64,000 nucleotides of DNA, taken from the NCBI GenBank assembly GCA_027021365.1, contig JALUUM010000022.1, forward strand, positions 19,150-83,149. Reading direction: 5' to 3'. The translations under genes and the position numbers were made by a program. The stretch comes from Spirochaetales bacterium (lineage in GTDB: Bacteria > Spirochaetota > Spirochaetia > SZUA-6). Numbering within the stretch: the stretch's first letter is position 1; each line of letters starts with the position of its first letter. Positions 1-64,000 of the stretch are shown piece by piece. The notes beneath the pieces are model-generated. The model made no database searches and was not told where the DNA came from. It saw only the letters and a list, made by a program, of their open reading frames with translations.

Positions 1-3000
1 CTTTCGAAAGGTGCCATGAGCCAAGGATTTCCGAAGCTTTGCTATTAAGCTCTTCTACTGTATCAGCAAAAATTCTTCCTTCGGCTATGGAGTTAAGCGT
101 AAGCTTTAACTTGTATGAATAGTGAAACACCTCGGCATCCATGGCAGACGGAAGCAGGGCATTCAGCCATTCTGATTCAATATCAGCAAGACTGCTCTTG
201 CCTGTAGCAAGTTCATTGTATAGTTTTGAGGCACTCTCCATGAAATCAAGAAAAGCGGCATTTCCCCCTGCATAGGTATCCTTGAGGTAGTTAGAAATTA
301 GGGACGAGTCCTCTCCTATAGCAGCCTTTCCTGCCGTATCCCAGCTATCCTTGAAGTAACCGAATATTTTATGCGAAGCTGCAAGGTAAGCCTTTTCCTC
401 TTCCTTAAGTGTAAAATTATAAACACTGTCAATGTTGGAATCTGTGAGTGTATAAACACCTGCAGTTTCACTTTCTCCATCGGTGGGAGTAATCTTGCCC
501 CTGTCCTTCGAAATCAAAACGGAAAGCCTTACTAGGTTCAGGCTTTCATCAATTATATCTTCCTTGAAGGCACCCAGTATTCCATTTTCCCTATCACCTA
601 AGTCCAGGGTTTCCAGGTAATTCCCAAAGGCCTCATCGATAGAGGAGGAGTCCAATTTTGCATATTCATCGGTGTTCATTTCAGAAAAGAGTTTCTTTGC
701 AATCCCAAGAGATACTTGGGAAGCCACCGTATCTTTTATGAACTCCGCTGATACATGAGATGTTTTACTGGCAGGTTCTCCGTTGAAAAGCCCGGTAGAT
801 TCGATCTGTTCCAACAAACCGTAGGCATCGAGTAACACCTTTATGCCTGAAGAACCCGAGCGTGCGGAATCGTAAATCGATGTATTCAAATCGTTTTCAA
901 GGGCTTCCAGATTGGAAAGTATCTCGGCAATCGCAGCAGAGGAAGAAGAAGCATCCGAGTTCTCCCTTTCCGCCCCTAACTCAATTCCACCGCTCTTTAG
1001 CACCTTTAACAGAAAGAAACCTGTTACACTATCTGCCAGCTTGTTTATTTCGACCTTTACATATCCGGGAAGGTTTTCGGTAGCCTCATTAAGCTTACTA
1101 CGAAACATCGTAAGCTTCTCTGCAAGATTCTTTCCCGCTGCATTTTCACCAGAGTTCTTCCACAACTCATCCGGCTTATTTATCTTTAGCAAATAATCAG
1201 GCCCTATACTCCCCATCCCGTATTCGGTTAATATCGCATCAACCCTTTCAAGTGCATCCTTTTCAAGCTTCTCCCTTATTCCCGGGACACTTTTCCCATA
1301 CCGGTTCAAGAGGAAAAAGCTGTTCTTCTCGTCGTTCCTCCTGTTCCTTATATCTTTAAAGAGCAGGCCGGATATATCGGTATCCCCTCCAAGTGTCAGA
1401 AAGCTCTTTCCGGAAAAGAAGTCCCTCAGATACCCGCCTTCGCCTACGAGCCCCCGTAGATTTCTCCTTACAGTGTCCTTACCTGTTATAAGGTTTTCAG
1501 TTTTACCAAAAAAATCCAGTATCCTGTCAAGTGCCCCTTCTGTCTCTGAGATTTCATTCTTAAGTTCCTTTAGACCAACCCTTTTCAACACCAGCCTGTC
1601 TGTAATAATCGAGACCGCAATAGCCCGTACCGTATCTTTATTCCCATCAGAGGGATCCGGCAGGCGAGAAAGCCATGAGCTATCGGCTATCTCCTCCTCT
1701 TGCCCGAATAATTCAAAACTGATTCTTTCCACCTCTGCCATTACCTGCTTTTCTACCCTGGCCCTTTTTAAAAAGTACCTGCCATCTGCGCTCTCAGCCA
1801 GGTATTCAATTTTCGCATAGGTATCAGAATCCTTAAGGCCGGCCAGAGCGAGCTCCGATTCGTATTGTTGCAGATTGAGACCGGTATCATTAAGCCATTT
1901 ATCGAGGCTTTTCGAGGTAAGTATTGTTATTTCATTAAAATTGTCTCTGTAATTGTTCTTCTTCAGGTTTGCAGCCTCACTGCATAGGCTCTCGATTTTT
2001 AGTTTTTCAATGCCTTCAAGGGCGCTCTTCTTATCCTTGGAAAGCCCGTCACTACCGGCGCCCGAGGTTTGTAATTCTTCGAGCCTGTCAAATGCCTTTC
2101 GTAGCCTCGGATAAAACACGGGATCATCTATCCCTATTCCCAGGCTATCCAGAATATCCTCGAAATCTTTGTAATTATCTTTCCATGCATTCTTCCAGGC
2201 TTCCGCTTTCCCGGCTAAAGCTTTTAGCTCCGCAAGGGAGGGAAAGCCACCTTCGCCCTTTCTGCCTGTTAAAAGCTCAAATACCCTGTCATTCAAGCTG
2301 TTGTAGAGGTTGTCAAGTTCAAAGAGCCTCGAAGCCGTAAAGTATTCGGTGTATAAACTTTCCTCTGTAGTCTCCTCTCCGCTTTCCGCCTGAAGGCCAT
2401 CTGCCATAAGGCCATGTGCCTTAAGGAGATTCCCGTAAAATCCCGAAATCTGTTTTTTAAAGTAATCTCCGTTTTCTGTTTTCAGCATCGAGAGCTTGAT
2501 ATTGTACTCATCCAATGCCTTTTCAAGTTCCTTCTCCCTCTCTGCAAGTTCAACCTGAATATCTGCAAGCTTTCCCTTGACAGAGGAGAGTGTTTTTCCT
2601 GCCTCTTTCAATTCATCAACTGAATCCTCATACCTCTTTCTTGCTTGCCCGAAATCTGAGAGTGCCTGTTGATACTCTCTGGCAGTCTCAGCCTCTGTCG
2701 GCCTGTTGGAACTCGTATCCCGGGCATAGTTATAAACGGACAGGGCAATATTATACTGTTTGTCCCAGTACTCCTTAATGGCTTTGGCCTTAAGCAGTTC
2801 TGCCTGGTAATTGTCCAGGAAAATTGTATCATTCATGCTGTCAGCATCAATGTTGAGCAGGGGGTCATCTGTGAAAATACCTGCAGAATCAGCGAATCGA
2901 TCGAGACCATCTTCCAGGCCAATTGTGCCAGCGGCGGCAGTACCGGTATCGGTAGCATCGACGGTGTCAGTGCCGGTAGCGCCAACACCAGTGGCGCCAG

Positions 3001-4510
3001 CAGCCCAAACAGCCCCTAAACCCCCGTCAGAGAGTGTTATCCCGTATAGCGATATAAGCTTTTTCTCCGCCTCTTTCCTGTATTGACTGTACTTCTTTTT
3101 AATGGCTTTCCATGATTCGATGTGTGAAGGGCTCTCCGGTGATTTGCTTTCCTTCCAAAACTCTATTGAATCATCCGACTGTTTAATCATATTGGCAGAC
3201 TTTATGTATATTTCTATCAGGCCATCCAACTGGCCGGAGAGGTTGGCAGACCTTGTTCTAATAGCTGTTTCAAGTTCTACCTTGGAATCCTCTATCGCCC
3301 TTGCAAGGGAATCCTCCTTGTCCTGCCAGAGCACGAGCCCCCTGTTTACGATAGAGTTCAGCTCACTCTGCCAATCCTGTTTAGCCCTTACGAGCTCTCC
3401 GTATGCCTTCTTCCACTCCCTTTCTCCCTCTGCAAATGCCTTTCCCGCATTCCTTTCCCATTCCATCCTGTTAAGAAGAAGCTCTTTCTCAGCGCTCTTC
3501 CACTTGTTCATCCCGGCCTCAAAGACCCTTTCAAAATCCTCCCGCCACTTCTCCGCATTTATTTCTCGGCTGGCTTCCAATCCCCTTGTTCTCGTTTGCC
3601 CTTTTGATACCTCAATATTCTTTTTAAGGCTTTCTATTCCAGCTGAAAGGTTCTCCTTTGTATCCTCTATGATATTTTTTGCAACCGATGCTGCACTCCT
3701 GTCCTCGCTCTTCTTCTTAAGCGAAAACTGATCCCTCCTTCTCTTTGCATTGAACCTCTTTTCCTCCATGCGAAAGATTCTGTTCAACTCATTTCTGTAT
3801 GATTTCTTTACAAGCTCCAGTTTTGACGTGAATTGAACATCTATATTGATACTTGACGCGCCGTTACCATCGTTTCCCAACAGGCCGAGCAACTCCCCTT
3901 TCCATGCAGCCCCTCTACCCTCTAGGTTTTCAAGTGCATCGTCCAGGGCTCTCTTAACAAGGGTGTCCCATGCTCTACCATCCTCTTCCAGGTTTTCCTC
4001 TTTTTTTAAAAGTGGGTCGCCTGCAGAGTCGAGCTTAAGGCTTCCGTCCTCGTTGGTTTCAAACAGGTACTGCCTGTTTGCCCTGTTTATTTCCCCGTAT
4101 ATTATCCCGGGATTCAGTATTACCCTTTCATTGAAGAATTTATCTATAAGCCAATCCTTAAATCGTACCTTTACTATGGTATCGAGAGTGTATTGAAGTT
4201 GATTTTTATTATTTTCAATCAGCTCCTCATCTCCGGGTAAATCAATTGTCAAAAGATATTCCTCCTCCCATCTGGCAGTAACGATCTCTACACCCTGCCT
4301 GGCTATTCTCTGCCATTCCTCTCTGCTCCGGGAGAGATCTGCCCTGTCCAGGTATATGTTGAGGCTTTTCTTATCAAATCCATCGGGAAGGTTAGTGCCA
4401 AAGTCATCCGCTGCAATAAGCCAGGTGAAGTTTAAAAGAATAAGAGCAGCAATGAATCTGTTGAAAAGGATATGAGCAGTAAAAACTTTTTTTATTTTAC
4501 CACTTTTCAT
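1..4510 (-). CDS. Giant secreted coiled-coil protein, N-terminal >1500 aa only (3' end of the gene lies beyond the window start); hypothetical
   Basis: ATG at 4508-4510 on the minus strand, followed by a signal-like N-terminus (MKSGKIKKVFTAHILFNRFIAALILLNF...). The minus-strand frame stays open to position 1. The sequence is rich in K/E heptad-like coiled-coil segments, with a low-complexity GATGVGATGTDTVDATDTGTAAAG stretch near 2930-3000. The plus-strand ORFs in the track between 862 and 4196 are shadow ORFs of this gene. Confidence 0.6.
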   Translation of the reverse strand, partial: MKSGKIKKVFTAHILFNRFIAALILLNFTWLIAADDFGTNLPDGFDKKSLNIYLDRADLSRSREEWQRIARQGVEIVTARWEEEYLLTIDLPGDEELIENNKNQLQYTLDTIVKVRFKDWLIDKFFNERVILNPGIIYGEINRANRQYLFETNEDGSLKLDSAGDPLLKKEENLEEDGRAWDTLVKRALDDALENLEGRGAAWKGELLGLLGNDGNGASSINIDVQFTSKLELVKKSYRNELNRIFRMEEKRFNAKRRRDQFSLKKKSEDRSAASVAKNIIEDTKENLSAGIESLKKNIEVSKGQTRTRGLEASREINAEKWREDFERVFEAGMNKWKSAEKELLLNRMEWERNAGKAFAEGEREWKKAYGELVRAKQDWQSELNSIVNRGLVLWQDKEDSLARAIEDSKVELETAIRTRSANLSGQLDGLIEIYIKSANMIKQSDDSIEFWKESKSPESPSHIESWKAIKKKYSQYRKEAEKKLISLYGITLSDGGLGAVWAAGATGVGATGTDTVDATDTGTAAAGTIGLEDGLDRFADSAGIFTDDPLLNIDADSMNDTIFLDNYQAELLKAKAIKEYWDKQYNIALSVYNYARDTSSNRPTEAETAREYQQALSDFGQARKRYEDSVDELKEAGKTLSSVKGKLADIQVELAEREKELEKALDEYNIKLSMLKTENGDYFKKQISGFYGNLLKAHGLMADGLQAESGEETTEESLYTEYFTASRLFELDNLYNSLNDRVFELLTGRKGEGGFPSLAELKALAGKAEAWKNAWKDNYKDFEDILDSLGIGIDDPVFYPRLRKAFDRLEELQTSGAGSDGLSKDKKSALEGIEKLKIESLCSEAANLKKNNYRDNFNEITILTSKSLDKWLNDTGLNLQQYESELALAGLKDSDTYAKIEYLAESADGRYFLKRARVEKQVMAEVERISFELFGQEEEIADSSWLSRLPDPSDGNKDTVRAIAVSIITDRLVLKRVGLKELKNEISETEGALDRILDFFGKTENLITGKDTVRRNLRGLVGEGGYLRDFFSGKSFLTLGGDTDISGLLFKDIRNRRNDEKNSFFLLNRYGKSVPGIREKLEKDALERVDAILTEYGMGSIGPDYLLKINKPDELWKNSGENAAGKNLAEKLTMFRSKLNEATENLPGYVKVEINKLADSVTGFFLLKVLKSGGIELGAERENSDASSSSAAIAEILSNLEALENDLNTSIYDSARSGSSGIKVLLDAYGLLEQIESTGLFNGEPASKTSHVSAEFIKDTVASQVSLGIAKKLFSEMNTDEYAKLDSSSIDEAFGNYLETLDLGDRENGILGAFKEDIIDESLNLVRLSVLISKDRGKITPTDGESETAGVYTLTDSNIDSVYNFTLKEEEKAYLAASHKIFGYFKDSWDTAGKAAIGEDSSLISNYLKDTYAGGNAAFLDFMESASKLYNELATGKSSLADIESEWLNALLPSAMDAEVFHYSYKLKLTLNSIAEGRIFADTVEELNSKASEILGSWHLSK

Positions 4511-4618
4511 ATTTATTAATCCATAGTATATTTTTCACAATATGTCAAGGAAAATCGTAATTTTGCATCATATAGTTATTATCAATTATCCATATAGTAT
4601 AATGATATAGAGATAATT

Positions 4619-5308
4619 ATGTACAGTATAAGAAGTTGTATAAAAATATTCATGATAATCCTTGTGTTTTCCGGTCTTTTGGAGTGCAGTAGAATAAATT
4701 TTTTTAAAAAAAATATTCCGGATGAAGCCATTTCAAGGTATCTCTCTGCAAAAAAAATCTATGAAAATGGTGATTTTTTATCTGCTTCAGGTGAATTTGG
4801 GTCAATTTATGAAGAGTATCCTTACTTCTACCAGGCAGGTTTCATGTACGGAAAATCGCTCTTCTTTATGGAGAAAACAGATGATTCCAGGGGCATCTTT
4901 GAAAAATTATACAAAAAATTCCCCGCCTTCACAGACGCAGGTTTCTGGCAGGCACGCACATTATACAGCTTAGGGAAATTAGACGAGGCGGAAGAGCTTC
5001 TCCGTAGACTCTTGAGTTATCAGCATGACAACCCGGAGTTTCTCTATATGCTAGCCCTTATCAGCCTTGAAGAGGATAGAGTTCCGGATGCAATATCATT
5101 TTTAAAGAAGGCTTCTCTTTTCGGAGAGAGGTTTGCACTTGTCTATTTCCAGTTGGGTAGATTGTACGGCCAGCTGGGATTGAAGAGTGAATCACTTAAA
5201 GAGCTATCAAGGGCGAAGGTTCTTCTGTCAGAAGATAGCAATCTTTCTGGTTCGATAGAATCCATAGAAAAAAAAGTCTCTTCGGAGGTTTATAGCGGAA
5301 AAAGGTAG
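4619..5308 (+). CDS. TPR-repeat protein with an N-terminal signal/TM segment
   Basis: 229-aa ORF. It has a hydrophobic N-terminus and several TPR-like helices (YFYQAGFMYGKSLFF, FWQARTLYSLGKLDEAEELL, YFQLGRLYGQLG). It is transcribed divergently from the giant gene, across an AT-rich intergenic region. Confidence 0.55.
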   Translation: MYSIRSCIKIFMIILVFSGLLECSRINFFKKNIPDEAISRYLSAKKIYENGDFLSASGEFGSIYEEYPYFYQAGFMYGKSLFFMEKTDDSRGIFEKLYKKFPAFTDAGFWQARTLYSLGKLDEAEELLRRLLSYQHDNPEFLYMLALISLEEDRVPDAISFLKKASLFGERFALVYFQLGRLYGQLGLKSESLKELSRAKVLLSEDSNLSGSIESIEKKVSSEVYSGKR

Positions 5309-5311
5309 GTT

Positions 5312-5896
5312 ATGAAAAAGATATTTATTATTGAAGCTGTTGTAATTTTCACTTTGTCTCTCGGATTTATCTCTTGCAGTTCACTTGGAATGCCGGCAAA
5401 AAGGGTAGAGGTTTCTTCATTCCACGAGGTAACACCTCCTTATGTTTTTCTTGTAAAGAGTATTAGCATTATTGATAAGGATGGCTTTTCTACCGGGGAG
5501 AGTTTTATAAAAGATTATCTTATAAGCACTGGTTACAAATACGGTTTTCGGTTTGTCTTCCCCAAAGCTAAAGGCGAAGCTGATACTTCAGAAGCTGAAA
5601 AATCTACCCCGTATCTTCTGGATCTTCTTATCAAAGAAAAGGGTTTTCAGGAAGGGCTAAAGGAACTTACATCGATAAGTGCCACATTGCATATATACAG
5701 AAACACGGGGACCAAACAGGAACACGGTGTTTTGGAACCGTTACTCTACCAGGTTGTGCTGACTGAGGAATCAAACGTCTCCATAGATTCCTACGGCAAG
5801 CTTTTCAAGGTGGTAAACGAAATCTTTGGCAAACTGCATCGCGAACTTAAGAAGGAAAAGTCCAAATCTACCGGGAAGCCGGGGAAAGGAAAATAG
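5312..5896 (+). CDS. Lipoprotein, hypothetical
   Basis: 194-aa ORF with a signal peptide and lipobox (LSLGFISCSS). It starts 4 nt after the TPR gene stop and ends in a Lys-rich tail. Confidence 0.5.
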   Translation: MKKIFIIEAVVIFTLSLGFISCSSLGMPAKRVEVSSFHEVTPPYVFLVKSISIIDKDGFSTGESFIKDYLISTGYKYGFRFVFPKAKGEADTSEAEKSTPYLLDLLIKEKGFQEGLKELTSISATLHIYRNTGTKQEHGVLEPLLYQVVLTEESNVSIDSYGKLFKVVNEIFGKLHRELKKEKSKSTGKPGKGK

Positions 5897-5937
5897 CTGA
5901 TATTATTGTAGTAATTCCTAAGGCCAGAGGACGGCAA

Positions 5938-7383
5938 ATATCAATTTTACTTCTCTTTTTCTTTAGCTTTATTCCCGTTATTGCTGATGATCAATTTGAA
6001 ATTACAATCGACGATGCACTAAAGTTAGCCGTAGAGAACTCCTACCAGCTTAAATCTGCAAGGCTGAGGCTACTGTCTGCCAGAGCGGGGTTCGAGGCGG
6101 ACATTCGAAAATTCTTGCCGGCTCTCGGTTTGACATTCGGAAGCAGCGATTCTGTTGTATTGGGAGGTGTGGATACCTATTCAAAACAGTTTACCGTTAA
6201 GTTGAGCCAACCAATAACGGCAGGCGGCAGAAACTACATCGAAAGGACGATTGCAGAGATAAACCTTCTTCTGCAGGAGAAGCAGTTGGTAGAAGAGATG
6301 TACAACCTGCAGGACCGGGTGTGGAAGGCTTTTTACGAGCTTTTGCTTAACAGTGAAAAGCTGAAACTTCAGGAGGATGCATTTGGTATATCGAAAAGCC
6401 AGCTTGGGATTGCAGAGCTCGAGAAAAAGCAGGGAAGCATTACGGAGCTCGAGCTGTTGGAAACGAAAATCGAGGTCAAGAATCTCGAGGTTCAAATTGC
6501 AGACACCAAACTTGGCATAAAGCGCCTTGAATATAACCTGAATAAACTGCTTGGTTTTAAGCAGCTTAAACCGCTGGTGCTCAAGGGCAAGGATTTAAGG
6601 GAGTACGGGGGAATCGATATCGGTAATTCCGCCGATTCCGCTGGAAAACTCTATAAGGCTGCATTGAACAGGTCGCTTGATATCAAGGCTCTCGATTTCG
6701 AACTGACAAAGAGCGAAATGCAGCTTGACCTGGCAAAAAGGCGGTTTATGCCGGCTGTAAATGCAGAGCTTTCATTCAGCGTTTCGGGAAACGGATTTCC
6801 TCTTCAGGAAGCTCGTTACAGCATAGGTTTGAATATTTCTTTGCCGTATGCGGGTACACCTTTGAGCCTTTCGTTGAACTATGGCGAGGATACCACGGGC
6901 AGTCGAAGCCGGAGCAGTTCTACCGAGGTTACCCCTTTTGAGAATGTGAAGGTGTACCTCAACGAGAAACAGAGTGAGCTTGCGGTGAGGGATGCAAATG
7001 AAAGACTTGGGCAATTCAAGGATGAGCTTAAATTCAAGGTAGAGCAGGCTGTTGATTCCTATGAAAGCCTAAGGAGAAAGGTCACTCTTAAACGTGAGAG
7101 CCTTGCACTCGGTATGAGGCGTATCGCTATTTTAAAGAAAAGGTTGGATATCGGGGAGATCAAGAGGCTCGATTATCTTAAGGAGCAGATACGGCTTTCG
7201 GAAGACGGAATTGATTATTTGAATGACGTTTTTTCTCTGCTGATGGCGGAGAGAAATATCGAGAGGCTTGCCGGGCTAAAACCGGGGATGTTAAAGAGAT
7301 ATACTGTGGGTGATGGGGCTGCTGTAAGCGAGGCCGGAGGCGTGGCAGCTGGCGGAGGGGAGAGTGTCAAAGGTGCGAAATAG
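5938..7383 (+). CDS. TolC-family outer membrane efflux protein (OMF) of an RND system; start codon unresolved
   Basis: The reading frame is open from 5851. The conserved OMF N-terminus (signal-like ISILLLFFFSFIPVIADDQFEITIDDALKLAVENSYQLKSARLRLLSARAG) lies upstream of the first in-frame ATG at 6115. There is no ATG/GTG/TTG between 5851 and 6115, so a non-canonical start (ATA 5938 preceded by AGAGGA, or ATT 5902) or a sequence error is implied. Two coiled-coil/beta-barrel repeat halves are typical of TolC. Confidence 0.65.
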   Translation: MSILLLFFFSFIPVIADDQFEITIDDALKLAVENSYQLKSARLRLLSARAGFEADIRKFLPALGLTFGSSDSVVLGGVDTYSKQFTVKLSQPITAGGRNYIERTIAEINLLLQEKQLVEEMYNLQDRVWKAFYELLLNSEKLKLQEDAFGISKSQLGIAELEKKQGSITELELLETKIEVKNLEVQIADTKLGIKRLEYNLNKLLGFKQLKPLVLKGKDLREYGGIDIGNSADSAGKLYKAALNRSLDIKALDFELTKSEMQLDLAKRRFMPAVNAELSFSVSGNGFPLQEARYSIGLNISLPYAGTPLSLSLNYGEDTTGSRSRSSSTEVTPFENVKVYLNEKQSELAVRDANERLGQFKDELKFKVEQAVDSYESLRRKVTLKRESLALGMRRIAILKKRLDIGEIKRLDYLKEQIRLSEDGIDYLNDVFSLLMAERNIERLAGLKPGMLKRYTVGDGAAVSEAGGVAAGGGESVKGAK

Positions 7384-7384
7384 A

Positions 7385-8896
7385 GTGAACCTGAAGTTGC
7401 TGATATGGTTTTTACTGCCTTTGCTTATTCTGTTTTTTGCAGGATGTAGTAAAAGTGCTTCCTCTGATTCTCCTGACGGAACAGGTAATAGGTTGAAATC
7501 CGTAGAGGAAGCAGCGTTAAATGTGGAAGTAATAAGGTTTCAAAAAGAGAAAGTCACTCCGCAATTCTTGAGCTTTGGAAATATATCCTTTAAATCGAAA
7601 ACAGATATTTCCAGTGCGGTAGATGGGGTTGTGAATCGTATCTATAAGGATGTGGGAGAGAGGGTTTTACCCGGGACAATCCTTGCAAGCATAGAGAACA
7701 TCCAGCTAAAGATAGAGGAAAAACGGGCAAAGGCGGATGTGCAGTCTGCGGAAGCTGCGCTCTCGCTTGCCAGGGCTAAACTTTCCGAAGGGGAGCTTCA
7801 AGTAAGGGCGCGTTTTCTTGACCTTGAAAAAAAGGAGCTTCAGATAGAACAGAAGAAAGCAGAGCTCGATGAGCTTAAGAGGATAGTAAAGAACAAGGAG
7901 GACCTCCTGAAGGTGGATGGAATAACGAAGGAAAAACTGGATGCACTTAAACTGCAGTATAAATCTGACCTTGCCGCTTACAATATGCTTTTAAAGGATT
8001 TCAAAATACAGAGCATAGGGCTCACGGATCAGTATATTGAAGAAGCCCTGAGGAATGGTATCTTGAAAGCCGGCAGTGGTTTCACTACCGAAGGAAGTTT
8101 AGCGGCTGAAAGCGATTACGCAGCTGAAAGAGCCTTAAAGGCTAGTGACCCTGAAATACCCAAAGCACCTAAAGCAAGGGAAAAATTGCTCATCCTCCTG
8201 AATACCCGAACGCTTCAGGCAGAGGTAAAGGTTGCAGAGGCAAGGCTAGAAGCAGCTAAGACAAAGCTCTCCTCTGTGGAGACCCTTTTGTCAGAGTTGG
8301 AAGTTAAAGCGGATTCTACTGGTATAGTGGGAGCACGCTATGTAGAGGAGGGGGAAAGGATTAAGGTGGGAACGAAGCTCTTTACCACTTTTGACAGTTC
8401 TACCGTGTATGCCGTTTTCCCAATTCAAGAGGACAAGGCAGGATTTTTAGCTAAGGGGCAGAGTGTGAAAATTACGGTACCGGCTCTTGGAGAGAGAGTT
8501 TTTAATGGGGCGGTAGACATCATTTCTCCAACAATAGACAGCCAGAGCGGGAATGTAATTGTGAAGGCTCTCTTTAAAAACAGATCCAAAAATATGCTTC
8601 CAGGTATGTTTGTAAGGGTCTCCGTGGTAACGGGCAGGCCTGTAGATAAGCTACTCTTACCTCTTTCCTCCATTGTCAAGAAGCAGGCAGGTAATGCGGA
8701 GGTGTTTACAGTTGTGAATGGCAGGGCTTTTTTAAAACGGATAGTAGTCGGGGAAGAGGAGCGCACGGGCTCGACAGAGGAAGAAGCTATGTCCGGTATC
8801 GAAAAAATCGAGGTGAAATCGGGCCTCGAGCAGGGAGAGGTCGTAATTGTAAGGCCGCCCCCGATTTTAAGGGAGGGCATGCTTGTCAAGTATTAA
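7385..8896 (+). CDS. RND efflux periplasmic adaptor (membrane fusion protein, HlyD-like) lipoprotein
   Basis: In-frame GTG at 7385 gives MNLKLLIWFLLPLLILFFAGCSKS (signal peptide + lipobox). The track's 7364 start would overlap the TolC gene. It has long coiled-coil hairpin segments and beta-barrel/lipoyl-like motifs typical of MFPs. Confidence 0.8.
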   Translation: MNLKLLIWFLLPLLILFFAGCSKSASSDSPDGTGNRLKSVEEAALNVEVIRFQKEKVTPQFLSFGNISFKSKTDISSAVDGVVNRIYKDVGERVLPGTILASIENIQLKIEEKRAKADVQSAEAALSLARAKLSEGELQVRARFLDLEKKELQIEQKKAELDELKRIVKNKEDLLKVDGITKEKLDALKLQYKSDLAAYNMLLKDFKIQSIGLTDQYIEEALRNGILKAGSGFTTEGSLAAESDYAAERALKASDPEIPKAPKAREKLLILLNTRTLQAEVKVAEARLEAAKTKLSSVETLLSELEVKADSTGIVGARYVEEGERIKVGTKLFTTFDSSTVYAVFPIQEDKAGFLAKGQSVKITVPALGERVFNGAVDIISPTIDSQSGNVIVKALFKNRSKNMLPGMFVRVSVVTGRPVDKLLLPLSSIVKKQAGNAEVFTVVNGRAFLKRIVVGEEERTGSTEEEAMSGIEKIEVKSGLEQGEVVIVRPPPILREGMLVKY

Positions 8897-8947
8897 GTAT
8901 TAAAAACGCACGGTTGAAAAGGCGCAATTGGGGCGGATTGGTGTAAA

Positions 8948-10459
8948 ATGAAGCTTAAAAACATCATACATTTTGCGGTAGTATTTTTCACTCTCACAGG
9001 ATGTTCGATTGTCGATCTGAGAAGGCTTAATATAACAACAAATCCCAGTACGACCAACCAGATTCTAAAAAGTGATGAATCGATAACCGTTAATTTTGGT
9101 GCAGACGGAATAAGAGAGAAAACATCAGAGCAAGCCGTTACCCTTACCGCGGGAAATGGGCTAGCGGGAATCAGGCTAGGAGGGGGCGGTCTATCGAGAA
9201 ACGGGCAAGTGGGAGGCAGCGTATCGGGAAGCAGCATCACAGGGGGCAGCCTGGAGACGGATTTTGCCTGGGAGGGTTCTGTCTTAACGGTGATTCCCGT
9301 AAGAAAGCTTTATCCCGGCATCCGCTACACATTAACTGTAAAGGGCTTAATAGAGTTGGAAGACGGGCGAAGCTATACGGTAGATTTGAGCATACCCTTC
9401 TACTATGTTTCAAATGGAGAACGTCCCTACCTGGTATCCTTTTCTCCGGTTGATAATGGTATCTGTGAAGTGGACAGTAGCATAAGACTAACCTTCTCAT
9501 CGGAGATTGATAAGAAGAGTTTCGAGGATAACCTTTCAATTAGCCCTTCAATTAAGTACAACCTGGAGTGGGACGAGAATACCGTCTTTGTTACTCCCGA
9601 TGAGGGATGGGAAAACCTTACAAGGTACACATGGACTATTACAGAGGATGTGACGGATACAGAGGGCTTTCCACTTGCAGAGGCCTATTCCCACAGTATT
9701 ATCGTTCAGAATGATACGATACCTCCCGCGATTTCTTCCTTTTATGCAGCCGATTTCACGGGAAACACCCTTACGCCGGGACAGAGTAACCTCAACTATC
9801 TGGCATACAACGATGTGATCTACATGGTTTTTACAGAAGCTGTGAAAGCCTCGAGCCTCTCTTCCGCCTTCCGGATTTCACCGGCATTCGACGGCACGAT
9901 TGCGCAGTACAGCAGCAATGAGTTTCTCTTTTTACCCTACAAGGGATGGGATTTCAAAACTGAGTACACCCTTACGATTGGCACAGATCTGGAGGATTCT
10001 TCCGGCAACAAGACAAGGGAACCTATCAAGGTAATTTTTAAGCCTGATATCCTTATTAATCCCGTAAATGTAATTCAGATTGATGGCAACGGTGACAACA
10101 CATTCTCCGTTAACACCTTCAACTCCGCCGTTTCCATTTCCGCCGATGCGGATGCCTTTGGAAAGTATTCCTTTACCGTCACCTTCGACAATCCCTACGA
10201 CATGGAAAACAGGAGCAGCATAGAGGATGCCATTCAGTGTAGCGCATACTTTCCCGCAAACAGCGAGCCTGTAAGAGACAGCGCTGTCTGGAATGCTTCC
10301 GGCACCAGAGTAACACTCGGCTACACAGGTTTTGTAGCATCGGTTCCTCCGCATGAAGAAAATATTTATAAGCTAACGATTCACGGCGGAACTGCCACAA
10401 TAAACTCGTCGGGAGGCTACATACCGGATGATGTCTATATCTACATAAGGGCGGAGTAG
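8948..10459 (+). CDS. Lipoprotein with tandem bacterial Ig-like (SbsA/Big-type) domains
   Basis: 503-aa ORF with signal peptide + lipobox (FFTLTGCSIV). Repeated ~90-aa beta-sandwich-like modules (e.g. YLVSFSPVDNG...IRLTFSSEID...FEDNLSISPS). It is a paralog of the next gene. Confidence 0.6.
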   Translation: MKLKNIIHFAVVFFTLTGCSIVDLRRLNITTNPSTTNQILKSDESITVNFGADGIREKTSEQAVTLTAGNGLAGIRLGGGGLSRNGQVGGSVSGSSITGGSLETDFAWEGSVLTVIPVRKLYPGIRYTLTVKGLIELEDGRSYTVDLSIPFYYVSNGERPYLVSFSPVDNGICEVDSSIRLTFSSEIDKKSFEDNLSISPSIKYNLEWDENTVFVTPDEGWENLTRYTWTITEDVTDTEGFPLAEAYSHSIIVQNDTIPPAISSFYAADFTGNTLTPGQSNLNYLAYNDVIYMVFTEAVKASSLSSAFRISPAFDGTIAQYSSNEFLFLPYKGWDFKTEYTLTIGTDLEDSSGNKTREPIKVIFKPDILINPVNVIQIDGNGDNTFSVNTFNSAVSISADADAFGKYSFTVTFDNPYDMENRSSIEDAIQCSAYFPANSEPVRDSAVWNASGTRVTLGYTGFVASVPPHEENIYKLTIHGGTATINSSGGYIPDDVYIYIRAE

Positions 10460-10462
10460 TTA

Positions 10463-12019
10463 TTGAAAAAGGGAAATGATCATCGAAAATCAAAACTGAT
10501 TCTTACCGCGGCAGGCATCCTCCTGCTTGTCTGGCTGTTCTTTGGTTTTGTCTCATGCAGCCTCTTAAACTTCTCGCCTTTAAAGGTCATAGCCTGGTCA
10601 CCCGGAAAGGAGCTTGTTACCTCACTCGACGAAGTAGTTGTTTCTGTAAGCTTTTCATCACAGATGGACACGCTTAAGGCCGAAAGCTCCTTTTCCCTCC
10701 TGGAAAACGGCAGGAGAATCGATGGAAAGTATCTGTGGCCCGATAAAAAAACACTCCGCTTTGTCCCCCTGCACAGTCTAATAGAGAATGCAAAGTATGA
10801 AATTCAGGTTTCTACGGATTGCGAGGACTTGAATGGAAACTCACTGCAAAAGCAGTTTTACAAGAGGTTTTCGACAAGTTCAGATGAAACAAGGCCGGAG
10901 GTTGTATCGGTATCCCCTGTAGACGGAAGCAAGGTGAGTGACAGGCTAACTCTGGTTGTGATTAATTTTTCCGAACCCGTGGATGCATCCTCCTTTTACA
11001 GTAGCTTCTCCGTATCTCCCGAAATCGAAGGAGATTTCGAGTGGTCTGGCAATGGCGACACTGTGACCTTTAACCCGGCAGAGTACTATCAGTATCATAC
11101 CGAATACACGGTAACGGTAACAGAGGAACTTAAGGACCTCTCCTTTAATAGCTTAAAGGAGGATTATAATTTCAAGTTTTCTGTGGGCACGGACACGGAA
11201 AAGCCCTATGTGGCAAGTGCAGGTGAGAGCGGCGGTTCTTTAACCCTTACACCGGATAATCCCGAAGACGGAATGATTACTGTCAATTACGGCTGGGAGG
11301 CAAATTGGGATTTTAAGCTTACCTTTAGTGAAGATGTAGATACCGAAACGGTAAGCTCTGCGATCACCTTTTCGCCTGCCATAAATTTTAGCATGGACAG
11401 TTCCGGAACACGATACGCTGCGCTTGTCACTTTAACCCCGGAAACGGGCTTTGAGTACGGAAAGACATACAAACTCAGTATAGATGAGGGCATAAAGGAC
11501 AGAGAGGAAAACACTTTAACTCCTGTGACATACTACTTTAAGGTGGACGGTTCCAATACAAAGCCGCCCGAGATTACCCGTACCGTTTTCTTGGAGGACC
11601 CCGGTTCAGGTACTCTATCAGAACTGAACTACGGTGATGTGATTTCACTTTCCAATTATCCGGACTCCCCGGGAAGTACCGAGGGTTTCTTTGACATCTA
11701 TATAAGTGTTGCAAATCTTCCCTCAGTAGATAGGGACGAGCTAAAGCTGATGGTGATGAATAATTTTGATATAACAAGCACGAATTCTTCCGCTGATTTT
11801 GTAACAAAGGGGGTTGTAATAGACCCCGAAGCTGCAGGTGAAACACCGGTGCCGAATCCTTCTCCTGCTGCAGGTGAAATTGTAGCAAGAATATTTATGG
11901 ATATAACAAACAACAGCGGTAATGCGGGAATCGTAGAGCTTTCCCTTTCTGATGGTTTTGAAGACGGAAACGGGAATGTAATTGCAGAAAAATGGGTTAC
12001 CCGTTTCCAGAAGAACTAG
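10463..12019 (+). CDS. Lipoprotein with tandem bacterial Ig-like domains (paralog of 8948-10459)
   Basis: 518-aa ORF with a TTG start 3 nt after the previous stop and signal peptide + lipobox (FGFVSCSLL). Repeated modules include VVSVSPVDGSKVSDRLTLVVINFSEPVDASSFYSSFSVSPEIEGDFEW. Confidence 0.6.
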   Translation: MKKGNDHRKSKLILTAAGILLLVWLFFGFVSCSLLNFSPLKVIAWSPGKELVTSLDEVVVSVSFSSQMDTLKAESSFSLLENGRRIDGKYLWPDKKTLRFVPLHSLIENAKYEIQVSTDCEDLNGNSLQKQFYKRFSTSSDETRPEVVSVSPVDGSKVSDRLTLVVINFSEPVDASSFYSSFSVSPEIEGDFEWSGNGDTVTFNPAEYYQYHTEYTVTVTEELKDLSFNSLKEDYNFKFSVGTDTEKPYVASAGESGGSLTLTPDNPEDGMITVNYGWEANWDFKLTFSEDVDTETVSSAITFSPAINFSMDSSGTRYAALVTLTPETGFEYGKTYKLSIDEGIKDREENTLTPVTYYFKVDGSNTKPPEITRTVFLEDPGSGTLSELNYGDVISLSNYPDSPGSTEGFFDIYISVANLPSVDRDELKLMVMNNFDITSTNSSADFVTKGVVIDPEAAGETPVPNPSPAAGEIVARIFMDITNNSGNAGIVELSLSDGFEDGNGNVIAEKWVTRFQKN

Positions 12020-12020
12020 C

Positions 12021-15000
12021 ATGTCGCTGTACAAATTGATTCTTAAATCATTAAGGCGCCCCGTATCGGTAATTATGCTCTATATCGGGGTTATGGTTAT
12101 AGGTATCATTTCCGGGCTCAGTATTCCAGAGGAGTATGTTCCCGATATTGCGGTACCCGAGCTTGTAGTATCCACGGTGTATCCCTCCGGTTCGCCGGAG
12201 GATGTGCGTCTTCTCGTTACAATGCCCTTGGAGGATGCCCTTTCCTCGTTAAACGGCCTTAAGTCGATTAAATCTGTTTCCAGAAGCGGGGTATCGACGA
12301 TACGGCTTGAGTTCCAGTGGGGTACCGATGTCCTTGTCTCCGGTGTAAAGGCTAGAGAGGTGATAGACAGAACCTTTCAGAGTCTTCCGGAGGAGTGCAA
12401 AAAACCTCTCGTCTTCAAGATAGATCCCAACAGGAAACCTCTCCTGATAATAGGAATCTACCCTGTAAGGGGGAATATTCTGGATACACGAAGAAGGGCA
12501 GAACGCGAGCTCAAAACGGAGATACAGCAGGTTAAGGGGGTTGGAAATGTCGTAGTTACGGGAGGGAATAAGCGGGAGATTCATATTGATGCGGGAAGCA
12601 GCCTTTTAAGTTCACGTGGAATTAACATAACGGATTTGGCAAGTGCCTTAGCCTCCGAGAATATAAACTTTCCTGCAGGGAGCTTTATCAGGGGAAGAAA
12701 GGAGTATGTTCTTAAGGTTAACGGTGAAGCCGGGAGCTTGGAGGAATTGAAGGCTCTGAAACTTCTTATTAAAAAGACGGGAAAGATTATTACACTTCGG
12801 GATATTGGCTCAGTGTATATGGGAGAGAAGGAACAGAAATCCTATTTCCAGTGGCAGGGTAACGAGGGGGTAGGTTTAATAGTGCGGAGAAGCCCGGGGC
12901 AGAACCCCGTGGAGGTTTCTAGGAGAGTAACGGAAAAGGTAAAAACCTTGAATGAAAACTATAGTAGAGATTTGAAACTCAAGGTTCTCTACGATGCCTC
13001 TGTGAGCATAGAGAAGTCTGTTAACGGGCTTTTTCTTAACCTCATATTAGGAGGCCTAATAGCGTTCTTCGTTATCCTTGTATTTATAAGGGATTTAAGG
13101 AGTGCATTGATCCTTGTTTTATCAATGCCCTTTTCGATCTTTTTGACCCTTATGCTTATGAAGCTTACAAATCTCTCTTTCAACATCATGTCTCTCGGCG
13201 GCCTTGCACTGGGTATCGGAATGCTCGTTGATAACAGCGTTGTGGTGCTGGAGAATATCGACAAAAGGATAGTCAAATTAAAGAAGGCGCCCACTGTCCG
13301 GGATATCGCATCCTATACGGATGAAATGGCTTCCTCAACATTCGGTTCCACCATCACATCGGTTATAGTGTTTCTGCCCGTACTGTTTCTTCCGGGAATT
13401 ATCGGTGCCCTCTACAGGGAACTTGCACTTACTGTAAGCTATTCGCTTCTCTCATCGTTTGTTGTATCGGTTACACTGATTCCCGTACTATACAGTCTTA
13501 CCTTTAAAGATAGAGGAAGAGGTGCTACAGCTTCCCAGGGCACCCTGGAAGCTTTGTACGGAAAACCTCTCCTCTTTATTCTAAATAGACGCTACCTTTT
13601 GATAGTTATCATCCTGATTCTTGCCGCCGGCTCACTGTATCTATTTAAGAAAATCAACATTCGTTTTATGCCGCGCACCGGGTCAGATGAACTTGTTGTT
13701 GATGTTATCCCTGAGCCCGGTACCGATATGGAAAGGATTAAAGAGATATCTAAAAGTTTAACGGAAAAACTTTTAAAATACCCTGAAATAGAGAGCCTCT
13801 ACTGCAGGGCGGGAGCGGAGTCGGATGATACCTACTTCCTTTCCGACCCGGAAGATTCTGCGGAAGTTCTTCACTTCTTCTTGAAACTGAAAAATCTAAA
13901 GACTACTAAAGCCCGTGAAAACCTGGTAAATAGGCTTGAAAAGGAGCTCTCCGTGCAGGGTGCCTATATAGATGTTCACAGGCCGGAAGATATCATTCTT
14001 AAACTCCTTAAGATAACGAGTACAGGAGAAAGATTTGTAGTCAGGTCGGAAAGGCTTGAAGACTCAAGCTACTACAGAGAAAAGCTGGGAGGAAAAATTG
14101 AGTCTTCCGGTTTCTTCGGTAACTTTTCGATAAAACCCTCAGGCGAAATTAAGGAAATATATCTTGAACCAAACAGAGCAGAAATAGCAAGAAGTAAGAC
14201 TCAAGTGGAGCAGCTTGCAGGTATTGTCCGGGGATCCGTTTATGGTCTTTATCCTGCAAAGCTAACCCTGGAAGGGGAAAAGTATGATATACGTATCCGC
14301 GTTCCTGAAAATGAAAGGAACAGCACGGAGAGTATAGGAAGAATTGTTTATACCGGTGAAAATGGCTATTCCGTACCATTGAGCAGACTAGTAAGAATAT
14401 CGAGGGTCTCTAAAGAGGCCTCCCTTCTGCGGATAGACAGGCGCGATGCCTTTTTTATCAACCTTAAGGCGAAAGAGGGATCAGGAAAAAAGGAAGCGGA
14501 TTTTCTTGAATCTATGAGAAAAAGGTATCCTGAGATGGAATCTGTGAGGGCTTCGGTTTTTCATGACTATCTTACCTCTATCATACTTACCTTTGCTGTC
14601 GCCCTGCTGTTACTATACCTCTTTCTTGGTGCACAGTTTGAGTCTCTTAGCCAGCCCCTCATACTGCTTGCGGCACTCCCACTCGGCTTAATTGGTGTAA
14701 TTCCCATGCTTATCCTGGGGGGAAGCAGCCTCAATTTAAACTCAGGCCTCGGGATCCTGGTACTCTTCGGTATATCCGTTAACAACTCTATTGTCTTAAA
14801 GAATACGATAAGAAGGAATGCACTAAGGAAAGGCAATGCCGATATAAATGTTGTCATAAAAAGCTCTGTGGAGAGGCTAAGGCCGATACTCATAACTACG
14901 ATTACTACGATTGGCGCACTTATTCCCACAGCCTTTAATGTATTCGGAGAAAGCTCTCAGAGCAGTCTTGCCCTCGCCGTCATCGGGGGACTACTTGTTT

Positions 15001-15077
15001 CTTCTATGTTAACACTCTTCGTTATTCCGACTATTTCTGTAAAGCCTGCGAACTCTACAAAGGTAGGGGAAGCATGA
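12021..15077 (+). CDS. RND efflux transporter permease subunit (AcrB/HAE1-like), copy 1
   Basis: ATG at 12021, 1 nt after the preceding stop (the track ORF starts upstream at 11982). About 1018 aa with 12 TM segments and two large periplasmic loops. Conserved GIGMLVDNSVVVLENIDKRI motif. Confidence 0.9.
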   Translation: MSLYKLILKSLRRPVSVIMLYIGVMVIGIISGLSIPEEYVPDIAVPELVVSTVYPSGSPEDVRLLVTMPLEDALSSLNGLKSIKSVSRSGVSTIRLEFQWGTDVLVSGVKAREVIDRTFQSLPEECKKPLVFKIDPNRKPLLIIGIYPVRGNILDTRRRAERELKTEIQQVKGVGNVVVTGGNKREIHIDAGSSLLSSRGINITDLASALASENINFPAGSFIRGRKEYVLKVNGEAGSLEELKALKLLIKKTGKIITLRDIGSVYMGEKEQKSYFQWQGNEGVGLIVRRSPGQNPVEVSRRVTEKVKTLNENYSRDLKLKVLYDASVSIEKSVNGLFLNLILGGLIAFFVILVFIRDLRSALILVLSMPFSIFLTLMLMKLTNLSFNIMSLGGLALGIGMLVDNSVVVLENIDKRIVKLKKAPTVRDIASYTDEMASSTFGSTITSVIVFLPVLFLPGIIGALYRELALTVSYSLLSSFVVSVTLIPVLYSLTFKDRGRGATASQGTLEALYGKPLLFILNRRYLLIVIILILAAGSLYLFKKINIRFMPRTGSDELVVDVIPEPGTDMERIKEISKSLTEKLLKYPEIESLYCRAGAESDDTYFLSDPEDSAEVLHFFLKLKNLKTTKARENLVNRLEKELSVQGAYIDVHRPEDIILKLLKITSTGERFVVRSERLEDSSYYREKLGGKIESSGFFGNFSIKPSGEIKEIYLEPNRAEIARSKTQVEQLAGIVRGSVYGLYPAKLTLEGEKYDIRIRVPENERNSTESIGRIVYTGENGYSVPLSRLVRISRVSKEASLLRIDRRDAFFINLKAKEGSGKKEADFLESMRKRYPEMESVRASVFHDYLTSIILTFAVALLLLYLFLGAQFESLSQPLILLAALPLGLIGVIPMLILGGSSLNLNSGLGILVLFGISVNNSIVLKNTIRRNALRKGNADINVVIKSSVERLRPILITTITTIGALIPTAFNVFGESSQSSLALAVIGGLLVSSMLTLFVIPTISVKPANSTKVGEA

Positions 15078-18000
15078 GTATCCTTTCTCGCTGGTATGGT
15101 AAAAGGACAACCGCGTTAAGTATCATTCTAATGATTCTGATTCTTGCAGCAGCGGGAATCTACACAGCAGGTTTCAGGGAGGCGGGGGCCCGAAGTAGCA
15201 GTATAAAGTATACCGTAATAATACGTCACTACGGAATCGATCCCGAGGAAATGGAGAGGAGTATTACCATTTCGCTGGAAGACAGAATAGCAGGAATATA
15301 CGGAATAAAAGAGATGCGCTCCATCTCGGAACTCAACACGAGCAGGGTCGACCTTACTTTACTGCCCGGAACGGATATAAGGGAGTTTTATATTGAACTG
15401 CGTGATGCCGTTTACTCGGTTTATTCAAGCCTCCCTAAGTCGGTTCAGAAACCGGAAATATTTTCTTCGGCTGGCGATGACAGACCCATCCTCATAGTTT
15501 CGCTGGATTCGGGAGAGAAGGATTTGAACTTCCTTCGGGATATCGCAGAGGAAAAGCTGAAGCCTCAGCTTGAAAAGATAGAGGGAGTGGGAGAGATAGA
15601 AATCGGCGGAGGTGAACCCACGGAGATACATGTGGTTGTAAACAGAGAGAAGGCGCAGAGCATGGGACTGAGCGCTAGAGATATAGGGAGATTTATCAGG
15701 CTCAACTATGTTAAGGGGGGACTCGGCTACGTAGAAAGATTCGGTAAAAGAACAGCTCTTGTCATGGATGGGAGACTTAACTCGTTAGAGGAGTTAGGGA
15801 ACCTGGAAATACCAGGCTCATCGGGAAGGCTTATTAGGCTTAGCAGTATAGCAAAGATCAAGTACGGGACGAGGGAACGTGATACAATCAGCAGGGTAAA
15901 CGGAAGGAAAAAGGTTATCCTATACATAAAGAGTGCAGGCACAGGGAACCCCTTGCAGGTTTCTGCAATGGTCAAGAAGGTGCTTGCCAAAGGAGACATC
16001 TCCTACGAGATAATCTACGATTACGGTGAGAGGCTAAAAAGGGCACTGACAAAGCTCCTTAAGGCAATTGCCTATGCCATGGTCATCGTTTCACTGTTCC
16101 TGCTTATTGCTTTAAGAGACTTCCGGAAGGTTTCAATTCTAAGCTTGAGTATCCCCGTAACGACTGCTGCCACTGTCTCTCTGCTTACCTTTCTAAAGAT
16201 TCCCGTTGGTATCGCGGTCCTTTCGGGTCTTGCAATAGGCATCGGTCTAATTGCAGACACGGGGATTATTATGGTCACTGCGGTTGGGAGAAGGCGGGGT
16301 TTTATGGGTAGCACCGGGAGCTCGGCCCGGAGAGGTCGGAGAGTCAGCGGCAGTGTCGAGCGGACGGGCCAGACATGTCAAGTGGGTCGGCTGCGGCACG
16401 AACCTAACTGGAAGAGGGTGATAGAGCTTATTCCCTCGCTTGCAGCCTCGGCCGCAACAACAGTGATTGCCGTGGTACCGCTCTTCTTTATTCCCGGAAA
16501 CGCAACGGGGGTGAGAGATATAGCACTGGTTTTTATCTTGCTTATAGCTCTTTCTTTTATCCTTAACGTATTTTTTCTGCCGCCGTTAATCGGGTCCCCG
16601 AGCCAGGTGCACGAAAGAAGGTCCTTGAGGGACAAGCGAAAGTCGGGACTCATACCAAGGTGGCTTCTTCTTAGAATCTTCTATTATGTAGAGCATTTCA
16701 TCGTATCAAAACCTCCCTTCGGGATTATCTCTGCCATGGTTCTTATCCTACTCTTGGGCTTAAGCCTTATCCGCGTGCCACACGAAGTGCAGCGAGGTGT
16801 CAGTGAACCTGTGGTTTTCTGTCATATAGAGTTTGACAGCGGAACGAATGTAAAAACTATCGATTCCGAGATGAAAAAGGTTGTTTCCGGCCTTCTTAAA
16901 ATAGGGGGAATAGAAAAGGTAGAAACACTTGCCAGAAGGGATAATGGGAGTTTTTCCGTACGCTATAATCCTGATATTCTATCAAGAAGGCAGGCGATTT
17001 CTGCCGTGGAGGCATACAACAACAGGCTCTACAATGCATTCATCTATATCCCGAAGGCCAAAAACAGGCAGACATCTGTAGAGGTGGGAATTGTCGGGCC
17101 GGATGATAACTATTTAAGAGAGAAGGGCAGAGAGGCTGCAGTGCTTTTTCAGAGAAAGCCATGGGTGGATAAAACTGTTCTGTTCTACAAAAAGGGTCCC
17201 CCTGAGTGGATCTTTAAGGTTGATAATACACGTCTCTCCGGTCTCATGCTTAGTACAGCTCAAATTGTAAGTGCCCTGCGCTGGCAGTTATACGGGCCTG
17301 TAAGTATTAAGTGGATGGAAAATGGGGTTGCCGGGAATGGAGGCGGGAGGGAGATCGATCTACGGGTTATGGGAGCCTCCCGCAGCGGCTCTGCAAATAA
17401 AATAATGAACAGCCGGGTTATCAATCTGCGCAATGAGACTGTTCCTTTGAGAGAGGCAGGGGATTTTTCCCTGGTTACAGGCAGAGCAAGAATCTACAGG
17501 CTTAACAGGCAGCGTGCCGTTTTTTTCGGTATCGATTCAAGGATAAACGATGTTGATAAACTGTATGCGAAAATAAGAGAAGGATTTGATTCGCTTAATT
17601 TAAAGTCCGGTTACTCCTACAGAATAGATCCCTCTCTTATGGAAATACGAAAAGAGTATGTAAGGCTTGAGCTTATGCTGATACTTGCTGTAGCACTTAT
17701 ATTCATGCTGATTGCTTCGCAGTACGAATCAATCTCTGCACCAATTCCCGTAATCTTATCGATACCCCTTTCATTGAGCATACCTTTTATAGTTTTGTGG
17801 CTAACAGGCAGGGTTGTAACGACATCTGTTTTTATCGGGCTCATAGTAGTAACGGGAATTGTTGTGAATAATACTATTATTCTTGTTGACGATATTTTGA
17901 GACGGAGGGAGAGAAATAAAAAGGAAGAGGTACCAAGGGCTATTATCCATGCCTTGAGAAAGCGGATAATCCCCATGCTTTTGACATCAGTCTCTACCCT

Positions 18001-18178
18001 TCTGGGGTTGATACCTCTGTTTTTAAACAGAAGCGCATCTGCAGAGCTTGTTCACAGCCTTGCCTTTGTCGTGTTCTGGGGAGTTTTGGGTTCTGTCATT
18101 ACTTCAGTAGTAATTATGCCTGCGCTTTTGATAGTCTTCCCCGGACTTACCAGAAGGAGTTTTGCCAGTATCGAATAA
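15074..18178 (+). CDS. RND efflux transporter permease subunit (AcrB-like), copy 2
   Basis: 1034-aa ORF. Its ATG overlaps the copy-1 stop (ATGA), suggesting translational coupling. It has typical RND topology and AASAATTVIAVVPLFFIPG motifs, plus an atypical GC-rich, Arg-rich segment near 16290-16440. Confidence 0.9.
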   Translation: MSILSRWYGKRTTALSIILMILILAAAGIYTAGFREAGARSSSIKYTVIIRHYGIDPEEMERSITISLEDRIAGIYGIKEMRSISELNTSRVDLTLLPGTDIREFYIELRDAVYSVYSSLPKSVQKPEIFSSAGDDRPILIVSLDSGEKDLNFLRDIAEEKLKPQLEKIEGVGEIEIGGGEPTEIHVVVNREKAQSMGLSARDIGRFIRLNYVKGGLGYVERFGKRTALVMDGRLNSLEELGNLEIPGSSGRLIRLSSIAKIKYGTRERDTISRVNGRKKVILYIKSAGTGNPLQVSAMVKKVLAKGDISYEIIYDYGERLKRALTKLLKAIAYAMVIVSLFLLIALRDFRKVSILSLSIPVTTAATVSLLTFLKIPVGIAVLSGLAIGIGLIADTGIIMVTAVGRRRGFMGSTGSSARRGRRVSGSVERTGQTCQVGRLRHEPNWKRVIELIPSLAASAATTVIAVVPLFFIPGNATGVRDIALVFILLIALSFILNVFFLPPLIGSPSQVHERRSLRDKRKSGLIPRWLLLRIFYYVEHFIVSKPPFGIISAMVLILLLGLSLIRVPHEVQRGVSEPVVFCHIEFDSGTNVKTIDSEMKKVVSGLLKIGGIEKVETLARRDNGSFSVRYNPDILSRRQAISAVEAYNNRLYNAFIYIPKAKNRQTSVEVGIVGPDDNYLREKGREAAVLFQRKPWVDKTVLFYKKGPPEWIFKVDNTRLSGLMLSTAQIVSALRWQLYGPVSIKWMENGVAGNGGGREIDLRVMGASRSGSANKIMNSRVINLRNETVPLREAGDFSLVTGRARIYRLNRQRAVFFGIDSRINDVDKLYAKIREGFDSLNLKSGYSYRIDPSLMEIRKEYVRLELMLILAVALIFMLIASQYESISAPIPVILSIPLSLSIPFIVLWLTGRVVTTSVFIGLIVVTGIVVNNTIILVDDILRRRERNKKEEVPRAIIHALRKRIIPMLLTSVSTLLGLIPLFLNRSASAELVHSLAFVVFWGVLGSVITSVVIMPALLIVFPGLTRRSFASIE

Positions 18179-18352
18179 CAGGAAAAACGTCATCCAACCT
18201 CCCATTCTTGTTAATTTAATACAAAAATGCACGGTAAAATACCATGATACCTTTACAAAGAATTGACCCGACTGCTTGGATATAAAATTACCAGAGATAT
18301 GTTTAAAAGACACTAGTTGATAATGGCTATACTTAATAGCGATTTTTATAAT

Positions 18353-18748
18353 TTATATTCCTCTTTTCCATGCTTCCACAACTGAAACAATTTTAATTTT
18401 CCTATATTTTCCCATTGAGAGAAGTTCTTTATCACCGGTTATTAAAAGATCACACATTCCTGATAATGCTGTGCCAATGATTGGTAGATCACTCTTATCT
18501 GATAGAGTGATATCTTTTATTACTGAAGGTGTGACTTTTAAAAACCTTTCAAAAATAATAGATTTTGCTTCGCTAACTTCATTTTCCGAGAAATCGAATT
18601 TTTTATTTAAGGTTTCCTCAAATTCATGAATAATGTAATCAGAAGTAATTAAAGTATGATTTTTAATGCAGTGTTCTAGAAGTTCGAAACAACTACCATG
18701 CGAAATAATTGAGGCAATAAGAATATTTGTATCCAGTAAAAGTTTCAC
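18353..18748 (-). CDS. PIN-domain toxin (VapC-like) of a type II toxin-antitoxin pair
   Basis: 131-aa ORF MKLLLDTNILIASI... with acidic PIN residues (D6, ...LITGDKELL). It overlaps the upstream antitoxin gene by 4 nt. Confidence 0.8.
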   Translation of the reverse strand: MKLLLDTNILIASIISHGSCFELLEHCIKNHTLITSDYIIHEFEETLNKKFDFSENEVSEAKSIIFERFLKVTPSVIKDITLSDKSDLPIIGTALSGMCDLLITGDKELLSMGKYRKIKIVSVVEAWKRGI

Positions 18749-18963
18749 GAGACAATATCAAATATGTCTTCATCTGTATAAATCTTTTTGTTTTCTATTC
18801 TTAGTAGCATTTTGTTTCTGAGTTTTTTTAACTTTTTAAAATATATGTAATCCTTTATTGCGTTTCTCATTATTTCACTTTTAGAGCTGTTTTCTTCTTT
18901 GGCAAGTGTGTCTATTTCTTTTTCCAAATCATCTGGAATGCTAATTGTTAAAATCTTTCGCAT
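18745..18963 (-). CDS. Ribbon-helix-helix (CopG/RHH-type) antitoxin
   Basis: 72-aa ORF with an RHH-like N-terminus (ILTISIPDDLEKEIDTLAKEENSSKSEIMRNAIKDYI). It sits immediately upstream of, and overlaps, the PIN gene. Confidence 0.7.
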   Translation of the reverse strand: MRKILTISIPDDLEKEIDTLAKEENSSKSEIMRNAIKDYIYFKKLKKLRNKMLLRIENKKIYTDEDIFDIVS

Positions 18964-19024
18964 AGACTCATCCTCTCTGTATTACATATTAATACATTTT
19001 TTTAGTTGTAGCAAACTTTTCTTT

Positions 19025-19084
19025 ATGTATTTTGAGATGTATTTTGAGATGTATTTTGAGATGTATTTTGAGATGTATTTTGAA
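19025..19084. repeat. Five tandem copies of a 12-bp unit (ATGTATTTTGAG) in the TA promoter region
   Basis: Direct inspection shows atgtattttgag x4 plus atgtattttgaa, 60-120 bp upstream of the antitoxin start on the minus strand. Candidate operator/iteron. The plus-strand 'MYFEMYFE' and 'ILRCILRC' ORFs are artefacts of this repeat. Confidence 0.8.
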
Positions 19085-19125
19085 CCTGAAAATTGATTCA
19101 AAAATATCTATCCGGAAATTCTTCT

Positions 19126-19584
19126 TTAGAAACTTTCACCCTCTTTTGCAACCTGCAAGTGGCACCAGGCATAAAGTGCATCGTAAACATCAAACTGCCT
19201 GTCAAGGTTTTCCAGGTTATCGGGAAATCTTAAACTGTAACCAACAGTAAGTGCTTCCAAGCCCGTGGCAAGGGGGCCAGCATTTCGATCAGCCTTGACA
19301 TCGGCACTGTGAACAATCTTTGCCAGTCTAAGCAGACCAGAGTCTGTAAGGCCAAAGTGTTCAACAATGGTCTCAAAGGAACACTTGCCGTCGTGATGTC
19401 CAAGTTCAACTCCGGGCGCATCAAAGGGAATTGCACCTGTTTCCTCAGAAACTTTAGTTACTTGGCTCTTGGGCACAAAGATAAACTCTGCATCCGAATC
19501 GATAAAACGGCTTATAAGCCATGGGCATGCAACACGGTCAACATGCACATGCGAACGAGTCACCCATTTGATTTTCCTCTTCAC
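19126..19584 (-). CDS. ChrB C-terminal-domain (chromate-resistance-associated, rhodanese-like) protein
   Basis: 152-aa ORF with the characteristic KWVTRSHVHVDRVACPWLISRFIDSDAEFIFVP motif. Confidence 0.55.
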   Translation of the reverse strand: MKRKIKWVTRSHVHVDRVACPWLISRFIDSDAEFIFVPKSQVTKVSEETGAIPFDAPGVELGHHDGKCSFETIVEHFGLTDSGLLRLAKIVHSADVKADRNAGPLATGLEALTVGYSLRFPDNLENLDRQFDVYDALYAWCHLQVAKEGESF

Positions 19585-20339
19585 TTTATAACCTCTTTAA
19601 CCTGTTTTAAATCTTTGCCGAAGAAGGCAAAGTATAGTGTGCCCAAAACACCAAAGCCGAAGGCCGTTAGAAAATTTGTTGTTGGTGATGCGACTGATTT
19701 TATAAAAGGAATCAATCCATGCCCAATTTCCAGTGTATTAAATACCTGTATCGAGGTTGATGCGTTCCACAGAAAAGCACCTCCAAAAGCAGCCACAGAA
19801 ACTATGACATCGCGTATTAGGTAATACATCCCAAAGGTTGTTGCCTTTTTCCCTTCCGGAGCAAGATCCATTATTAAAGCTTTCCGTGTTGGTTCGCCGA
19901 ACTCCTTCATCCCACGAATGATAAAAGCTATTACCATAAGCCAGAAGGTACGTGAAAAAAGTAGTATCAACGGGAAGAGGGTAAAGAAACCAAAAGTAAT
20001 GACAACAAAAGTTTTTTTGGTATTTCTGTCCGCAAGATATGCAACGGGAATATAAATTATCATTGCAGTAACCATCTCGATTGTTGTCAATACACCAAAT
20101 TGTAGAGGGGTTATGCCATTAACTCTCATGCACCAGAGGACGACAAAGGCGTAGGGAATCTGTTCGCAGAAACGCACAAGAATATCCGATACAAGGAGAG
20201 TGCGAAGCGCGGGACGTATCAATTTTAATCTTTTTTCATTTTCTTTTGCATGGTTTTTTCTTCTGCTATATGTGAAATTAAACCTGGTATTCGAGACATA
20301 ATAAAGCGTTTCCATAATCAAAATCGATTCGAAGATCAA
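19581..20339 (-). CDS. MFS-type transporter, C-terminal 6-TM half only (possibly truncated)
   Basis: 252 aa. It begins with a cytoplasmic-loop-like segment and then six predicted TM helices resembling MFS TM7-12. No N-terminal half is found in the ~330-bp region upstream. It overlaps the ChrB-like gene by 4 nt. Confidence 0.5.
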   Translation of the reverse strand: MIFESILIMETLYYVSNTRFNFTYSRRKNHAKENEKRLKLIRPALRTLLVSDILVRFCEQIPYAFVVLWCMRVNGITPLQFGVLTTIEMVTAMIIYIPVAYLADRNTKKTFVVITFGFFTLFPLILLFSRTFWLMVIAFIIRGMKEFGEPTRKALIMDLAPEGKKATTFGMYYLIRDVIVSVAAFGGAFLWNASTSIQVFNTLEIGHGLIPFIKSVASPTTNFLTAFGFGVLGTLYFAFFGKDLKQVKEVIK

Positions 20340-20672
20340 GAAGGAGTGCGGCTAATGCACCATCGACGTTTATTGGAAGTTCTTTATTTATTTGCGTTAG
20401 ATAGAGAATTTATTATAGCCATTAAAATGGTTACATACTTGCCGCTTATTTTTAATTCATTTGCAATAGAAAGCAGTTTATATGTTCTTGGATCACTTGA
20501 ATGTTATCTATGACCAAAACCGGGAATTTTTTTCCCCTTACTCCTGTATTGTTCTATTAGTTTAATGGCAGTCATTTCTGCCTTGCTATTATCTATCTGA
20601 ACAGATTCACTCTAATTATGGTTTCCTTAAAAGGGAAAATGCTGAATAAGAAGTTATCAAAATAAGAAGTTA

Positions 20673-21266
20673 TCAAATTAAGCACCAACTTTTTATTATT
20701 TTCCAGGTCAAAGAGTATATCCAGTTATCTGTGTTCCATTCTGTGCTATTGAACTGATACAATTTGAAGTTATGAACAGTATATCCTTCACTATCAAATT
20801 GTACCTCCTTGAAAAAATCCATCATATCGATCATAAGATCATCGGTAACATCAGTCATTGATATGGTGATATGTGGAATGAATCTTTCACCAACAAGTTC
20901 AGACTTTGTAAATTCGCAATCCGGTGATATAAATGGTTCTATTGCTCTAAAAGATTTCTCCTGTATTTCCCACAATATTTTATTTTTTTCTTTGGAAAAG
21001 GTAATCCCCAAGCCTTCACCTTCGAAAATTGTCAGATTTGAGGGATAAATCTTGAAGGGTCGATAGTCTTTAATTATTTTGTCCAGGGCATCTATTAGAC
21101 TTTCTATTCTCATGGTTTTACTTGGTTTAAAAAAACCTTTTATTGTCATGTGAATCATGAAGTTCAATGCCGCCTTAATCCTGTACTGATCATATACCAG
21201 ATCTCTCATACACATAATTTTACAACTTAAAGGGTATGGTGGAATAAGATAAAATCCTAACCTCAT
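20673..21266 (-). CDS. 2H phosphoesterase superfamily protein (LigT/2'-5' RNA ligase-like)
   Basis: Two H-x-T-x motifs (MIHMTIKGFF and FIPHITISM) are spaced as in LigT-like cyclic phosphodiesterases. The true start may be an internal Met. Confidence 0.5.
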   Translation of the reverse strand: MRLGFYLIPPYPLSCKIMCMRDLVYDQYRIKAALNFMIHMTIKGFFKPSKTMRIESLIDALDKIIKDYRPFKIYPSNLTIFEGEGLGITFSKEKNKILWEIQEKSFRAIEPFISPDCEFTKSELVGERFIPHITISMTDVTDDLMIDMMDFFKEVQFDSEGYTVHNFKLYQFNSTEWNTDNWIYSLTWKIIKSWCLI

Positions 21267-21268
21267 CT

Positions 21269-22414
21269 TTAAGACCTCCTTAGAGAAACATCACATTTAC
21301 AGGAGTCTCTTTTAATAAATTCAAGATTTATGATCGTTCTGTTGAAGGACGGGAAAGAGTCGTTAAGATTGATATATTGAATGGCATAGTATAATCTTTC
21401 AAAAGAAATTCTGCCGGTTTCCTCCATTTTCTGATCTACGGTTGTGATACTGAACAATTCTGCAATATCGGAATTATCATATCCTGTTACGGCTATTTTT
21501 CTCCCCATCTTTTTTAGTTCATAGATGACGGATGCTGCTACAATGTCTGACATGCATATTATGACATCAACATTGGGAATCGTTTTTAATATTGATTTCA
21601 AGATACGTTTCCCTTCTCGAAATGTATGTGAATCAATAATAAATATATTTTCATCACTATTGACTTTTATGTTGAATGAATCAATTGATTTTTTAAAGAG
21701 AGATACCTTCTTGCTTCTAATCGAGTGATTTTCAGGAGTTAACGAGACAAATGCAGGATTTCGGTATCTATGAAAGCTAAAAAGGTGTACCAATAAATTA
21801 TAAAGAATATTGGTATCGGGATCCACGATTTCTACAACCGGAGGAATTGTAATCTTCTCCCAGGGATGTACCAATACCACTGGTAATTTCTTTTTAAGCA
21901 ATGTCTCAGAATAATCTTTTCGAAATCTACCAGAGACAATAATAAGACCGTCAACCATTCCAAGGAAAGGCATATCGGAAAAGAATCTGCTCTCTTCCTT
22001 TTCAGATATATCATATATATCCACATAGAATCCATACTTTTGAGCTTCTTTTTTGACACCTCGGAGTATTTGTGTATAGAAAATCGGGTTTGGGCTGTTG
22101 GTAAGCGGAGAGATAAAAGCAACGCTTTTCTTTTGAATGCTTCTAAGTTTTTTTGCTGCGTTAGAAGGTGCATAATTTACTATTGCAAACAGTTTTTCAA
22201 GCTTATCCTGCTTGGTTTTGGAAAGGGTGCCTCCCTTATTGTTTATAAAATTGGAGAGTGATGCAACGGATAATCCGCTTAAAGAAGCTAAAAGCTTTAA
22301 ATCTACATCCGGGGCGTTGCTTCGTTTCTGATGTAGCCATGTTCTGTATTTTTTTTCCAATAATTGCGGAGAAGTATCAAATATTTCGGCAATTCTTTCA
22401 AAATCAAGTGTCAT
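21269..22414 (-). CDS. LacI-family transcriptional regulator (HTH + periplasmic-binding-protein-like sugar-binding domain)
   Basis: LacI-type HTH (LASLSGLSVASLSNFINNKGG...KLEKLFAIVNYAPSNAAKKLRS) after a ~40-aa N-terminal extension, followed by a type-I PBP fold. It lies adjacent to a sugar ABC operon. Confidence 0.6.
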   Translation of the reverse strand: MTLDFERIAEIFDTSPQLLEKKYRTWLHQKRSNAPDVDLKLLASLSGLSVASLSNFINNKGGTLSKTKQDKLEKLFAIVNYAPSNAAKKLRSIQKKSVAFISPLTNSPNPIFYTQILRGVKKEAQKYGFYVDIYDISEKEESRFFSDMPFLGMVDGLIIVSGRFRKDYSETLLKKKLPVVLVHPWEKITIPPVVEIVDPDTNILYNLLVHLFSFHRYRNPAFVSLTPENHSIRSKKVSLFKKSIDSFNIKVNSDENIFIIDSHTFREGKRILKSILKTIPNVDVIICMSDIVAASVIYELKKMGRKIAVTGYDNSDIAELFSITTVDQKMEETGRISFERLYYAIQYINLNDSFPSFNRTIINLEFIKRDSCKCDVSLRRS

Positions 22415-22459
22415 TATAATGCCTTTATTGTTAATTCTTTGCCCAATATTCTGAATGTA

Positions 22460-23311
22460 TCATCCCTTTATACCCGAATGCATAAAACTCTGAATAAATC
22501 TTCTCTGGAAGATAACAAATATTGTCAGGAGAGGAAAGACAACTATAATGGTTGCAGCCATAGTGAGAGTCCATTCAGGTGTGCTCTCAGTAGCTTGTGT
22601 TAGCATTGCCAGGCCAACTGTAAGAGTCCTTGCACGTACCGTGTCTGTAACAATGAGGGGCCAAAAAAACTCATTCCAATGATAAGTTACACTAACCAAG
22701 GCAAATGCTATGAAAGAAGGTTTGGCCAGTGGTATAAATACATGGAATACTGTTTTCAAGCCTTCACACCCGTCAATTTTTGCGGCATCTTCTATGTCAC
22801 GTGGTATTGCCCTGAAAGCCTGTCGTAACAGGAATGTTCCGAATGCCGAAGCAAAATATACTACTCCAATTGCCAGCTTTGTATCCAGGAGTTTCAATGA
22901 AGCAATTGTTATATAATTGGGCACGACAATGCTTTGAGGTGGAATCATTAGTTGTAATAAGAAAAATAAAAAAATGATGTCTCGGCCGGGAAATTTTAAT
23001 CGAGCGAAAGCATAGCTGGCCAGAGAAATAGTTACTAACTGCACAGCCAGAATACTGATAACCAGTATTATTGTATTCATATAGTAGCGTCCAAATGGAG
23101 CAACTTCCATTGCATCTCTGAAATTTGTGAATATTATTTTCTTTGGGATCCAATGAAAATCTGTACTTAGAAGTTCAGGTAGACTTTTAAATGCTGTACT
23201 AACCATTAAAAAAAGTGGAATTAGTACTAGAATTGAAATAACAAATAACAGAATATGGCTGAGTATATTGTGTTTTACCAATCTTTTTAGTACGGAATAC
23301 TTAAACTTCAT
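22460..23311 (-). CDS. Carbohydrate ABC transporter permease (MalG/UgpE-like)
   Basis: 6-TM permease with the EAA-like loop (AAKIDGCEGLKTVFHVFIPLAKP). The likely start is the internal ATG at 23311 (MKFKYSVLKRL); the track start at 23359 is in frame. Confidence 0.85.
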   Translation of the reverse strand: MKFKYSVLKRLVKHNILSHILLFVISILVLIPLFLMVSTAFKSLPELLSTDFHWIPKKIIFTNFRDAMEVAPFGRYYMNTIILVISILAVQLVTISLASYAFARLKFPGRDIIFLFFLLQLMIPPQSIVVPNYITIASLKLLDTKLAIGVVYFASAFGTFLLRQAFRAIPRDIEDAAKIDGCEGLKTVFHVFIPLAKPSFIAFALVSVTYHWNEFFWPLIVTDTVRARTLTVGLAMLTQATESTPEWTLTMAATIIVVFPLLTIFVIFQRRFIQSFMHSGIKG

Positions 23312-24170
23312 AGTATACCCTTCTTCCAATTGACCTGAATATGAAAGAAACGAGTACAAGCAAAAAAATGATCAAAATTGTAGTTAATGTAGCACCAATA
23401 CCCCTGTTCCAGAATCTGAAAGCTTGTTCATAGATATAATACACTATCAAGTTGGTTGAATTAGCAGGACCTCCCTGAGTCATTATGTAAACCTGATCAA
23501 TTGCCTGTAATGAATTAATTATATTAATGATAAAAATAAAAAAAGTGTAAGATGATATCATTGGAAATATCACATAAGAAAAACGCTGTCTACCGTTAGC
23601 TCCCTCTACGATTGCTGCATCTATAAGGGATTTTGGAATATTTTGTAATCCGGCAAGAAATAGAATCATGTAGTAGCCAATATATTTCCAAATTCCGACC
23701 GCAATAATGCTCCATAGGGCAATTTTTGCATTATTCAACCAATTTATATTTGGAAAGCCTAATTTACCAAGGAAAAAGTCAAGCAAACCATAATCAGGAA
23801 TATACATCCACTTCCATATTAGAGCGGCAGCAGCCATAGGTATAACAGTGGGGTAAAACAGGGCTACCTTGTAAAAACTGCTCATGAACAGGACTTTATT
23901 AACCTGAATTGCCAGGAATAGGGCAAGAGACATACTTATAACAATTGTACTTAGAGAATATATCACTGAATTTTTCAGCACTTTCCAAAAATCAGGATTC
24001 TTGAATAAATCGATGTAGTTAGAAAATCCGGTAAAAACTTTACTGGGGTAACTTGTGTTCCATTTGAAAAAACTCAGGTAAATTGCCCTGAATACCGGGT
24101 AATATGTGAAAATAATAAGAAAAAATAAAGCAGGTAACAGATACAAATAAGGCTTTAATTTTTTTAACAT
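23301..24170 (-). CDS. Carbohydrate ABC transporter permease (MalF/UgpA-like)
   Basis: 6-TM permease with a conserved loop (DAAIVEGANGRQRFSYVIFP). Confidence 0.85.
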   Translation of the reverse strand: MLKKLKPYLYLLPALFFLIIFTYYPVFRAIYLSFFKWNTSYPSKVFTGFSNYIDLFKNPDFWKVLKNSVIYSLSTIVISMSLALFLAIQVNKVLFMSSFYKVALFYPTVIPMAAAALIWKWMYIPDYGLLDFFLGKLGFPNINWLNNAKIALWSIIAVGIWKYIGYYMILFLAGLQNIPKSLIDAAIVEGANGRQRFSYVIFPMISSYTFFIFIINIINSLQAIDQVYIMTQGGPANSTNLIVYYIYEQAFRFWNRGIGATLTTILIIFLLVLVSFIFRSIGRRVYYEV

Positions 24171-24185
24171 TTTTCCCTCGATAAT

Positions 24186-24213
24186 CCGGATAGACCCATA
24201 GGGGCCTATCCGG
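24186..24213 (-). promoter_or_regulatory. Intercistronic stem-loop between the SBP and permease genes (8-bp stem ccggatag/ctatccgg, 12-nt loop)
   Basis: Perfect inverted repeat seen in sequence, with no following U-run. This resembles the mRNA-stabilising hairpins found after binding-protein genes, as with malE-malF. Confidence 0.4.
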
Positions 24214-24227
24214 AATGAATAAGAGTA

Positions 24228-25511
24228 CTATTGATAAGCCTCAAGAATTTTATCGGCCTTGGCTTGAGCCTGTTTCAATGTTGCATCCAGGTCTGCACCA
24301 CCCATAATTTCTTCAGTCGTTGAGTTCACGAGTTTTACAATTTCGTTTACCCTATGAGTCATCATGTTTCTCTCAGTATCAACTTCCATCAATTGCTTAT
24401 ATGCTGTCAAAGCTTGAGGCCACTTATCAGTATATTCCTTATATTCTGGAATATTAAAAGCGGCTTTCTTTACAGGAATATAACCTGAACCAAGGCTCCA
24501 CCTGGCGGTGTTTTCTGGCTTTGTCATCCATTTTATGAATTTCCAGGCGGCTGCTTCGTGTGTCTTGGTTGTTTTGAAGATGAAAAAGTTTCCTCCTCCT
24601 TCAATACATACTCTTCGTTTGTATGCTGGGAGGAAAGCTGTATTGAAATCATATTTTGTGGATTTCCGTATATGGGTAAGAGCACCGGTAGAGTTATAGA
24701 GTATACCTGTTACCCCCGCTGTAAAATCATTTACGGTTTCAGCCCATTGTTTGACAGCGGGCATTATCTTTTCGTTGGCCATGCCTAATAGAAAATTGAA
24801 AACTACCCGGGATTCTGGTGTATCGATGCTTATCTTTGTACCAGCTTCATTATCTAGCTCTCCTCCTGCCTGCAAAAGCAGAGGCTTAAAAAGCCAGAAA
24901 TTAATTGCTATTTCAACACCCCACCTTGAAACCTGACCACTCGTGTCGGTTTTTGTCAGCTTTCTTGAATAGTTTCGCAGGTCATCCCATGTGGCAGGGG
25001 GCTTTTCGGGATCTAGCCCTACTTCTCTGAAAAAATCTCTGTTATAGTAGAGTATTGGGGTGCTGCGCTGCCATGGTATAGACCATATTTTTCCGTCATG
25101 CCTTGCAATTTTCATGAAAGCCGGGATAAATTCATCTACATAAGATTTTCCACCCTCCTGATCAATAAATGTATCCAATGGGATAATGGCATTTATATCA
25201 AGTAGCGTTAAAAGAGTTGGAGCATCAAGCACTGCAACATCTGGTGGTTTTCCTGCCAGAAATGCTGTTTGTGCCTTTTCCATTGCTTCACGATAGCCAC
25301 CGGCGAAAATGGATTCTACATATACCTCATTTTGTGATTTGTTGAAGTCTGCTACCATACTATCCATTAGTTTGGCCAAAGCTCCTGCAACACCAACCGG
25401 ATAGTACATTCGCAAGTAAATCACCCCTTTCTCTTCCTGCTTGCCCTCTGTCCATCCGAGTGACACGATTAATGTGATTGTTAAGATGATTAATAAAATC
25501 TTTTTTGACAT
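24228..25511 (-). CDS. ABC transporter extracellular solute-binding protein (family 1, carbohydrate)
   Basis: 427-aa ORF with an N-terminal signal/TM. SBP_bac_1-like composition with many Trp/Tyr/Asp. It is the first gene of a minus-strand operon with two permeases. Confidence 0.8.
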   Translation of the reverse strand: MSKKILLIILTITLIVSLGWTEGKQEEKGVIYLRMYYPVGVAGALAKLMDSMVADFNKSQNEVYVESIFAGGYREAMEKAQTAFLAGKPPDVAVLDAPTLLTLLDINAIIPLDTFIDQEGGKSYVDEFIPAFMKIARHDGKIWSIPWQRSTPILYYNRDFFREVGLDPEKPPATWDDLRNYSRKLTKTDTSGQVSRWGVEIAINFWLFKPLLLQAGGELDNEAGTKISIDTPESRVVFNFLLGMANEKIMPAVKQWAETVNDFTAGVTGILYNSTGALTHIRKSTKYDFNTAFLPAYKRRVCIEGGGNFFIFKTTKTHEAAAWKFIKWMTKPENTARWSLGSGYIPVKKAAFNIPEYKEYTDKWPQALTAYKQLMEVDTERNMMTHRVNEIVKLVNSTTEEIMGGADLDATLKQAQAKADKILEAYQ

Positions 25512-25763
25512 TCAATCCTCCTTACTTATTTGGAAATTAAATAACTAAAGTAAAACTTCTCTTTCATCACCTCCTTTCTAATTGTGATCATCCATCGATG
25601 TCCGCCAATCTGTGTTAATCCTCTGAAAACCCAAATACTTAAACGTTCTACTAAAACGTTTAAGTATAATTATATTAGCATCGATAGCTATTATTGTCAA
25701 TAAGACTTAAGTATTTTCAATTATATACATCAATTTTCTGGCTCCACCCTCTGCCAGCGGCCA

Positions 25764-25915
25764 AAAAGAACCAGCCCCGGGTAATGCTCGCTGCCACCCA
25801 AAAGAACCAGCCCTGGATAGCGCCAGCCGATCAAAAGAATCAACCCCGGGTAATGCTCGCTGCCACCTAAAAGAACCAGCCCTGGGTAGCGCCAGCCGAT
25901 CAAAAGAATCAACCC
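25764..25915. repeat. Tandem repeat of ~69-bp units (about 2.2 copies; alternating ~36-bp and ~33-bp sub-units beginning AAAAGAA(C/T)CA)
   Basis: Direct reading shows aaaagaaccagccccgggtaatgctcgctgccaccc / aaaagaaccagccctggatagcgccagccgatc repeated with few substitutions. The array overlaps the stop codon of the 25909-27072 gene and lies upstream of the sugar ABC operon. The 60-aa minus-strand ORF over it is an artefact. Confidence 0.75.
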
Positions 25916-27072
25916 TTCAGTATTTCATCGATTTCCCTGTTCGAGAGAAAGTTTATCACCAGGGGTTGGGACAGGTCATTCTGTGATTGCTGCCACAGTG
26001 CATATATTCCTTCTTCCGTTACAAGGGTAGAGACATATCTGCTGGAACCGGTACCGTAAGGAGAGACAAACATGGGCAGTTCAACGGAGAGCCTTTCCAC
26101 TACCGGAAAGTATCCATCCATTGAAAATGCAAGTCCCCCTATCTCTTCGCAGGAATAACCCCTCGGCCTCTTTACGGCACTGGGATGTTCCTCGTACTTC
26201 CTCACCGATTCACCACCGTCGTAGAAAATCAGGTAGATATGCGGTAGCTCCTTGAGGATACCCCTCTTGGGAACCTTGAGAAAGTCAGTTGCCCTTGTCA
26301 TGGCTACATCCCAGGTATATCCCCTGGGGAAAAAGGTAAGATTCACCTCCTTTATCTTGTCTGTTTCCCCGTCCCTCACGGCAAATCCGCTGTTCGAGCT
26401 GGTCCAGCAGAAGGGATGGGTGCAGAATCCCACTACGGTATCGCCCCTGTCATTTGTGAAACCGAATGGGTCTTTGATGTGGAGGAATCTCGAATCGTCA
26501 GAATCGAGAAACAGGTTGATATTTGCCGGCTCCAGGGCTTCCGCGTTTTCACCCTCGATGAGATCGATGCTCCATACACCGGTTCCCGGCTTTTTGAAAG
26601 TCTCCAGTCCTTCAGGGTATTCGACTCCACCCTTTTCCGTAGATACATAGAATTCCATGTATCTTGCATTATCAGTGCTTTTGCCGCCGCTCTTTATGTT
26701 CAGCCAGGAACCTTCGATCGATATGACCTCTCTGTCCCCGTAACTCAAGTCTTTTTTTGAAAAGGCCTTTACCTTCTTGAAGGTCTTTCCCCTGTCTTCA
26801 GACTTGAATATGGCAAGCTCAAAACCTCTCGTGCCCTTTTGGGTCCCGTACCTGGAATCCCCTGCATTCCTGTACCTTCCGCACAGGTAAAAGTTGCCAG
26901 AATCATCTTCTGCCATGTTTCCCCCTCCAAACCAGAAGCCCTCCTTCCTCTCCATGGGTTCTATTATTATCCTCGCTTTCTCCTGGTCAATAAGGGCCAA
27001 TGCTAGCTCCTTAAGCCTCTCTCTGATCCCTTGATCAAGCTCTATTGCATTTCTCGTATCGATGATTTTCAT
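25909..27072 (-). CDS. Hypothetical protein, possibly a beta-propeller/glycosidase-like enzyme
   Basis: 387-aa ORF with no signal peptide and a composition rich in G/D/W/Y. I cannot assign a family by eye. Its position next to sugar-uptake genes suggests carbohydrate metabolism. Confidence 0.5.
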   Translation of the reverse strand: MKIIDTRNAIELDQGIRERLKELALALIDQEKARIIIEPMERKEGFWFGGGNMAEDDSGNFYLCGRYRNAGDSRYGTQKGTRGFELAIFKSEDRGKTFKKVKAFSKKDLSYGDREVISIEGSWLNIKSGGKSTDNARYMEFYVSTEKGGVEYPEGLETFKKPGTGVWSIDLIEGENAEALEPANINLFLDSDDSRFLHIKDPFGFTNDRGDTVVGFCTHPFCWTSSNSGFAVRDGETDKIKEVNLTFFPRGYTWDVAMTRATDFLKVPKRGILKELPHIYLIFYDGGESVRKYEEHPSAVKRPRGYSCEEIGGLAFSMDGYFPVVERLSVELPMFVSPYGTGSSRYVSTLVTEEGIYALWQQSQNDLSQPLVINFLSNREIDEILKG

Positions 27073-27198
27073 CTGTCAAATCCTCCGCTCTGCTATTACT
27101 AGTATTTAATGCCCCTGCATATCGCCGTGTCAATCGAGTTTCCTGCTGTTTTCCTTTAAAAAATGAAATATCCTGATAGAAGTGTTACTGGTTACACT

Positions 27199-28206
27199 AT
27201 GAAACCTAATTGTTATATTTTCCTGCTTATCGTGCTTGTTTTTCTTGTTTTGGCTATTCTCTCCGGTTGTCAGGGTGTGAGCCGAAATAATAACGGAGAG
27301 ATAGATTACAGAAAAGAGATGCGGGCCTTTGTGGAAAGTATTGCCGAATATGCGAGAAGCAAGGAACCGAATTTTATCATCATACCTCAAAATGGAGCCG
27401 AACTTGTAAGTTCTACAGGAGAGGCTAACGGTCCGGCAGATATGAATTACCTTGCAGCGATCAATGGAATGGGACAGGAATCCCTGTTTTATGGCTATTT
27501 GCAGGATGATGTGGAAACGCCGCCAGAGACGACCGAATGGACGAGTTCATTTCTTGACCTTGCCAGAGATAATGGCAATATAAGGATTCTCGTTACCGAT
27601 TACTGTTCGACGCCTAGCAAAATGGATATTTCCTATTCCATGAACAATTCTCGAGGATACATCTCCTTTGCTGCGGATCACAGGGGACTCGATGATATCC
27701 CCGGTTACCCGGCCTTTCCGTACAACAGCAATAGTTCCGATATAGCAGAGCTTTCCCAGGCAAAGAACTTTCTATACTTGATCGATCCTGAAAATTACGG
27801 CTCAGTCGATACTTACACAAAGGCCCTGGCTGATACCGATTATGATGTCATAATCATGGACCTCTTTTTTGCAAGTACTGCGCTAACCTCCAACCAGGTT
27901 TCCGGGCTCAAAACGAAGGCAAGTGGAGGCAAGAGGCTGCTCATAGCATATATGAGTATCGGGGAAGCTGAAGATTACAGATACTACTGGAAGGTTGAAT
28001 GGGCAGTCAATCCTCCGAAGTGGTTGAAGGAAGAGAATCCCGACTGGCCGGGGAATTACAAGGTGGAATACTGGGACAAGGACTGGCAAGATATAATATA
28101 CGGAAACAAGGATTCATACATCGAGAAGATTCTTGCCGCCGGCTTCGACGGTGCTTACCTCGATATAATAGATGCCTTTGAGTATTTCGAAGAAGCCCAA
28201 CGGTAA
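27199..28206 (+). CDS. Glycoside hydrolase family 114-like (endo-alpha-1,4-polygalactosaminidase-like TIM barrel) lipoprotein
   Basis: Signal peptide + lipobox (LAILSGCQG) from the internal ATG at 27199. Motifs include LIAYMSIGEAEDYRYYW and AAGFDGAYLDIIDAF, which are characteristic of the GH114/DUF297 family. Confidence 0.5.
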   Translation: MKPNCYIFLLIVLVFLVLAILSGCQGVSRNNNGEIDYRKEMRAFVESIAEYARSKEPNFIIIPQNGAELVSSTGEANGPADMNYLAAINGMGQESLFYGYLQDDVETPPETTEWTSSFLDLARDNGNIRILVTDYCSTPSKMDISYSMNNSRGYISFAADHRGLDDIPGYPAFPYNSNSSDIAELSQAKNFLYLIDPENYGSVDTYTKALADTDYDVIIMDLFFASTALTSNQVSGLKTKASGGKRLLIAYMSIGEAEDYRYYWKVEWAVNPPKWLKEENPDWPGNYKVEYWDKDWQDIIYGNKDSYIEKILAAGFDGAYLDIIDAFEYFEEAQR

Positions 28207-28226
28207 TGCACTGTGCAATTGTGCAA

Positions 28227-29606
28227 TCATACGTAAGGCGGTTTTCTGAAATTTATCGTAAAGTTTCTGCCCTTCCCAAAGCTTTCCATGAACTCGAAAC
28301 CACACTTTTTGGCAAGATTGCTTACCTCTGCCATGGATAGAAAATCAGGATCTCCCGGTTGCTCCGTAACAGATAGCACTCCCGAAGGACGAAGAACTCT
28401 GAAAATATTCTCCATGCAGGCAAGAGCATCGGGAGTTTCTCCCAATACGGAAACGAGGAAAACGATATCAAACTCACAATCTCTGTAGGGTAGCCTTACT
28501 GCATCACCCTTTGTAAATCCAACCCTTTCATTGCCGGTAGATTCAATCTTTTTCCTTACTTTTTCGAGCATTTCCTCCTGTACGTCGAGTAGTTCCAGGT
28601 GGCCCTTGGGAATTCTTTTGGCAACCTCTACGGAAAAATAGCCTGAACCAGGACCGATTTCCAGGACACGTGAATCTTCCCTCAAGTGTAATCTGTTTGC
28701 AAGCTCTTCCGGTGAAAGTATCAACCTGCGGAGGGGAAAATCGAGAATAAATGAAAGCTGATGCGGGAATATTCCTCGAATTCTCCCTTTCCCCGTCAAT
28801 GTTTCAGGCCCCCACACTATAACGACTGTTAGCGAAAGTATGGTAAGGAGTATATTGCCATAGATGCCGCTCAGGCCGGTTGCCGGCAGGAGTTCCCCTG
28901 TAAAGTTTGTCATAAAGTGGAAAAGGATGGCAGAGAGTGTGCTTCTGTTATTGTTGTTGTATATCCAGGTAAATAGAACAGAGATTATAAAAGGGCCATA
29001 CATGAACGACCAGAAATTACCGGTTAGGAAACCAAGCTTGTCGTGCTGGTAAGTGCCATTCATGAAAAAGAGTGGAATGTGCCACACTGCCCACAGTAAG
29101 CCGAGGATCAAACTGGAGGCCAGAGCGTTGAATCTTGCCTGAAGGCTATCCAGGGCGTAGCCTCGCCAGCCAAGCTCTTCCGGAATGGGCCCGAATGCAA
29201 GGATAAAGAGGGCAAAGGGAATGATTCTCCAGGGTTGTAACAGAAACTCCTTTGCCCTGGCAAAGTCTGGCATGTGTGAACCTGAAAGAAGGGCCAACAG
29301 AATAGCGGTTAAATTTATTGCCGGAAAAATCAGCCATATTACAGGCTGCCATTTCAATTTGATTCTTCTAACATCAAATATACGCGACCAGTAATCCCGT
29401 TTCTGTTCCGCATCGTTTGATAGAAAGACCAGTATTATCTCTGCCAATGCGGGGCCCAGAAGGCCAAGGGCTCCGAAAATTACAGCAGGGAAAGTCCAGA
29501 CATTCCATTGGAAAAGGATTACCCAGAACCAGAAAAACCACGAAATACCCAGAGCAAGTGCAAAAAAACGCACCGGATTTTCCTTTCGAAGAAAACCTTC
29601 TGCCAT
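28227..29606 (-). CDS. Fusion protein: CPBP (CAAX) family intramembrane metalloprotease domain + class I SAM-dependent methyltransferase domain
   Basis: The N-terminal ~260 aa are polytopic, with CPBP motifs EExxxR (PIPEELGWRGY), FxxxH (WAVWHIP) and HxxxN (ILFHFMTN). The C-terminal ~190 aa carry SAM-MTase motif I (VLEIGPGSGYFSVEVAKRI) and post-I/II motifs. Confidence 0.65.
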   Translation of the reverse strand: MAEGFLRKENPVRFFALALGISWFFWFWVILFQWNVWTFPAVIFGALGLLGPALAEIILVFLSNDAEQKRDYWSRIFDVRRIKLKWQPVIWLIFPAINLTAILLALLSGSHMPDFARAKEFLLQPWRIIPFALFILAFGPIPEELGWRGYALDSLQARFNALASSLILGLLWAVWHIPLFFMNGTYQHDKLGFLTGNFWSFMYGPFIISVLFTWIYNNNNRSTLSAILFHFMTNFTGELLPATGLSGIYGNILLTILSLTVVIVWGPETLTGKGRIRGIFPHQLSFILDFPLRRLILSPEELANRLHLREDSRVLEIGPGSGYFSVEVAKRIPKGHLELLDVQEEMLEKVRKKIESTGNERVGFTKGDAVRLPYRDCEFDIVFLVSVLGETPDALACMENIFRVLRPSGVLSVTEQPGDPDFLSMAEVSNLAKKCGFEFMESFGKGRNFTINFRKPPYV

Positions 29607-29756
29607 TCTATGACCTTTCTTAAAGAGTTGTTACCTGTTTTAGGGTTAATTTACTTCAATATTTTCAAAAATCAATGTTGTTGAGAGAATTTATTTTAAG
29701 GAAAAATGGGAGGCAGATATACTTTTATGGTCGATGTTTATGACCACTGATTATGG

Positions 29757-30836
29757 TTACTGCCACAGCAGGGACTTTTCCGTTTCAGTATCGAAAAACT
29801 GAGCCTTCTCCATGTCGAATTTCAATCCCACAGAATCGCCCCTCTTAAGCTTCAGTACGGGATCTACGAGGAAATGTATTTCTATGTTGCCGACACGGCA
29901 TACTATCAGGTCGTCACGTCCCATTGGCTCTATCAGCAGGATTTCTGTCCGGAGATCCGAATTGTTGTCTATAATTATATCCTGGGGCCTTATGCCCATT
30001 TTAACAGAACCCCTGGGTTCTACCTTTGGTTTCCTACTCGGTGGTATTTCAAGCTTTATTCCCTCCCCGAGATTTGCATACATCTTGCCGCCGCTGTCCT
30101 CCAGCCTTACATCGAAAAGATTCATCGGAGGATTTCCTATGAACTCGGCAATGAACAATGTTCTTGGCCTATCGTGAAGTTCTTCCGGTTCGGTGTATGC
30201 CTGAAGGACCCCATTCTTGATAACTGCAATTCTGTCGGCCATTGTCATTGCCTCTATCTGATCGTGGGTGACGTAGATACTGGTAATGCCAAGGCTGTTC
30301 TGAAGTTTCTTTATCTCGCTTCTCATGGATATTCTAAGGCGTGCATCGAGGTTGGACAGGGGCTCATCGAAGAGAAGCAGCTTCGGTTTCTTTATCAGTG
30401 CACGTCCCAGTGCCACCCTCTGCTGTTGTCCGCCGGATAGCTGGCCGGGTTTCCTGTCCAAAAGATGTCCGATTCCCATGATATCGGCAACCCTCTGTGC
30501 CTCAGCCTGCATTTCCGTCTTGGGTCTTTTCTTTAGCATTAGTGAAAAGACGAGGTTCTGGTAAACTGACATATGAGGATAAAGGGCATAACTCTGAAAC
30601 ACCATGCCAATGTCCCTGTCCTTGGGCGGCAGGTGATTGACACGGACCCCATCGAAGAGTATGTCACCTTCTGTCGGCTTATAGATGCCCGCCACCATGA
30701 GGAGCGTTGTTGTTTTCCCGCAGCCCGAGGGCCCCAGGAAGGCAACGAACTCCCCGTCCTTGATATCTATGTTTATTCTGTTCACTGCGGTAACGCCCAT
30801 GAACTTCTTTGTCAGGTTTACAAGTTCTACTTGCAT
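29757..30836 (-). CDS. Sugar/glycerol-3-phosphate ABC transporter ATP-binding protein (MalK/UgpC-like)
   Basis: Walker A GPSGCGKTT, signature LSGGQQQRVALGRAL, Walker B LLLFDEPLSNLD, and a C-terminal TOBE-like regulatory domain. Confidence 0.9.
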   Translation of the reverse strand: MQVELVNLTKKFMGVTAVNRINIDIKDGEFVAFLGPSGCGKTTTLLMVAGIYKPTEGDILFDGVRVNHLPPKDRDIGMVFQSYALYPHMSVYQNLVFSLMLKKRPKTEMQAEAQRVADIMGIGHLLDRKPGQLSGGQQQRVALGRALIKKPKLLLFDEPLSNLDARLRISMRSEIKKLQNSLGITSIYVTHDQIEAMTMADRIAVIKNGVLQAYTEPEELHDRPRTLFIAEFIGNPPMNLFDVRLEDSGGKMYANLGEGIKLEIPPSRKPKVEPRGSVKMGIRPQDIIIDNNSDLRTEILLIEPMGRDDLIVCRVGNIEIHFLVDPVLKLKRGDSVGLKFDMEKAQFFDTETEKSLLWQ

Positions 30837-30864
30837 TCTCCCTCTCCTGTAATTATTTCTCTTT

Positions 30865-31779
30865 TCATGCGGTTCCCTTTACCCCGCCTGCAAAAATATT
30901 CAACAGATACTTCTGAGTGAATATATAGAATACTAAAACGGGTATAAGTTGATACAAGCCGACTGCCGCCAGAGTTCCGTAGTTGACCGGCGATGTTTCG
31001 GACAGCATCTCATTCAGCAGAGTGGAAAGTGTGGCCTTGGTCTGGCTCGTCATGAATGAGTATGGTATAAGGAAGGATTTCCAACCCTCCATGAAAGAAA
31101 ATATGGAAAGGGCAGCTATTCCAGGCTTTATTTGAGGAACCATTATCTGCCACCATGTTCTCCATCTGGAACACCCGTCTATCAATGCCGCCCTTTCCAG
31201 GTCCCAGGATACGTTGTCGAAAAATCCCTTCATCAACCATATGCCAAGAGGCAACTGCAAGGCGATACTAACGAGTATAACGCCACCAAGCGTGTTGTAG
31301 CCGAAGCCTCCGATCAGAGGAATGCCCCTTCCTATTACAGGGACGGATGCTATCCATCGAAGGACGAAGTAGATTGCTATAAGAAGTGTGACACTCGGAA
31401 ATGAATGGAGTATCAATGTAAGGGACAGGAAGGATTTTCTACCCGGAAATTTTATCCTTGAAAGGGCATATCCTGCCATCATCGAAACAAGAACCACACC
31501 TACCGTAAGGCCGATTGCAATTATCAGGGTATTCAGTGTGAGAAGCCAGATGGAGGCATTCAGTGTCTTGGATTTATCGTAGAGAAATGCCCAGTTGGAT
31601 AGTGTAAGCCCCTTGAAGTAATTACCCTGTTGGTCCACCGGAATAAGCCCGTAGCACCTCGTTGAGAAGGTGGAAACAAGTATCCAGAGGTAGCCCAGTA
31701 TTATGGGGAGCGATAGCACAACCAGTAAAATATAGGGAAGACTTCTTGTAAAAGGATTTCTCGATCTTATCTCTTTCAT
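30865..31779 (-). CDS. ABC transporter permease (UgpE/MalG-like)
   Basis: 6-TM permease with an EAA loop (AALIDGCSRWRTWWQIMVPQIKPG). Confidence 0.85.
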   Translation of the reverse strand: MKEIRSRNPFTRSLPYILLVVLSLPIILGYLWILVSTFSTRCYGLIPVDQQGNYFKGLTLSNWAFLYDKSKTLNASIWLLTLNTLIIAIGLTVGVVLVSMMAGYALSRIKFPGRKSFLSLTLILHSFPSVTLLIAIYFVLRWIASVPVIGRGIPLIGGFGYNTLGGVILVSIALQLPLGIWLMKGFFDNVSWDLERAALIDGCSRWRTWWQIMVPQIKPGIAALSIFSFMEGWKSFLIPYSFMTSQTKATLSTLLNEMLSETSPVNYGTLAAVGLYQLIPVLVFYIFTQKYLLNIFAGGVKGTA

Positions 31780-31793
31780 CTCAATCCTCCCCT

Positions 31794-32732
31794 TTAAGTC
31801 TCGATTTTGGGTTCCTGCACCAGCTCGCCGAATTTAAAGTACCGCATGTATATGATTCCAAGGATTATCCCTATTACAACAAGCACCGCTGCCAGTGCGT
31901 TTCCGAAGCCCCACTGGAAATTTCCCCAGTAGTTGTTAAGGGCCCTGTGGTATGCCCAGAGTGACCAGACTTCCGTGTTGAACTCTCCGTTTGTAAGGAC
32001 CAGTATCTGTTCGAAAGAGGTCATGAGTGAAAGTGTCTGGTATGTCGTAACAAAGAGGAGGGGCCATTTGATATATGGAAGTATCACGTACCTAACTCTC
32101 TGCATGAAGGAAGCACCATCCACAAGAGAAGCTATCATTATGTCTTTTGGTATTGCTTCGATGGCAGAGGTGAAAATAATCATTCCGAAGGATGCCCCTA
32201 TGTAACCGTTTACAAGAACGATAAAGAGAAAGGATGCGGCAGGTACCCAGTCCTGGGGGGTGAATCCCAAAGGCTGAACGAACAGTTGGTTTATGACACC
32301 ATAGGGGGCATTTGCTCCCAGGAATTTCCACATCATAACATAGATTACGGTTGGGGTGATTCGCGGGAGCAGCCAGAGTGCTCTGAAAAAGAAACCTGCA
32401 CCCTGGGAGATGTGAGTCGTTATCAGTGAAATGACCAACGCCATTCCGACATTGAAAAATACCAAGGTAACTGCCACATACTTCACGGTAAGCCATAGAT
32501 GTTTTGGCGTTTCAGGATGTATGGCAATCATTTTGTAATTGTCCAGACCAATCCATTTCCAGTTGTTGAAACCCGTACTGGAACTCATATTGGTACCGGA
32601 AACGAAGATTGTTATTATTACGGGCAGAAAAAAGAACAGAACGATTAGAAGAAGCGAGGGGAAGAGAAACCAGAACCATTCAAGCCGGGTTGAAAGCTTC
32701 TTGGTTTCCGTTGCCTCCTTTTTCTCTTTCAA
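31794..32732 (-). CDS. ABC transporter permease (UgpA/MalF-like)
   Basis: 6-TM permease with a conserved loop (ASLVDGASFMQRVRYVILP). Confidence 0.85.
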   Translation of the reverse strand: MKEKKEATETKKLSTRLEWFWFLFPSLLLIVLFFFLPVIITIFVSGTNMSSSTGFNNWKWIGLDNYKMIAIHPETPKHLWLTVKYVAVTLVFFNVGMALVISLITTHISQGAGFFFRALWLLPRITPTVIYVMMWKFLGANAPYGVINQLFVQPLGFTPQDWVPAASFLFIVLVNGYIGASFGMIIFTSAIEAIPKDIMIASLVDGASFMQRVRYVILPYIKWPLLFVTTYQTLSLMTSFEQILVLTNGEFNTEVWSLWAYHRALNNYWGNFQWGFGNALAAVLVVIGIILGIIYMRYFKFGELVQEPKIET

Positions 32733-32777
32733 TTTGTTTCTCCTTTTTTTGTTTTTATTATAGACTGAAATTTTAAT

Positions 32778-32807
32778 GCCGGGTATTCGATTGGAAGAAT
32801 ACCCGGC
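32778..32807 (-). promoter_or_regulatory. Intercistronic stem-loop between the SBP and permease genes (11-bp stem gccgggtattc/gaatacccggc, 8-nt loop)
   Basis: Perfect inverted repeat seen in sequence, at the same relative position as the hairpin in the first sugar ABC operon. Confidence 0.45.
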
Positions 32808-32829
32808 TGATTTGCATTTTCTGACGGCT

Positions 32830-34221
32830 CTACTTGATAATTATCGAATCACCGAGCTCCAGTTTTAACTGTTTGACAACCGATTCAACTGCCTCTTTGG
32901 GAGTCTTTTCTCCGTTTTCAGCAGCGGTCATTCCGTTCCATACTATATCGAACCATACACTGTAACCGGAATGATTCGGCTGGTACCAGTTGTAGTTAAG
33001 CATGTATGTGACATCGGAGAGGAACTTGGAATCCTTGTAAGGCTTGTAGTCCATCTGTGATTTCAGGATACCGAGGTGTGTGCTCTCTACCGCATGCTTT
33101 GTATTGATCTCTTTAGTAGTCATCTTGGCAAGAAGCCTGATTACCAGGTCTCTGTCCTTGTGGCCTGAGGCCTTTTCGGTGGTGACCATGTAGACCAGCG
33201 GGTGGGAGAGAGTGTTACCCTTCTTGCCCCTGATTCCTGAGGGCTGTAATGCATAACCGACATTTTTGAAGAGGAAATCCTCGTCTCCATTGAGGTAGTT
33301 GACCTTCCAGTCTGCCCACTGCCATATTCCACCGTTCCAGAATAGTACTTTGTTGTGGCTTACAGTATCATGCCAGATTTTCCATTCGGTACCTATGTAG
33401 TTCTTGGGTGTGATCCCGGAAGTCACGCATTTCCTCTGAAAAGCATACCATTTTTCAAGTGCGTCCTTCACAAGAACGAGCTTGTCCTGTTCGGGGTCGT
33501 AGAGGTAACCGCCATAGGAGACATAGTACTGTAGGAAATCTCCTCCCTTTCTTGGTCTGTGCCAGTAACCGTATCCGGGTTTTACCACACCCTTTGCAAT
33601 GGCTTCCTTGGCCGTGTTGATCATGTCATCCAGGGTGAATTCTCCGTTCTTGATCTTGTCTGGAAGTTCTGCAATCTGCTTGTCGGACCACCCCAGTTCT
33701 TTGAGTTTTGTCTTGCTGAAAAACATGGGACGAGCCTCTGTATCCTGAGGTACGGCCCAAATCTTACCGTGCCACATTCCCGCATTCCAGAGGCTGTCGA
33801 AGACATCCTTGAACTCGGGATACATCCCCTGAATCTCTGAAACAGAGTTTGCAAGGGGCATTATGTATCCTGCCTGTGCCCAGACGGGAACATCTTCGTG
33901 GCCGGAGCAAATGATGTCGGGACCTTCACCTGCGTCCGCTGCCATGGTAAACTTTTTCTTATAATCACCCCATGGCGGATTTGAATAATCGGCTTTGACA
34001 ACAACGGTTATCTGTTTTCCCTCTTTCTTGAGTTCCTCGTTCAAAAGCTTGGCTGCCTCGACTGCTGCATCAGCACGCCAGTGTTCCACGTTGTTTGCCC
34101 TTGCCCACACAGTAATAGTTACTGTCCTGGGCCCAGCCTGTTTGGCCGCTTCCTGTTTACCGCCGGCAAATATCAATGCGGGGATCACAAGAAGTGCCAA
34201 AAGAAGAGCAAGTTTTTTCAT
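32830..34221 (-). CDS. ABC transporter solute-binding protein (UgpB-like, glycerol-3-phosphate/glycerophosphodiester or sugar)
   Basis: 463-aa ORF with signal peptide MKKLALLLALLVIPALIFAGG. Family-1 SBP fold composition. First gene of a four-gene operon with two permeases and an ATPase. Confidence 0.8.
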   Translation of the reverse strand: MKKLALLLALLVIPALIFAGGKQEAAKQAGPRTVTITVWARANNVEHWRADAAVEAAKLLNEELKKEGKQITVVVKADYSNPPWGDYKKKFTMAADAGEGPDIICSGHEDVPVWAQAGYIMPLANSVSEIQGMYPEFKDVFDSLWNAGMWHGKIWAVPQDTEARPMFFSKTKLKELGWSDKQIAELPDKIKNGEFTLDDMINTAKEAIAKGVVKPGYGYWHRPRKGGDFLQYYVSYGGYLYDPEQDKLVLVKDALEKWYAFQRKCVTSGITPKNYIGTEWKIWHDTVSHNKVLFWNGGIWQWADWKVNYLNGDEDFLFKNVGYALQPSGIRGKKGNTLSHPLVYMVTTEKASGHKDRDLVIRLLAKMTTKEINTKHAVESTHLGILKSQMDYKPYKDSKFLSDVTYMLNYNWYQPNHSGYSVWFDIVWNGMTAAENGEKTPKEAVESVVKQLKLELGDSIIIK

Positions 34222-34460
34222 ATCATCCTCCTTCTTAATCTTGATATGTCTTTGAATTTAAAAAATCGTATCTTGACTGTATTGCATTGTCAAATTTTGA
34301 TTGACTACAGCTTAATAGCCCAACAGAAGTTTAATAAACGAACTTAGCTTATTTTGTTTCCTTTAATTTCTGTTGTCAACTGGTGGTAAAATACTTCTGT
34401 TAATTAGACATGGTGTAAACAGAGGATTGTTGACTTGCAAAAGTGAGGGACTCTAAACTA

Positions 34461-35390
34461 ATGAATACAAATATGATAGTTGTGGCACACGCGGCAAGAA
34501 TCAATATGGATTATCCCCCGAATACATTGGAGGGAATAAAGACCTGCATGGACAGGGGGCTGGAATATATCGAGGTAGATCTTGCACCCCTGGCACACGG
34601 GGATTTTATTCTCTTTCACAATGAAAGGCTGGACCAGGTAACCAACAGGAGAGGCGATGTCTTTACATTGAACGAGGATGAGAAGAGGGAGTTATTCTAT
34701 ACGGGGAAGAGCAGCGGGGTGGATCGTGCAATACATGTTTCATCTCTTGCAGAGATACTGGATGTGATAAGTGGTGATGAGAGGATAAAGGAGCTACAGC
34801 TCGATATTAAGGTGTATCCGACATCCCTCGTGCATGAGCAGTTGCTCAAACATCTCGTTGAAATGATAAGGCCTGCAAAGGACAAGTTGAGGGTAACGAG
34901 TTGTGCCGACTGGATAATAATAAAATTAAGGGAGCTTGATGCCAGTATCAAGCTGGGATTCGATCCGCAGTTCTATGTCGATTTCAGGGAGAGTAGCGAG
35001 GAGTATCCGCCATTCAAGGCAAACAGGTTCGGGTATCTGGACGATCATCCCGTTGCACATCAGAAGTGGGGAAGTGCCCTTGATTACTTAATGGCACGGG
35101 CAGATTCACTCTGGCACATGGGGGCTGCAGCGGACGTGTGGTATATGCGGTATGAATTCTTGTTGCACTCGCTGAAGGATGGTTTTGACTGGGGAGAGTA
35201 CCTTCACGGTAGGGGTGTGGCTGTCGATGCGTGGACAGTGGACCTGGAGGCCGGGAAGGACAGGGGAAATGACAAGGGCGAGAATAAGGGCGAAAGGGAA
35301 ACGCTTGAAAAGCTTAAAAAACTGAATGTTGACAGGATTACCTCAAATACACCTCTCGAGTGGGTAAGAGTTCTGGATAAGGCCGATTAA
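34461..35390 (+). CDS. Glycerophosphodiester phosphodiesterase (GDPD/UgpQ-like) family protein
   Basis: GDPD N-terminal motifs VVAHAARINMDYPPNTLEGIK...GLEYIEVDLAPLAHGDFILFHNERLD. Probable start at ATG 34461 (MNTNMIVVAH); the track start at 34443 is an in-frame GTG inside a TTGACT promoter-like element. Transcribed divergently from the ugp-like operon. Confidence 0.6.
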   Translation: MNTNMIVVAHAARINMDYPPNTLEGIKTCMDRGLEYIEVDLAPLAHGDFILFHNERLDQVTNRRGDVFTLNEDEKRELFYTGKSSGVDRAIHVSSLAEILDVISGDERIKELQLDIKVYPTSLVHEQLLKHLVEMIRPAKDKLRVTSCADWIIIKLRELDASIKLGFDPQFYVDFRESSEEYPPFKANRFGYLDDHPVAHQKWGSALDYLMARADSLWHMGAAADVWYMRYEFLLHSLKDGFDWGEYLHGRGVAVDAWTVDLEAGKDRGNDKGENKGERETLEKLKKLNVDRITSNTPLEWVRVLDKAD

Positions 35391-35395
35391 ACCGG

Positions 35396-36376
35396 CTATT
35401 TCTTAACCCTGTATATGGAGTAATTCCAGTTTATTATTTCTGCTTCGAGCTGATCCCTGTATTCATCGAATAGCTTGTCGTATCTGTGTCTTTTGTCCGA
35501 ATGGGTTCTTGGAATTACAATCAAATCATAACTGGAGAGGGGACCGTAGAAAGCCATTTCCGGTTTTTCCTCTTCAATAAGTTCATCCTTTACAAGGGCA
35601 AGCACCTTTGTACCTTTACAATTTTCAAGGATGTCATGTTTTCGTACGGCCTCCTCCTCGGTATCCACGTATAGATTTCCCTTGTATAGAAACTGTGTCG
35701 ACTGAATGATAAAATCGAATTCAACCGACCTGTAGAGTGCATTGTCTTCTCCCATGATCGTATGCTTGAATGGATTTACCCTGCCCGCCGGGGAGAACAG
35801 TTTGATTTTCTCATGGTTGACACGGGAGTTACATAGTTTTCTTATTATCATTACATTGTGGGTGTATATGTTGTATCTCTCCTTTTTGGTCCGTGACTTT
35901 TCTGCAATTATGTTTGCAAGGAAATACGGGTTGGTACCGGAGCCGAGAAGCAGATTTATCGGCCTGGAGGGTTTTTCCCTTGCAATGAAGTTCTGAATTA
36001 TTCCATATAGGCCGTTTGCCAGCTTGATCTTATAGGTAACATAGAGATGGTTGTGTTGATGAAATGCATTCATTTCCCTGTTTATGGCAATGAGATCCGA
36101 TTCGTTATCCTGCCCCTTTTCACTCTTTTCTCCCTCCTTCTCGAAGATAAATAGTTTTGCGCCTATCTCGCGTTCGTACCTTTTTATCTGCATCTTTATC
36201 CAGTCGCTGCTCGTATAGTTTGCATGGTAGCGGTCCCGCAAGAAAGCCATAAGAGTCGACATTGGCAGTTTGATATCCCAGATGGTATCTACATCACTTT
36301 TTTCATACTCTTCGGAGAAAATAAAGAAGATATCCCTAACAAGTTCTCTTCGCTTTAGCCGATGTTTTGCATTCAT
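35396..36376 (-). CDS. Hypothetical protein, possibly a sugar-phosphate-binding regulator-like protein
   Basis: 326-aa ORF with a weak DeoR-C/SorC-like segment (INLLLGSGTNPYFLANIIAE). No confident family assignment. Confidence 0.45.
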   Translation of the reverse strand: MNAKHRLKRRELVRDIFFIFSEEYEKSDVDTIWDIKLPMSTLMAFLRDRYHANYTSSDWIKMQIKRYEREIGAKLFIFEKEGEKSEKGQDNESDLIAINREMNAFHQHNHLYVTYKIKLANGLYGIIQNFIAREKPSRPINLLLGSGTNPYFLANIIAEKSRTKKERYNIYTHNVMIIRKLCNSRVNHEKIKLFSPAGRVNPFKHTIMGEDNALYRSVEFDFIIQSTQFLYKGNLYVDTEEEAVRKHDILENCKGTKVLALVKDELIEEEKPEMAFYGPLSSYDLIVIPRTHSDKRHRYDKLFDEYRDQLEAEIINWNYSIYRVKK

Positions 36377-36632
36377 ATCCGGTTGTCTTGATTATACAGT
36401 GAACGGCACCGTTTGTTCAAATGTGTGTCATGAACACAGGCCATGAATGAAGTTCATTAAAACAAGTGGTGAGTGCAAGTAGTAATGTGCACGCCATGAA
36501 AAAAAGTGGTGAGTGCAGGTCATAGGGTGCGAGCCATAGGGTAGGCGTTAAATAGTGCGAGATTTGTTATGCAATCACTGATTATTCTTTTTACTATGGA
36601 CTTTAACCCAAAAAGCCGAATAGAATAAGTGT

Positions 36633-37886
36633 ATGGGTCTAAAGAAAGTTGTAATTTTCATTTCATTTTTCCTATTTCTGTTTGACGGAAGCATACTTAC
36701 TGCACAGGCAAAAAAGACGGAGGTTTTTGCCCCCTTTGTTTCCAGATTAAAGGCCAAGGCCGGAAAGACCGAGATAGTGCTTACGTGGAAGGATTCCCAG
36801 GATGTTAAGGGTATGAATCTTATTTATAGGGCAAAGAGTGAGATAACAGAGAAGAACCTCGACAAGGCAACACTCATTGCCAGTGTCAAACAGGGAATCG
36901 AGACATACAGGGATCGGCCTCCTTCGACGGATAAATACTTCTATGCAATTCTCATGAAGGACGAGAAAGGAAAGGTATACAAGATTCTTATCCCTTTTAG
37001 GAACAAGACAACGATAGGTGTAGCTGTGAAGTCTCTTGCTACGGAAGAGGAGCTTGCAACGAAAATAAAGGGTCTCGAAGCGATACCGGGGAAAGACTCG
37101 ATAAGAATCAATTTCACCTCTTCCAATCCCAAGAGGGATGTGCTGCTCTTTAGAAATACGAGCCCCATACGAAAGGTTGAGGATCTCTTGAAGGCGGTTT
37201 CTCCCGTTGTGCTTGGGAAGGGTAAGACGAGTTACACCGATTATCCCATACCGGGTATTAATTACTACTATGCGGTGATCGATGCGGGGCTTTTCAAAAT
37301 TGGAAAGGTTTCCCTTGTTCCCGGCGAAAACACAACTGTCAAGCCGGTTATGATACCTCTTGGTGAAGGAAGACCTGCCGTTCTCAAACCTCAGAAGCAG
37401 AGGCCCCTGCCCCTTCCATACCTCCTCATTACAGAGGGAGTTTCCAATGGAGAGGAACTCCTTGCCTCTTCACCCTTTCATCTGCCCGAAAAGAAGAATC
37501 TTTCCCCTGCCACGACAAAGGCTGTCAATGAACTTCTTGCAAAGATAAAACTTCCCTCTAAGCCGGAAATGAGGGTAGAAGTTCTCAAGAACGACAGGGA
37601 AGTAAAATCGGGAGGAGAGGAATACACGCTTGCAACCATCGTTCACGAGAACCTGGTTAAGGGAAAATACGGGGAGGCTCAACGGCTCCTGGAAAATTTC
37701 CTCAGCATATATCATTCGAAGGACGTGGAATACAGATCACACTTTTACCTTGGGCAGAGTTACTATTTCCAGGGCAACTACAGAAAGGCATTCATCGAGT
37801 TCCTCATGGCACAGGATGGTTATTACAGGGAAGTCCAGAACTGGATAGATGCATGCTACTCGAAGCTTATTGAAGGTTCCGCTTGA
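36633..37886 (+). CDS. Secreted hypothetical protein with a C-terminal TPR-like region
   Basis: Signal peptide MGLKKVVIFISFFLFLFDGSILTAQA, a beta-rich middle section, and C-terminal YRSHFYLGQSYYFQGNYRKAFIEFL. Confidence 0.5.
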   Translation: MGLKKVVIFISFFLFLFDGSILTAQAKKTEVFAPFVSRLKAKAGKTEIVLTWKDSQDVKGMNLIYRAKSEITEKNLDKATLIASVKQGIETYRDRPPSTDKYFYAILMKDEKGKVYKILIPFRNKTTIGVAVKSLATEEELATKIKGLEAIPGKDSIRINFTSSNPKRDVLLFRNTSPIRKVEDLLKAVSPVVLGKGKTSYTDYPIPGINYYYAVIDAGLFKIGKVSLVPGENTTVKPVMIPLGEGRPAVLKPQKQRPLPLPYLLITEGVSNGEELLASSPFHLPEKKNLSPATTKAVNELLAKIKLPSKPEMRVEVLKNDREVKSGGEEYTLATIVHENLVKGKYGEAQRLLENFLSIYHSKDVEYRSHFYLGQSYYFQGNYRKAFIEFLMAQDGYYREVQNWIDACYSKLIEGSA

Positions 37887-38029
37887 AGTTGCAGCTCCTG
37901 AAGGCAGCCTGAGGCCGGCTTTAAACGGGTTAAAGGGGTTAAAGGGAGCCCCCAGGCTGCTTTGGAAGCAGCGTGGTAAATGAGATTCCTTTCACCACCT
38001 GTCATCATCAGATAATATCGGAGAGATAA

Positions 38030-38566
38030 TTGATACGGGATATCTGGCAAAAATTGATAAACAATGCGATTCTCTGGGCGCCAAAGCTTCTCGGATCAAT
38101 ATTGATATTTGCCGCCTTTTACCTCACTTCAAAAGTAGTAAAGAAGATCATAAGAAGGGCGGGAGAGCGTTTCAACTTTGCAGACAGCATTACCTCCCTG
38201 ATAATCAGAACTAGTAACGTTACACTGATAATCTTCGGTCTCATTACAGCACTTGGAACTATTGGCGTAAATGTATCTGCTCTTGCCGCAGGTATAGGCT
38301 TGACAGGATTTGCCCTTGGTTTTGCCCTTAAAGATACAATAGCCAACCTTCTCTCCGGTGTGCTGATACTTTTGTATCGTCCCTTCGAAACGGGGGACCA
38401 CATAAAGATAGCTGGATACGAGGGAAGGGTAATCTCGATTGATCTACGATATACAAAGCTCGATTCGGAAGAACGGAAAATACTCATTCCCAATTCCAAA
38501 TTGTTTACCGATCCGATCACGGTGGTTAGAAGTAATGCAAACGGGGCAGATGAGGTGGAGGATTAA
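38030..38566 (+). CDS. Small-conductance mechanosensitive channel (MscS family)
   Basis: Three TM helices plus MscS beta-domain motifs (LLYRPFETGDHIKIAGYEGRVISIDLRYTKLDSEERKILIPNSKLF). Confidence 0.75.
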   Translation: MIRDIWQKLINNAILWAPKLLGSILIFAAFYLTSKVVKKIIRRAGERFNFADSITSLIIRTSNVTLIIFGLITALGTIGVNVSALAAGIGLTGFALGFALKDTIANLLSGVLILLYRPFETGDHIKIAGYEGRVISIDLRYTKLDSEERKILIPNSKLFTDPITVVRSNANGADEVED

Positions 38567-39746
38567 TTAAAACGAACCTTCCGATTCTGCTTTCAATGGC
38601 CTTGTACCATTCGGAGATCTGCAGAACATTTATCACGTTTCCGAGAGGAGCCCACACAACGAGCCTGTTTTCGATGAAGGCTATTCTTTCCAAGAAAAGA
38701 TTTGCCTCGGTGTTTCCTTCCAGGGGAATCGAGCCAGCCTCCTTTCCGTTCTCAATATCCAAGAACGATATTTTGTTTCTGTTCAGCACGGTAAGGAACC
38801 TGCTATCGGGAGTAAATGAAACTGCTCGAAAATCTTGTTCTGCCCCGAAGGTACTGTAAAGGATAACCCCATTTTCAGTGTCATACAGGCAGAGAAAACC
38901 CTTCAACATCGATGGCTTTGAAGGCTCGTTTACCCTTAAGGCCAGGGCAACCATGTGTTTGCCAGGAGCATACGTTATATCGCGAATATGGTAGGTACCC
39001 TCAGGCAGAGGGAGCTCCCCTGTGGTTTTCATGTCGGGTAGAGAAAACATTTCAAGCTTTTTTATATATTTTGCTTCTCCTGTTTCATCGGGAGAAAAGC
39101 CTAAGCACCACTTTCCATCGGGGTCAATGAGGAGAGGAGAAAAACCTGTTCCGCCTCTCAGATTCCCTTTTGAAAGGTCATAACTCCATTTACCTGATAT
39201 GATAAGATTCCTCTTCATATCAAGAAGTATCGGGTCTCCCGGGTTGCACCCCGTGTCTAATAGATTGATCTCCTTCAATAGCAGACCCTTTTCTATATCC
39301 AGTATTACAAGTGAAACATCCTTGAAACCCTCCCATTCCGCTTCTCTGTACTTTACTACAGCCAGTTTCCCTGATGGAAGAAAGATCATCTTCCCGATTC
39401 CGCCTTCTATGCCAATTGAAGTGATCTTGATGAAAGAGGGAAGTTTGAATATCATGATGCTACCACTGTCGCTGTTTCCGATTGCAAGTTTGCCGGTAGC
39501 CATGTCGAATGTCTCGATTTCAGCATTAAAAGGCAATCTTTCTTTAAAATATCCGGTTTTATCGGAAACACTAATTTCAATGTTTGCAGGTTCACCATCG
39601 ACTGGTTTTTCGTAAGAATATCCTGGACCGGTGTGCTCTTCTCCTGTAACCAAGGGGGAATATTCTGCCAGGATTGAAAGGACAGCGAAACTCAAAATTG
39701 ATACTATCCCGGCTCTCATGGAAGGTTTTTCCCCTGTTTGAATCAT
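38526..39746 (-). CDS. Beta-propeller (WD40/PQQ-like) secreted protein, hypothetical
   Basis: 406-aa ORF with repeated beta-strand blades. The signal peptide probably begins at the internal Met (MRAGIVSILSFAVLSILA). The 3' end overlaps the MscS gene 3' end convergently by 41 nt. Confidence 0.5.
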   Translation of the reverse strand: MIQTGEKPSMRAGIVSILSFAVLSILAEYSPLVTGEEHTGPGYSYEKPVDGEPANIEISVSDKTGYFKERLPFNAEIETFDMATGKLAIGNSDSGSIMIFKLPSFIKITSIGIEGGIGKMIFLPSGKLAVVKYREAEWEGFKDVSLVILDIEKGLLLKEINLLDTGCNPGDPILLDMKRNLIISGKWSYDLSKGNLRGGTGFSPLLIDPDGKWCLGFSPDETGEAKYIKKLEMFSLPDMKTTGELPLPEGTYHIRDITYAPGKHMVALALRVNEPSKPSMLKGFLCLYDTENGVILYSTFGAEQDFRAVSFTPDSRFLTVLNRNKISFLDIENGKEAGSIPLEGNTEANLFLERIAFIENRLVVWAPLGNVINVLQISEWYKAIESRIGRFVLINPPPHLPRLHYF

Positions 39747-39798
39747 AGTTCATCATATGTCTGTTTTCAAGGATACCTGTGACCATGGCAGCAATGAA

Positions 39799-40197
39799 TC
39801 AGTTCTTTTTCTTTTTTAATTCCGGATACTTCCTCATACTATCTACGTAATGCATTATTGCGAGGTAGGGATGGGTTAGCATGATTCTCGGACCGGAATA
39901 CCTCATTACCTCTCTTACCCTCTCTCTCATTTCTCTGCTGTAACAGTGTATCCTGCATTTGTTACAAACCGGTTTGTTTTTTCCGTAGGGGCAATTCTCG
40001 GTTCTCTTTATGGCATAATCGAGAAGTTTCCTGTAATTTTCGCAGTGCGCTTCACTGCCTTCGGTTTTGAACTGTTTGCAGTATATCTCTATAAGGACTG
40101 CGAGGGTCTTTTTTTCTCTCCTGATCCTCGGTGATTCTTTTATCTTTGTGCTGTCTATTCTCGCAGGCTTTTTGAAGTTTCTGTTCTCCTGTTCCAT
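39799..40197 (-). CDS. 'Nitrous-oxide-stimulated promoter' family (YgbA-like) Cys-rich small protein
   Basis: Conserved spaced cysteines and family-typical segments (HCENYRKLLDYAIKRTENCPYGKNKPVCNKCRIHCY...MRYSGPRIMLTHPYLAIMHY). Start chosen at ATG 40197 (MEQENR), which has an AGAGGA RBS; the track start at 40236 is in frame. Confidence 0.55.
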   Translation of the reverse strand: MEQENRNFKKPARIDSTKIKESPRIRREKKTLAVLIEIYCKQFKTEGSEAHCENYRKLLDYAIKRTENCPYGKNKPVCNKCRIHCYSREMRERVREVMRYSGPRIMLTHPYLAIMHYVDSMRKYPELKKKKN

Positions 40198-40312
40198 GTG
40201 GTATTCCTCTGTATTATTTAGAAATATAATAGTCAATTATTAATTGAATGTCGATAGGAAACTTTTATTATTTGGTAATAAATTAGAGTGTTTGACCCGG
40301 ATGAAAAGTGTA

Positions 40313-41560
40313 TCAGGCTCCCTTTTTAAGCCTGCTTCCCATCATGTTCAACTTGTACATTCTTATAGTATCGGGCATGAGCACTTTGCCCAGAGGTGAT
40401 GCGAAGTAAAGGGCATCCTCGGGACACTGCACGATGCAGGCGCTGCACTGGACGCATCTCTCTGATCCCGTGATTACCGCTTTTCTCCCCTCGATTGAAA
40501 AACAGTTTCTAGGACAGACATCAACACAGATTCCGCAACCGGTGCACCTTTCCCGATCCAGCATCACCTTGAGTAGCCTTTCCTCGTGAAGGCCACTCTT
40601 GTATACAGGTGTGCTTCCCATGAGGTCTATATTTACGAGAAGCATCATTGAAAGGGAGACAAAGCCCCAGCGGAGAAGAAGTGACAGTGACAATGTTCCC
40701 GCGGCAAGTGAATACGGTAAAACACCGAGCATGAAGACTAGCCAGAGAATCAACGATACCCAGCCAATGTTGAACAGGACCGTGTACTTGCTTATTCCCA
40801 GTTTCCCCGAAAGAGGTCTGCCAACATGAGGTTCCTTGGAAGGGCCCGGATAAGACCCGTAAGATCCGTAGTTTCCGTAAAATCCGTGATTCTTTCCTTT
40901 TTTCCCGGTCAAAAGCCCGGAATAGAGGGGAAAGGTAATAAAGACGAAGAGTGGTACTATCCAGGAAGCAGCCACGGTAAGAATCAGCATTTGCCTCCAG
41001 AAGATGTAGGTCAGCAAGGCAAGGATAAGGGAAAAGGGAAACGCCCACATGACTGCCATTTCGAGCCTGTGGAGCAGGGGAAACTTTACCATTCGCATGT
41101 TGGCATCCTTCCTGTGACCGTCCTCGAGAATTTGCGTAAACCGTGGTATGTCCTTTGCATGGACCGGTCCCCAGATAACATGCCAACCGGTTTTTTTTCT
41201 TACAACACCTGCCTCTATTCCAGCCGCAGCAAGCTGCGGGAATATCACCCTTCGGTGATCCACCAGTTGTTCGATTCCACTCGTTTTCAAAACGGAAACT
41301 GCCGAGTGGTTGGACAGGTGGCCTCCCGTAGATGCGCACCACACGTTGATTCCATTGCTGTTTGCCACCAAGAGATAGCAATCCATCCCCTCGAGAGCTT
41401 TTTTCACCCTCTCGACGCTGACTGCATAGTTGCAGGTTAGAAAAACCGGTGATGACCTGTCCGGGTTCCCGATCTTTCTCAGGCCCGTCTTTGCAGGCAG
41501 AGGAAATCCTCTAAGAAGGGTACCCACGATATTTATGAAGAAATATTTCAACGAAGGCAT
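40313..41560 (-). CDS. Fused HgcA-like corrinoid-binding domain + multi-TM domain + C-terminal 2x[4Fe-4S] ferredoxin (HgcB-like): a fused HgcAB-type paralog
   Basis: N-terminal CFeSP/HgcA cap-helix region GINVWCASTGGH (compare canonical NVWCA[AGS]GK), VIFPQLAAAGIEA and VIWGPVHAKDIPRF. A central run of about 5 TM helices contains a Gly/Tyr-rich loop. The C-terminus has CTGCGICVDVCP and CVQCSACIVQCP ferredoxin motifs. The 286-aa ORF at 40521-41381 is an out-of-frame shadow. Confidence 0.7.
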   Translation of the reverse strand: MPSLKYFFINIVGTLLRGFPLPAKTGLRKIGNPDRSSPVFLTCNYAVSVERVKKALEGMDCYLLVANSNGINVWCASTGGHLSNHSAVSVLKTSGIEQLVDHRRVIFPQLAAAGIEAGVVRKKTGWHVIWGPVHAKDIPRFTQILEDGHRKDANMRMVKFPLLHRLEMAVMWAFPFSLILALLTYIFWRQMLILTVAASWIVPLFVFITFPLYSGLLTGKKGKNHGFYGNYGSYGSYPGPSKEPHVGRPLSGKLGISKYTVLFNIGWVSLILWLVFMLGVLPYSLAAGTLSLSLLLRWGFVSLSMMLLVNIDLMGSTPVYKSGLHEERLLKVMLDRERCTGCGICVDVCPRNCFSIEGRKAVITGSERCVQCSACIVQCPEDALYFASPLGKVLMPDTIRMYKLNMMGSRLKKGA

Positions 41561-41589
41561 TGTTCACCTCCCTCATCCGTCAACTTCTT

Positions 41590-42258
41590 TCAATGACTCC
41601 CGGGATTCCGCGCAATGATCTCTGTAAAACTTTCCATACCATTCATGTTGATACTTTCCACGGCGAACCCCGCTTCTTCAATCTGTAGGGCCGGTTCTCT
41701 TAAACTTTTCGTTGTCGTACCCGTAATGAGGTATGTAACGATGACCAGCGGAAGCCTTATAAGGGCATAAACGAATCGCTTTACCAAATTCTTCGGAACT
41801 GTTTCATCGGCTATTAGCAACAGGCCGCCCGGCTTTATTATCCTCCTTAGCTCTCGAAGTGTAAAGCGAATCTCATCCTGGCTCAATTCGGAAAAGCACA
41901 GGGTACTCGTTGCAGCATCGTAACTGCCTTCACTCACTGAGGAAAGTTCTGCAACACCCATCTCTGAAAACTCGACATTTTCTTTCAGTTCTTCCGGCAT
42001 ATCGGACTGCTTAAGGCGTTTTTTTGCAATTTCAAGCATCGCCGGGTTGATGTCTATTCCTCTTACCAGGGCTCCTCTCTCTGCCATCCGAATGGAAAGA
42101 AGCCCTGTGCCGCAGCCAATGTCTAATACCTTCATACCGCATTTGATATGAGAGGCAATTCTGTCGTATGCCGGTTTTATACGTCCCAATGTTACAACGG
42201 ATATTCCCATATCATACCGCTCTGGGGAAGACTCGAGTATTCTCATAAGTACATACAT
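41590..42258 (-). CDS. Class I SAM-dependent methyltransferase
   Basis: Motif I VLDIGCGTGLLSIRMAERG, acidic post-I residue (GIDIN), and motif II/III IKPGGLLLIADE. It lies 30 bp upstream of, and is co-oriented with, the HgcAB-like gene. Confidence 0.8.
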   Translation of the reverse strand: MYVLMRILESSPERYDMGISVVTLGRIKPAYDRIASHIKCGMKVLDIGCGTGLLSIRMAERGALVRGIDINPAMLEIAKKRLKQSDMPEELKENVEFSEMGVAELSSVSEGSYDAATSTLCFSELSQDEIRFTLRELRRIIKPGGLLLIADETVPKNLVKRFVYALIRLPLVIVTYLITGTTTKSLREPALQIEEAGFAVESINMNGMESFTEIIARNPGSH

Positions 42259-42383
42259 TGTGATTCTCCTGATTTATTATAGCACCTGTTGTTTGATTAT
42301 AAAAAACTATTTTTTTAAATTATTTTATTTATTCCAATTTTATGATATACTTATTTAGTAATAATTATTCTTAAGGAATTAGT

Positions 42384-44513
42384 ATGAAAGATAGTATAAA
42401 AATCATTTTCTTTATTTACCTCCTTCTGATGCTTCTAATACTTCCGTTGACTCTGTTTTCTCAGGCCTCGGATAGGAACTATTCAACTCTTACATTTTCG
42501 ATGAGTCCCAGATACGAACTTCCGCTGTTTACGGACTCGACACGCTTTGGAAACGGATTGTCAGGTGACTTTACAATTTCATACAAGCCGCCAATAGCTT
42601 TTCCCATTCATGTAAGCTTGAATTTGGGCTATACATACCTGCCTCTGAAACTTTCCTGGGCTAACCCCATACACAATATACTGGCCGGAGTCGGTGTTGG
42701 TGTGGATTTCAGGTTCCTCGGGAGAATAGCAGCAGACCTGTACGTGAGAGGTGGCTATTACGAGGGAATCCTTGAGAATCTGAAGGGTGAAATAATCTAC
42801 GGGGGAAACCCATACATCGATGCCGGGGGAGGTCTGTCCTTCTATCTGTCGCCCCGTCTTCGCATGGGAATGGGCTCTTCCTACAGGCAGCTCTTCGGGA
42901 AACCCGACGATTTTCTAAGAAGTGTGGGTTTCTATGTGGGTACCTCCTACAGAATTCCGCTAAGCGGTTCCATCGATATTGCCCCCGCAGAAACGAAACC
43001 AGCAAGGCTCAGGATATTGAAAGTTAATTTTGATGATATTTTTCCTGTCTTTTACAAGTACTACGATGACCACCCAATCGGAAAAATTACGGTGGAAAAC
43101 GGAGAGGAGAGTAAAATAGATGATATAAAGGTCTCTTTTTATATAAAGCAGTACATGGATAATCCCAAGACATACAGAGTGGAAGGTCCCATAGAAAGAG
43201 GAGAAAAGCGGGATATAGACCTCTTTGCCCTTTTCAACGAGAGGGTGCTTACCATTACGGAAGGTGCCAAGGTTTCATCGGAACTCGTAATAGATTACCG
43301 CATCAAGGGACTGGAAAAGAGAAAAACAATGATAAGTACAGTATCGATACAGAACAGGAATGCCTCCATCTGGGATGATGACAGGAGAGCTGCGGCATTC
43401 GTTACGGCACGGGATCCCCTTGTTCTGAAGCTGGGTAAGAACCTTGCCGGAGTCATTAGAAACCAGCCGGTCGGAGTTCTCGGAAAGAATCTTATGCTCA
43501 CATTGGCCATACACAATGCACTATCAATGTATGGAATGACATATATCGTAGATCCGAATACCCCGTACAGGGAATTTCATGAAAAGAAACAGGCAATAGA
43601 TTTTCTCCAGTTTCCCAGGCAGACCCTGGAATACAAGGCAGGAGATTGCGACGACCTTTCCATACTGTATGCCGCTTTGCTCGAGGCGTTGAGTATCAAT
43701 ACGGCCTTTATTACTGCACCGGGACACATTTACATAGCCGTCGATCTTGGTATGACTCCTTCCCAGGCAAATGCTATTTTTTACAATACCGATGACCTTA
43801 TTATTCGAAACGGTAAGGTCTGGTTTCCCTTCGAGGTTACCATGGTTCAGGAGGATTTCATAAAGGCATGGCAGGAGGGTGCAAGAGAATGGCGAAAGTA
43901 CACACCCCTCGGTAAGACTGGCTTCTACCCCGTTTCCGAGGCCTGGAAGGTTTTCGAGCCGGTTGGGCTTCCGGGCGAAACTCCCGGTATCGAGTTCCCG
44001 CCCATGGAGAAGGTGAAGGTTGCTTTTACGGCAGACATCAAGAGGGTCATAGAGAAAGAGATTGTGAACAAGGTTAAGGACCTGGAAAGCAGAATTGCAA
44101 AGAGCGGAAACAATCCCAGGTTGATAAACAAACTGGGAATACTATACGCACGCTACGGGCTGTATGATAAGGCAGAGAAACAGTTCCTTAAGATAATGGA
44201 GAAGTCTGGATACAGAGGGATAGCTCTGGTAAATGTTGGTAACATCAGGTACAAGAAGGGCGATTACAAGGGAGCTTTAAGGTATTACGAAAAGGCACGT
44301 GTAGCCCTGGCCGATGATCCGAAGGTACTCTTAAATATTGCAAGGGCCAGGTACCAGCTTGGTAACTATGAACAATCGCGCAAGCTGTATGATCGTGTGA
44401 AATTAATATCACCGGCCCTTGTAAAGGGTTACGAATACCTGGGAACGGGAAGCAAATCTTCCTCACGTGCAGCAAGTGCGGAGGAGAGAGGGAGTGTACT
44501 ATGGCAGGAATAG
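42384..44513 (+). CDS. Transglutaminase-like cysteine-protease-fold domain protein with C-terminal TPR repeats (secreted)
   Basis: Signal/TM N-terminus and a beta-rich N-terminal domain. The transglutaminase-like core is LEYKAGDCDDLSILYAALLEALSINTAFITAPGHIYIAVD (Cys...His). TPRs lie near the C-terminus (LGILYARYGLYDKAEKQF...). It is a paralog of 60782-63688. Confidence 0.7.
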   Translation: MKDSIKIIFFIYLLLMLLILPLTLFSQASDRNYSTLTFSMSPRYELPLFTDSTRFGNGLSGDFTISYKPPIAFPIHVSLNLGYTYLPLKLSWANPIHNILAGVGVGVDFRFLGRIAADLYVRGGYYEGILENLKGEIIYGGNPYIDAGGGLSFYLSPRLRMGMGSSYRQLFGKPDDFLRSVGFYVGTSYRIPLSGSIDIAPAETKPARLRILKVNFDDIFPVFYKYYDDHPIGKITVENGEESKIDDIKVSFYIKQYMDNPKTYRVEGPIERGEKRDIDLFALFNERVLTITEGAKVSSELVIDYRIKGLEKRKTMISTVSIQNRNASIWDDDRRAAAFVTARDPLVLKLGKNLAGVIRNQPVGVLGKNLMLTLAIHNALSMYGMTYIVDPNTPYREFHEKKQAIDFLQFPRQTLEYKAGDCDDLSILYAALLEALSINTAFITAPGHIYIAVDLGMTPSQANAIFYNTDDLIIRNGKVWFPFEVTMVQEDFIKAWQEGAREWRKYTPLGKTGFYPVSEAWKVFEPVGLPGETPGIEFPPMEKVKVAFTADIKRVIEKEIVNKVKDLESRIAKSGNNPRLINKLGILYARYGLYDKAEKQFLKIMEKSGYRGIALVNVGNIRYKKGDYKGALRYYEKARVALADDPKVLLNIARARYQLGNYEQSRKLYDRVKLISPALVKGYEYLGTGSKSSSRAASAEERGSVLWQE

Positions 44514-45862
44514 AGAAGGTGAAAAGGGGAAGTTTTTTTGGTTATTGGGCCGGACTGATCCTTCTTTCGGGGATCCTTCTGGCAGCCCTGACAGGCTGTG
44601 ACAATCCCCTGCAGGGCTATATAGATACGTATCTCTACGGAGAACCCTACAACCTCGAGGTGGCAAAGCTTGTAATAGATGGTGCAGCTAATTACGGTTT
44701 CTCCGTTGCAATAGATGGTGACTATATGGTGGTGGGAGCACCTGCAGAGTGGGATAATACAACACATGATGAGGCGGTGTATGTGTATCACAGAAAGAGT
44801 ATCGATGCATGGGATGCCGGTGTCAAGCTTCAACCGCCTGACTGGAAGGCCGGTGACAATTTCGGATTTTCAGTTGCAATCAAGGGAGACTTTATTGCAA
44901 TTGGAGCTCCTTTCAAGGAGGTCGTAGACTCGACAGGCACAGCACAGTCAGCGGCAGGGGCTGTGTATATTTACAAGAGAACGGGTACCAACTCCTGGGA
45001 GCTGGATTCGGAGATAACGAAGAAGGATCAATGGTCTACTGCCTTCGGTTACGATGCGGTGGATCATGACCTTTTCGGTTACTCCCTGGATATGGAGGGA
45101 TCCTGGCTCTTCATTGGGGCCCCTCAGGATGACCTTGGGGGTGGTCTCTCTGACAACTATGGGGCAGTGTTTGTATTCAAGTACTCAGGTAACTGGGTTT
45201 TTGAGGAGGGTCTTACAGCAAAACAGGATAAAAAGATAAATGCACACTTTGGTCGATCAATCGATGCATATTCAGACACCCTGGTTGTTGGTGCCTCCTT
45301 TGAGGGTATAGGGGGAAACAGCAGGGTAGGTGCCGTTTATACCTTTGGATTTGTCGTGGATGGTTGGGTGAACAAGGAGAGGATAACTTCTCCCGACGGT
45401 GAGGCAATGGATTATTTTGGAGAGAGTGTATCTGTGACGAATGATTTTCTCGCAGTAGGGGCTCCCGTTAAGACAATGGGCGGTAAGTCATTTGCAGGTA
45501 AGGTGTATGTATTCGTTAAATCTGATGCCGGCAGCTGGAATACCCAACCGGCAGAATTTACCCTCACCGACCCGAATGACAACGACATGTATGGTCTGGC
45601 CGTGGCGATAAGCGGGGATGTCCTGATAGCTGGGAGTCTCTTACGTGACAACGGTGATACGGCGGATACTGGTGCTGCATACCTCTACAAGAATGCCACC
45701 GGAACGAATACCTGGGAACTTCAGAAGACCCTCATTCCCTCGGATGCGGTTACCGGCAGCTATTTTGGCAAGTCTATTGCAATCGGTGATACCTACACGA
45801 TCATAGGGGCCGCGCATTACGCAGATTATACGACAAACGGGAGCATCTACATCTTCAGGTAA
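44501..45862 (+). CDS. FG-GAP repeat (integrin-alpha-like beta-propeller) lipoprotein
   Basis: Lipobox LAALTGCDN. There are seven or more repeats of the form FG.SVAI.GD....GAP......G.VY.Y. It overlaps the upstream gene by 13 nt. Confidence 0.7.
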   Translation: MAGIEKVKRGSFFGYWAGLILLSGILLAALTGCDNPLQGYIDTYLYGEPYNLEVAKLVIDGAANYGFSVAIDGDYMVVGAPAEWDNTTHDEAVYVYHRKSIDAWDAGVKLQPPDWKAGDNFGFSVAIKGDFIAIGAPFKEVVDSTGTAQSAAGAVYIYKRTGTNSWELDSEITKKDQWSTAFGYDAVDHDLFGYSLDMEGSWLFIGAPQDDLGGGLSDNYGAVFVFKYSGNWVFEEGLTAKQDKKINAHFGRSIDAYSDTLVVGASFEGIGGNSRVGAVYTFGFVVDGWVNKERITSPDGEAMDYFGESVSVTNDFLAVGAPVKTMGGKSFAGKVYVFVKSDAGSWNTQPAEFTLTDPNDNDMYGLAVAISGDVLIAGSLLRDNGDTADTGAAYLYKNATGTNTWELQKTLIPSDAVTGSYFGKSIAIGDTYTIIGAAHYADYTTNGSIYIFR

Positions 45863-45984
45863 GCTTGCAGTCAGGGTTTAAGTTTTACCTTGCCTTTGTA
45901 TTACTTATTTAGTAATATTTATTACAGGAAGGTTGATATAAAAGTTCTGACCAAGGCAAGGTCACTACCAATGCACGGGCCCGG

Positions 45985-46640
45985 TTGTCACCTCGTAAAC
46001 CACATTTGATTTTTTTATTTTTCCTGGGTCTTTTCTCACCTTTTTCATTTTTCTTACTTTTCTCGCTTGTCGCATGTACTTCGGAGAATCTGAAGGAAAA
46101 ATTCGACGACGAGATAAAAACAACACCCGACGGGGTCAAGTACATTGTCGATTCTTCCAAATTTCTAAGTGGAGGTCCTCCGAAGGATGGGATACCCTCG
46201 ATCGATTATCCGGAGTTTATTTCACCGGCAGAAGCGGATAAGTGGCTCGAGGACAATGAGCTAGTTCCCGTATTTAAACACAGGGGAGTAACAAGGGTCT
46301 ATCCCTTTCAGATCATCCTTTGGCATGAGATAGTGAACGATACGGTAGGAGGTGATCCCATACTTATTACCTACTGCCCCCTCTGCGGTTCCGGTATTGC
46401 CTACAACCGGGTACTGAATGGGAAGGCAGCGACCTTTGGAACGACAGGATAGCTCTAAATTCAAACCTCGTAATGTAGGACAGGAAGACTGATACCTACT
46501 GTTCACAGATGGACTGATGGGCAATTTACGGAAAACTTACCGGTCAGCGTTTTAAAACCGCTTCCCCCATGGAAGCTACTATACATCGGATATGCTGGTC
46601 TATTCAAATTGATTGGAATTGCTCTTCCTGATAGTATAAT
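45985..46640 (+). pseudogene. DUF3179-family gene disrupted by a frameshift and in-frame stop codons
   Basis: The intact ORF 45985-46452 carries DUF3179 motifs (GGPPKDGIPSIDYPEF...ILWHEIVNDTVGGDPILITYCPLCGSGIAY). After a +2 frame shift, downstream sequence reads IALNSNLVM*DRKTDTYCSQMD*WAIYGKLTGQRFKTA. That still matches the family's conserved LYNSNLVMYDR...WSQ...G.LTG segment but is interrupted by TAG and TGA codons. Confidence 0.55.
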
Positions 46641-46767
46641 ATATCAAGATGTTCCGGAGCCATTGCCGGTTTCTTTCGCTGCCCGTAGGTTTTACTTACC
46701 TTTAGTATTGGTAGAATACAGGTGATTGGAATATCTGAAAGATTTTTTTGGGAGGTAATTATCAAAA

Positions 46768-47727
46768 ATGGTATTGAACTGGGGTCTCATAGGATGCGGA
46801 GATATCGTTAACAAGAGGGTGGGTGCTGCCCTGCGTGATCTCGACAACTGTAATCTTGTTGCGGTAAGCAGGGCAAGGGGTAATCTTGCAGAGGGATGTG
46901 CAAGGGAGTTTGGCGCTTCCAGGTGGTATGATGACTGGCATGAACTTCTTGAAGACAGAGATGTCCAGGCAGTCTATGTAGCTACTCCGCCTTACCTTCA
47001 TGCCGAACAGACCATTGCTGCTGCGAAGAAGGGAAAGCATGTTATATGTGAAAAACCCATGGCACTATCCACTGAAGATTGCAGGCGAATGATAGATGCA
47101 TGCAGTGAAAACAATGTCTCCTTGAGTATTGCCTATTACAGGCGTTTTTACCCTGTAATAAAGAGGGTGAAAGAAGTCATTGATGAAGGGATAATCGGAA
47201 AGCCTATCATTGCCCAGATCAATGCCTTCGAATACTTCGACATAAAGAGTGGTGATGAGCGTGACTGGCTGATTGAAGGATCAAAGGCAGGAGGCGGGCC
47301 CATGATGGATTTTGGCTGTCACAGGATAGAGCTTCTTCTCTCTCTATTTGGTAATGCGGAAGAAGTAAAAGGCAAGAGCGGGAATGTCTATTTCGAAAGG
47401 GAGGTGGAAGACACAGCTATCGGTGTAATCGGCTTTTCTGGCGGCACGATGGGGATTGTTTCCGTTACAACGGCTGCCGAAGAGCCGATGGATTCCTTGG
47501 ACATGTACGGAAGCAAGGGTTCCATACATATTCCGGTAGTAAACAAAGGAGAATTGATAATTCGGAGCATGGACGAGGTTATGCATGAAAGCTATCCTCC
47601 GCACGAGAACCTCCACCTTCCCTACATCGAGGCTGTAACGGATGCCATTCTTTCCAGGAAGAAGGTTCCTGTAGACGGTGAAACCGGTCTCGAAGTAAAC
47701 AGGATAATCGAAGAGATATATTCATAG
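46768..47727 (+). CDS. Gfo/Idh/MocA-family NAD(P)-dependent oxidoreductase
   Basis: N-terminal Rossmann motif LNWGLIGCGDIVNKRVGAAL, then EKPMALSTEDCRRMIDAC, and a C-terminal alpha/beta domain typical of the family. The substrate cannot be inferred. Confidence 0.85.
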   Translation: MVLNWGLIGCGDIVNKRVGAALRDLDNCNLVAVSRARGNLAEGCAREFGASRWYDDWHELLEDRDVQAVYVATPPYLHAEQTIAAAKKGKHVICEKPMALSTEDCRRMIDACSENNVSLSIAYYRRFYPVIKRVKEVIDEGIIGKPIIAQINAFEYFDIKSGDERDWLIEGSKAGGGPMMDFGCHRIELLLSLFGNAEEVKGKSGNVYFEREVEDTAIGVIGFSGGTMGIVSVTTAAEEPMDSLDMYGSKGSIHIPVVNKGELIIRSMDEVMHESYPPHENLHLPYIEAVTDAILSRKKVPVDGETGLEVNRIIEEIYS

Positions 47728-47768
47728 CAGGCGTTTTACAGGTTTTACAGATTGCTTCCGTAGTCCTG

Positions 47769-49565
47769 TTATGTTGATTTCAATTTATAACGTTTTATCT
47801 TCTTGGTAGTGGTCATCTCCATGGGTTCATCGAGGAGTGTGAACCTCTCTATCCGTTGATAGGGAAGCAGTTCCCTGTTGACCTCGGAGATTATTCTTCC
47901 GATTCTTTCCCTTTTTCCTTTTTCCCCGTATTCTTCAAAGTAATCAGGGGAGGGATACACCAGCGCTTCTATTCCTTCCACCTTCATCTGTTCGTCTTTT
48001 GTAAAACCCCTCACAACTATCTGTTCTATCTCTTCGTAGAGTTGAAAATGATCCTCAATTTCCTCCGGATAGACGTTTTTCCCTCCCTCGGTGACTATCA
48101 TTGATTTTTTTCTTCCGGCAAGGTAAAGGTAGTTCTCCGAATCGAGGTAACCGAGGTCTCCTGTTTTCAGATAGCCATCTTCGGTAAAGGCCTCCCTCGT
48201 TGCTTCGGGATTCTTGTAGTAACCCCCGGTCACTATGGGCCCCTTTATCAGTATCTCTCCGATACCTTTCTCGTCTTCATCCTTAATCCTTACATCCACC
48301 CGGGGAATCACCTTCCCCACTGATGTGACCTTGTACCTCTCAACGGGATTCAGGGTGACAATGGGAGATGTTTCTGTCAATCCGTATCCCTGGACGAAGT
48401 CGATGCCAAACTGGTTGTACATTTTGAAAGTGGAGGGGGCAAGGGGCCCTCCGCCGGAAATGCATATCCTTATACTATCCAGAGACGCCTTTGAAAGAAT
48501 GGAATGAAAGAGCCTCTTTCCGGGGTTGACCTTGAGTACCTTCTTTACCAGCCCGCTGAATCCCATAAGAAGGCGAACAATGGCGTACACGACGATGCCC
48601 TTTTCCCTTATCCCTTTGAGGATTCCCTTTAGCAGCTTATTGAACAAGAGGGGGATCCCGAGAAACATGGTGACTCTTCCCCGTTTGAGATCCGATAGTA
48701 TTTCTTTCACCACAAGTCTCTTGGCAAAGACTATCTCGGCTCCTACTGAAATTGCCTGAAGAAATACGGCATTCATCGAGTATGAGTGGTGTAGGGGAAG
48801 AAGTGCATAGAAGACATCATTCTTTGATACATTCAGTAGTGACTGGGCAAGGAAAACATCGCTTACCAGGTTGCCATGTGTAAGCATTACACCCTTCTCG
48901 TTGCCGGTTGTTCCGGATGTAAAGAGTATTGCTGCAAGATCGTCTTCCTCTGGTTGCATTCCCGGTGAAGGCTTTTGTAGAGAGTCATCGAACTGCCCTG
49001 TCTCGGCGGTTACCTCGTTTTTTTCTGGCTTATCAGGCTCTGGCCTCGTGGTTTCTCCCTTTCCTGCAATGTCCAATATGTAGCCTGGCCTCTTGTCTGA
49101 TAGCGATATGATTAGTGAAAAATCACCTGATTGTTTGGCATAATCGTATTTCTCTTCGTCTATAAAGAGGCACCTTGAACCTGCAAAACGTGCAAGGTGA
49201 AGTATCTTTTCCGTTTCGAGCTGGTAATCTATCGGAACAACAACTCCTCCGGCGGACAGGATGGAGAGAAAGGCCAGTGTCCATTCCGGTGAGTTTTTTC
49301 CTGTAAGGGCAATTTTATCTCCCCTCTTTATTCCCCTTTGGGAAAGATATTTAGAGATACCGGTTACAATTCCGTAAGCATCACCATATGTGAGCGAGAT
49401 TTCCTCGCCATCGAATGATGTGAAACACCTCCTCTCGGGATACCTATGTGCTGTTATTTCAAAGAGTTTGTCAATGGTTGGCCACTCGCCTTTGAAAGTC
49501 TTTCCCCTGTACTGATCCAGAAAGTCCCAGGGATTATTGTTCTTGTTTACAGTGCTTTTCTTCAT
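47769..49565 (-). CDS. AMP-dependent synthetase/ligase (long-chain fatty acid-CoA ligase-like)
   Basis: AMP-binding motif ILFTSGTTGNEKGVMLTHGNL, plus TGDLG and GRKKSMIV motifs. Probable start at ATG 49565 (MKKSTVNKNN), which has a GAGGTG RBS; the track start at 49604 is in frame. Confidence 0.85.
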   Translation of the reverse strand: MKKSTVNKNNNPWDFLDQYRGKTFKGEWPTIDKLFEITAHRYPERRCFTSFDGEEISLTYGDAYGIVTGISKYLSQRGIKRGDKIALTGKNSPEWTLAFLSILSAGGVVVPIDYQLETEKILHLARFAGSRCLFIDEEKYDYAKQSGDFSLIISLSDKRPGYILDIAGKGETTRPEPDKPEKNEVTAETGQFDDSLQKPSPGMQPEEDDLAAILFTSGTTGNEKGVMLTHGNLVSDVFLAQSLLNVSKNDVFYALLPLHHSYSMNAVFLQAISVGAEIVFAKRLVVKEILSDLKRGRVTMFLGIPLLFNKLLKGILKGIREKGIVVYAIVRLLMGFSGLVKKVLKVNPGKRLFHSILSKASLDSIRICISGGGPLAPSTFKMYNQFGIDFVQGYGLTETSPIVTLNPVERYKVTSVGKVIPRVDVRIKDEDEKGIGEILIKGPIVTGGYYKNPEATREAFTEDGYLKTGDLGYLDSENYLYLAGRKKSMIVTEGGKNVYPEEIEDHFQLYEEIEQIVVRGFTKDEQMKVEGIEALVYPSPDYFEEYGEKGKRERIGRIISEVNRELLPYQRIERFTLLDEPMEMTTTKKIKRYKLKST

Positions 49566-49824
49566 GGAAATCACCTCTTGTTTGTGCCGAAACGTGTCGC
49601 CCACTGCATGTTACCACCATTTGCCTATTTTAAAAACTGTTAGTATAATAAAAATAGAAAGTATTTATTTACAGTGTCAACTTTTTCATATGCTCCTAAG
49701 TTTTGAAAGATAAGAGGATGGGCGTAGCAATTCATTGTTAGGTTGCTTTCCGTAGAGAAGCAAGACCCGCCTCTTGTAATATCAAAAAACTTTACGAAAC
49801 CCAAACCTAAGAAAGGAGAGTCGG

Positions 49825-51849
49825 ATGAAGTGTCTGATTATAGCCGCAGGTAAGGGTGAAAGACTTAAGACGAAAAGCATTCCCAAACCCCTGATGCCTG
49901 TGGCAGGTTTAAAATTGATTGAAAGAACCATAGTGTCTGCAAGCAGGGCAGGTTTGAGAGACTTCTATGTTGTAACAGGAAACAGGGAAAGAGAGGTAGA
50001 CCTCTTTCTGGAGGAACTGGCAAAGAGAAGAAATCTTAGGATTACTCATATTCACAATGAAGACTGGGACAGGGCTGAGAACGGTGTCTCGGTTCTTGCC
50101 GCTAAAAATCTCATAGATGAGGATTTTATACTTCTAATGGCAGACCATATCTTTGATGAGAGCACTTTGAAAGATCTTGTCAAGGAGAAGCTCGATGGTA
50201 AAGACCTTCTTCTTGCAATCGATACGAGGGTGAAGGCCAATCGGTATATAGAAATGGATGATGTGACAAAGGTGAAGTATCGGGAGGGGAGAATAGTCGA
50301 TATCGGTAAGGCACTTACAGAGTACAATGCCTTCGATACGGGAATGTTTCTCTGTTCACCTCGTTTTTTCAGGGTGCTGGAAGAAAGCACCAGGGAGGGC
50401 AGTACAAGTCTCTCTGCGGCTGTGAAGAAACTGGCAGAGGTTGGAAAGGCAGGAGTATTCGAAATTGGAGACAGATTCTGGATGGATATTGATACGCCCT
50501 CCGATCTCAAGAAGGCGGAAAAATTGCTCTATTCGAAGCTTATAAAGCCACACGATGGCTGGGTGTCGAGAAAAATAAACAGGAAATTCTCATTGTATAT
50601 CTTTACACCTCTTCTGCTGAAGCTCTTTCCCAGGATAACCCCCAATATGGTTTCTGTTGTCAGTGCGGTGACCGGTTTGATTGCCTCTCTATTCTTTTTT
50701 CTTCATTCTGCTGTTGTGGGAGGTATATTGACACAGCTTGCAAGTATCCTGGATGGCTCGGATGGTGAGGTTGCAAGGCTCAAGAAGATGGAAAGCCCAT
50801 TCGGAAATTTCCTTGATGCCCTTCTTGACAGGTACACAGATTTTTTCATTCTATCCGGCATATCCTTTTTTCTCCTGACAAACGGGGTGATGAAATCTCT
50901 TTTAGGAATAATCTTTCTTCCCCTCACCCTTTTGGTATCACTACTTGCAATAGTCGGCCACATCATGGTGAGTTATACCTCAGCCAGAGCACTGGCTGAT
51001 TTCGGATACAGGTACAGGGGAGGCTGGTATGCAGCGGGCAGGGGAAGAGATATCAGGTTGTTCGTGATTTTTGCCGGAGCCCTTCTCTCGGTGATACATC
51101 CCCTGTTTTTATTCCTTGCAGTATTTATTATTGCAGTACTTACCAATGCAATAGTTGTAAAGAGAGTGATGGTTTCCCGCTCCGAAGGATACCCGGGATC
51201 GAAGAGGAAAAACCTGCCACAGGCCGTTATTTTCGACCTGGACGGAACGATAGCGGATACCATGGGTGCGTTGATAGATCTTGCTACGGAAATGATAACG
51301 GCCAATTATGCTATTCTCGAGGGTGAAGCCAGGAGAAGATATCTTGAAACCACGGGATTGGATTTTGCAACGCAACTCGAAATCATGTTTCCGGGCGACA
51401 GGAAAAACAGAGAGGTAGCAGAGGAATTCGAAAGGAGAAAGAGAAAACTTATTATGGACCTTCCCATTTTTCCCGATGCTGTCGATGCCCTTAGATTCTT
51501 CAAGGAGAGGGGAATCCCTGTCTTCGTGTGCAGCAGTACTACGGACGAAATGATAAAAGCTTACTTCAGGGAACACCAGATGGACGGGCTTATTCACAGC
51601 TTCTCGGGGTTGAAAGACGGATTTTCCAAGGCAAGGCAGATAGAAAGTATCCTTGGGAAACACCATTTCGACAGGGACAGCATCGTTTTTATCGGTGATT
51701 CCCTGAAAGACGGAGAGATTGCCAGGGAGATTGGCATAGTTTTCTTTGGAGTTGAAAGGATATTCAGTGCTTCGGATTTCGAAAAGAGGGGTTTCCGTAG
51801 TGTGCCTGACCTTAGGGAGTTCGTAAGACTCTTTTCCTCAGTCAACTGA
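49825..51849 (+). CDS. Tri-domain enzyme: sugar/inositol-phosphate cytidylyltransferase (IPCT-like) + CDP-alcohol phosphatidyltransferase (DIPPS-like) + C-terminal HAD-family phosphatase
   Basis: The N-terminus has NTP-transferase motifs (IIAAGKGERL...KPLMPVAGLKLIERTI; FWMDIDTPSDL). The middle has the linker GWVSRKINRKFS, then TM helices with the CDP-OH-P-transferase signature DGSDGEVAR...GNFLDALLD. The C-terminus has HAD motifs I (VIFDLDGTIADT), II (VFVCSST) and IV (FIGDSLKDGE). The first two domains match the bifunctional IPCT/DIPPS architecture from memory. Confidence 0.75.
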   Translation: MKCLIIAAGKGERLKTKSIPKPLMPVAGLKLIERTIVSASRAGLRDFYVVTGNREREVDLFLEELAKRRNLRITHIHNEDWDRAENGVSVLAAKNLIDEDFILLMADHIFDESTLKDLVKEKLDGKDLLLAIDTRVKANRYIEMDDVTKVKYREGRIVDIGKALTEYNAFDTGMFLCSPRFFRVLEESTREGSTSLSAAVKKLAEVGKAGVFEIGDRFWMDIDTPSDLKKAEKLLYSKLIKPHDGWVSRKINRKFSLYIFTPLLLKLFPRITPNMVSVVSAVTGLIASLFFFLHSAVVGGILTQLASILDGSDGEVARLKKMESPFGNFLDALLDRYTDFFILSGISFFLLTNGVMKSLLGIIFLPLTLLVSLLAIVGHIMVSYTSARALADFGYRYRGGWYAAGRGRDIRLFVIFAGALLSVIHPLFLFLAVFIIAVLTNAIVVKRVMVSRSEGYPGSKRKNLPQAVIFDLDGTIADTMGALIDLATEMITANYAILEGEARRRYLETTGLDFATQLEIMFPGDRKNREVAEEFERRKRKLIMDLPIFPDAVDALRFFKERGIPVFVCSSTTDEMIKAYFREHQMDGLIHSFSGLKDGFSKARQIESILGKHHFDRDSIVFIGDSLKDGEIAREIGIVFFGVERIFSASDFEKRGFRSVPDLREFVRLFSSVN

Positions 51850-51953
51850 ACAGCAGTAACACCGCCATACCGGAGGAATATGCCAGAGGAATATGCCGTA
51901 GGAAGTAAAAGACTCTGGAAAAGCTTTGCAATTCACATTAGAATGTACCGGTA

Positions 51954-52814
51954 ATGTGGATAGAGAAGAAACCCTTCGGAAGCTGTTTCGAACTCTCTTC
52001 GGGAAGTATCAGGGCCCTTGTGGCACCTGAAATGGGAATGTCCCTGGCGAGTTTTACCATAGGTGGTATCCAGATTCTCGATACCTCGAGGCTAAAGGAT
52101 TTTCTTCTTACCAGGAAGGGTCTTGGGCCACTTATACTTCCCCATTTCAATTGTGAGGGTTTTTCCCCAGAGGATAAGATCGAAGAACTCAAAGAGAAAT
52201 TTCCCCACATAGAAGAACTGGAAAAGATAGGTGTCGATCACCCGTTCCAGCATGGCCTTGGACGGTATGTAAGCTGGTATGCCGAAGAGAGTGAGGATTC
52301 CATAACAGGTTTTCTTACCGGTGACATGCAGTATATGGGTTACAAGCTCAAAACACTTGCCGGTTTCGATTTCGAGGCACGCGTTTCATTCAGGATAGCT
52401 CCGGACAGTCTTATCGTAGCCTTCGATGTTACCGGAGAAAAACCCATTGCCACAGGCATTCACTACTATTATGACCTGGTCGATCGGAACAGTGCTGAAA
52501 TAGAGCTTACCGAAAGAGATGGTTCTACAAGAAAGATAAAACTCGACAGGCCATATGATGATACTTTCCACCCGGGAAGCAGGTTCGGAGATTATACGAA
52601 TTGCAGTTTGAAAACAAGGAACTATCGTCTCGATACGGTTTTCAAAGTTAAGGGAAAGCCGGAAGAAATTTTCGAATCACTCGTGATTTTCAGCCCGGAA
52701 GAGAGTGGTTTCATATGCATAGAGCCATTGAGTTACTATCCGGGTAAGGGCCCGACAAAAACCCAAAATAGCGGTGTGATAATGCTCCGACCGACTTTTC
52801 CAGGGTACAGGTGA
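51954..52814 (+). CDS. Aldose 1-epimerase (galactose mutarotase-like) family protein
   Basis: 286-aa ORF with mutarotase-like motifs (HPFQHGLGRYVSWY; FICIEP). Confidence 0.45.
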   Translation: MWIEKKPFGSCFELSSGSIRALVAPEMGMSLASFTIGGIQILDTSRLKDFLLTRKGLGPLILPHFNCEGFSPEDKIEELKEKFPHIEELEKIGVDHPFQHGLGRYVSWYAEESEDSITGFLTGDMQYMGYKLKTLAGFDFEARVSFRIAPDSLIVAFDVTGEKPIATGIHYYYDLVDRNSAEIELTERDGSTRKIKLDRPYDDTFHPGSRFGDYTNCSLKTRNYRLDTVFKVKGKPEEIFESLVIFSPEESGFICIEPLSYYPGKGPTKTQNSGVIMLRPTFPGYR

Positions 52815-53224
52815 TGAAAGGTATGTATGATCTTGCGAATAGACTTATGAAACCTGTCTTTTCCTTTGATTCCGCTCTCAACCTCTTTCTGGGGCTTTTC
52901 TTTCTGTTCATGCCGGAGAGGGCCAGTTCTTTCCTCCTCAAAGAGAGTCTCTTCCCAAGATACGCATGGGTGATTCTTGGGGCGGGCTTTCTCTACTTCG
53001 GATACTGGCAGATCAGGACGATTATCCGGGACAAGTTGGGCAGGGGAGCGGTGACATTTAGTTTTTTCATGGCTATTGTTCCAGCAGTAATTCTGGCGAT
53101 TCTCCTATTCCTTCTCTATGAGAAAATCAGTAAGATTGGCTTTATCGTTCTCCTTGCAGGCGATATCTATATGTTCCTTCTCTCTTTGCTCTATGGGGCG
53201 ATATTGAAGGACAGGTGGGAGTAA
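52811..53224 (+). CDS. Small integral membrane protein, hypothetical
   Basis: 137-aa ORF with four predicted TM segments. It overlaps the upstream stop by 4 nt. Confidence 0.45.
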   Translation: MMKGMYDLANRLMKPVFSFDSALNLFLGLFFLFMPERASSFLLKESLFPRYAWVILGAGFLYFGYWQIRTIIRDKLGRGAVTFSFFMAIVPAVILAILLFLLYEKISKIGFIVLLAGDIYMFLLSLLYGAILKDRWE

Positions 53225-53227
53225 TCC

Positions 53228-54427
53228 TTGAAAAGGGTTGTGATTCGTTTTTTGATTTTTCTCTCCGCGTTGAACCTATTCTCGGCGGATGATTCCAGCT
53301 TCAGTTTCAATTATTTCAGCGGTGACAAGTTCAGTATCGTGGAGAAATCAGATCTCAGAAGGTATGAGAACGGTAGATTCGTAGGACTTTCGTACAGGGA
53401 AGTGCGTGGAGTGATGAAACTTGGGGTTCTCCTTGAAAATGGAGTATTTTCTGTAAAAGGGAAGTTTTACGTATTCGAGGAGACAAAACATGAGAACAGA
53501 AATGTTGCAAAGAAGATAGATCAGGTAGTGCCCGTTGTTTATCGTATACGTCCGACGGGACTTCTCGTACCGAAAAAACCGCAGCCCTTCCCTACGGTAC
53601 AGGGCTTCCCGGCTTTTCCCGAAAAACCCGTGAGAGAGGGAGATAAGTGGCGGGCCTTTGGTGTCAGGGTAGTCGACCCGATGGGAAACGGAAACTACAC
53701 ACATGTACGTTTCTACTGTGAGTACAACTACATCGGAGACAAGATAAGGAATGGTAAGAGTTACGGTGTTATCAAGGCTCAGTATGCTATCCGCTATAAG
53801 AAAGGTGATGATCCCAGGGGCTGGGAGGAGATAGAGAGGATAACGGGCAGGCACCTCGTTACCATCTATTATGACAGAGAGGATGGTAAAGACAGTTTCA
53901 TGTCCGACCTTATGGAGGAGAAGTACACCCTGAAGGATGGCAGGTCCGTAACTTTCAAGGGTTTCATATTGACATGGTTCAATGGTATACAACCTCTTAA
54001 TAAAGCAGAGCTTGCCGAGGAGATAAGGAAAAAGCTCGATGAAAAAAATATCTCCGATGTAGAGGTCAGCAAGAGGGAAGAGGGGGTAGCCCTTACCATA
54101 AACCGGATACACTTTGTGGCGAACAAGGCAATCGTTCTCCCCGAGGAGAAGCCAAGGCTAAAAGTCCTTGCCGATGCCCTTAAGCGGATAGAGGGAAGGA
54201 ATTTTCTTGTTGTGGGTCACACTGCCCGTGTGGGTTCTAAGGAGAGCCAGTACAAACTTTCCGTTGAGAGGGCAAAGACGATTGTGGATTATCTCGTCTC
54301 CCAGGGAATAGATGCTAAAAGATTCCTTTACGAGGGCAAGGGCGGTACCGAACCTGTTGCACCGAATGATACGGAAGAAAACATGGCAAAGAACCGGAGG
54401 GTGGAAATCATTATTCTGGAAGACTGA
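53228..54427 (+). CDS. OmpA-family protein (C-terminal OmpA-like peptidoglycan-binding domain)
   Basis: TTG start and signal peptide (MKRVVIRFLIFLSALNLFSADD). C-terminal OmpA_C motifs (FLVVGHTARVGSKESQYKLSVERAKTIVDYL...NRRVEIIIL). The 254-aa minus-strand ORF at 53348-54112 is a shadow. Confidence 0.7.
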   Translation: MKRVVIRFLIFLSALNLFSADDSSFSFNYFSGDKFSIVEKSDLRRYENGRFVGLSYREVRGVMKLGVLLENGVFSVKGKFYVFEETKHENRNVAKKIDQVVPVVYRIRPTGLLVPKKPQPFPTVQGFPAFPEKPVREGDKWRAFGVRVVDPMGNGNYTHVRFYCEYNYIGDKIRNGKSYGVIKAQYAIRYKKGDDPRGWEEIERITGRHLVTIYYDREDGKDSFMSDLMEEKYTLKDGRSVTFKGFILTWFNGIQPLNKAELAEEIRKKLDEKNISDVEVSKREEGVALTINRIHFVANKAIVLPEEKPRLKVLADALKRIEGRNFLVVGHTARVGSKESQYKLSVERAKTIVDYLVSQGIDAKRFLYEGKGGTEPVAPNDTEENMAKNRRVEIIILED

Positions 54428-55223
54428 CCGGTCGTTTCCAGGAGGTATGAGCAATGGCAACCCTTGCTTTTGTATTCTCATCCTGTGGGGATGAATTGAT
54501 ACCCTGTTGCCTCGAGATACTGTGTATCAGTTGCCTTCCGTTTTCAATATCGATCGTCGAAACTTCAAGCGTTTCACCGTAGTGAGCCTCTGCAAGGTAG
54601 TTTATCTGAAGGGTGTTTAGGAACATCGTGTTTCTCTTTTCAAGAGGAATCGTTTCTAGTATCCATTTTATATAGCTAACGCTTGTCACGTGGTTGTTCA
54701 AATCGAGGTCGCTGTAGAGAACTTCAAAGGTCCTGGTATCCTCGAAAGAGCCCTTTCCGGAATCTGATTGATACTTCAACTTTCCAGGTCTTTCATCGTA
54801 GCTGTTATCATGGTAGATCACATCAGCCCTACTGAAGAGGGTTTCCGGCCTTAGGGGCCTTCTCGATTTGAGGTCTATAAGGAGCCAGGCACTGGATGCC
54901 CTTCCTATCGGCAACTTTTCTGTATTGAAAATGAGAAACTGCCTGTACGCAAAGAGGCGTTCATTGCCGGATGGCCATGATTGAATGTAGATTCTCTCTT
55001 TCCACTTCGGATAATAGTCAAATACTGCTTTGAAACGTGAAAGCACCCAGGTCATGTTGGTTTCTTTCAATTCGGGCACTGCGAAACCCAAATCATACGC
55101 GTGATTCCCCGCAGCATCGAAGAGGAAACTGCACATCTGGGCAACGGAAGCCCTTTCATTGGCATCGAGATGGTAGGTGTGTATTTCGTAGACTCCTGTC
55201 CATACCTTTGGATGATCCAACAT
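54411..55223 (-). CDS. Acyl-ACP thioesterase (FatA/FatB-like)
   Basis: 270-aa ORF with a double hot-dog fold, the N-terminal motif VYEIHTYHLDANERASVAQMCSFLFDAAGNHA, and catalytic-type NHV residues in the C-terminal half. Confidence 0.65.
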   Translation of the reverse strand: MLDHPKVWTGVYEIHTYHLDANERASVAQMCSFLFDAAGNHAYDLGFAVPELKETNMTWVLSRFKAVFDYYPKWKERIYIQSWPSGNERLFAYRQFLIFNTEKLPIGRASSAWLLIDLKSRRPLRPETLFSRADVIYHDNSYDERPGKLKYQSDSGKGSFEDTRTFEVLYSDLDLNNHVTSVSYIKWILETIPLEKRNTMFLNTLQINYLAEAHYGETLEVSTIDIENGRQLIHSISRQQGINSSPQDENTKARVAIAHTSWKRPVSLPE

Positions 55224-55241
55224 GTCTTTTATCCTTTTTTG

Positions 55242-56567
55242 CTATCTCTTTAGCGGTGATGTTTCCCTGCTCATCGTACCGGTTTTAAGTATTTCCATTA
55301 TCTTGTATGTACCATATTTCCTGGCTTTAAGAAAGCCGTCCCAGGCCGATTCTGCCAGACGGCCCTCGTTTAGCAGGTCGAAGAGCCACTGTGAGGAATA
55401 CCTGGGGTCTTCCTGCGGTATACCAGCCTGGATCTCCATGAGCCATCTTTTGTTGAACTCCTCCTGGCTTCCTATGGGGGGCGCCATTATGATGGGAATG
55501 CCGAGACCTGAATAGAAGGATAGTTCACTGGGTTTTGTCCACAGGATATCCGTTGTCCTTATTACCCTTGCAAATTCATTGAAATACTGATCCTTGGTAG
55601 TGCCGAAGATCACGGATATATTATCTCCCTCTGGAAGTATTTCCCTCTTCACCTCGTTGAAATAGTCTCTTACCTCCCGTCTTACACCGGCTACGAGGTT
55701 GAGTCTTATCCGGTTCTCCCGGAGCTTTTCCCTCATGCTCTGTGCAATTTGATAGCCGATCTCTTTCTGAGCCCCGGCTCCTCCGACGGCATAGGTAAGA
55801 GTAAGCAACCTCTCTTTCTTGAATCTGCAGTTTCCCTTCCCTAAGAAGTACTGAACATTAACGTGATGAAGCGGCCAGAATCTGTTTTCGGGGTCGAGGT
55901 AGTAGAGGCGCTGAGCAAAATCCTTTTTCAATGTCGAGAGGTTCTTGTCTCCCAAGACCTCCAGAGGCAAGGGAAAGCCCGTCAGAAAGATTCTCTCATC
56001 AGGTACACCGTAGGTCTTTAACCTCTTCACAGCCCTCCCGCAGGGAGCACAGTAATGTATCCTGGAAGCCCTGGGGTCCATGGCGACCCAGGCCCTTGCT
56101 ATCTCCGCATCGGCAACTATGCAGTAGTTTCTCGAGTAGCCTGCATAATCGGCGGCAAGGGCAGGAACAGGATGGGAAGAAACTATGGGAAGCGGTTTTT
56201 TCTTTATCGTTTCTAGTACCCCCCTGGCAAGGCCCTTGTCTATGTATCGTTTTACCAGTTTTACCTGCGGGGAGGGGTAGGAGAGGTCACGAATCGGGTA
56301 GAAGCTGGGGATATTCTGTATCCTGTCCAGGATTCCGAATAGGGGTTTTCCTATAAGGGGAACGGCTCGTATTCGCGATAGAAACTCGTATGATTGCCTG
56401 AGCCTGTCCCACAATCTTCTCTCAGCCTCATCTGCGTATTTCTCGCTTCCCGCTGTAATTATTTCTCCTTCTGCCAGGGATTTAAGGGGATGAGTTGCCC
56501 TCTGATGTCCCAATCCCATGTCCACGGTTACGATCCACGCCTTTATCTCTTCTTCTGCTTCGGTCAT
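55242..56567 (-). CDS. Putative GT-B fold glycosyltransferase (MurG/MGDG-synthase-like), uncertain
   Basis: Glycine-rich N-terminal pocket (IVTVDMGLGHQRA), a mid-protein YAVGGAGAQ segment, and a C-terminal GLGIPIIMAPPIGSQEEFN segment reminiscent of GT28 C-terminal domains. Start chosen at ATG 56567 (MTEAEEE), which has an AAGGAAAC RBS. Confidence 0.4.
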   Translation of the reverse strand: MTEAEEEIKAWIVTVDMGLGHQRATHPLKSLAEGEIITAGSEKYADEAERRLWDRLRQSYEFLSRIRAVPLIGKPLFGILDRIQNIPSFYPIRDLSYPSPQVKLVKRYIDKGLARGVLETIKKKPLPIVSSHPVPALAADYAGYSRNYCIVADAEIARAWVAMDPRASRIHYCAPCGRAVKRLKTYGVPDERIFLTGFPLPLEVLGDKNLSTLKKDFAQRLYYLDPENRFWPLHHVNVQYFLGKGNCRFKKERLLTLTYAVGGAGAQKEIGYQIAQSMREKLRENRIRLNLVAGVRREVRDYFNEVKREILPEGDNISVIFGTTKDQYFNEFARVIRTTDILWTKPSELSFYSGLGIPIIMAPPIGSQEEFNKRWLMEIQAGIPQEDPRYSSQWLFDLLNEGRLAESAWDGFLKARKYGTYKIMEILKTGTMSRETSPLKR

Positions 56568-56648
56568 TTTCTGTTTCCTTGATTCTTGTTTATCTTTGTT
56601 TTTTTTATCGGAAGGGATATAGTTGATGTATAATGTCATTTATCGGAG

Positions 56649-57263
56649 GTGAAGATGAAACTGTATCGTTATCTTTTCCTGTTTGTGGCAGGATCGTTTC
56701 TTGTTCTATCGGGTTGCCTGCTTACAGTAGGTGCACCACTTGCAAGGAAGGTTGAACCTGGTAAACTGATAGTGGAGGGTTCCGGCGGACCGCTTGTAGC
56801 GTCAAATACCAGTGGCAATATTGGCTTTAGCAGTTATCTCTATGCCGGTAAGAATCTTGGAAAGCATTTTGAAATAGGCATCCTTCCGTACTTTTATCAT
56901 ACCTTTCTCGGGGGTTTGGTAGGTGAAGTACAGGCCGGAGTAATTGCCGTGCCATTGAAGTGGGACCCCTTTAACTACTCCTGGCCCTTTCACCTTACCA
57001 TATATGCCGCACCGAGCCTATTTATGGGTGACATAGATGGAACCCTCCTTTATGAGGGAATAGGACTTTCCTATGACTTTCCCTTTCCTCTGCAACTCTA
57101 TGCTTCCTACTCGATTCCCTACTATGCATTCAACTGGTTTACGGCCAATATTGGTTTCAGATACCGTTTTTCCGAAAGGTTGTATATCGGTGCAAATGCA
57201 ATGATATCGATGCTAACCGGTTATGGTTTAAACCTTACGATTGGTACGGAGTTTGGTAAGTAG
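56649..57263 (+). CDS. Hypothetical lipoprotein, possibly a small outer-membrane beta-barrel
   Basis: Signal peptide + lipobox (LVLSGCLL). Alternating hydrophobic/aromatic beta-strand pattern and a C-terminal aromatic residue (…TEFGK). Confidence 0.45.
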   Translation: MKMKLYRYLFLFVAGSFLVLSGCLLTVGAPLARKVEPGKLIVEGSGGPLVASNTSGNIGFSSYLYAGKNLGKHFEIGILPYFYHTFLGGLVGEVQAGVIAVPLKWDPFNYSWPFHLTIYAAPSLFMGDIDGTLLYEGIGLSYDFPFPLQLYASYSIPYYAFNWFTANIGFRYRFSERLYIGANAMISMLTGYGLNLTIGTEFGK

Positions 57264-57292
57264 ACCGGAAAATCGACAGGGAAAACTTCTCC

Positions 57293-57321
57293 TTGACATG
57301 AGTTAGATTTATATATATTTA
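57293..57321 (+). promoter_or_regulatory. Candidate sigma70-type promoter of the feo operon (TTGACA, 17 bp, TATTTA)
   Basis: A perfect -35 hexamer at 57293-57298 and an AT-rich -10-like hexamer at 57316-57321, about 45 bp upstream of feoA. The AT-rich spacer could hold a metalloregulator site. This is inference only. Confidence 0.3.
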
Positions 57322-57363
57322 TTAAACAAGTCTAATTTTTCTGCTTGTCGAGGTGTCAGAAGT

Positions 57364-57852
57364 ATGCGAAAAACAATTCCCCTTAGTAAGGCTTCTCCCG
57401 GAAGCTATAGGATAGTATCCCTCAATGGAGGAAAGAACTTCGTACAGAGGATAGCGGAAATGGGGATGTATCCCGATTCCCCGGTAGAGGTCCTGGAAGT
57501 TATGAACGGAGGTGGGCCGGTGAGGGTCTCTGTAAAGGGGAGCCAGCTTGCAATCGGTCGTGGAATGGCAGCCAAGATCATGGTTGCCAGTGAAGGGGAA
57601 AAGGATTTCTATACCCTCAGGGATTACAGGGAAGGTGACAGGGGGAGGATAATCGATATCAAGGGGCATGGCAAGTTCAAGACGAGAGTTCTGGAGATGG
57701 GGTTTACAAAGGGTGAGGAAGTTTATGTGGAAAAGTATGCCCCCTTGCGTGATCCCATCGAGTTCGTGGTGAAGGGTTACCATGTCAGCTTGAGAAGGGA
57801 AGAGGCGGAAAATATCATTATGACTCCCCCGGAGAGGACAGAGAAGAGATGA
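57364..57852 (+). CDS. feoA: FeoA-domain protein (tandem FeoA/SH3-like domains)
   Basis: Two FeoA-like modules (RIVSLNGGKNFVQRIAEMGMYPDSPVEVL and GRIIDIKGHGKFKTRVLEMGFTKGEEVYV). It overlaps feoB by 4 nt. Confidence 0.8.
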   Translation: MRKTIPLSKASPGSYRIVSLNGGKNFVQRIAEMGMYPDSPVEVLEVMNGGGPVRVSVKGSQLAIGRGMAAKIMVASEGEKDFYTLRDYREGDRGRIIDIKGHGKFKTRVLEMGFTKGEEVYVEKYAPLRDPIEFVVKGYHVSLRREEAENIIMTPPERTEKR

Positions 57853-60035
57853 AGCCGGGCGATACAAAAGGTGATGATTCCAGGGTAAAGGTCGAAAAAT
57901 CGAAGGAAAATGCCTTAAAGAGGATCGTTGTTGCAATTGGAGGGAATCCCAATTCAGGAAAAACAACGATATTCAACCATCTCACGGGCTCACACCAGAA
58001 AGTGGGAAACTGGGGCGGTGTCACGGTAGAGAAGGTAGAGGGTCGTGTTGTACGGGGAGAGTATGAGATTGTCTTTGTTGATCTTCCCGGTACATACAGC
58101 CTTACGGCCTATTCGATAGAGGAAATCATTGCAAGAAATTTCATAGTGGACGAAAAACCCGATGTAATAGTGGATATCATAGATGCGGGAAATCTCGAAC
58201 GCAACCTGTATCTCGCAGTACAGATGATAGAGATGAAGGGGCATTTTGTGTTTGTCCTTAATATGGCAGACATGGCTGAGAAACAGGGCATCAGAATAGA
58301 CGGCGACAAGCTGTCTACACTTCTGGGGGGACCTGTCATTTTTACTACGGGTATAAAGGGAAAGGGAGTGGACAGGATAGTAGACGAGGTTATCGATGTC
58401 TATGAGAACAGGGAGAAGAAGGTCAGACATATCCATATTCCCTACGGGAGAGAGATAGAGGAAGAGATAGGAAAGATACAGGCTGTTATCCGAAAGGACA
58501 GGATCTTATCATCTAAATACTCCACCAGATGGCTGTCTGTCAAGCTGCTTGAGAACGATAAGGAAGTGATAGAGAAGATAAAGAGGTATTTCAGGTTCTA
58601 TGATGAGATAATTTCACAGGCAGGCAAGTCGAGGGAACATCTTAAAAAGATATACAACGATGATCCCGAAATAATAATAGCCGACCAGCGTTACGGTTTC
58701 ATTAACGGTCTTCTTAAGGAGGTTATTTCCTACGAGAAGCGTGACAGAATCGATATCTCGCAGAAGATAGACAAGGTGCTGACAAATAAATTTCTGGGCA
58801 TACCAATTCTATTCTTTTTTGTCTGGCTTATGTTCCAGGTCACCTTCGGGCTTGGAGCATACCCGATGGATTGGATAGACAGGGGTGTAAGACTTCTAGT
58901 TGATGTTTTTTCTCCGCTCTTTCCCGAGGGTATCTTTAAGAGCCTTCTTTTCGACGGAATAATAGGGGGTGTCGGTTCTGTACTCGTCTTTCTTCCCAAT
59001 ATACTTCTTCTTTTTCTAATGATTTCCATTTTTGAAGATACAGGCTACATGGCCCGTGCCGCTTTCGTAATGGACAGGGTGATGCACCTTATAGGTCTTC
59101 ATGGAAAGTCCTTCATTCCCATGATCATGGGATTTGGCTGCAATGTTCCCGCAATCATGGCCACAAGAACCCTCGAGAGCAGGAAGGACAGGCTTCTTAC
59201 CATCCTTATAAACCCGCTTATGAGCTGCAGTGCACGTCTTCCAGTATACATCCTTATTGCCGGAGCCTATTTCGGCAACAGAGCTGGAAATGTGATTTTT
59301 TCCCTCTACGCATTGGGAATAGTTCTTGCAATACTCGTGGGGCGGTTTTTCAGGAAAACGATCTTCAGGGGAGAATCCGAGCCATTTGTCATGGAGCTTC
59401 CTCCCTACAGGATCCCTACGGTAAAATCGGTATTGATACACATGTGGGAGAGGGCCGTTGTCTTTCTTAAAAAAATGGGGTCTGTCATTCTGGCGGGTTC
59501 GATAATCATATGGTTTCTAAGCAGCTTTCCCGCCCATGAGGAAATATCGAACAATACCGTAAGTGGAGCTGATACGGCTATTGAGGTTACATCTGTCAAC
59601 CAGGGGGGACAAGAAGATATCCCGATAGAGAGGTCATTCATAGGAATGATAGGGAAGGCGATAGAGCCTATTTTCAGGCCGATAGGTTTCGGATGGCAGG
59701 AAGGGGTGTCCCTGATTACCGGTTTTGTGGCAAAGGAAATCGTGGTTTCGACGCTGGGTGTGCTTTATGTGGGAGGCGATAATGCTTCGGGGAGCATGGA
59801 TTACGGGAACCTTGGAAGTGTCATTAAACAGAGATCGGGAATGAGCCCCCTTGTTGCATATGCATTTCTCGTTTTCGTGCTTCTCTATACACCGTGCCTT
59901 GCCACGGTAGTGGCAATGAAGCGGGAGAGCGATTCTCTTAAGTGGACTCTCTTTGGGGTCGGTTATCAGCTTGTGCTTGCCTGGCTGGTATCTTTTATGA
60001 TTGTAAAGGTGGGAAGCCTTTTCCTGGTGGTATAG
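57849..60035 (+). CDS. feoB: Ferrous iron transporter FeoB (N-terminal GTPase + membrane domain)
   Basis: G1 motif GNPNSGKTT, G3 DLPG, G4 NMAD, and a polytopic C-terminal domain with Gate motifs. Confidence 0.9.
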   Translation: MKPGDTKGDDSRVKVEKSKENALKRIVVAIGGNPNSGKTTIFNHLTGSHQKVGNWGGVTVEKVEGRVVRGEYEIVFVDLPGTYSLTAYSIEEIIARNFIVDEKPDVIVDIIDAGNLERNLYLAVQMIEMKGHFVFVLNMADMAEKQGIRIDGDKLSTLLGGPVIFTTGIKGKGVDRIVDEVIDVYENREKKVRHIHIPYGREIEEEIGKIQAVIRKDRILSSKYSTRWLSVKLLENDKEVIEKIKRYFRFYDEIISQAGKSREHLKKIYNDDPEIIIADQRYGFINGLLKEVISYEKRDRIDISQKIDKVLTNKFLGIPILFFFVWLMFQVTFGLGAYPMDWIDRGVRLLVDVFSPLFPEGIFKSLLFDGIIGGVGSVLVFLPNILLLFLMISIFEDTGYMARAAFVMDRVMHLIGLHGKSFIPMIMGFGCNVPAIMATRTLESRKDRLLTILINPLMSCSARLPVYILIAGAYFGNRAGNVIFSLYALGIVLAILVGRFFRKTIFRGESEPFVMELPPYRIPTVKSVLIHMWERAVVFLKKMGSVILAGSIIIWFLSSFPAHEEISNNTVSGADTAIEVTSVNQGGQEDIPIERSFIGMIGKAIEPIFRPIGFGWQEGVSLITGFVAKEIVVSTLGVLYVGGDNASGSMDYGNLGSVIKQRSGMSPLVAYAFLVFVLLYTPCLATVVAMKRESDSLKWTLFGVGYQLVLAWLVSFMIVKVGSLFLVV

Positions 60036-60093
60036 CACGGGAGGTTTTAGGGAGGTTTTAGGAGGTTATTAGAATGTTTTTAGGAGGCTCAAA

Positions 60094-60249
60094 GTGAAAA
60101 ACTTTCTTGATTTTCTGGCTTATTTAATCGTGTTTATTACCATAGCATGGTCCCTCTGGAAGGCTATCAGGTTTTTCCGGGGAAAGAAGATAGGCTGCAG
60201 TTCATGCCACAATGAAGGATGCAGCTTTACTACCGAAGAGAGGGAATAA
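60094..60249 (+). CDS. FeoB-associated Cys-rich small membrane protein
   Basis: GTG start with AGGAGG 5 nt upstream. The 51-aa product has one TM helix and C-terminal GCSSCHNEGC. It sits immediately downstream of feoB. The ATG at 60074 hits a TGA stop after 7 codons. Confidence 0.5.
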   Translation: MKNFLDFLAYLIVFITIAWSLWKAIRFFRGKKIGCSSCHNEGCSFTTEERE

Positions 60250-60250
60250 G

Positions 60251-60757
60251 ATGATGGTCAAAACGAGTGAAAGTGAAATAAGGGAAAATGAAAGAGGATA
60301 TGTAAGTGCCAACCTTTCCGAGTCCATGGAAGATTACATAGAGGTCATCGGGAAACTCGAACAGGAGCACAAGGCTGTACGGGTAAAGCATATAGCCGAG
60401 ATGATGAAAGTCAAGATGCCCAGTGTTTCATCGGCGCTTTCCGTCTTAAAGAAAAAGGGACTCGTGAACTACGAGAAATACGATTATGTCGAACTGAGCC
60501 AGAAGGGAAGGAAAGTTGCTAGATCACTCGTTGAGAGGCACGAGGCGCTGAAGCACTTTCTCGTATCGATACTGCATGTCAATGAGGATACGGCAGAGGA
60601 GGATGCCTGTGGCATGGAGCACCATGTTTCCAAGGAGACGGTTGACAACATACTGAAATTCATAGATTTCCTCGAGGGTTGCCCGGAATCGGAGAATATT
60701 TGTATGAAAAATTTCAGGGCATTTCTTGAAACGGGTGAAAGGCAACCCTGTCATTGA
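60251..60757 (+). CDS. DtxR/MntR-family metal-dependent transcriptional repressor
   Basis: ATG at 60251 with a GAGGGA RBS. wHTH region DYIEVIGKL...VRVKHIAEMMKVKMPSVSSALSVLKKKGLV, and C-terminal metal-site residues (H, E, C, H). Confidence 0.75.
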   Translation: MMVKTSESEIRENERGYVSANLSESMEDYIEVIGKLEQEHKAVRVKHIAEMMKVKMPSVSSALSVLKKKGLVNYEKYDYVELSQKGRKVARSLVERHEALKHFLVSILHVNEDTAEEDACGMEHHVSKETVDNILKFIDFLEGCPESENICMKNFRAFLETGERQPCH

Positions 60758-60781
60758 TTCTTCGGCTCGGAATCAAGCGCT

Positions 60782-63688
60782 TCAGTATCCTTTGTCCCAG
60801 AGAAGCTCCGGTTCCTTAGTTGTGGAGGCGGCCCTTCCCGTTTTCTCCGCACCCCCCGGGGTAAAATAGCCGGAATATTCCTCTTTGAGCCTTTCATTCA
60901 GGCTGACTGCCCTTTCATAATTTTGAAGCATCTTCTCTCTGTCGTTTTTTTCCTTGTATATGAATGCCAAATTGATATATGCCGAGGCTCTCTCCGGATC
61001 GATACTCAGAGCCTTCAGGTAGTAATTGATTGCACTGTCATACCGCTTCTGGAGGAGGTATATGTTTCCCATGTTGTTGTAGGGTGAAAAATAATCTGCC
61101 TTCAGTTCTATTGCCTTTTTAAAGGAGCGCTCAGCCTGCCGATACTTGCCGAACCGCGCATAGGTTATTCCTAGCTTGTTGTAGAGTTTCGGGTTTTTGG
61201 GGTCCGATTCCAGTTGTCTCTCTATTCTCTTGACATTTGCAGAGAGTTCCCTCTCTATGAGGTTGTTTATATCGTCGAAGTAGAGCTGCTCTGTATACTC
61301 CTTTTCGGGTATTTCCGGTTCCCATTTCTCTCCCCGCAGTGTTACTGGGGCATATATCTTCCACGAATCGGATGTCGTAGCTATGCCGAGCTTCCTCCTG
61401 TACTTGGCTATCTCCTCCGCACCGGACTTCCAGGCCTCGAGAAAGGAGTCTCCCAGTAGTGTGGTTTCCACGGGAATCCAGACTTTCCCCCTGTAGGGAA
61501 AGAGAAGGGTTGAAGTGGCCGAGATGCTTCTCTTGTTGCTAATGGGGACTCCTGTATTGAACATCATGAATATGTGTTCAGGGATAGTAACCGTTGCCGT
61601 CTCGATCCCTATACTCTGCAGGAGGGATGAGTACAGTACGGTAAGATCATCACAGTCACCTGTTTTAAATCTAAGTGTATCACGCGGGTATTGTATGAAA
61701 TCTACCATTGCAGGATTTTTGGAGTATTCAATGAATGGGGTTTTGGGATCGGGAATATAGGTAATACCATAGACACTAAGGGTATCGAATATCTGAATTG
61801 CAGATTGAAGTGCATTGTTGAGGAACTTGAAGCGTGCATTCCTGAAGGACTGTACAGTCTCCCTTGCAAATATCTTTACTGCCGGATCCTTTGGAGTGAT
61901 GAAAGATGCAAGTTTTTTCTGATTGTCCCATGTCATCGCGTTCCTGTTGAATAGGTTAAAGGAAATGTTGCGTGTTACCGAGTACGGTTTATTATCGATC
62001 GAGTAGGAGATCTTGACATTTGCACCGAGCGGTGTATCCTCGGTGACCTCTAGTATTCTGTTGTTGAAGAGGGCAAAGAGTTTCAATGTTATCTCTTCGC
62101 CGGAAGGTACGTTCTTCTTCGTTTCACCCTCTGTGGGATAGTCCATGAACTCCTTCACATTGACTTCTGTCTTTATCCAATCAAGAGGATGGCCCGTTGT
62201 ATTCTTTACCGTTATACTTCCCAGGGGATTCGAACTGTAATACTTGTACATTGCCGAAAAAATGTTTCTTTCAATCTTGATTTTTTCTACGGAGATTTCC
62301 GGTATTTCTTCCTTCCCCGTACTGTAGAGTTTCTTTAGTTCTGCTATCTTTATTTTAATATTAGGATCATGTGATATCCCCAAAGCCTTCGTGTAACTGT
62401 CGATTGCATCCTTGTACTGCCTTGCAGCATAATTACTTCCGTATTCCCTGGAAAGCTCCCTTACTATCCCCGAAAGTCTGTCACCTCTCTTTACATAGAG
62501 GAGGACCTGTTCTCTGCCGAGCAGTGCTTTTACCTTCGCATCATCGGGGTGATACTTCAAATATATCTTCCACGTAGATATGGCCTTACTGTAATTTCCC
62601 GATTCCTGGTAGAAATGGCCGAGCTTTTCAAGAATTTCTGTATTTTCGGGACTCTTAAGCATGGCGAGGTTGATGTAACAGAGGAACCTATCGACATCAC
62701 TTTTCTCATATTTTCCAGCTTCCTTCATGTAAAAAGTAACGTCGGCCGATTCTTCTATCTTCTCGTATTCCCTGAACTTGAGAATTCTTTCATGCATACC
62801 ATCCGCCACGAAGAGTGAATTTCCACTCTTATCAGAAACCAGGTCAACCATATTTCCCAGAGCTCCTGAGCTACCGGGAATAGAAAGTTTGCTTTTCTTC
62901 CAGAGTATCTTTCCTTCATTTGAAATTCTGAAGACGGAACCGTTTCTCGAATCGATGATGTAGAAATGACCCGAAGCACTTTCCGTAAAAACGGCGGGGT
63001 AGAGGCTGTTTATATCAGCATTGATTCTCGTCTTTCCGAGAAGCATTCCGTCGATAGCGTAACGGTATATAAAGTAGAACAGTGAGGTTCCTGATAGCTC
63101 CGACTCTATGACCAGTATGGTATTATTCAAGCCCCTGGCCAGAGAAACGATATAATTGCCTTTCAGTTGAATATCTCCGATATACTTGCCATCGCTACCC
63201 ATTAATCTAAGTCGGTTTCTCGAACTATCGGGAATTATGATTTTACCCTCATCGGTGACGATGAAGTTGAGAATAGATGCTTCGTCAAAGGGTATTTCCA
63301 CCTTGAATTGCCCATGCGAGTCGAAGCGGATGATCTTCTTTCCCATCTGGTCCAGCACATAGATATTTCCCTTTGCATCGAGTCTCACCTTCCATGGAAC
63401 ACGATATTCTCCTTCGTCAGAACCGTATTTTCCGATTGTCGTTAGATAGTTACCCGACTCGTCGATCCTTGCAACCTGATTGGGTAGGGCTAGTATGATA
63501 TCACCATTGGGGAGAACACCGGCGCCGTACACGTAGGCGGGGATGTTGTTTTCCGGGGGAAGAAAATCCTTGATTTCGGATATAAAGTAGAGGTCACTCT
63601 CCACAAATGCATAGGCAAGTGGGATGATTAAAACAAGAACGACAAGGATAAGTATTTTTGTCCTTCGTGAAGGCAATGCAAGTTTCAT
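60782..63688 (-). CDS. NHL-repeat beta-propeller + transglutaminase-like domain + TPR-repeat protein (paralog of 42384-44513)
   Basis: N-terminal TM segment, then NHL-like blades (GNIYVLDQMGKKIIRFDSHGQF). Transglutaminase-like core LRFKTGDCDDLTVLYSSLLQSIGIETATVTIPEHIFMMFN. C-terminal TPRs. Extensive collinear similarity to the 709-aa protein. Confidence 0.7.
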   Translation of the reverse strand: MKLALPSRRTKILILVVLVLIIPLAYAFVESDLYFISEIKDFLPPENNIPAYVYGAGVLPNGDIILALPNQVARIDESGNYLTTIGKYGSDEGEYRVPWKVRLDAKGNIYVLDQMGKKIIRFDSHGQFKVEIPFDEASILNFIVTDEGKIIIPDSSRNRLRLMGSDGKYIGDIQLKGNYIVSLARGLNNTILVIESELSGTSLFYFIYRYAIDGMLLGKTRINADINSLYPAVFTESASGHFYIIDSRNGSVFRISNEGKILWKKSKLSIPGSSGALGNMVDLVSDKSGNSLFVADGMHERILKFREYEKIEESADVTFYMKEAGKYEKSDVDRFLCYINLAMLKSPENTEILEKLGHFYQESGNYSKAISTWKIYLKYHPDDAKVKALLGREQVLLYVKRGDRLSGIVRELSREYGSNYAARQYKDAIDSYTKALGISHDPNIKIKIAELKKLYSTGKEEIPEISVEKIKIERNIFSAMYKYYSSNPLGSITVKNTTGHPLDWIKTEVNVKEFMDYPTEGETKKNVPSGEEITLKLFALFNNRILEVTEDTPLGANVKISYSIDNKPYSVTRNISFNLFNRNAMTWDNQKKLASFITPKDPAVKIFARETVQSFRNARFKFLNNALQSAIQIFDTLSVYGITYIPDPKTPFIEYSKNPAMVDFIQYPRDTLRFKTGDCDDLTVLYSSLLQSIGIETATVTIPEHIFMMFNTGVPISNKRSISATSTLLFPYRGKVWIPVETTLLGDSFLEAWKSGAEEIAKYRRKLGIATTSDSWKIYAPVTLRGEKWEPEIPEKEYTEQLYFDDINNLIERELSANVKRIERQLESDPKNPKLYNKLGITYARFGKYRQAERSFKKAIELKADYFSPYNNMGNIYLLQKRYDSAINYYLKALSIDPERASAYINLAFIYKEKNDREKMLQNYERAVSLNERLKEEYSGYFTPGGAEKTGRAASTTKEPELLWDKGY

Positions 63689-63710
63689 TCTAACGTCAGG
63701 GCTGTCAGGG

Positions 63711-64000
63711 TTACCAGCTAGCCAGAAGTTTTTCTGCCATCTTACCTATTTCACTGTTTTTATCCATGCTGTAGGCCTTTTTCATTCTACTGATAGCCTT
63801 GTCCCTTTCATCCATATTGTACAGTGAAATGGCAGAGAGATAATTTATTATCTGTGAATGAAGGCCCTCCGGATAATTCTCGAGGTACATTTCAAAAAGC
63901 TTTTCAGCATCTTCATACGCCATCGAGTCGAGGTAGAGCGTTCCTGAGATCAAGACGTATTCGGGAAAGTAATCGGTATACGGATCGGGTTCTACCTCCT
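63711..64000 (-). CDS. TPR-repeat protein, C-terminal part (gene continues beyond the window end)
   Basis: The minus-strand frame is open to position 64000 (…EVEPDPYTDYFPEYVLISGTLYLDSMAYEDAEKLFEMYLENYPEG…) with TPR-like helices. The stop is 23 nt upstream of the start of the next gene. Confidence 0.45.
   Translation of the reverse strand, partial: EVEPDPYTDYFPEYVLISGTLYLDSMAYEDAEKLFEMYLENYPEGLHSQIINYLSAISLYNMDERDKAISRMKKAYSMDKNSEIGKMAEKLLASW

Follow-up and report, generated by a model that had tools for sequence, protein, structure and literature searches.

Does the gene for an HgcAB-like fusion protein examined here, lying between a SAM-dependent methyltransferase gene and a gene for a cysteine-rich YgbA-family protein, belong to a new kind of methyl-transfer system, and could mercury be its acceptor? 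The locus lies in a 64,000-nucleotide stretch of a Spirochaetales genome, referred to below as the window. The three co-oriented ORFs of the original prediction (222, 415 and 145 aa, the last at 39799-40236) and the motifs quoted for them are all present, on the minus strand (Table 1). The locus is an ordinary copy of a catalogued two-gene cassette, cpaM followed by an hgcAB-like fusion gene, and the acceptor of this cassette is probably not mercury. Nor has the module gone unnoticed, as its description as 'uncharacterised' had implied, the fused HgcAB family having been published in 2015 (Podar et al., PMC4646819) and NCBI holding curated models and names for both proteins.

Table 1. Features of the cpaM/hgcAB-like locus and its neighbour (coordinates are those of the window)
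Feature	Coordinates	Strand	Basis
Promoter-like site, candidate operon promoter, upstream of cpaM	42276..42303	-	TTTATA, 16-nt spacer, TG-extended TATAAT; consensus scan
cpaM, class I SAM-dependent methyltransferase, 222 aa ('corrinoid protein-associated methyltransferase')	41590..42258	-	NCBIfam NF043040, Pfam
Spacer between cpaM and fusion gene, 29 nt, with GAGGGAGG ribosome-binding site	41561..41589	-	Sequence
hgcAB-like fusion gene, 415 aa	40313..41560	-	NCBIfam NF043039, AlphaFold2 model
Corrinoid-binding domain, cytoplasmic, CFeSP large-subunit type, residues 1-160	41081..41560	-	Pfam CdhD, Foldseek
Cap helix GINVWCASTGGH, residues 70-81	41318..41353	-	Translation
Membrane domain, four TM helices (residues 162-187, 189-217, 260-287, 292-311)	40628..41077	-	AlphaFold2 secondary structure, hydropathy
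G/Y/S-rich insertion, 30 aa, lineage-specific, KNHGFYGNYGSYGSYPGPSKEPHVGRPLSG, cytoplasmic loop between helices 2 and 3	40805..40894	-	Found in no other sequence of a 150-homologue alignment
Conserved motif after helix 4, DLMGSTPVYKSGLHEERLL, residues 312-330	40571..40627	-	Alignment mixing fused and true HgcA
HgcB-like 2x[4Fe-4S] ferredoxin domain, residues 331-390, then Cys-free tail	40391..40570	-	Pfam Fer4, NCBIfam HgcB, Foldseek
YgbA-family Cys-rich protein, 132 aa from ATG at 40197; neighbour, outside the conserved module	39799..40197	-	Pfam PF11756

The candidate promoter ahead of cpaM matches the consensus at 10 of 12 hexamer positions and carries the TG extension; this is a pattern match only, and promoter-like sites are no more numerous in the region than in shuffled sequence.

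Family membership, the cpaM partner and the ygbA neighbour

The 415-aa protein scored 432.6 bits against the NCBIfam HgcAB_like model NF043039 (cut-off 285), a full-length match which groups it with P. furiosus Q8U2U9 and its counterparts in Kosmotoga pacifica and Methanococcoides methylutens. With this family it shares the order of corrinoid domain, four helices and ferredoxin, and also the cpaM gene upstream. Against the true HgcA model, NF040863, the score was 157.2 bits, which fails the cut-off of 275. In the reciprocal control, four proteins carrying the true HgcA cap motif gave 401-501 bits on NF040863 and 190-206 on NF043039. The fusion protein also falls in a clade separate from true HgcA, and its corrinoid domain is 38% identical to that of true HgcA, compared with 60-70% identity inside each group. 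Judged by these scores and by phylogeny, the protein is a paralogue of true HgcA and not an orthologue, as had been proposed.

The possibility had also been raised that the fusion is an assembly artefact, produced for instance by a frameshift. It is not, since more than 1,850 homologues have the same single-polypeptide architecture and 346 species-representative genomes, drawn from over 20 phyla, encode a relative. At 50% identity (E <= 1e-30) the family forms 164 clusters, so that 'rare', the word originally used for fused HgcAB-like proteins, can only be meant in a relative sense.

The product of the upstream gene scored 270.4 bits on the CpaM model NF043040 (cut-off 180; residues 1-217 of 222 aligned), a model of type 'hypoth_equivalog', and also matched Pfam Methyltransf_25 (E 5e-21). 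SAM motif I (D.GCGTG), which is intact in the window protein, is kept across 68 CpaM orthologues, as are the LCFSEL and ADE motifs. A literature search found neither a biochemical study of this protein nor a paper that calls it CpaM.

The association of the two genes is very regular. Out of 80 related loci, 78 have cpaM directly upstream on the same strand and the other two end at a contig edge, so that the gene is present at every one of the 78 loci that could be assessed, which come from over 20 phyla. The median gap is -4 nt (75 loci), a start/stop overlap of 4 nt being the commonest arrangement, whereas the window has a spacer of 29 nt. In contrast, no CpaM orthologue was found at any of 120 loci with the true-HgcA cap motif. 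In seven representatives of different 50%-identity clusters, CpaM is joined N-terminally to the HgcAB-like part in one chain of 537-644 aa, and in five of these seven chains the ferredoxin domain is complete. Independent archaeal and bacterial assemblies are represented in the 90%-identity clusters of the seven and of three further candidates of similar length (untested on the models). Pairwise distances for CpaM and the fusion protein are correlated (r = 0.79 over 68 pairs, permutation p <= 0.001), as expected for any co-inherited genes. On this genomic evidence CpaM is an obligate and genuine functional partner of the fusion protein, and the prediction that a SAM methyltransferase acts with the corrinoid protein is upheld. 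The invariable upstream cpaM, its absence from the true-HgcA-motif loci and the CpaM/corrinoid/ferredoxin triple fusions are the new observations of this work.

The same cannot be said of the third gene. Its product matches Pfam YgbA_NO (PF11756, E 3e-38), and the most probable start codon is the ATG at 40197, which yields the 132-aa form that is found in the public protein collection and not one of 145 aa. The original prediction placed this protein in the system, as a functional third component of methyl transfer encoded by a three-gene operon. The three genes are indeed co-oriented, with no terminator-like site between the fusion gene and ygbA, and YgbA is a cysteine-rich protein of unassigned function. 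However, when the conservation of the neighbourhood was checked, cpaM and the fusion gene recurred together but no YgbA homologue lay within 6 kb of the cassette in any of the 80 related loci, that of the closest relative (69% identity) included. Likewise, no conserved third gene emerged beside the cassette when the flanking genes were clustered de novo and scanned with Pfam. Moreover, ygbA is preceded by an AT-rich spacer of ∼115 nt which contains a promoter-like site (40254-40226) and its own ribosome-binding site. We therefore consider a role for YgbA in the methyl transfer to be extremely unlikely.

Architecture of the fusion protein and comparison with mercury-methylating HgcAB

The AlphaFold2 model of the fusion protein has a mean pLDDT of 90.1. 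A corrinoid domain of the CFeSP/HgcA type was recovered by Pfam CdhD over residues 20-141 (E 4e-17); in Foldseek its top match was the deposited HgcAB model 9a0b_A, and the CFeSP structures 4c1n, 2ycl, 2h9a and 4djd superimposed at rmsd 1.5-1.8 Å over ∼127 residues. At the other end of the chain, Fer4 families match residues 331-387 (E 8e-12), with the ferredoxin motifs CTGCGICVDVCP and CVQCSACIVQCP at residues 339-350 and 369-380, and the domain superimposes on 9a0b_B at rmsd 1.4 Å over 56 residues. All 150 family sequences have the seven cluster cysteines. Most members have Cys353 but not Cys342; the window protein has both. Thus the three parts originally described, an HgcA-type corrinoid domain, a membrane domain and an HgcB-like ferredoxin, are borne out by Pfam, NCBIfam and Foldseek, but the membrane domain has four helices and not about five, as seen in the AlphaFold2 model, in hydropathy and in the alignment. 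The loop between helices 2 and 3 is predicted to be cytoplasmic, because it contains seven K/R and one D/E (hydropathy analysis of this protein and its family), and four helices would place the corrinoid and ferredoxin domains both on the cytoplasmic side of the membrane. It is in this loop that the window protein differs from all other aligned members of the family, by the 30-aa insertion, which is encoded in part by a tandem repeat (9 nt, 4.1 copies, 40851-40887) and is disordered in the model (pLDDT < 50).

The points of comparison with the true HgcA/HgcB pair (NF040863 and NF040864; Pseudodesulfovibrio mercurii ND132) are as follows. In both systems a CFeSP-type corrinoid domain with a cap-helix cysteine is paired with a 2x[4Fe-4S] ferredoxin, and the membrane domains are homologous. 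So is the loop after helix 4, whose motif (NFTGASTYTSxSGVKKEM in true HgcA) is common to the two, with D312, L313, G315, T317, P318 and S322 invariant or nearly so. The window protein is one polypeptide where the true pair is two, and in it the fifth TM helix of HgcA is replaced by the ferredoxin domain. The ferredoxin itself lacks both the GxGC cysteine and the C-terminal cysteine pair of HgcB. In effect, the fusion links an HgcA that lacks the fifth helix to an HgcB that lacks the cysteine-rich tail.

The cap helix deserves particular attention. Cys75, encoded at 41336-41338, is predicted to ligate cobalt through its thiolate, and among 150 family sequences it is invariant (150/150), as is W74 (150/150), with N72 and G79 each conserved in 149/150. 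The deviation from the HgcA motif had been described as retention of the cysteine, loss of the lysine and insertion of one residue. The first two of these stand. No residue is inserted, since the cap helix aligns with that of true HgcA, GINVWCAAGKGT, without a gap; NVWCASTG in the window simply has T and G at the positions where true HgcA has G and K, i.e. two substitutions (in the family, G to T/A and K to G). The deviation is also not peculiar to this gene, the window protein fitting the family consensus GINVWC[AGS][AS][TA]GGH.

These comparisons bear directly on whether the fusion could be a functional mercury methylase, that is, an HgcAB orthologue which happens to be fused. The shared corrinoid domain, cap cysteine, post-helix-4 loop, ferredoxin and most of the membrane domain would be consistent with this. 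The failed HgcA model, the separate clade and the low corrinoid-domain identity argue against orthology, and so does a cap without the G-K of NVWCAAGK. The cap motif used as a high-stringency criterion by Hg-MATE, N[VI]WC[AS][AGS]GK (PMC10087281), does not occur in the window protein, and in place of a separate hgcB with a Cys73 equivalent and a C-terminal cysteine pair there is a fused ferredoxin. With the HgcB model (93 positions, cut-off 99) this ferredoxin scored 56.4 bits and covered only positions 9-68. There is no cysteine after residue 379 in the window protein, and only 16 of 150 fused family members have any after residue 380, whereas GxGC is present in 44 and the terminal pair in 35 of 46 true HgcB sequences. 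HgcB C73, C94 and C95, which according to work cited in PMC11588087 are important for Hg methylation, have no counterpart in the fusion protein.

Two cultured organisms that carry the fused gene, P. furiosus and Methanococcoides methylutens, formed no methylmercury above controls (PMC4646819; PMC5893877). Podar et al. pointed out that such whole-cell negatives leave catalytic competence possible, and that the P. furiosus result may reflect Hg uptake and not catalysis (PMC4646819). The Hg-MATE curators nevertheless leave fused sequences out of the true hgc genes, a practice which our results support where environmental Hg methylators are counted. Taking both sides into account, we regard mercury methylation by the fusion protein as very unlikely.

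A possible route from SAM to the corrinoid

How, then, might the cassette work? We propose that the ferredoxin domain would take up low-potential electrons and reduce the corrinoid to Co(I), to which SAM-bound CpaM would deliver a methyl group, giving a methyl-Co(III) ligated by the Cys75 thiolate. Transfer of the methyl group, as the equivalent of a carbanion or a radical, could then follow, to an acceptor located on or close to the membrane surface. Hg(II) is probably not this acceptor, which may instead be some other soft electrophile or a metal(loid). Such a cycle would parallel the two-step SAM-dependent chemistry of true HgcAB, for which SAM is likewise the likely ultimate methyl source, with the SAM step given over to a separate class I methyltransferase. 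For this locus, a copy of the known cpaM/hgcAB-like cassette, a corrinoid methylated by CpaM and an acceptor that is probably not Hg(II) make up the reading we favour, with moderate confidence.

Two known systems share some of this logic. In the Wood-Ljungdahl pathway, the CFeSP (AcsC/CdhE large subunit), whose corrinoid domain has the same fold, is loaded by a separate methyltransferase, MeTr, and an Fe-S cluster aids cobalt reduction. Unlike the fusion protein, the CFeSP is soluble and heterodimeric, with no cysteine ligand to cobalt and a single N-terminal [4Fe-4S] cluster, and its methyl group comes from methyl-tetrahydrofolate through a TIM-barrel enzyme, whereas the proposed donor here is SAM and the enzyme has a Rossmann fold. 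In the reactivation of MetH, an electron donor and SAM turn an inactive cobalt state into methyl-Co(III), and, as in the CpaM-HgcAB-like triple fusions, the modules that bind SAM and B12 are tethered to each other. The MetH activation domain, however, has a fold other than that of the class I methyltransferases, and its reaction is a repair step and not catalytic loading.

The putative SAM:corrinoid role of CpaM is drawn from linkage and gene fusion only, and CpaM could instead methylate the final substrate. To our knowledge no class I Rossmann-fold methyltransferase methylates corrinoid cobalt, and we know of no description of a SAM:corrinoid-protein methyltransferase with this fold. SAM does methylate Co(I) in purified true HgcAB, to give a Cys-ligated methylcobalamin (PMC11588087), and because SAM suffices there, a dedicated SAM:corrinoid methyltransferase is not chemically required. 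This would suit a different arrangement, in which CpaM and the corrinoid/Fe-S protein would handle one substrate in successive steps, with no SAM-derived methyl group on the corrinoid; the Co(I) protein might, for example, be a membrane reductase, a reductive dehalogenase or a user of some other methyl donor, with CpaM methylating the substrate or product from SAM. Heterologously expressed true HgcAB reductively dechlorinates CCl4 (2026 preprint, 10.64898/2026.04.26.720869), and HgcA-type proteins may therefore perform Co(I) chemistry beyond methyl transfer.

The closest named relatives of CpaM, the small-molecule methyltransferases UbiE/MenG, UbiG, BchM and ArsM, would also fit action on a substrate, but the similarity is generic (45-63 bits, where the cut-offs are 100-500). 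Identification of CpaM as ArsM itself (NF008823) was rejected, at 46.6 bits against a cut-off of 263. CpaM Cys121, which lies in LCFSEL and is found in 96% of the 68 orthologues, aligns with the cysteine of the SNCVINL stretch in an arsenite methyltransferase, a residue which is one of the As(III) ligands of ArsM. Cys121 is, however, the sole conserved cysteine outside the SAM motif, and an ArsM-like metalloid-binding site in CpaM would therefore have no second conserved cysteine to complete it. The tethered order of CpaM and corrinoid domain in the triple fusions is suggestive, by analogy, of the modular B12 methyltransferases, in which the B12 domain has the methyl-donor module linked to it, although sequentially acting enzymes are also found fused, and the invariant cap cysteine is a feature which in HgcA is tied to methyl-Co(III) chemistry. 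On this evidence we judge the sequential arrangement to be rather unlikely.

A more specific form of the favoured scheme would have CpaM as a class I Rossmann-fold SAM:corrinoid-protein methyltransferase, making with the HgcAB-like protein a self-contained membrane machine that carries a methyl group from SAM through cobalt to an acceptor, this being a soft metal, a metalloid or another electrophile encountered under metal stress. We put this forward as a possibility, and tentatively. If it were true, fused HgcAB would be a methylase for detoxification or the handling of metals and a sister system to Hg methylation, with a bearing on the evolutionary purpose of HgcA-type enzymes. What these proteins do natively is a question of long standing, since methylation of mercury seems to be a side activity, and the fused family stands as sister to true HgcA. 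While the window gene adds little alone, the comparative results make this question easier to test. The unit for assay is the pair of CpaM and fusion protein rather than the latter by itself, with SAM the obvious choice of methyl source, and the natural triple fusions are ready single-chain constructs.

In P. furiosus, the apparent orthologous pair PF0728/PF0729 is directly downstream of the copper chaperone gene copZ. The copper regulator CopR binds at the pf0726/pf0727 junction, and copper shock raises expression of PF0728 and PF0729 by log2 5.0 and 3.4. The proximity to copZ and to a CopR site and the induction by copper provide a lead for an acceptor connected with metal stress. As this archaeon is genetically tractable, copper induction also suggests conditions and a knock-out host.

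Identity and structure of the fusion protein

All three co-oriented open reading frames, and every motif that the original prediction quoted for them, are present in the window sequence (see the table). In Pfam, the methyltransferase has class I methyltransferase domains, the fusion protein matches the C-terminal part of CdhD at residues 20-141 and 4Fe-4S dicluster domains at 331-387, and the third product matches YgbA_NO (PF11756) with an E value of 3e-38; these matches are real and far beyond chance. In NCBIfam, model NF043039 ('HgcAB-like fusion protein', cut-off 285) gives the fusion protein 432.6 bits, and model NF043040 ('corrinoid protein-associated methyltransferase CpaM', cut-off 180) gives the methyltransferase 270.4 bits. 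The corrinoid and Fer4-type domains that had been proposed were recovered by both collections. Orthology of CpaM to ArsM or UbiE was ruled out, all NCBIfam scores lying far under the cut-offs. The 29 nt spacer between the two genes holds a ribosome-binding site, GAGGGAGG. The cassette is an already catalogued gene pair, correctly read at the outset apart from YgbA and two small anatomical errors.

Coordinates and sizes of features in the window
Feature	Position	Strand	Size or composition
Methyltransferase cpaM	41590-42258	-	222 aa
HgcAB-like fusion gene	40313-41560	-	415 aa
Insertion in fusion protein, residues 223-252	40805-40894		30 aa, G/Y/S-rich
Tandem repeat within insertion	40851-40887		9 nt, 4.1 copies
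YgbA-family ORF	39799-40236	-	145 aa
Two tandem AcrB-type RND transporter genes	10463-18178		1031 and 1034 aa
Low G+C region	18000-24000		G+C 0.34-0.37 (~0.45 elsewhere)
Short MscS-like ORF	38030-38566	+	178 aa
Uncharacterised ORF	38526-39746	-	406 aa
TPR protein	42384-44513	+	709 aa

An AlphaFold2 model of the fusion protein, built from a 150-sequence alignment, has a mean pLDDT of 90.1 and a pTM of 0.87 (an 18-sequence alignment gave a mean pLDDT of 51). Its best Foldseek match is the deposited HgcAB model 9a0b_A, the next being CFeSP large subunits (rmsd 1.5-1.8 Å over ~127 residues), and the C-terminal domain matches HgcB 9a0b_B with an rmsd of 1.4 Å. Where about five transmembrane helices had been proposed, the model has four, at residues 162-187, 189-217, 260-287 and 292-311, and hydropathy agrees. 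Because the loop between helices 2 and 3 carries 7 K/R against 1 D/E, both it and the two soluble domains are predicted to be cytoplasmic. Within this loop lies the insertion KNHGFYGNYGSYGSYPGPSKEPHVGRPLSG, partly derived from the tandem repeat and modelled as disordered; of 150 homologues only the window protein has it. Since the window protein retains every invariant residue of the family, its gene looks functional.

Seven Fe-S cluster cysteines are invariant across 150 sequences of the fused family, as are Trp74 and Cys75 of the cap helix, and the motif after helix 4, DLMGSTPVYKSGLHE, is nearly so. Of 150 members, only 54 have the second cysteine of the first Fe-S motif (Cys342) and 134 have Cys353 (CPRNC), with at least one of the two in 147; the window protein carries both. 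This pattern points either to an alternative fourth ligand of the cluster or to a cluster that is site-differentiated.

Comparison with true HgcA and HgcB

No true HgcA was found among those tested of the top 150 matches of the representative search, so controls were taken from metagenome DNA bearing the canonical NVWCAAGKG cap motif, fetched by DNA pattern. Four control proteins with this motif reach 401-501 bits with the HgcA model but no more than 190-206 with the fusion model, and the genes downstream of them pass the HgcB model. In a midpoint-rooted neighbour-joining tree from a joint alignment of the corrinoid domain, the fused group and true HgcA are reciprocally monophyletic, with mean identities of 70% inside the fused group, 60% inside true HgcA and 38% between the two. 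The window protein belongs to this separate clade and reaches 157.2 bits on the true HgcA model NF040863, below its cut-off of 275, which upholds the view that it is a paralogue.

The family itself is known. It was described by Podar et al. 2015, whose carrier Pyrococcus furiosus made no methylmercury above controls (PMC4646819), and a second carrier, Methanococcoides methylutens, likewise made none (PMC5893877). Under the Hg-MATE consensus protocol, fused sequences are flagged and left out when true hgc genes are counted (PMC10087281), and in the work of Lin et al. the fused clade is the sister group of single-subunit HgcA (bioRxiv 2022.11.21.517362).

The cap-helix consensus of the fused family is G-I-N-V-W-C-[AGS]-[AS]-[TA]-G-G-H, to which the window motif conforms. 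Aligned with 30 true HgcA sequences, the Gly preceding the Lys becomes Thr or Ala and the Lys becomes Gly, with no gaps. The cap helix is therefore deviant, as proposed, in keeping the Cys and losing the Lys, but the inserted residue that had also been proposed is not there. An N-extended subfamily of 470-500 aa (P0299, P0315, P0326 and P0345) has its own variant, N[IV]WCSSL[AS][GN]H, together with some 150 extra N-terminal residues resembling added transmembrane helices.

The two families also differ beyond the corrinoid domain. DLMGSTPVYKSGLHE aligns with NFTGASTYTSxSGVKKE of true HgcA. Beyond this motif true HgcA has a final hydrophobic helix, its fifth, of ~25 residues; in the fused protein the ferredoxin follows directly. 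The architecture of the fused protein is therefore that of HgcA minus helix 5 plus HgcB minus its tail. In the fusion protein the HgcB model is matched only as far as its position 68 of 93. Two canonical Fe-S motifs are found in all 46 true HgcB sequences, while the first motif of the fused family is usually non-canonical. The GxGC cysteine (44 of 46 HgcB) and the C-terminal cysteine pair (35 of 46) are both absent from the fused family; these correspond to C73, C94 and C95, which are reported to matter for mercury methylation, as cited in PMC11588087. Only 16 of 150 fused-family members have any cysteine beyond residue 380, and the window protein has none.

Distribution, gene neighbourhood and natural fusions

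At 90% identity, a protein search with the fusion protein found more than 1,850 clusters, whose typical length is 380-390 aa; when the 50%-identity representatives were searched exhaustively, 164 clusters had E <= 1e-30. For all 20 representative matches tested with NCBIfam the fusion model gave a far better score than the HgcA model, and 15 of them exceed the fusion cut-off. Given this family-wide architecture, the alternative that the window fusion arose from a frameshift or misassembly, which had been named as the case against it, is ruled out. In a scan of one genome per species, a relative was present in 346 genomes, the carriers including Spirochaetota, Thermococcaceae, Thermotogae, Chloroflexota, Desulfobacterota, Acidobacteriota, Bacteroidota, Ignavibacteria, Calditrichota, Zixibacteria, KSB1, Bathyarchaeia, Asgard archaea and others. 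The sequences nearest to the window genes (69-76% identity) derive from MAGs assigned to Spirochaetales or Spirochaetaceae, which makes a spirochaete the probable source of the window.

The conservation of the neighbourhood was examined in 80 related loci. In 78 of them the gene directly upstream, on the same strand, encodes a CpaM orthologue (44-64% identity); the remaining two have the fusion gene ~130 nt or less from the contig end, so the upstream gene could not be assessed. Over 75 loci the fusion start lies at a median of -4 nt from the cpaM stop, and an ATGA-type overlap of 4 nt in more than half of them implies translational coupling. Across 68 pairs, the distances between CpaM proteins correlate with those between fusion proteins (r = 0.79, permutation p <= 0.001), showing that the two genes travel together. 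Around true HgcA motifs, none of 120 metagenomic loci contained a CpaM orthologue, the best match (56 bits) being an ArsM. Locus L082 has an arsenite methyltransferase (8090-8989, NF008823, 315.6 bits) directly upstream of true hgcA on a metagenome contig, which fits the published ars/hgcAB link.

Beyond this pair the surroundings vary. De novo clustering of 2,161 ORFs from the 80 loci found no conserved third gene, returning only the two genes and shadow ORFs. A Pfam scan of 129 immediate neighbours showed heterogeneous flanks, with metal-resistance families absent from the 25 most frequent. The top family, PEMT, occurred five times, as a PEMT/ICMT-type membrane methyltransferase adjoining the cassette (L010 4966-5535, L041 and L044 4675-5244, L052 537-857, L069 4655-5131). 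No cobalamin, SAM or metal riboswitch was found upstream of cpaM in the window at E <= 1, nor any riboswitch at gathering threshold in 12 related loci. Two HEARO RNAs (HNH endonuclease-associated RNA, Rfam RF02033) occur in L007, from an archaeal MAG, at 5524-5746 and 9825-10048, and the insertion of one between cpaM and the fusion gene accounts for an unusual 431 nt gap. In two Actinomycetota MAG loci, tRNA genes ~100 nt upstream of cpaM (L008 5162-5253, L015 5153-5228) could mark integration sites for the cassette.

The inclusion of YgbA as a component of the system did not hold up: no homologue was found within 6 kb of the cassette in any of the 80 related loci, which argues that ygbA is probably a chance neighbour. 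It is preceded by an AT-rich spacer of ~115 nt with a promoter-like site and has its own ribosome-binding site; most likely it starts at the ATG at 40197, giving the 132 aa form present in the public collection. No terminator-like site was found in the window between the fusion gene and ygbA, so co-transcription is possible.

The closest association of the two conserved genes is seen in proteins of 537-644 aa from the representative search, in which the match to the window protein begins only ~240-320 residues in. All seven tested (P0284, P0292, P0302, P0308, P0312, P0327 and P0383) have an N-terminal CpaM (177-276 bits) followed by an HgcAB-like part (241-362 bits), with a complete ferredoxin domain in five. 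The 90%-identity clusters of these seven and of three untested candidates of similar length have up to five members, from several independent assemblies of archaea (Ranarchaeia) and bacteria (Anaerolineae), and because of this recurrence we judge that the fusions are not artefacts. On genomic grounds, such single-chain proteins argue strongly for CpaM and the corrinoid protein acting together in a single physical unit, in which CpaM lies on the corrinoid-domain side of the membrane.

Two features of CpaM itself may be mentioned. Residues 168-185 form a conserved hydrophobic segment (R.PL..ITY..TQT.T; RLPLVIVTYLITGTTTK in the window) in the putative substrate-lid region, which could be a membrane- or partner-docking element. 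Cys121 (LCFSEL), conserved in 96% of 68 orthologues and the only conserved cysteine outside the SAM motif, aligns with the cysteine of the SNCVINL stretch in the L082 arsenite methyltransferase, presumably one of ArsM's As(III) ligands; this alignment is an unexplained detail.

Possible function and other window features

The name CpaM for this protein was absent from the literature searched, where only unrelated acronyms appeared, and no paper there combined hgcA, 'fused' and 'SAM-dependent methyltransferase'. As far as we have seen, NCBI's family name is the only record of the association.

Zheng et al. (2024) demonstrated that the methyl donor of purified true HgcAB is SAM and not methyl-tetrahydrofolate. 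Once reduction via the HgcB clusters has produced Co(I), SAM methylates it to a Cys-thiolate-ligated methylcobalamin, which then methylates Hg (PMC11588087). The fused protein keeps the corrinoid domain, the Cys ligand, the clusters and the conserved membrane-proximal loop, and its SAM-binding partner is obligate and sometimes covalently fused. The most economical reading, and one we hold to be somewhat probable, is that the ferredoxin domain would reduce the cobalt, CpaM would supply a methyl group from SAM to the corrinoid, and the methyl-Co(III) would pass it to an acceptor other than Hg(II). The main alternative is that CpaM would methylate a substrate directly while the corrinoid protein carries out other Co(I) chemistry, for which one candidate is reductive dehalogenation, an activity of HgcAB described in a recent preprint (10.64898/2026.04.26.720869); we regard this alternative as rather unlikely.

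Published expression data offer a lead, not a conclusion, as to when the pair is used. Under copper shock (20 uM) in P. furiosus, PF0728 'SAM-dependent methyltransferase' and PF0729 'Ferredoxin' rise by log2 5.0 and 3.4 (PMC7830388, supplementary file 3). Both lie directly downstream of PF0727, a CopZ-type copper chaperone that rises by log2 6.7, and the CopR regulator binds at the pf0726/pf0727 junction (PMC7830388). By sequential accession numbering PF0729 corresponds to AAL80853, the fused HgcAB accession of McDaniel et al., and the upstream methyltransferase fits. In one archaeon, therefore, induction of an apparent cpaM/hgcAB-like pair accompanies the copper response, although this may be read-through in that genome, since metal genes are not enriched beside the cassette elsewhere. 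Together with the linkage statistics, the natural triple fusions and the four-helix topology, this lead makes the function more directly testable.

Several other features of the window were recorded. The low G+C region contains several minus-strand ORFs and could be an island. An outer-membrane factor and a membrane-fusion component are also among the window ORFs, probably just upstream of the RND genes. The MscS-like ORF apparently lacks the MscS C-terminal part and converges, with a 41 nt overlap, on the uncharacterised ORF, which has a faint beta-propeller match and no NCBIfam match. The TPR protein, encoded divergently from cpaM, shows at residues 232-504 a weak match to the N-terminal region of anti-phage ProA (NF058533, 42.5 bits, far under the cut-off).

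Follow-up and report, generated by a model that had tools for sequence, protein, structure and literature searches.

The locus described here raises the question of whether a single polypeptide may carry out the entire route from CTP and inositol-1-phosphate to di-myo-inositol phosphate (DIP), a stress protectant that is a signature solute of hyperthermophiles. To our knowledge, the last reaction of this route, conversion of the phosphorylated intermediate DIPP to DIP, has so far been attributed only to promiscuous IMPase-type enzymes and has never been firmly assigned; credit for this dephosphorylation usually goes to IMPase, which is labelled so in PMC8397731. In a 64-kb stretch of Spirochaetales DNA (the window, i.e., the whole stretch analysed), a gene of the IPCT/DIPPS type is extended at its 3′ end by a HAD phosphatase domain, and we have asked what this third domain may be doing there.

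The ORF listing gives a single intact reading frame at 49825..51849 (+), with an ATG start, 674 codons and a stop. A Shine-Dalgarno sequence, AAAGGAGAG (49809..49817, +), can be read 6 nt 5′ of the ATG, and this start is favoured because homologues likewise begin with MKCLI. The ORF call, Pfam, NCBIfam and PDB matches and a structure model all describe a complete three-domain protein, consisting of a cytidylyltransferase (aa 1-238), a CDP-alcohol transferase with six transmembrane (TM) helices (aa 271-453) and a C1-capped HAD domain (aa 466-674), each of which clears its Pfam gathering threshold. The top PDB match of the 674-aa protein is the Archaeoglobus fulgidus IPCT/DIPPS 4MND (E=1.6e-57, residues 1-451), and the top NCBIfam match is the Thermococcales IPCT/DIPPS model NF041135 (301 bits, E=1.1e-89). 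The AF2 model (pLDDT 88.4) superposes on 4MND with a TM-score of 0.90 and an rmsd of 3.0 Å over 454 columns (Foldseek). The score of 301 bits lies below the equivalog cut-off of 580 bits, which says little because NF041135 is Thermococcales-specific and MIPS-linked two-domain enzymes elsewhere fall short too: HAD-fused proteins reach 263-301 bits (199 in one divergent actinobacterial member) and two-domain enzymes of MIPS operons 279-298 bits. The initial annotation had proposed an IPCT/DIPPS-like enzyme with an appended HAD, and its domain assignment proved right throughout in Pfam, NCBIfam and PDB searches; the motifs that it quoted were all located, GWVSRKINRKFS at aa 245-256, DGSDGEVARLKKMESPFGNFLDALLD at aa 310-335, and the HAD motifs DLDGT, CSST and GDSLKD at aa 471-475, 569-572 and 624-629. 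The fusion is thus real, with matches far beyond chance. The A. fulgidus enzyme (AF0263; 4MND) and those of Thermococcales, Thermotoga and their like contain the cytidylyltransferase, the juxtamembrane helix and the six-TM transferase in the same order, and the catalytic motif and acceptor-pocket residues of AF0263 are identical to those found here. The present protein differs from it in the added C-terminal HAD of 209 aa, in three membrane-domain loop insertions and in having no MIPS neighbour, and its identity to AfDIPPS is only 31-39%.

The N-terminal domain (aa 1-238; 49825..50538, +) is recognized as CTP:inositol-1-phosphate cytidylyltransferase-like by Pfam (NTP_transferase, aa 3-234, 42 bits; NTP_transf_3, 44.9 bits), by PDB matches (2XME, E=3.5e-26; 4JD0, E=6.8e-19) and by Foldseek, with TM-scores of 0.83-0.90 to IPCT structures. 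Its signature G9-x-G11-x-R13...K21 has all four named residues invariant in alignment A1. Choline or glucose-1-phosphate enzymes had been named at the outset as competing assignments, and the best matches are instead inositol-1-phosphate cytidylyltransferases (2XME, 4JD0 and 4MND). At 45 positions this domain is conserved in the HAD-fused and the MIPS-linked clades, none of which differs between the two, and the domain shares 47.6% identity with the MIPS-linked clade, compared with 44.5% for the other fused proteins. On this strong homology, the cytoplasmic N-terminal domain would join CTP and L-myo-inositol-1-phosphate to form CDP-inositol and PPi, as IPCT does in the MIPS-IPCT-BEPIS operon of Rhodothermus marinus. 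It is followed by a linker and an amphipathic juxtamembrane helix (aa 239-270; 50539..50634, +; model helix 246-267), where K241, D244-G245, N252-R253 and S256 are invariant in both clades, in AfDIPPS and in AF2299.

The second domain, a DIPPS-like CDP-alcohol phosphotransferase (aa 271-453; 50635..51183, +), is supported by Pfam PF01066 (CDP-OH_P_transf, aa 271-429, 38.6 bits), PDB, NCBIfam and the model, which places TM helices at 273-292, 296-319, 325-352, 354-393, 408-421 and 427-453. The catalytic motif D310-G-x-x-D313-G-x-x-A317-R318...G327-x3-D331-x3-D335 (50752..50829, +) is invariant in A1 and in all 82 related loci. An acceptor-pocket signature formed by S383-Y384-T385, R388, R408-D409-I410-R411 (RxxR) and R447 (50968..51171, +) shows no variation in either clade; R411 and R447 correspond in the alignment to R153 and R191 of RsPIPS, which contact the phosphate of the inositol-phosphate acceptor (PMC4634129). 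This signature discriminates, because a second family of CDP-OH+HAD fusions lacks it as a whole. Among NCBIfam models the membrane domain scores highest with DIPPS (118 bits), followed by archaetidylinositol-phosphate synthase (94.6 bits against a cut-off of 180) and PIP synthase (67.8 against 170); phosphatidylserine and phosphatidylglycerophosphate synthases, the alternatives that accompanied the initial annotation, score far lower, at 25 bits or less. In all four top curated families the acceptor is inositol-1-phosphate and the product is phosphorylated. From this homology and the conserved active-site and acceptor residues, the transferase would take phospho-inositol from CDP-inositol and attach it to a second soluble alcohol that bears a phosphate and is most likely a further inositol-1-phosphate, with release of CMP and DIPP. 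The same pathway logic, with a CDP-activated donor and inositol-1-phosphate yielding a phosphorylated product on which a separate phosphatase then acts, is found in PIP synthase with PIP phosphatase (mycobacterial PgsA1; Bacteroides BT_1523/BT_1525) and in archaetidylinositol-phosphate synthase, which also have the acceptor arginine pair in common. They differ in their lipid donor (CDP-DAG or CDP-archaeol), their membrane-lipid product and the lack of a fused cytidylyltransferase; here, the presence of IPCT on the same polypeptide points to CDP-inositol, a soluble compound, as donor, unlike the lipid donors of those synthases.

CDP-inositol can also serve lipid synthesis, its use as a head-group donor having been shown experimentally (Jorge et al., as summarised in PMC4587543). 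The protein might pass phospho-inositol to a membrane alcohol such as diacylglycerol, dialkylglycerol or ceramide, on the model of R. marinus IPCT+BEPIS or of a proposed alternative cluster of Bacteroidetes, with the HAD either generating that acceptor, for instance by phosphatidate phosphatase activity, or acting as an accessory. Inositol-lipid-making Bacteroides and Prevotella carry this cluster of NTP-transferase, CDP-alcohol transferase and HAD beside MIPS, and in P. veroralis its transferase and HAD are fused (PMC9246714); the three activities are the same as in our protein, and our literature search found no publication confirming the alternative pathway. The HAD subfamily discussed below is moreover fused to other CDP-alcohol transferases, and in the window an acyl-CoA ligase gene lies divergent from the fused gene, 220 bp away, with an acyl-ACP thioesterase gene also among its neighbours. 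These lipid-gene neighbours, however, are not kept in the relative with 66% identity. BEPIS and the Bacteroidetes cluster are also set apart by their descriptions, which give lipid products and a neutral lipid alcohol as acceptor, with which the two phosphate-binding arginines kept here would have no evident role. The CDP-OH+HAD fusions that we recovered, maybe of the Bacteroidetes type, are without the inositol-phosphate acceptor signature and represent a different transferase family. In addition, there are only six TM helices, 3-4 fewer than in the known enzymes with lipid acceptors (PMC4634129), and the nearest solved or curated relatives use soluble substrates, neither AF2299 nor AfDIPPS processing lipids according to PMC4634129. 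We consider an inositol-lipid head group a very unlikely product.

The HAD domain is attached through a flexible linker (aa 454-465; 51184..51219, +) of variable length in the alignment, of which residues 455-462 form the sole internal stretch of the model with pLDDT below 50. The domain itself (aa 466-674; 51220..51846, +), with a helical C1 cap, is defined by Pfam HAD_2 (aa 468-643, 66 bits), by its motifs and by the model, in which a four-helix insertion (480-543) separates strands 467-471 and 566-569 of a Rossmann-like core. Motif I (D471-L-D473-G-T475), motif II (S570/S571), motif III (K602) and motif IV (G624-D625-S-L-K-D629) are invariant in A1 down to 46% overall identity, and the cap carries the motif ETTGLDFATQLEIMFP (aa 508-523). 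The domain reaches no curated NCBIfam subfamily cut-off (HAD-IB 41.5 against 45; phosphoglycolate phosphatase 39 against 368) and belongs to a small subfamily with 19 representatives at E<=1e-30. As it is placed after an even number of TM helices, the HAD should lie on the cytoplasmic side. There, as architecture and comparative genomics suggest, it would strip the remaining phosphomonoester to give DIP and Pi, and this removal is proposed to render the pathway irreversible. Solute pathways that run via a phosphorylated intermediate (trehalose-6-phosphate, mannosyl-3-phosphoglycerate, sucrose-6-phosphate) as a rule employ a HAD phosphatase of their own, in many cases as a fusion with the synthase: in the OtsA/OtsB, MpgS/MpgP, GpgS/GpgP and SPS/SPP pairs the synthase releases the phosphorylated compound, the HAD hydrolyses it, and fusions are common. 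Their synthases are unrelated to our protein in fold and substrate, and none is membrane-embedded. Taken together, CTP and inositol-1-phosphate would be converted via CDP-inositol and DIPP to DIP, or to a very close relative of DIP, on one membrane-anchored polypeptide, a reading whose chances of being right or wrong we judge to be about level. It would require a MIPS elsewhere in the genome for the supply of inositol-1-phosphate.

The fused protein has more than 120 full-length homologues. The initial annotation had called the architecture unusual, a view not borne out by this survey, in which the homologues form a widespread clade. The 29 non-redundant loci that we examined come from Spirochaetales, Chloroflexota, Scalindua, Latescibacterota and Actinomycetota, among other groups. 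A search of public contigs for the exact protein sequence had no match, and the nearest named relative is an uncultured Spirochaetales MAG with 66% identity; IPCT/DIPPS-type genes as a whole occur in at least 588 stretches among GTDB species representatives. A gene for a DUF4202/HD-domain phosphohydrolase abuts the 3′ end of the two-domain gene in 35 of the 48 two-domain loci having enough downstream DNA, and is fused in frame to the two-domain enzyme in one further locus, L068 (36/48 in total). It is absent after the HAD-fused gene in all loci considered (0/24), which suggests that HAD and HD may be alternative third components of the pathway. We found no publication on DUF4202. The proposal that the HAD supplies the third step is backed indirectly by the phosphate-binding arginines kept in the acceptor pocket and by this HD phosphohydrolase at the equivalent spot of two-domain operons. 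The DIP reading also draws on genomic links of the HAD subfamily or the fused clade to inositol phosphate: a HAD gene of its own coupled to MIPS in L089, MIPS near the fused gene in L003/L004, and an IMPase-family gene directly behind the fusion in two relatives, L008 and L086. The IMPase-family gene at the same time weakens the proposal, since it competes for the phosphatase role, so that the HAD may do something else; the third step accordingly stays a proposed one.

Two loci that looked like split versions of the fusion were rejected. L086 is not a two-domain gene with a free HAD, as its two overlapping ORFs continue across the linker known from the family, and it probably represents a frameshifted fused gene. 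L088, a myxococcotal locus with HAD, NTP-transferase and CDP-OH transferases, has an NTP domain only 24% identical, and its transferase matches ours around the catalytic motif only.

An accessory role of the HAD would leave DIPP formation to the first two domains and its dephosphorylation to an IMPase-type enzyme, with the HAD hydrolysing, for example, the PPi set free by the cytidylyltransferase, CMP, which is an inhibitory product, or free inositol-1-phosphate. HAD-family pyrophosphatases and pyrimidine 5′-nucleotidases exist (PpaX, BT2127, cN-III), although the NCBIfam matches of our domain include neither a PpaX nor a pyrophosphatase model. Other HADs of this subfamily, which are 35-39% identical and have a similar cap motif, occur as fusions with, or next to, NTP-transferases as well as CDP-alcohol transferases without the signature, which hints at a common role such as PPi or CMP hydrolysis; the subfamily goes with NTP-transferases whatever the transferase, as in the NTP+HAD fusion P0414 and next to the abutting NTP_transferase genes of L088, L090 and L091. 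In L089, translational coupling links MIPS to a member that stands alone, suggesting action on inositol-1-phosphate itself. Yet it would be futile to join an inositol-1-phosphate phosphatase to an enzyme for which two molecules of this very compound are the substrates, and an enzyme recognizing the inositol-1-phosphate moiety would be expected to take DIPP too; the T. maritima IMPase is reported to accept DIPP. The mutual exclusion with DUF4202/HD at the same position is most simply explained by the single pathway step that is still without an enzyme. We regard an accessory HAD, with an IMPase-type enzyme in the phosphatase role as the genes behind the fusion in L008 and L086 might suggest, as unlikely.

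Several features of the fused clade call for caution about the acceptor in the preferred route to DIP. Its transferase domain forms a separate lineage (48.7% identity of our domain within the fused clade, 39.8% to the two-domain clade) with three loop insertions of its own, at about 264-266, 355-362 and 424-428, and several fixed substitutions (e.g., G405, which is R in the two-domain clade), so that acceptor specificity could differ. The gene immediately upstream encodes MIPS in 24 of 45 two-domain loci but in 0 of 22 HAD-fused ones, the only nearby cases in the fused clade being L003/L004, at 1.4 kb from the fused gene; the 64-kb window contains no MIPS (ino1) and no IMPase. This absence of MIPS from the window and from the upstream position in the fused clade counts against the DIP reading. 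So does the occurrence of both the fused type and the two-domain type with DUF4202 in ANME-1/Methanophagales lineages, a duplication with no obvious use if both types made the same compound. Recurrent neighbours of the fused clade are GDPD (glycerophosphodiester phosphodiesterase), Gfo/Idh/MocA and IMPase-family genes, GDPD genes adjoining the fused gene in L010, L011 and L012 and lying 6 kb off in L005, and the window has a GDPD gene, divergent from an Ugp-like ABC operon, about 15 kb upstream.

These features would also fit a transfer of phospho-inositol onto another phosphorylated polyol, for instance sn-glycerol-3-phosphate, after which dephosphorylation by the HAD would yield some other phosphodiester solute, for example glycero-phospho-inositol or a compound not yet described. 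Borges et al. (2006) are said to have described glycero-phospho-inositol synthesis with CDP-glycerol as donor; the conservation of the IPCT domain speaks against this donor. In its similarity to the membrane domain, AF2299 (4O6M; 100.8 bits), an A. fulgidus CDP-alcohol phosphotransferase that binds CDP-glycerol (PMC4634129), equals or slightly exceeds AfDIPPS (86.5 bits). AF2299 acts on soluble substrates and shares RDxR, R447 and the catalytic residues, but its cytidylyltransferase-like domain is truncated and non-catalytic and it has no HAD. A crude neighbour-joining (NJ) tree with long branches groups AfDIPPS with the fused clade and AF2299 with the MIPS/DUF4202-linked two-domain clade, contrary to an AF2299-like function; we give this deep placement no weight because the mean distance of AfDIPPS to the two clades is equal (0.68 versus 0.69). 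The two clades do not differ from each other or from AfDIPPS, whose function is proven, in the known pocket residues (S-Y-T, K/R388, RDxR, R447), and GDPD genes are associated with only 4 of the 29 loci, where GDPD-fold enzymes could hydrolyse DIP too. Overall, an acceptor of this kind appears improbable. In a broader form, the fused clade may be a functionally distinct branch making an undescribed inositol phosphodiester, either with an acceptor other than inositol-1-phosphate or as a membrane-associated head group; for this we can cite the clade's own transferase lineage with its three fixed insertions, its lack of MIPS linkage, its recurrent GDPD, Gfo/Idh/MocA and IMPase-family neighbours and the presence of both clades in ANME-1 lineages, and we hold it to be rather unlikely.

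As for the host, its being a mesophile had been assumed and is doubtful, as amino-acid composition gives an optimal growth temperature of about 63°C, a crude estimate. The 286-aa ORF downstream of the fused gene has no Pfam match and only a marginal PDB match (3K25, E=0.21), and a promoter/terminator scan yielded counts no higher than in shuffled controls.

IPCT/DIPPS enzymes were already known; what is added here, judging from sequence, is a HAD-fused form that is widespread in uncultured microbes. Fused to IPCT/DIPPS, the HAD is the first concrete candidate for a dedicated DIPP phosphatase, and the DUF4202/HD protein encoded after the unfused enzyme in most operons is a second, which, if true, would provide a function for a domain of unknown function. 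Were the fused clade instead a distinct branch, HAD and DUF4202/HD would both be product phosphatases that had escaped notice, with no relationship to each other. A single 674-aa polypeptide turning CTP and inositol-1-phosphate into DIP would, if true, be a convenient biocatalyst for this extremolyte. Among uncultured lineages of sediments and the subsurface (Chloroflexota, Latescibacterota, anammox bacteria, ANME-1 and Actinomycetota, for example), genes of the IPCT/DIPPS type are common, so that the survey widens earlier reports on Thaumarchaeota and Atribacteria and calls into question whether DIP marks hot environments only.

The candidate gene is a single unbroken ORF of 674 codons (49825..51849 on the plus strand), preceded by a strong Shine-Dalgarno sequence, AAAGGAGAG, located 6 nt 5′ of its ATG. 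Three intact domains score above their Pfam gathering thresholds in the encoded protein: NTP_transferase/NTP_transf_3 (residues 3-234), CDP-OH_P_transf (residues 271-429) and HAD_2 (residues 468-643). Among proteins of solved structure, the bifunctional Archaeoglobus fulgidus IPCT/DIPPS (AfDIPPS, 4MND; E = 1.6e-57 over residues 1-451) is closest, followed by AF2299 and then by the stand-alone IPCT structures 2XME and 4JD0. Among curated families, the Thermococcales IPCT/DIPPS equivalog ranks first (301 bits, E = 1.1e-89), although below its lineage-specific cut-off of 580. An AlphaFold2 model based on 23 homologues has high confidence (mean pLDDT 88.4), superposes on 4MND with a TM-score of 0.90 and an rmsd of 3.0 Å over 454 columns, and contains exactly six transmembrane (TM) helices, the linker 455-462 being the sole disordered internal segment. 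As this even number of helices precedes the HAD domain, the 4MND topology would place the latter on the cytoplasmic side, together with the IPCT domain and the active-site cavity. The ORF, the Pfam domains, the 4MND match and the model fully confirm the initial annotation of a three-domain IPCT/DIPPS-HAD protein, and the peptide motifs that it quoted are all found, at residues 245-256, 310-335, 471-475, 569-572 and 624-629.

This architecture had been expected to be unusual in a spirochete-like genome, but more than 120 full-length matches (46-69% identity), every one carrying the same three domains, were retrieved from 5.8 billion proteins. Scanning one genome per GTDB species revealed at least 588 stretches encoding relatives, of which the best 80 were retrieved with their flanks; these and other look-ups provided 29 non-redundant three-domain and 53 two-domain (NTP+CDP-OH) loci, two of the latter being fused-type genes truncated at contig ends. 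The survey of such fusions that the initial annotation had proposed thus finds them widespread, and the query is a member of this widespread fused clade and not a singleton. Its nearest relative among the best 80 of the at least 588 loci belongs to an uncultured Spirochaetales MAG (66% identity), and source names of full-length fused homologues indicate Deltaproteobacteria, Chloroflexi/Dehalococcoidia, an anammox bacterium, ANME-1/Methanophagales and Ca. Ethanoperedens. Closed MAG chromosomes with the fused gene include OZ252100.1, OZ253578.1, OY762959.1 and OZ244235.1. Across 23 aligned fused proteins, no catalytic residue varies in any of the three domains: G9, G11, R13 and K21 in the cytidylyltransferase, D310, D313, G314, A317, R318, G327, D331 and D335 in the transferase, and D471, D473, T475, S570/S571, K602, D625 and D629 in the HAD domain. 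Our literature search found no report of a HAD fusion to IPCT/DIPPS; IPCT/DIPPS genes themselves are on record from non-thermophilic Thaumarchaeota and Atribacteria (PMC8397731; bioRxiv 10.1101/536078). Note also that one Chloroflexota MAG (isolate B4T1B11, assembly JADFKX01) contains two different fused-type genes (L012 and L022, one truncated at a contig end), reflecting either paralogy or a mixed bin.

[quoted passage not shown]

When the membrane domain is considered alone, DIPPS ranks first (118 bits), as the initial annotation had assigned it, followed by archaetidylinositol-phosphate synthase (95 bits) and PIP synthases (68 and 56 bits), with the remaining CDP-alcohol transferase families scoring 25 bits or less. 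All four leading families use inositol-1-phosphate as acceptor; its role as acceptor here, and DIP (di-myo-inositol phosphate) as product, are moderately supported, and a different phosphodiester as product appears unlikely. In RsPIPS, the acceptor phosphate is bound by two arginines, R153 of an RxxR motif and R191 (Clarke et al., 2015, PMC4634129), with which R408-D-I-R411 and R447 of the query are aligned. These residues, together with S383-Y384-T385 and K/R388, are invariant in 82 of 82 loci and in AfDIPPS; AF2299, with Ala at the Ser position, and RsPIPS show only small departures from this signature. The signature discriminates, as it is missing as a whole from the transferases of a second CDP-OH+HAD fusion family (P0402, P0438, P0487, P0502 and P0505), which carry a DG-x-DGE-x-A[KR] motif and of which three members retain Arg at single positions. 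Family ranking, acceptor signature and the six helices point fairly strongly to a phosphorylated soluble acceptor: most probably, the transferase couples phospho-inositol to a soluble alcohol that itself bears a phosphate, releasing a phosphorylated product.

A lipid product would have precedents in Rhodothermus marinus, where CDP-inositol also serves as head-group donor for an ether lipid through IPCT and BEPIS (cited in PMC4587543), and in Bacteroidetes, for which an NTP-transferase/CDP-alcohol transferase/HAD route to inositol lipids was proposed without confirmation (Heaver et al., 2022, PMC9246714); our literature search found no later confirmation of that route. The second CDP-OH+HAD fusion family may be the Bacteroidetes/Prevotella-type enzyme discussed by these authors. 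However, lipid-acceptor enzymes have three to four additional TM helices, and neither AF2299 nor AfDIPPS processes lipids (Clarke et al., 2015, PMC4634129); we regard a lipid product as quite improbable.

The fused-clade transferase domain is a separate lineage, the query sharing 48.7% identity within the fused clade versus 39.8% with the two-domain clade. It has insertions around 264-266, 355-362 and 424-428 and fixed substitutions, for example G405 (R in the two-domain clade). Judged by the Thermococcales IPCT/DIPPS model, most fused proteins (263-301 bits) are no more distant from bona fide enzymes than MIPS-linked ones (279-298 bits), the divergent actinobacterial L023 scoring 199. In a rough NJ tree the fused clade is monophyletic and groups with AfDIPPS, whereas AF2299 joins the two-domain clade, but this placement carries little weight because the deep branches are long.

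Gene neighborhoods differ markedly between the two clades. Of 45 two-domain loci, 24 have MIPS immediately upstream in the same orientation, versus none of 22 fused loci; in the fused clade it occurs nearby only at L003/L004 (1.4 kb away); neither a MIPS nor an IMPase gene was found within the 64-kb window. The commonest neighbor of two-domain genes is a gene of approximately 190 codons overlapping their stop codon, whose product matches Pfam DUF4202 (67.6 bits) and, significantly, an HD domain (24.4 bits; cut-off 22) and has H..HD..HH..D motifs. It is found in 35 of 48 two-domain loci with enough downstream DNA (L034:2872-3450, L038:2605-3186 and 33 others), besides one doubtful case and one in-frame fusion to the two-domain enzyme in a Terriglobia MAG (L068:9995-11881), and is absent from 24 of 24 fused-HAD loci. 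Between ANME-1, Planctomycetota and Nitrospiraceae the protein retains 72-95% identity; it is annotated as of "unknown function" in all sources, and DUF4202 was not mentioned in the literature that we searched. Either an HD phosphohydrolase or a HAD phosphatase thus fills the same slot after the transferase, and the two never occur together there. This complementary distribution would be most simply explained if both supplied hydrolysis of the phosphomonoester of DIPP, the phosphorylated intermediate, the only step of the pathway without a dedicated enzyme; the DUF4202/HD protein may act as DIPP phosphatase or as another pathway component.

The HAD subfamily has few members (19 representatives among 1.84 billion at E≤1e-30), and no curated subfamily fits the query domain. 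Its nearest members are C-terminal domains of approximately 700-residue proteins; more distant ones (35-39% identity) share a similar cap motif, ..T[TS]G.[DP]F..Q[LM]E..FP. These more distant members occur in the second fusion family, as CDP-OH+HAD and also as X+CDP-OH+HAD (P0408, P0420) and NTP+HAD (P0414) proteins, and as free genes adjoining an NTP-transferase in the vicinity of CDP-alcohol transferases (L088, L090, L091). Since HAD proteins accompany such modules lacking the inositol-phosphate signature, the domain could have a more general role, e.g., PPi or CMP hydrolysis or acceptor supply. Two observations tie the subfamily to inositol phosphate. At L089:4935-6624, MIPS is translationally coupled to a stand-alone HAD (38% identity), followed by a dual-specificity phosphatase, on a contig that resembles a phage or mobile element with inositol-phosphate genes aboard, as it also encodes DnaB, a primase, a DNA methylase and a 5-hmdU DNA kinase-like protein. 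Two related deltaproteobacterial contigs have an IMPase-family (PF00459) gene immediately 3′ of the fused gene (L008:10377-11231; L086:2149-2613, where the fused gene is broken by a frameshift in the linker). These latter loci also bring a complication, as the type of enzyme to which DIPP dephosphorylation is usually attributed (and which PMC8397731 labels in this way) can share an operon with the HAD. A role of the HAD as product phosphatase is moderately supported, and a purely accessory role seems rather unlikely.

Gfo/Idh/MocA oxidoreductases, the inositol 2-dehydrogenase family, are encoded 2 kb upstream of the fused gene in the window (46768-47727) and directly downstream of it in distant relatives (L005:12196-13491; L016:3880-4386; L028:12893-13945), and never adjoin the two-domain genes sampled. 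Glycerophosphodiester phosphodiesterase (GDPD) genes flank the fused gene in L010, L011 and L012 and lie 6 kb away in L005. In the window, a divergent acyl-CoA ligase gene (47769-49604, minus strand) lies upstream. Two same-strand ORFs without Pfam match follow, one of 286 residues (51954-52814; marginal match to Slr1438, 3K25, E = 0.21) and one encoding a predicted membrane protein of 137 residues (52811-53224); no terminator-like site separates them from the fused gene, with which they may be co-transcribed. An OmpA-domain protein and a convergent acyl-ACP thioesterase come next. None of these window neighbors, the Gfo/Idh/MocA gene included, is kept beside the 66%-identical Spirochaetales gene. 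Further away, the 29757-35390 region holds a Ugp-like ABC operon (MalK-type ATPase, permeases, solute-binding protein; minus strand) and a divergent GDPD gene (34443-35390), and an MscS channel is encoded at 38.0 kb. A low-GC segment (18000-25500; 0.34-0.41 versus about 0.45-0.47 elsewhere) encodes a LacI-type periplasmic-binding-domain protein, two ABC permeases, a solute-binding protein and a LigT-like 2′-5′ RNA ligase, and may be a horizontally acquired sugar-uptake island. One minus-strand ORF (40313-41560) joins a CdhD-like segment (CO dehydrogenase/acetyl-CoA synthase delta subunit) to 4Fe-4S ferredoxin domains and adjoins a class I methyltransferase gene (41590-42258). The IVYWREL fraction is 0.425 for the window's proteins (37 ORFs), nominally an optimal growth temperature of about 63°C, and spans 0.425-0.428 (about 63-66°C) when locus L001 is included, by an estimator that is crude and applied to small samples. 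Of the 15 loci compared, the window and the Spirochaetales MAG have the highest values, and Gln is low (2.1%). This crude hint suggests a possibly thermophilic, rather than mesophilic, spirochaete-like host.

Taken as a whole, a single-polypeptide DIP pathway, in which CDP-inositol would donate phospho-inositol to inositol-1-phosphate and the HAD domain would dephosphorylate the resulting DIPP, has in our judgment about an even chance of being correct. The fused HAD and the DUF4202/HD protein are two candidate enzymes nominated for the unassigned step of this pathway.
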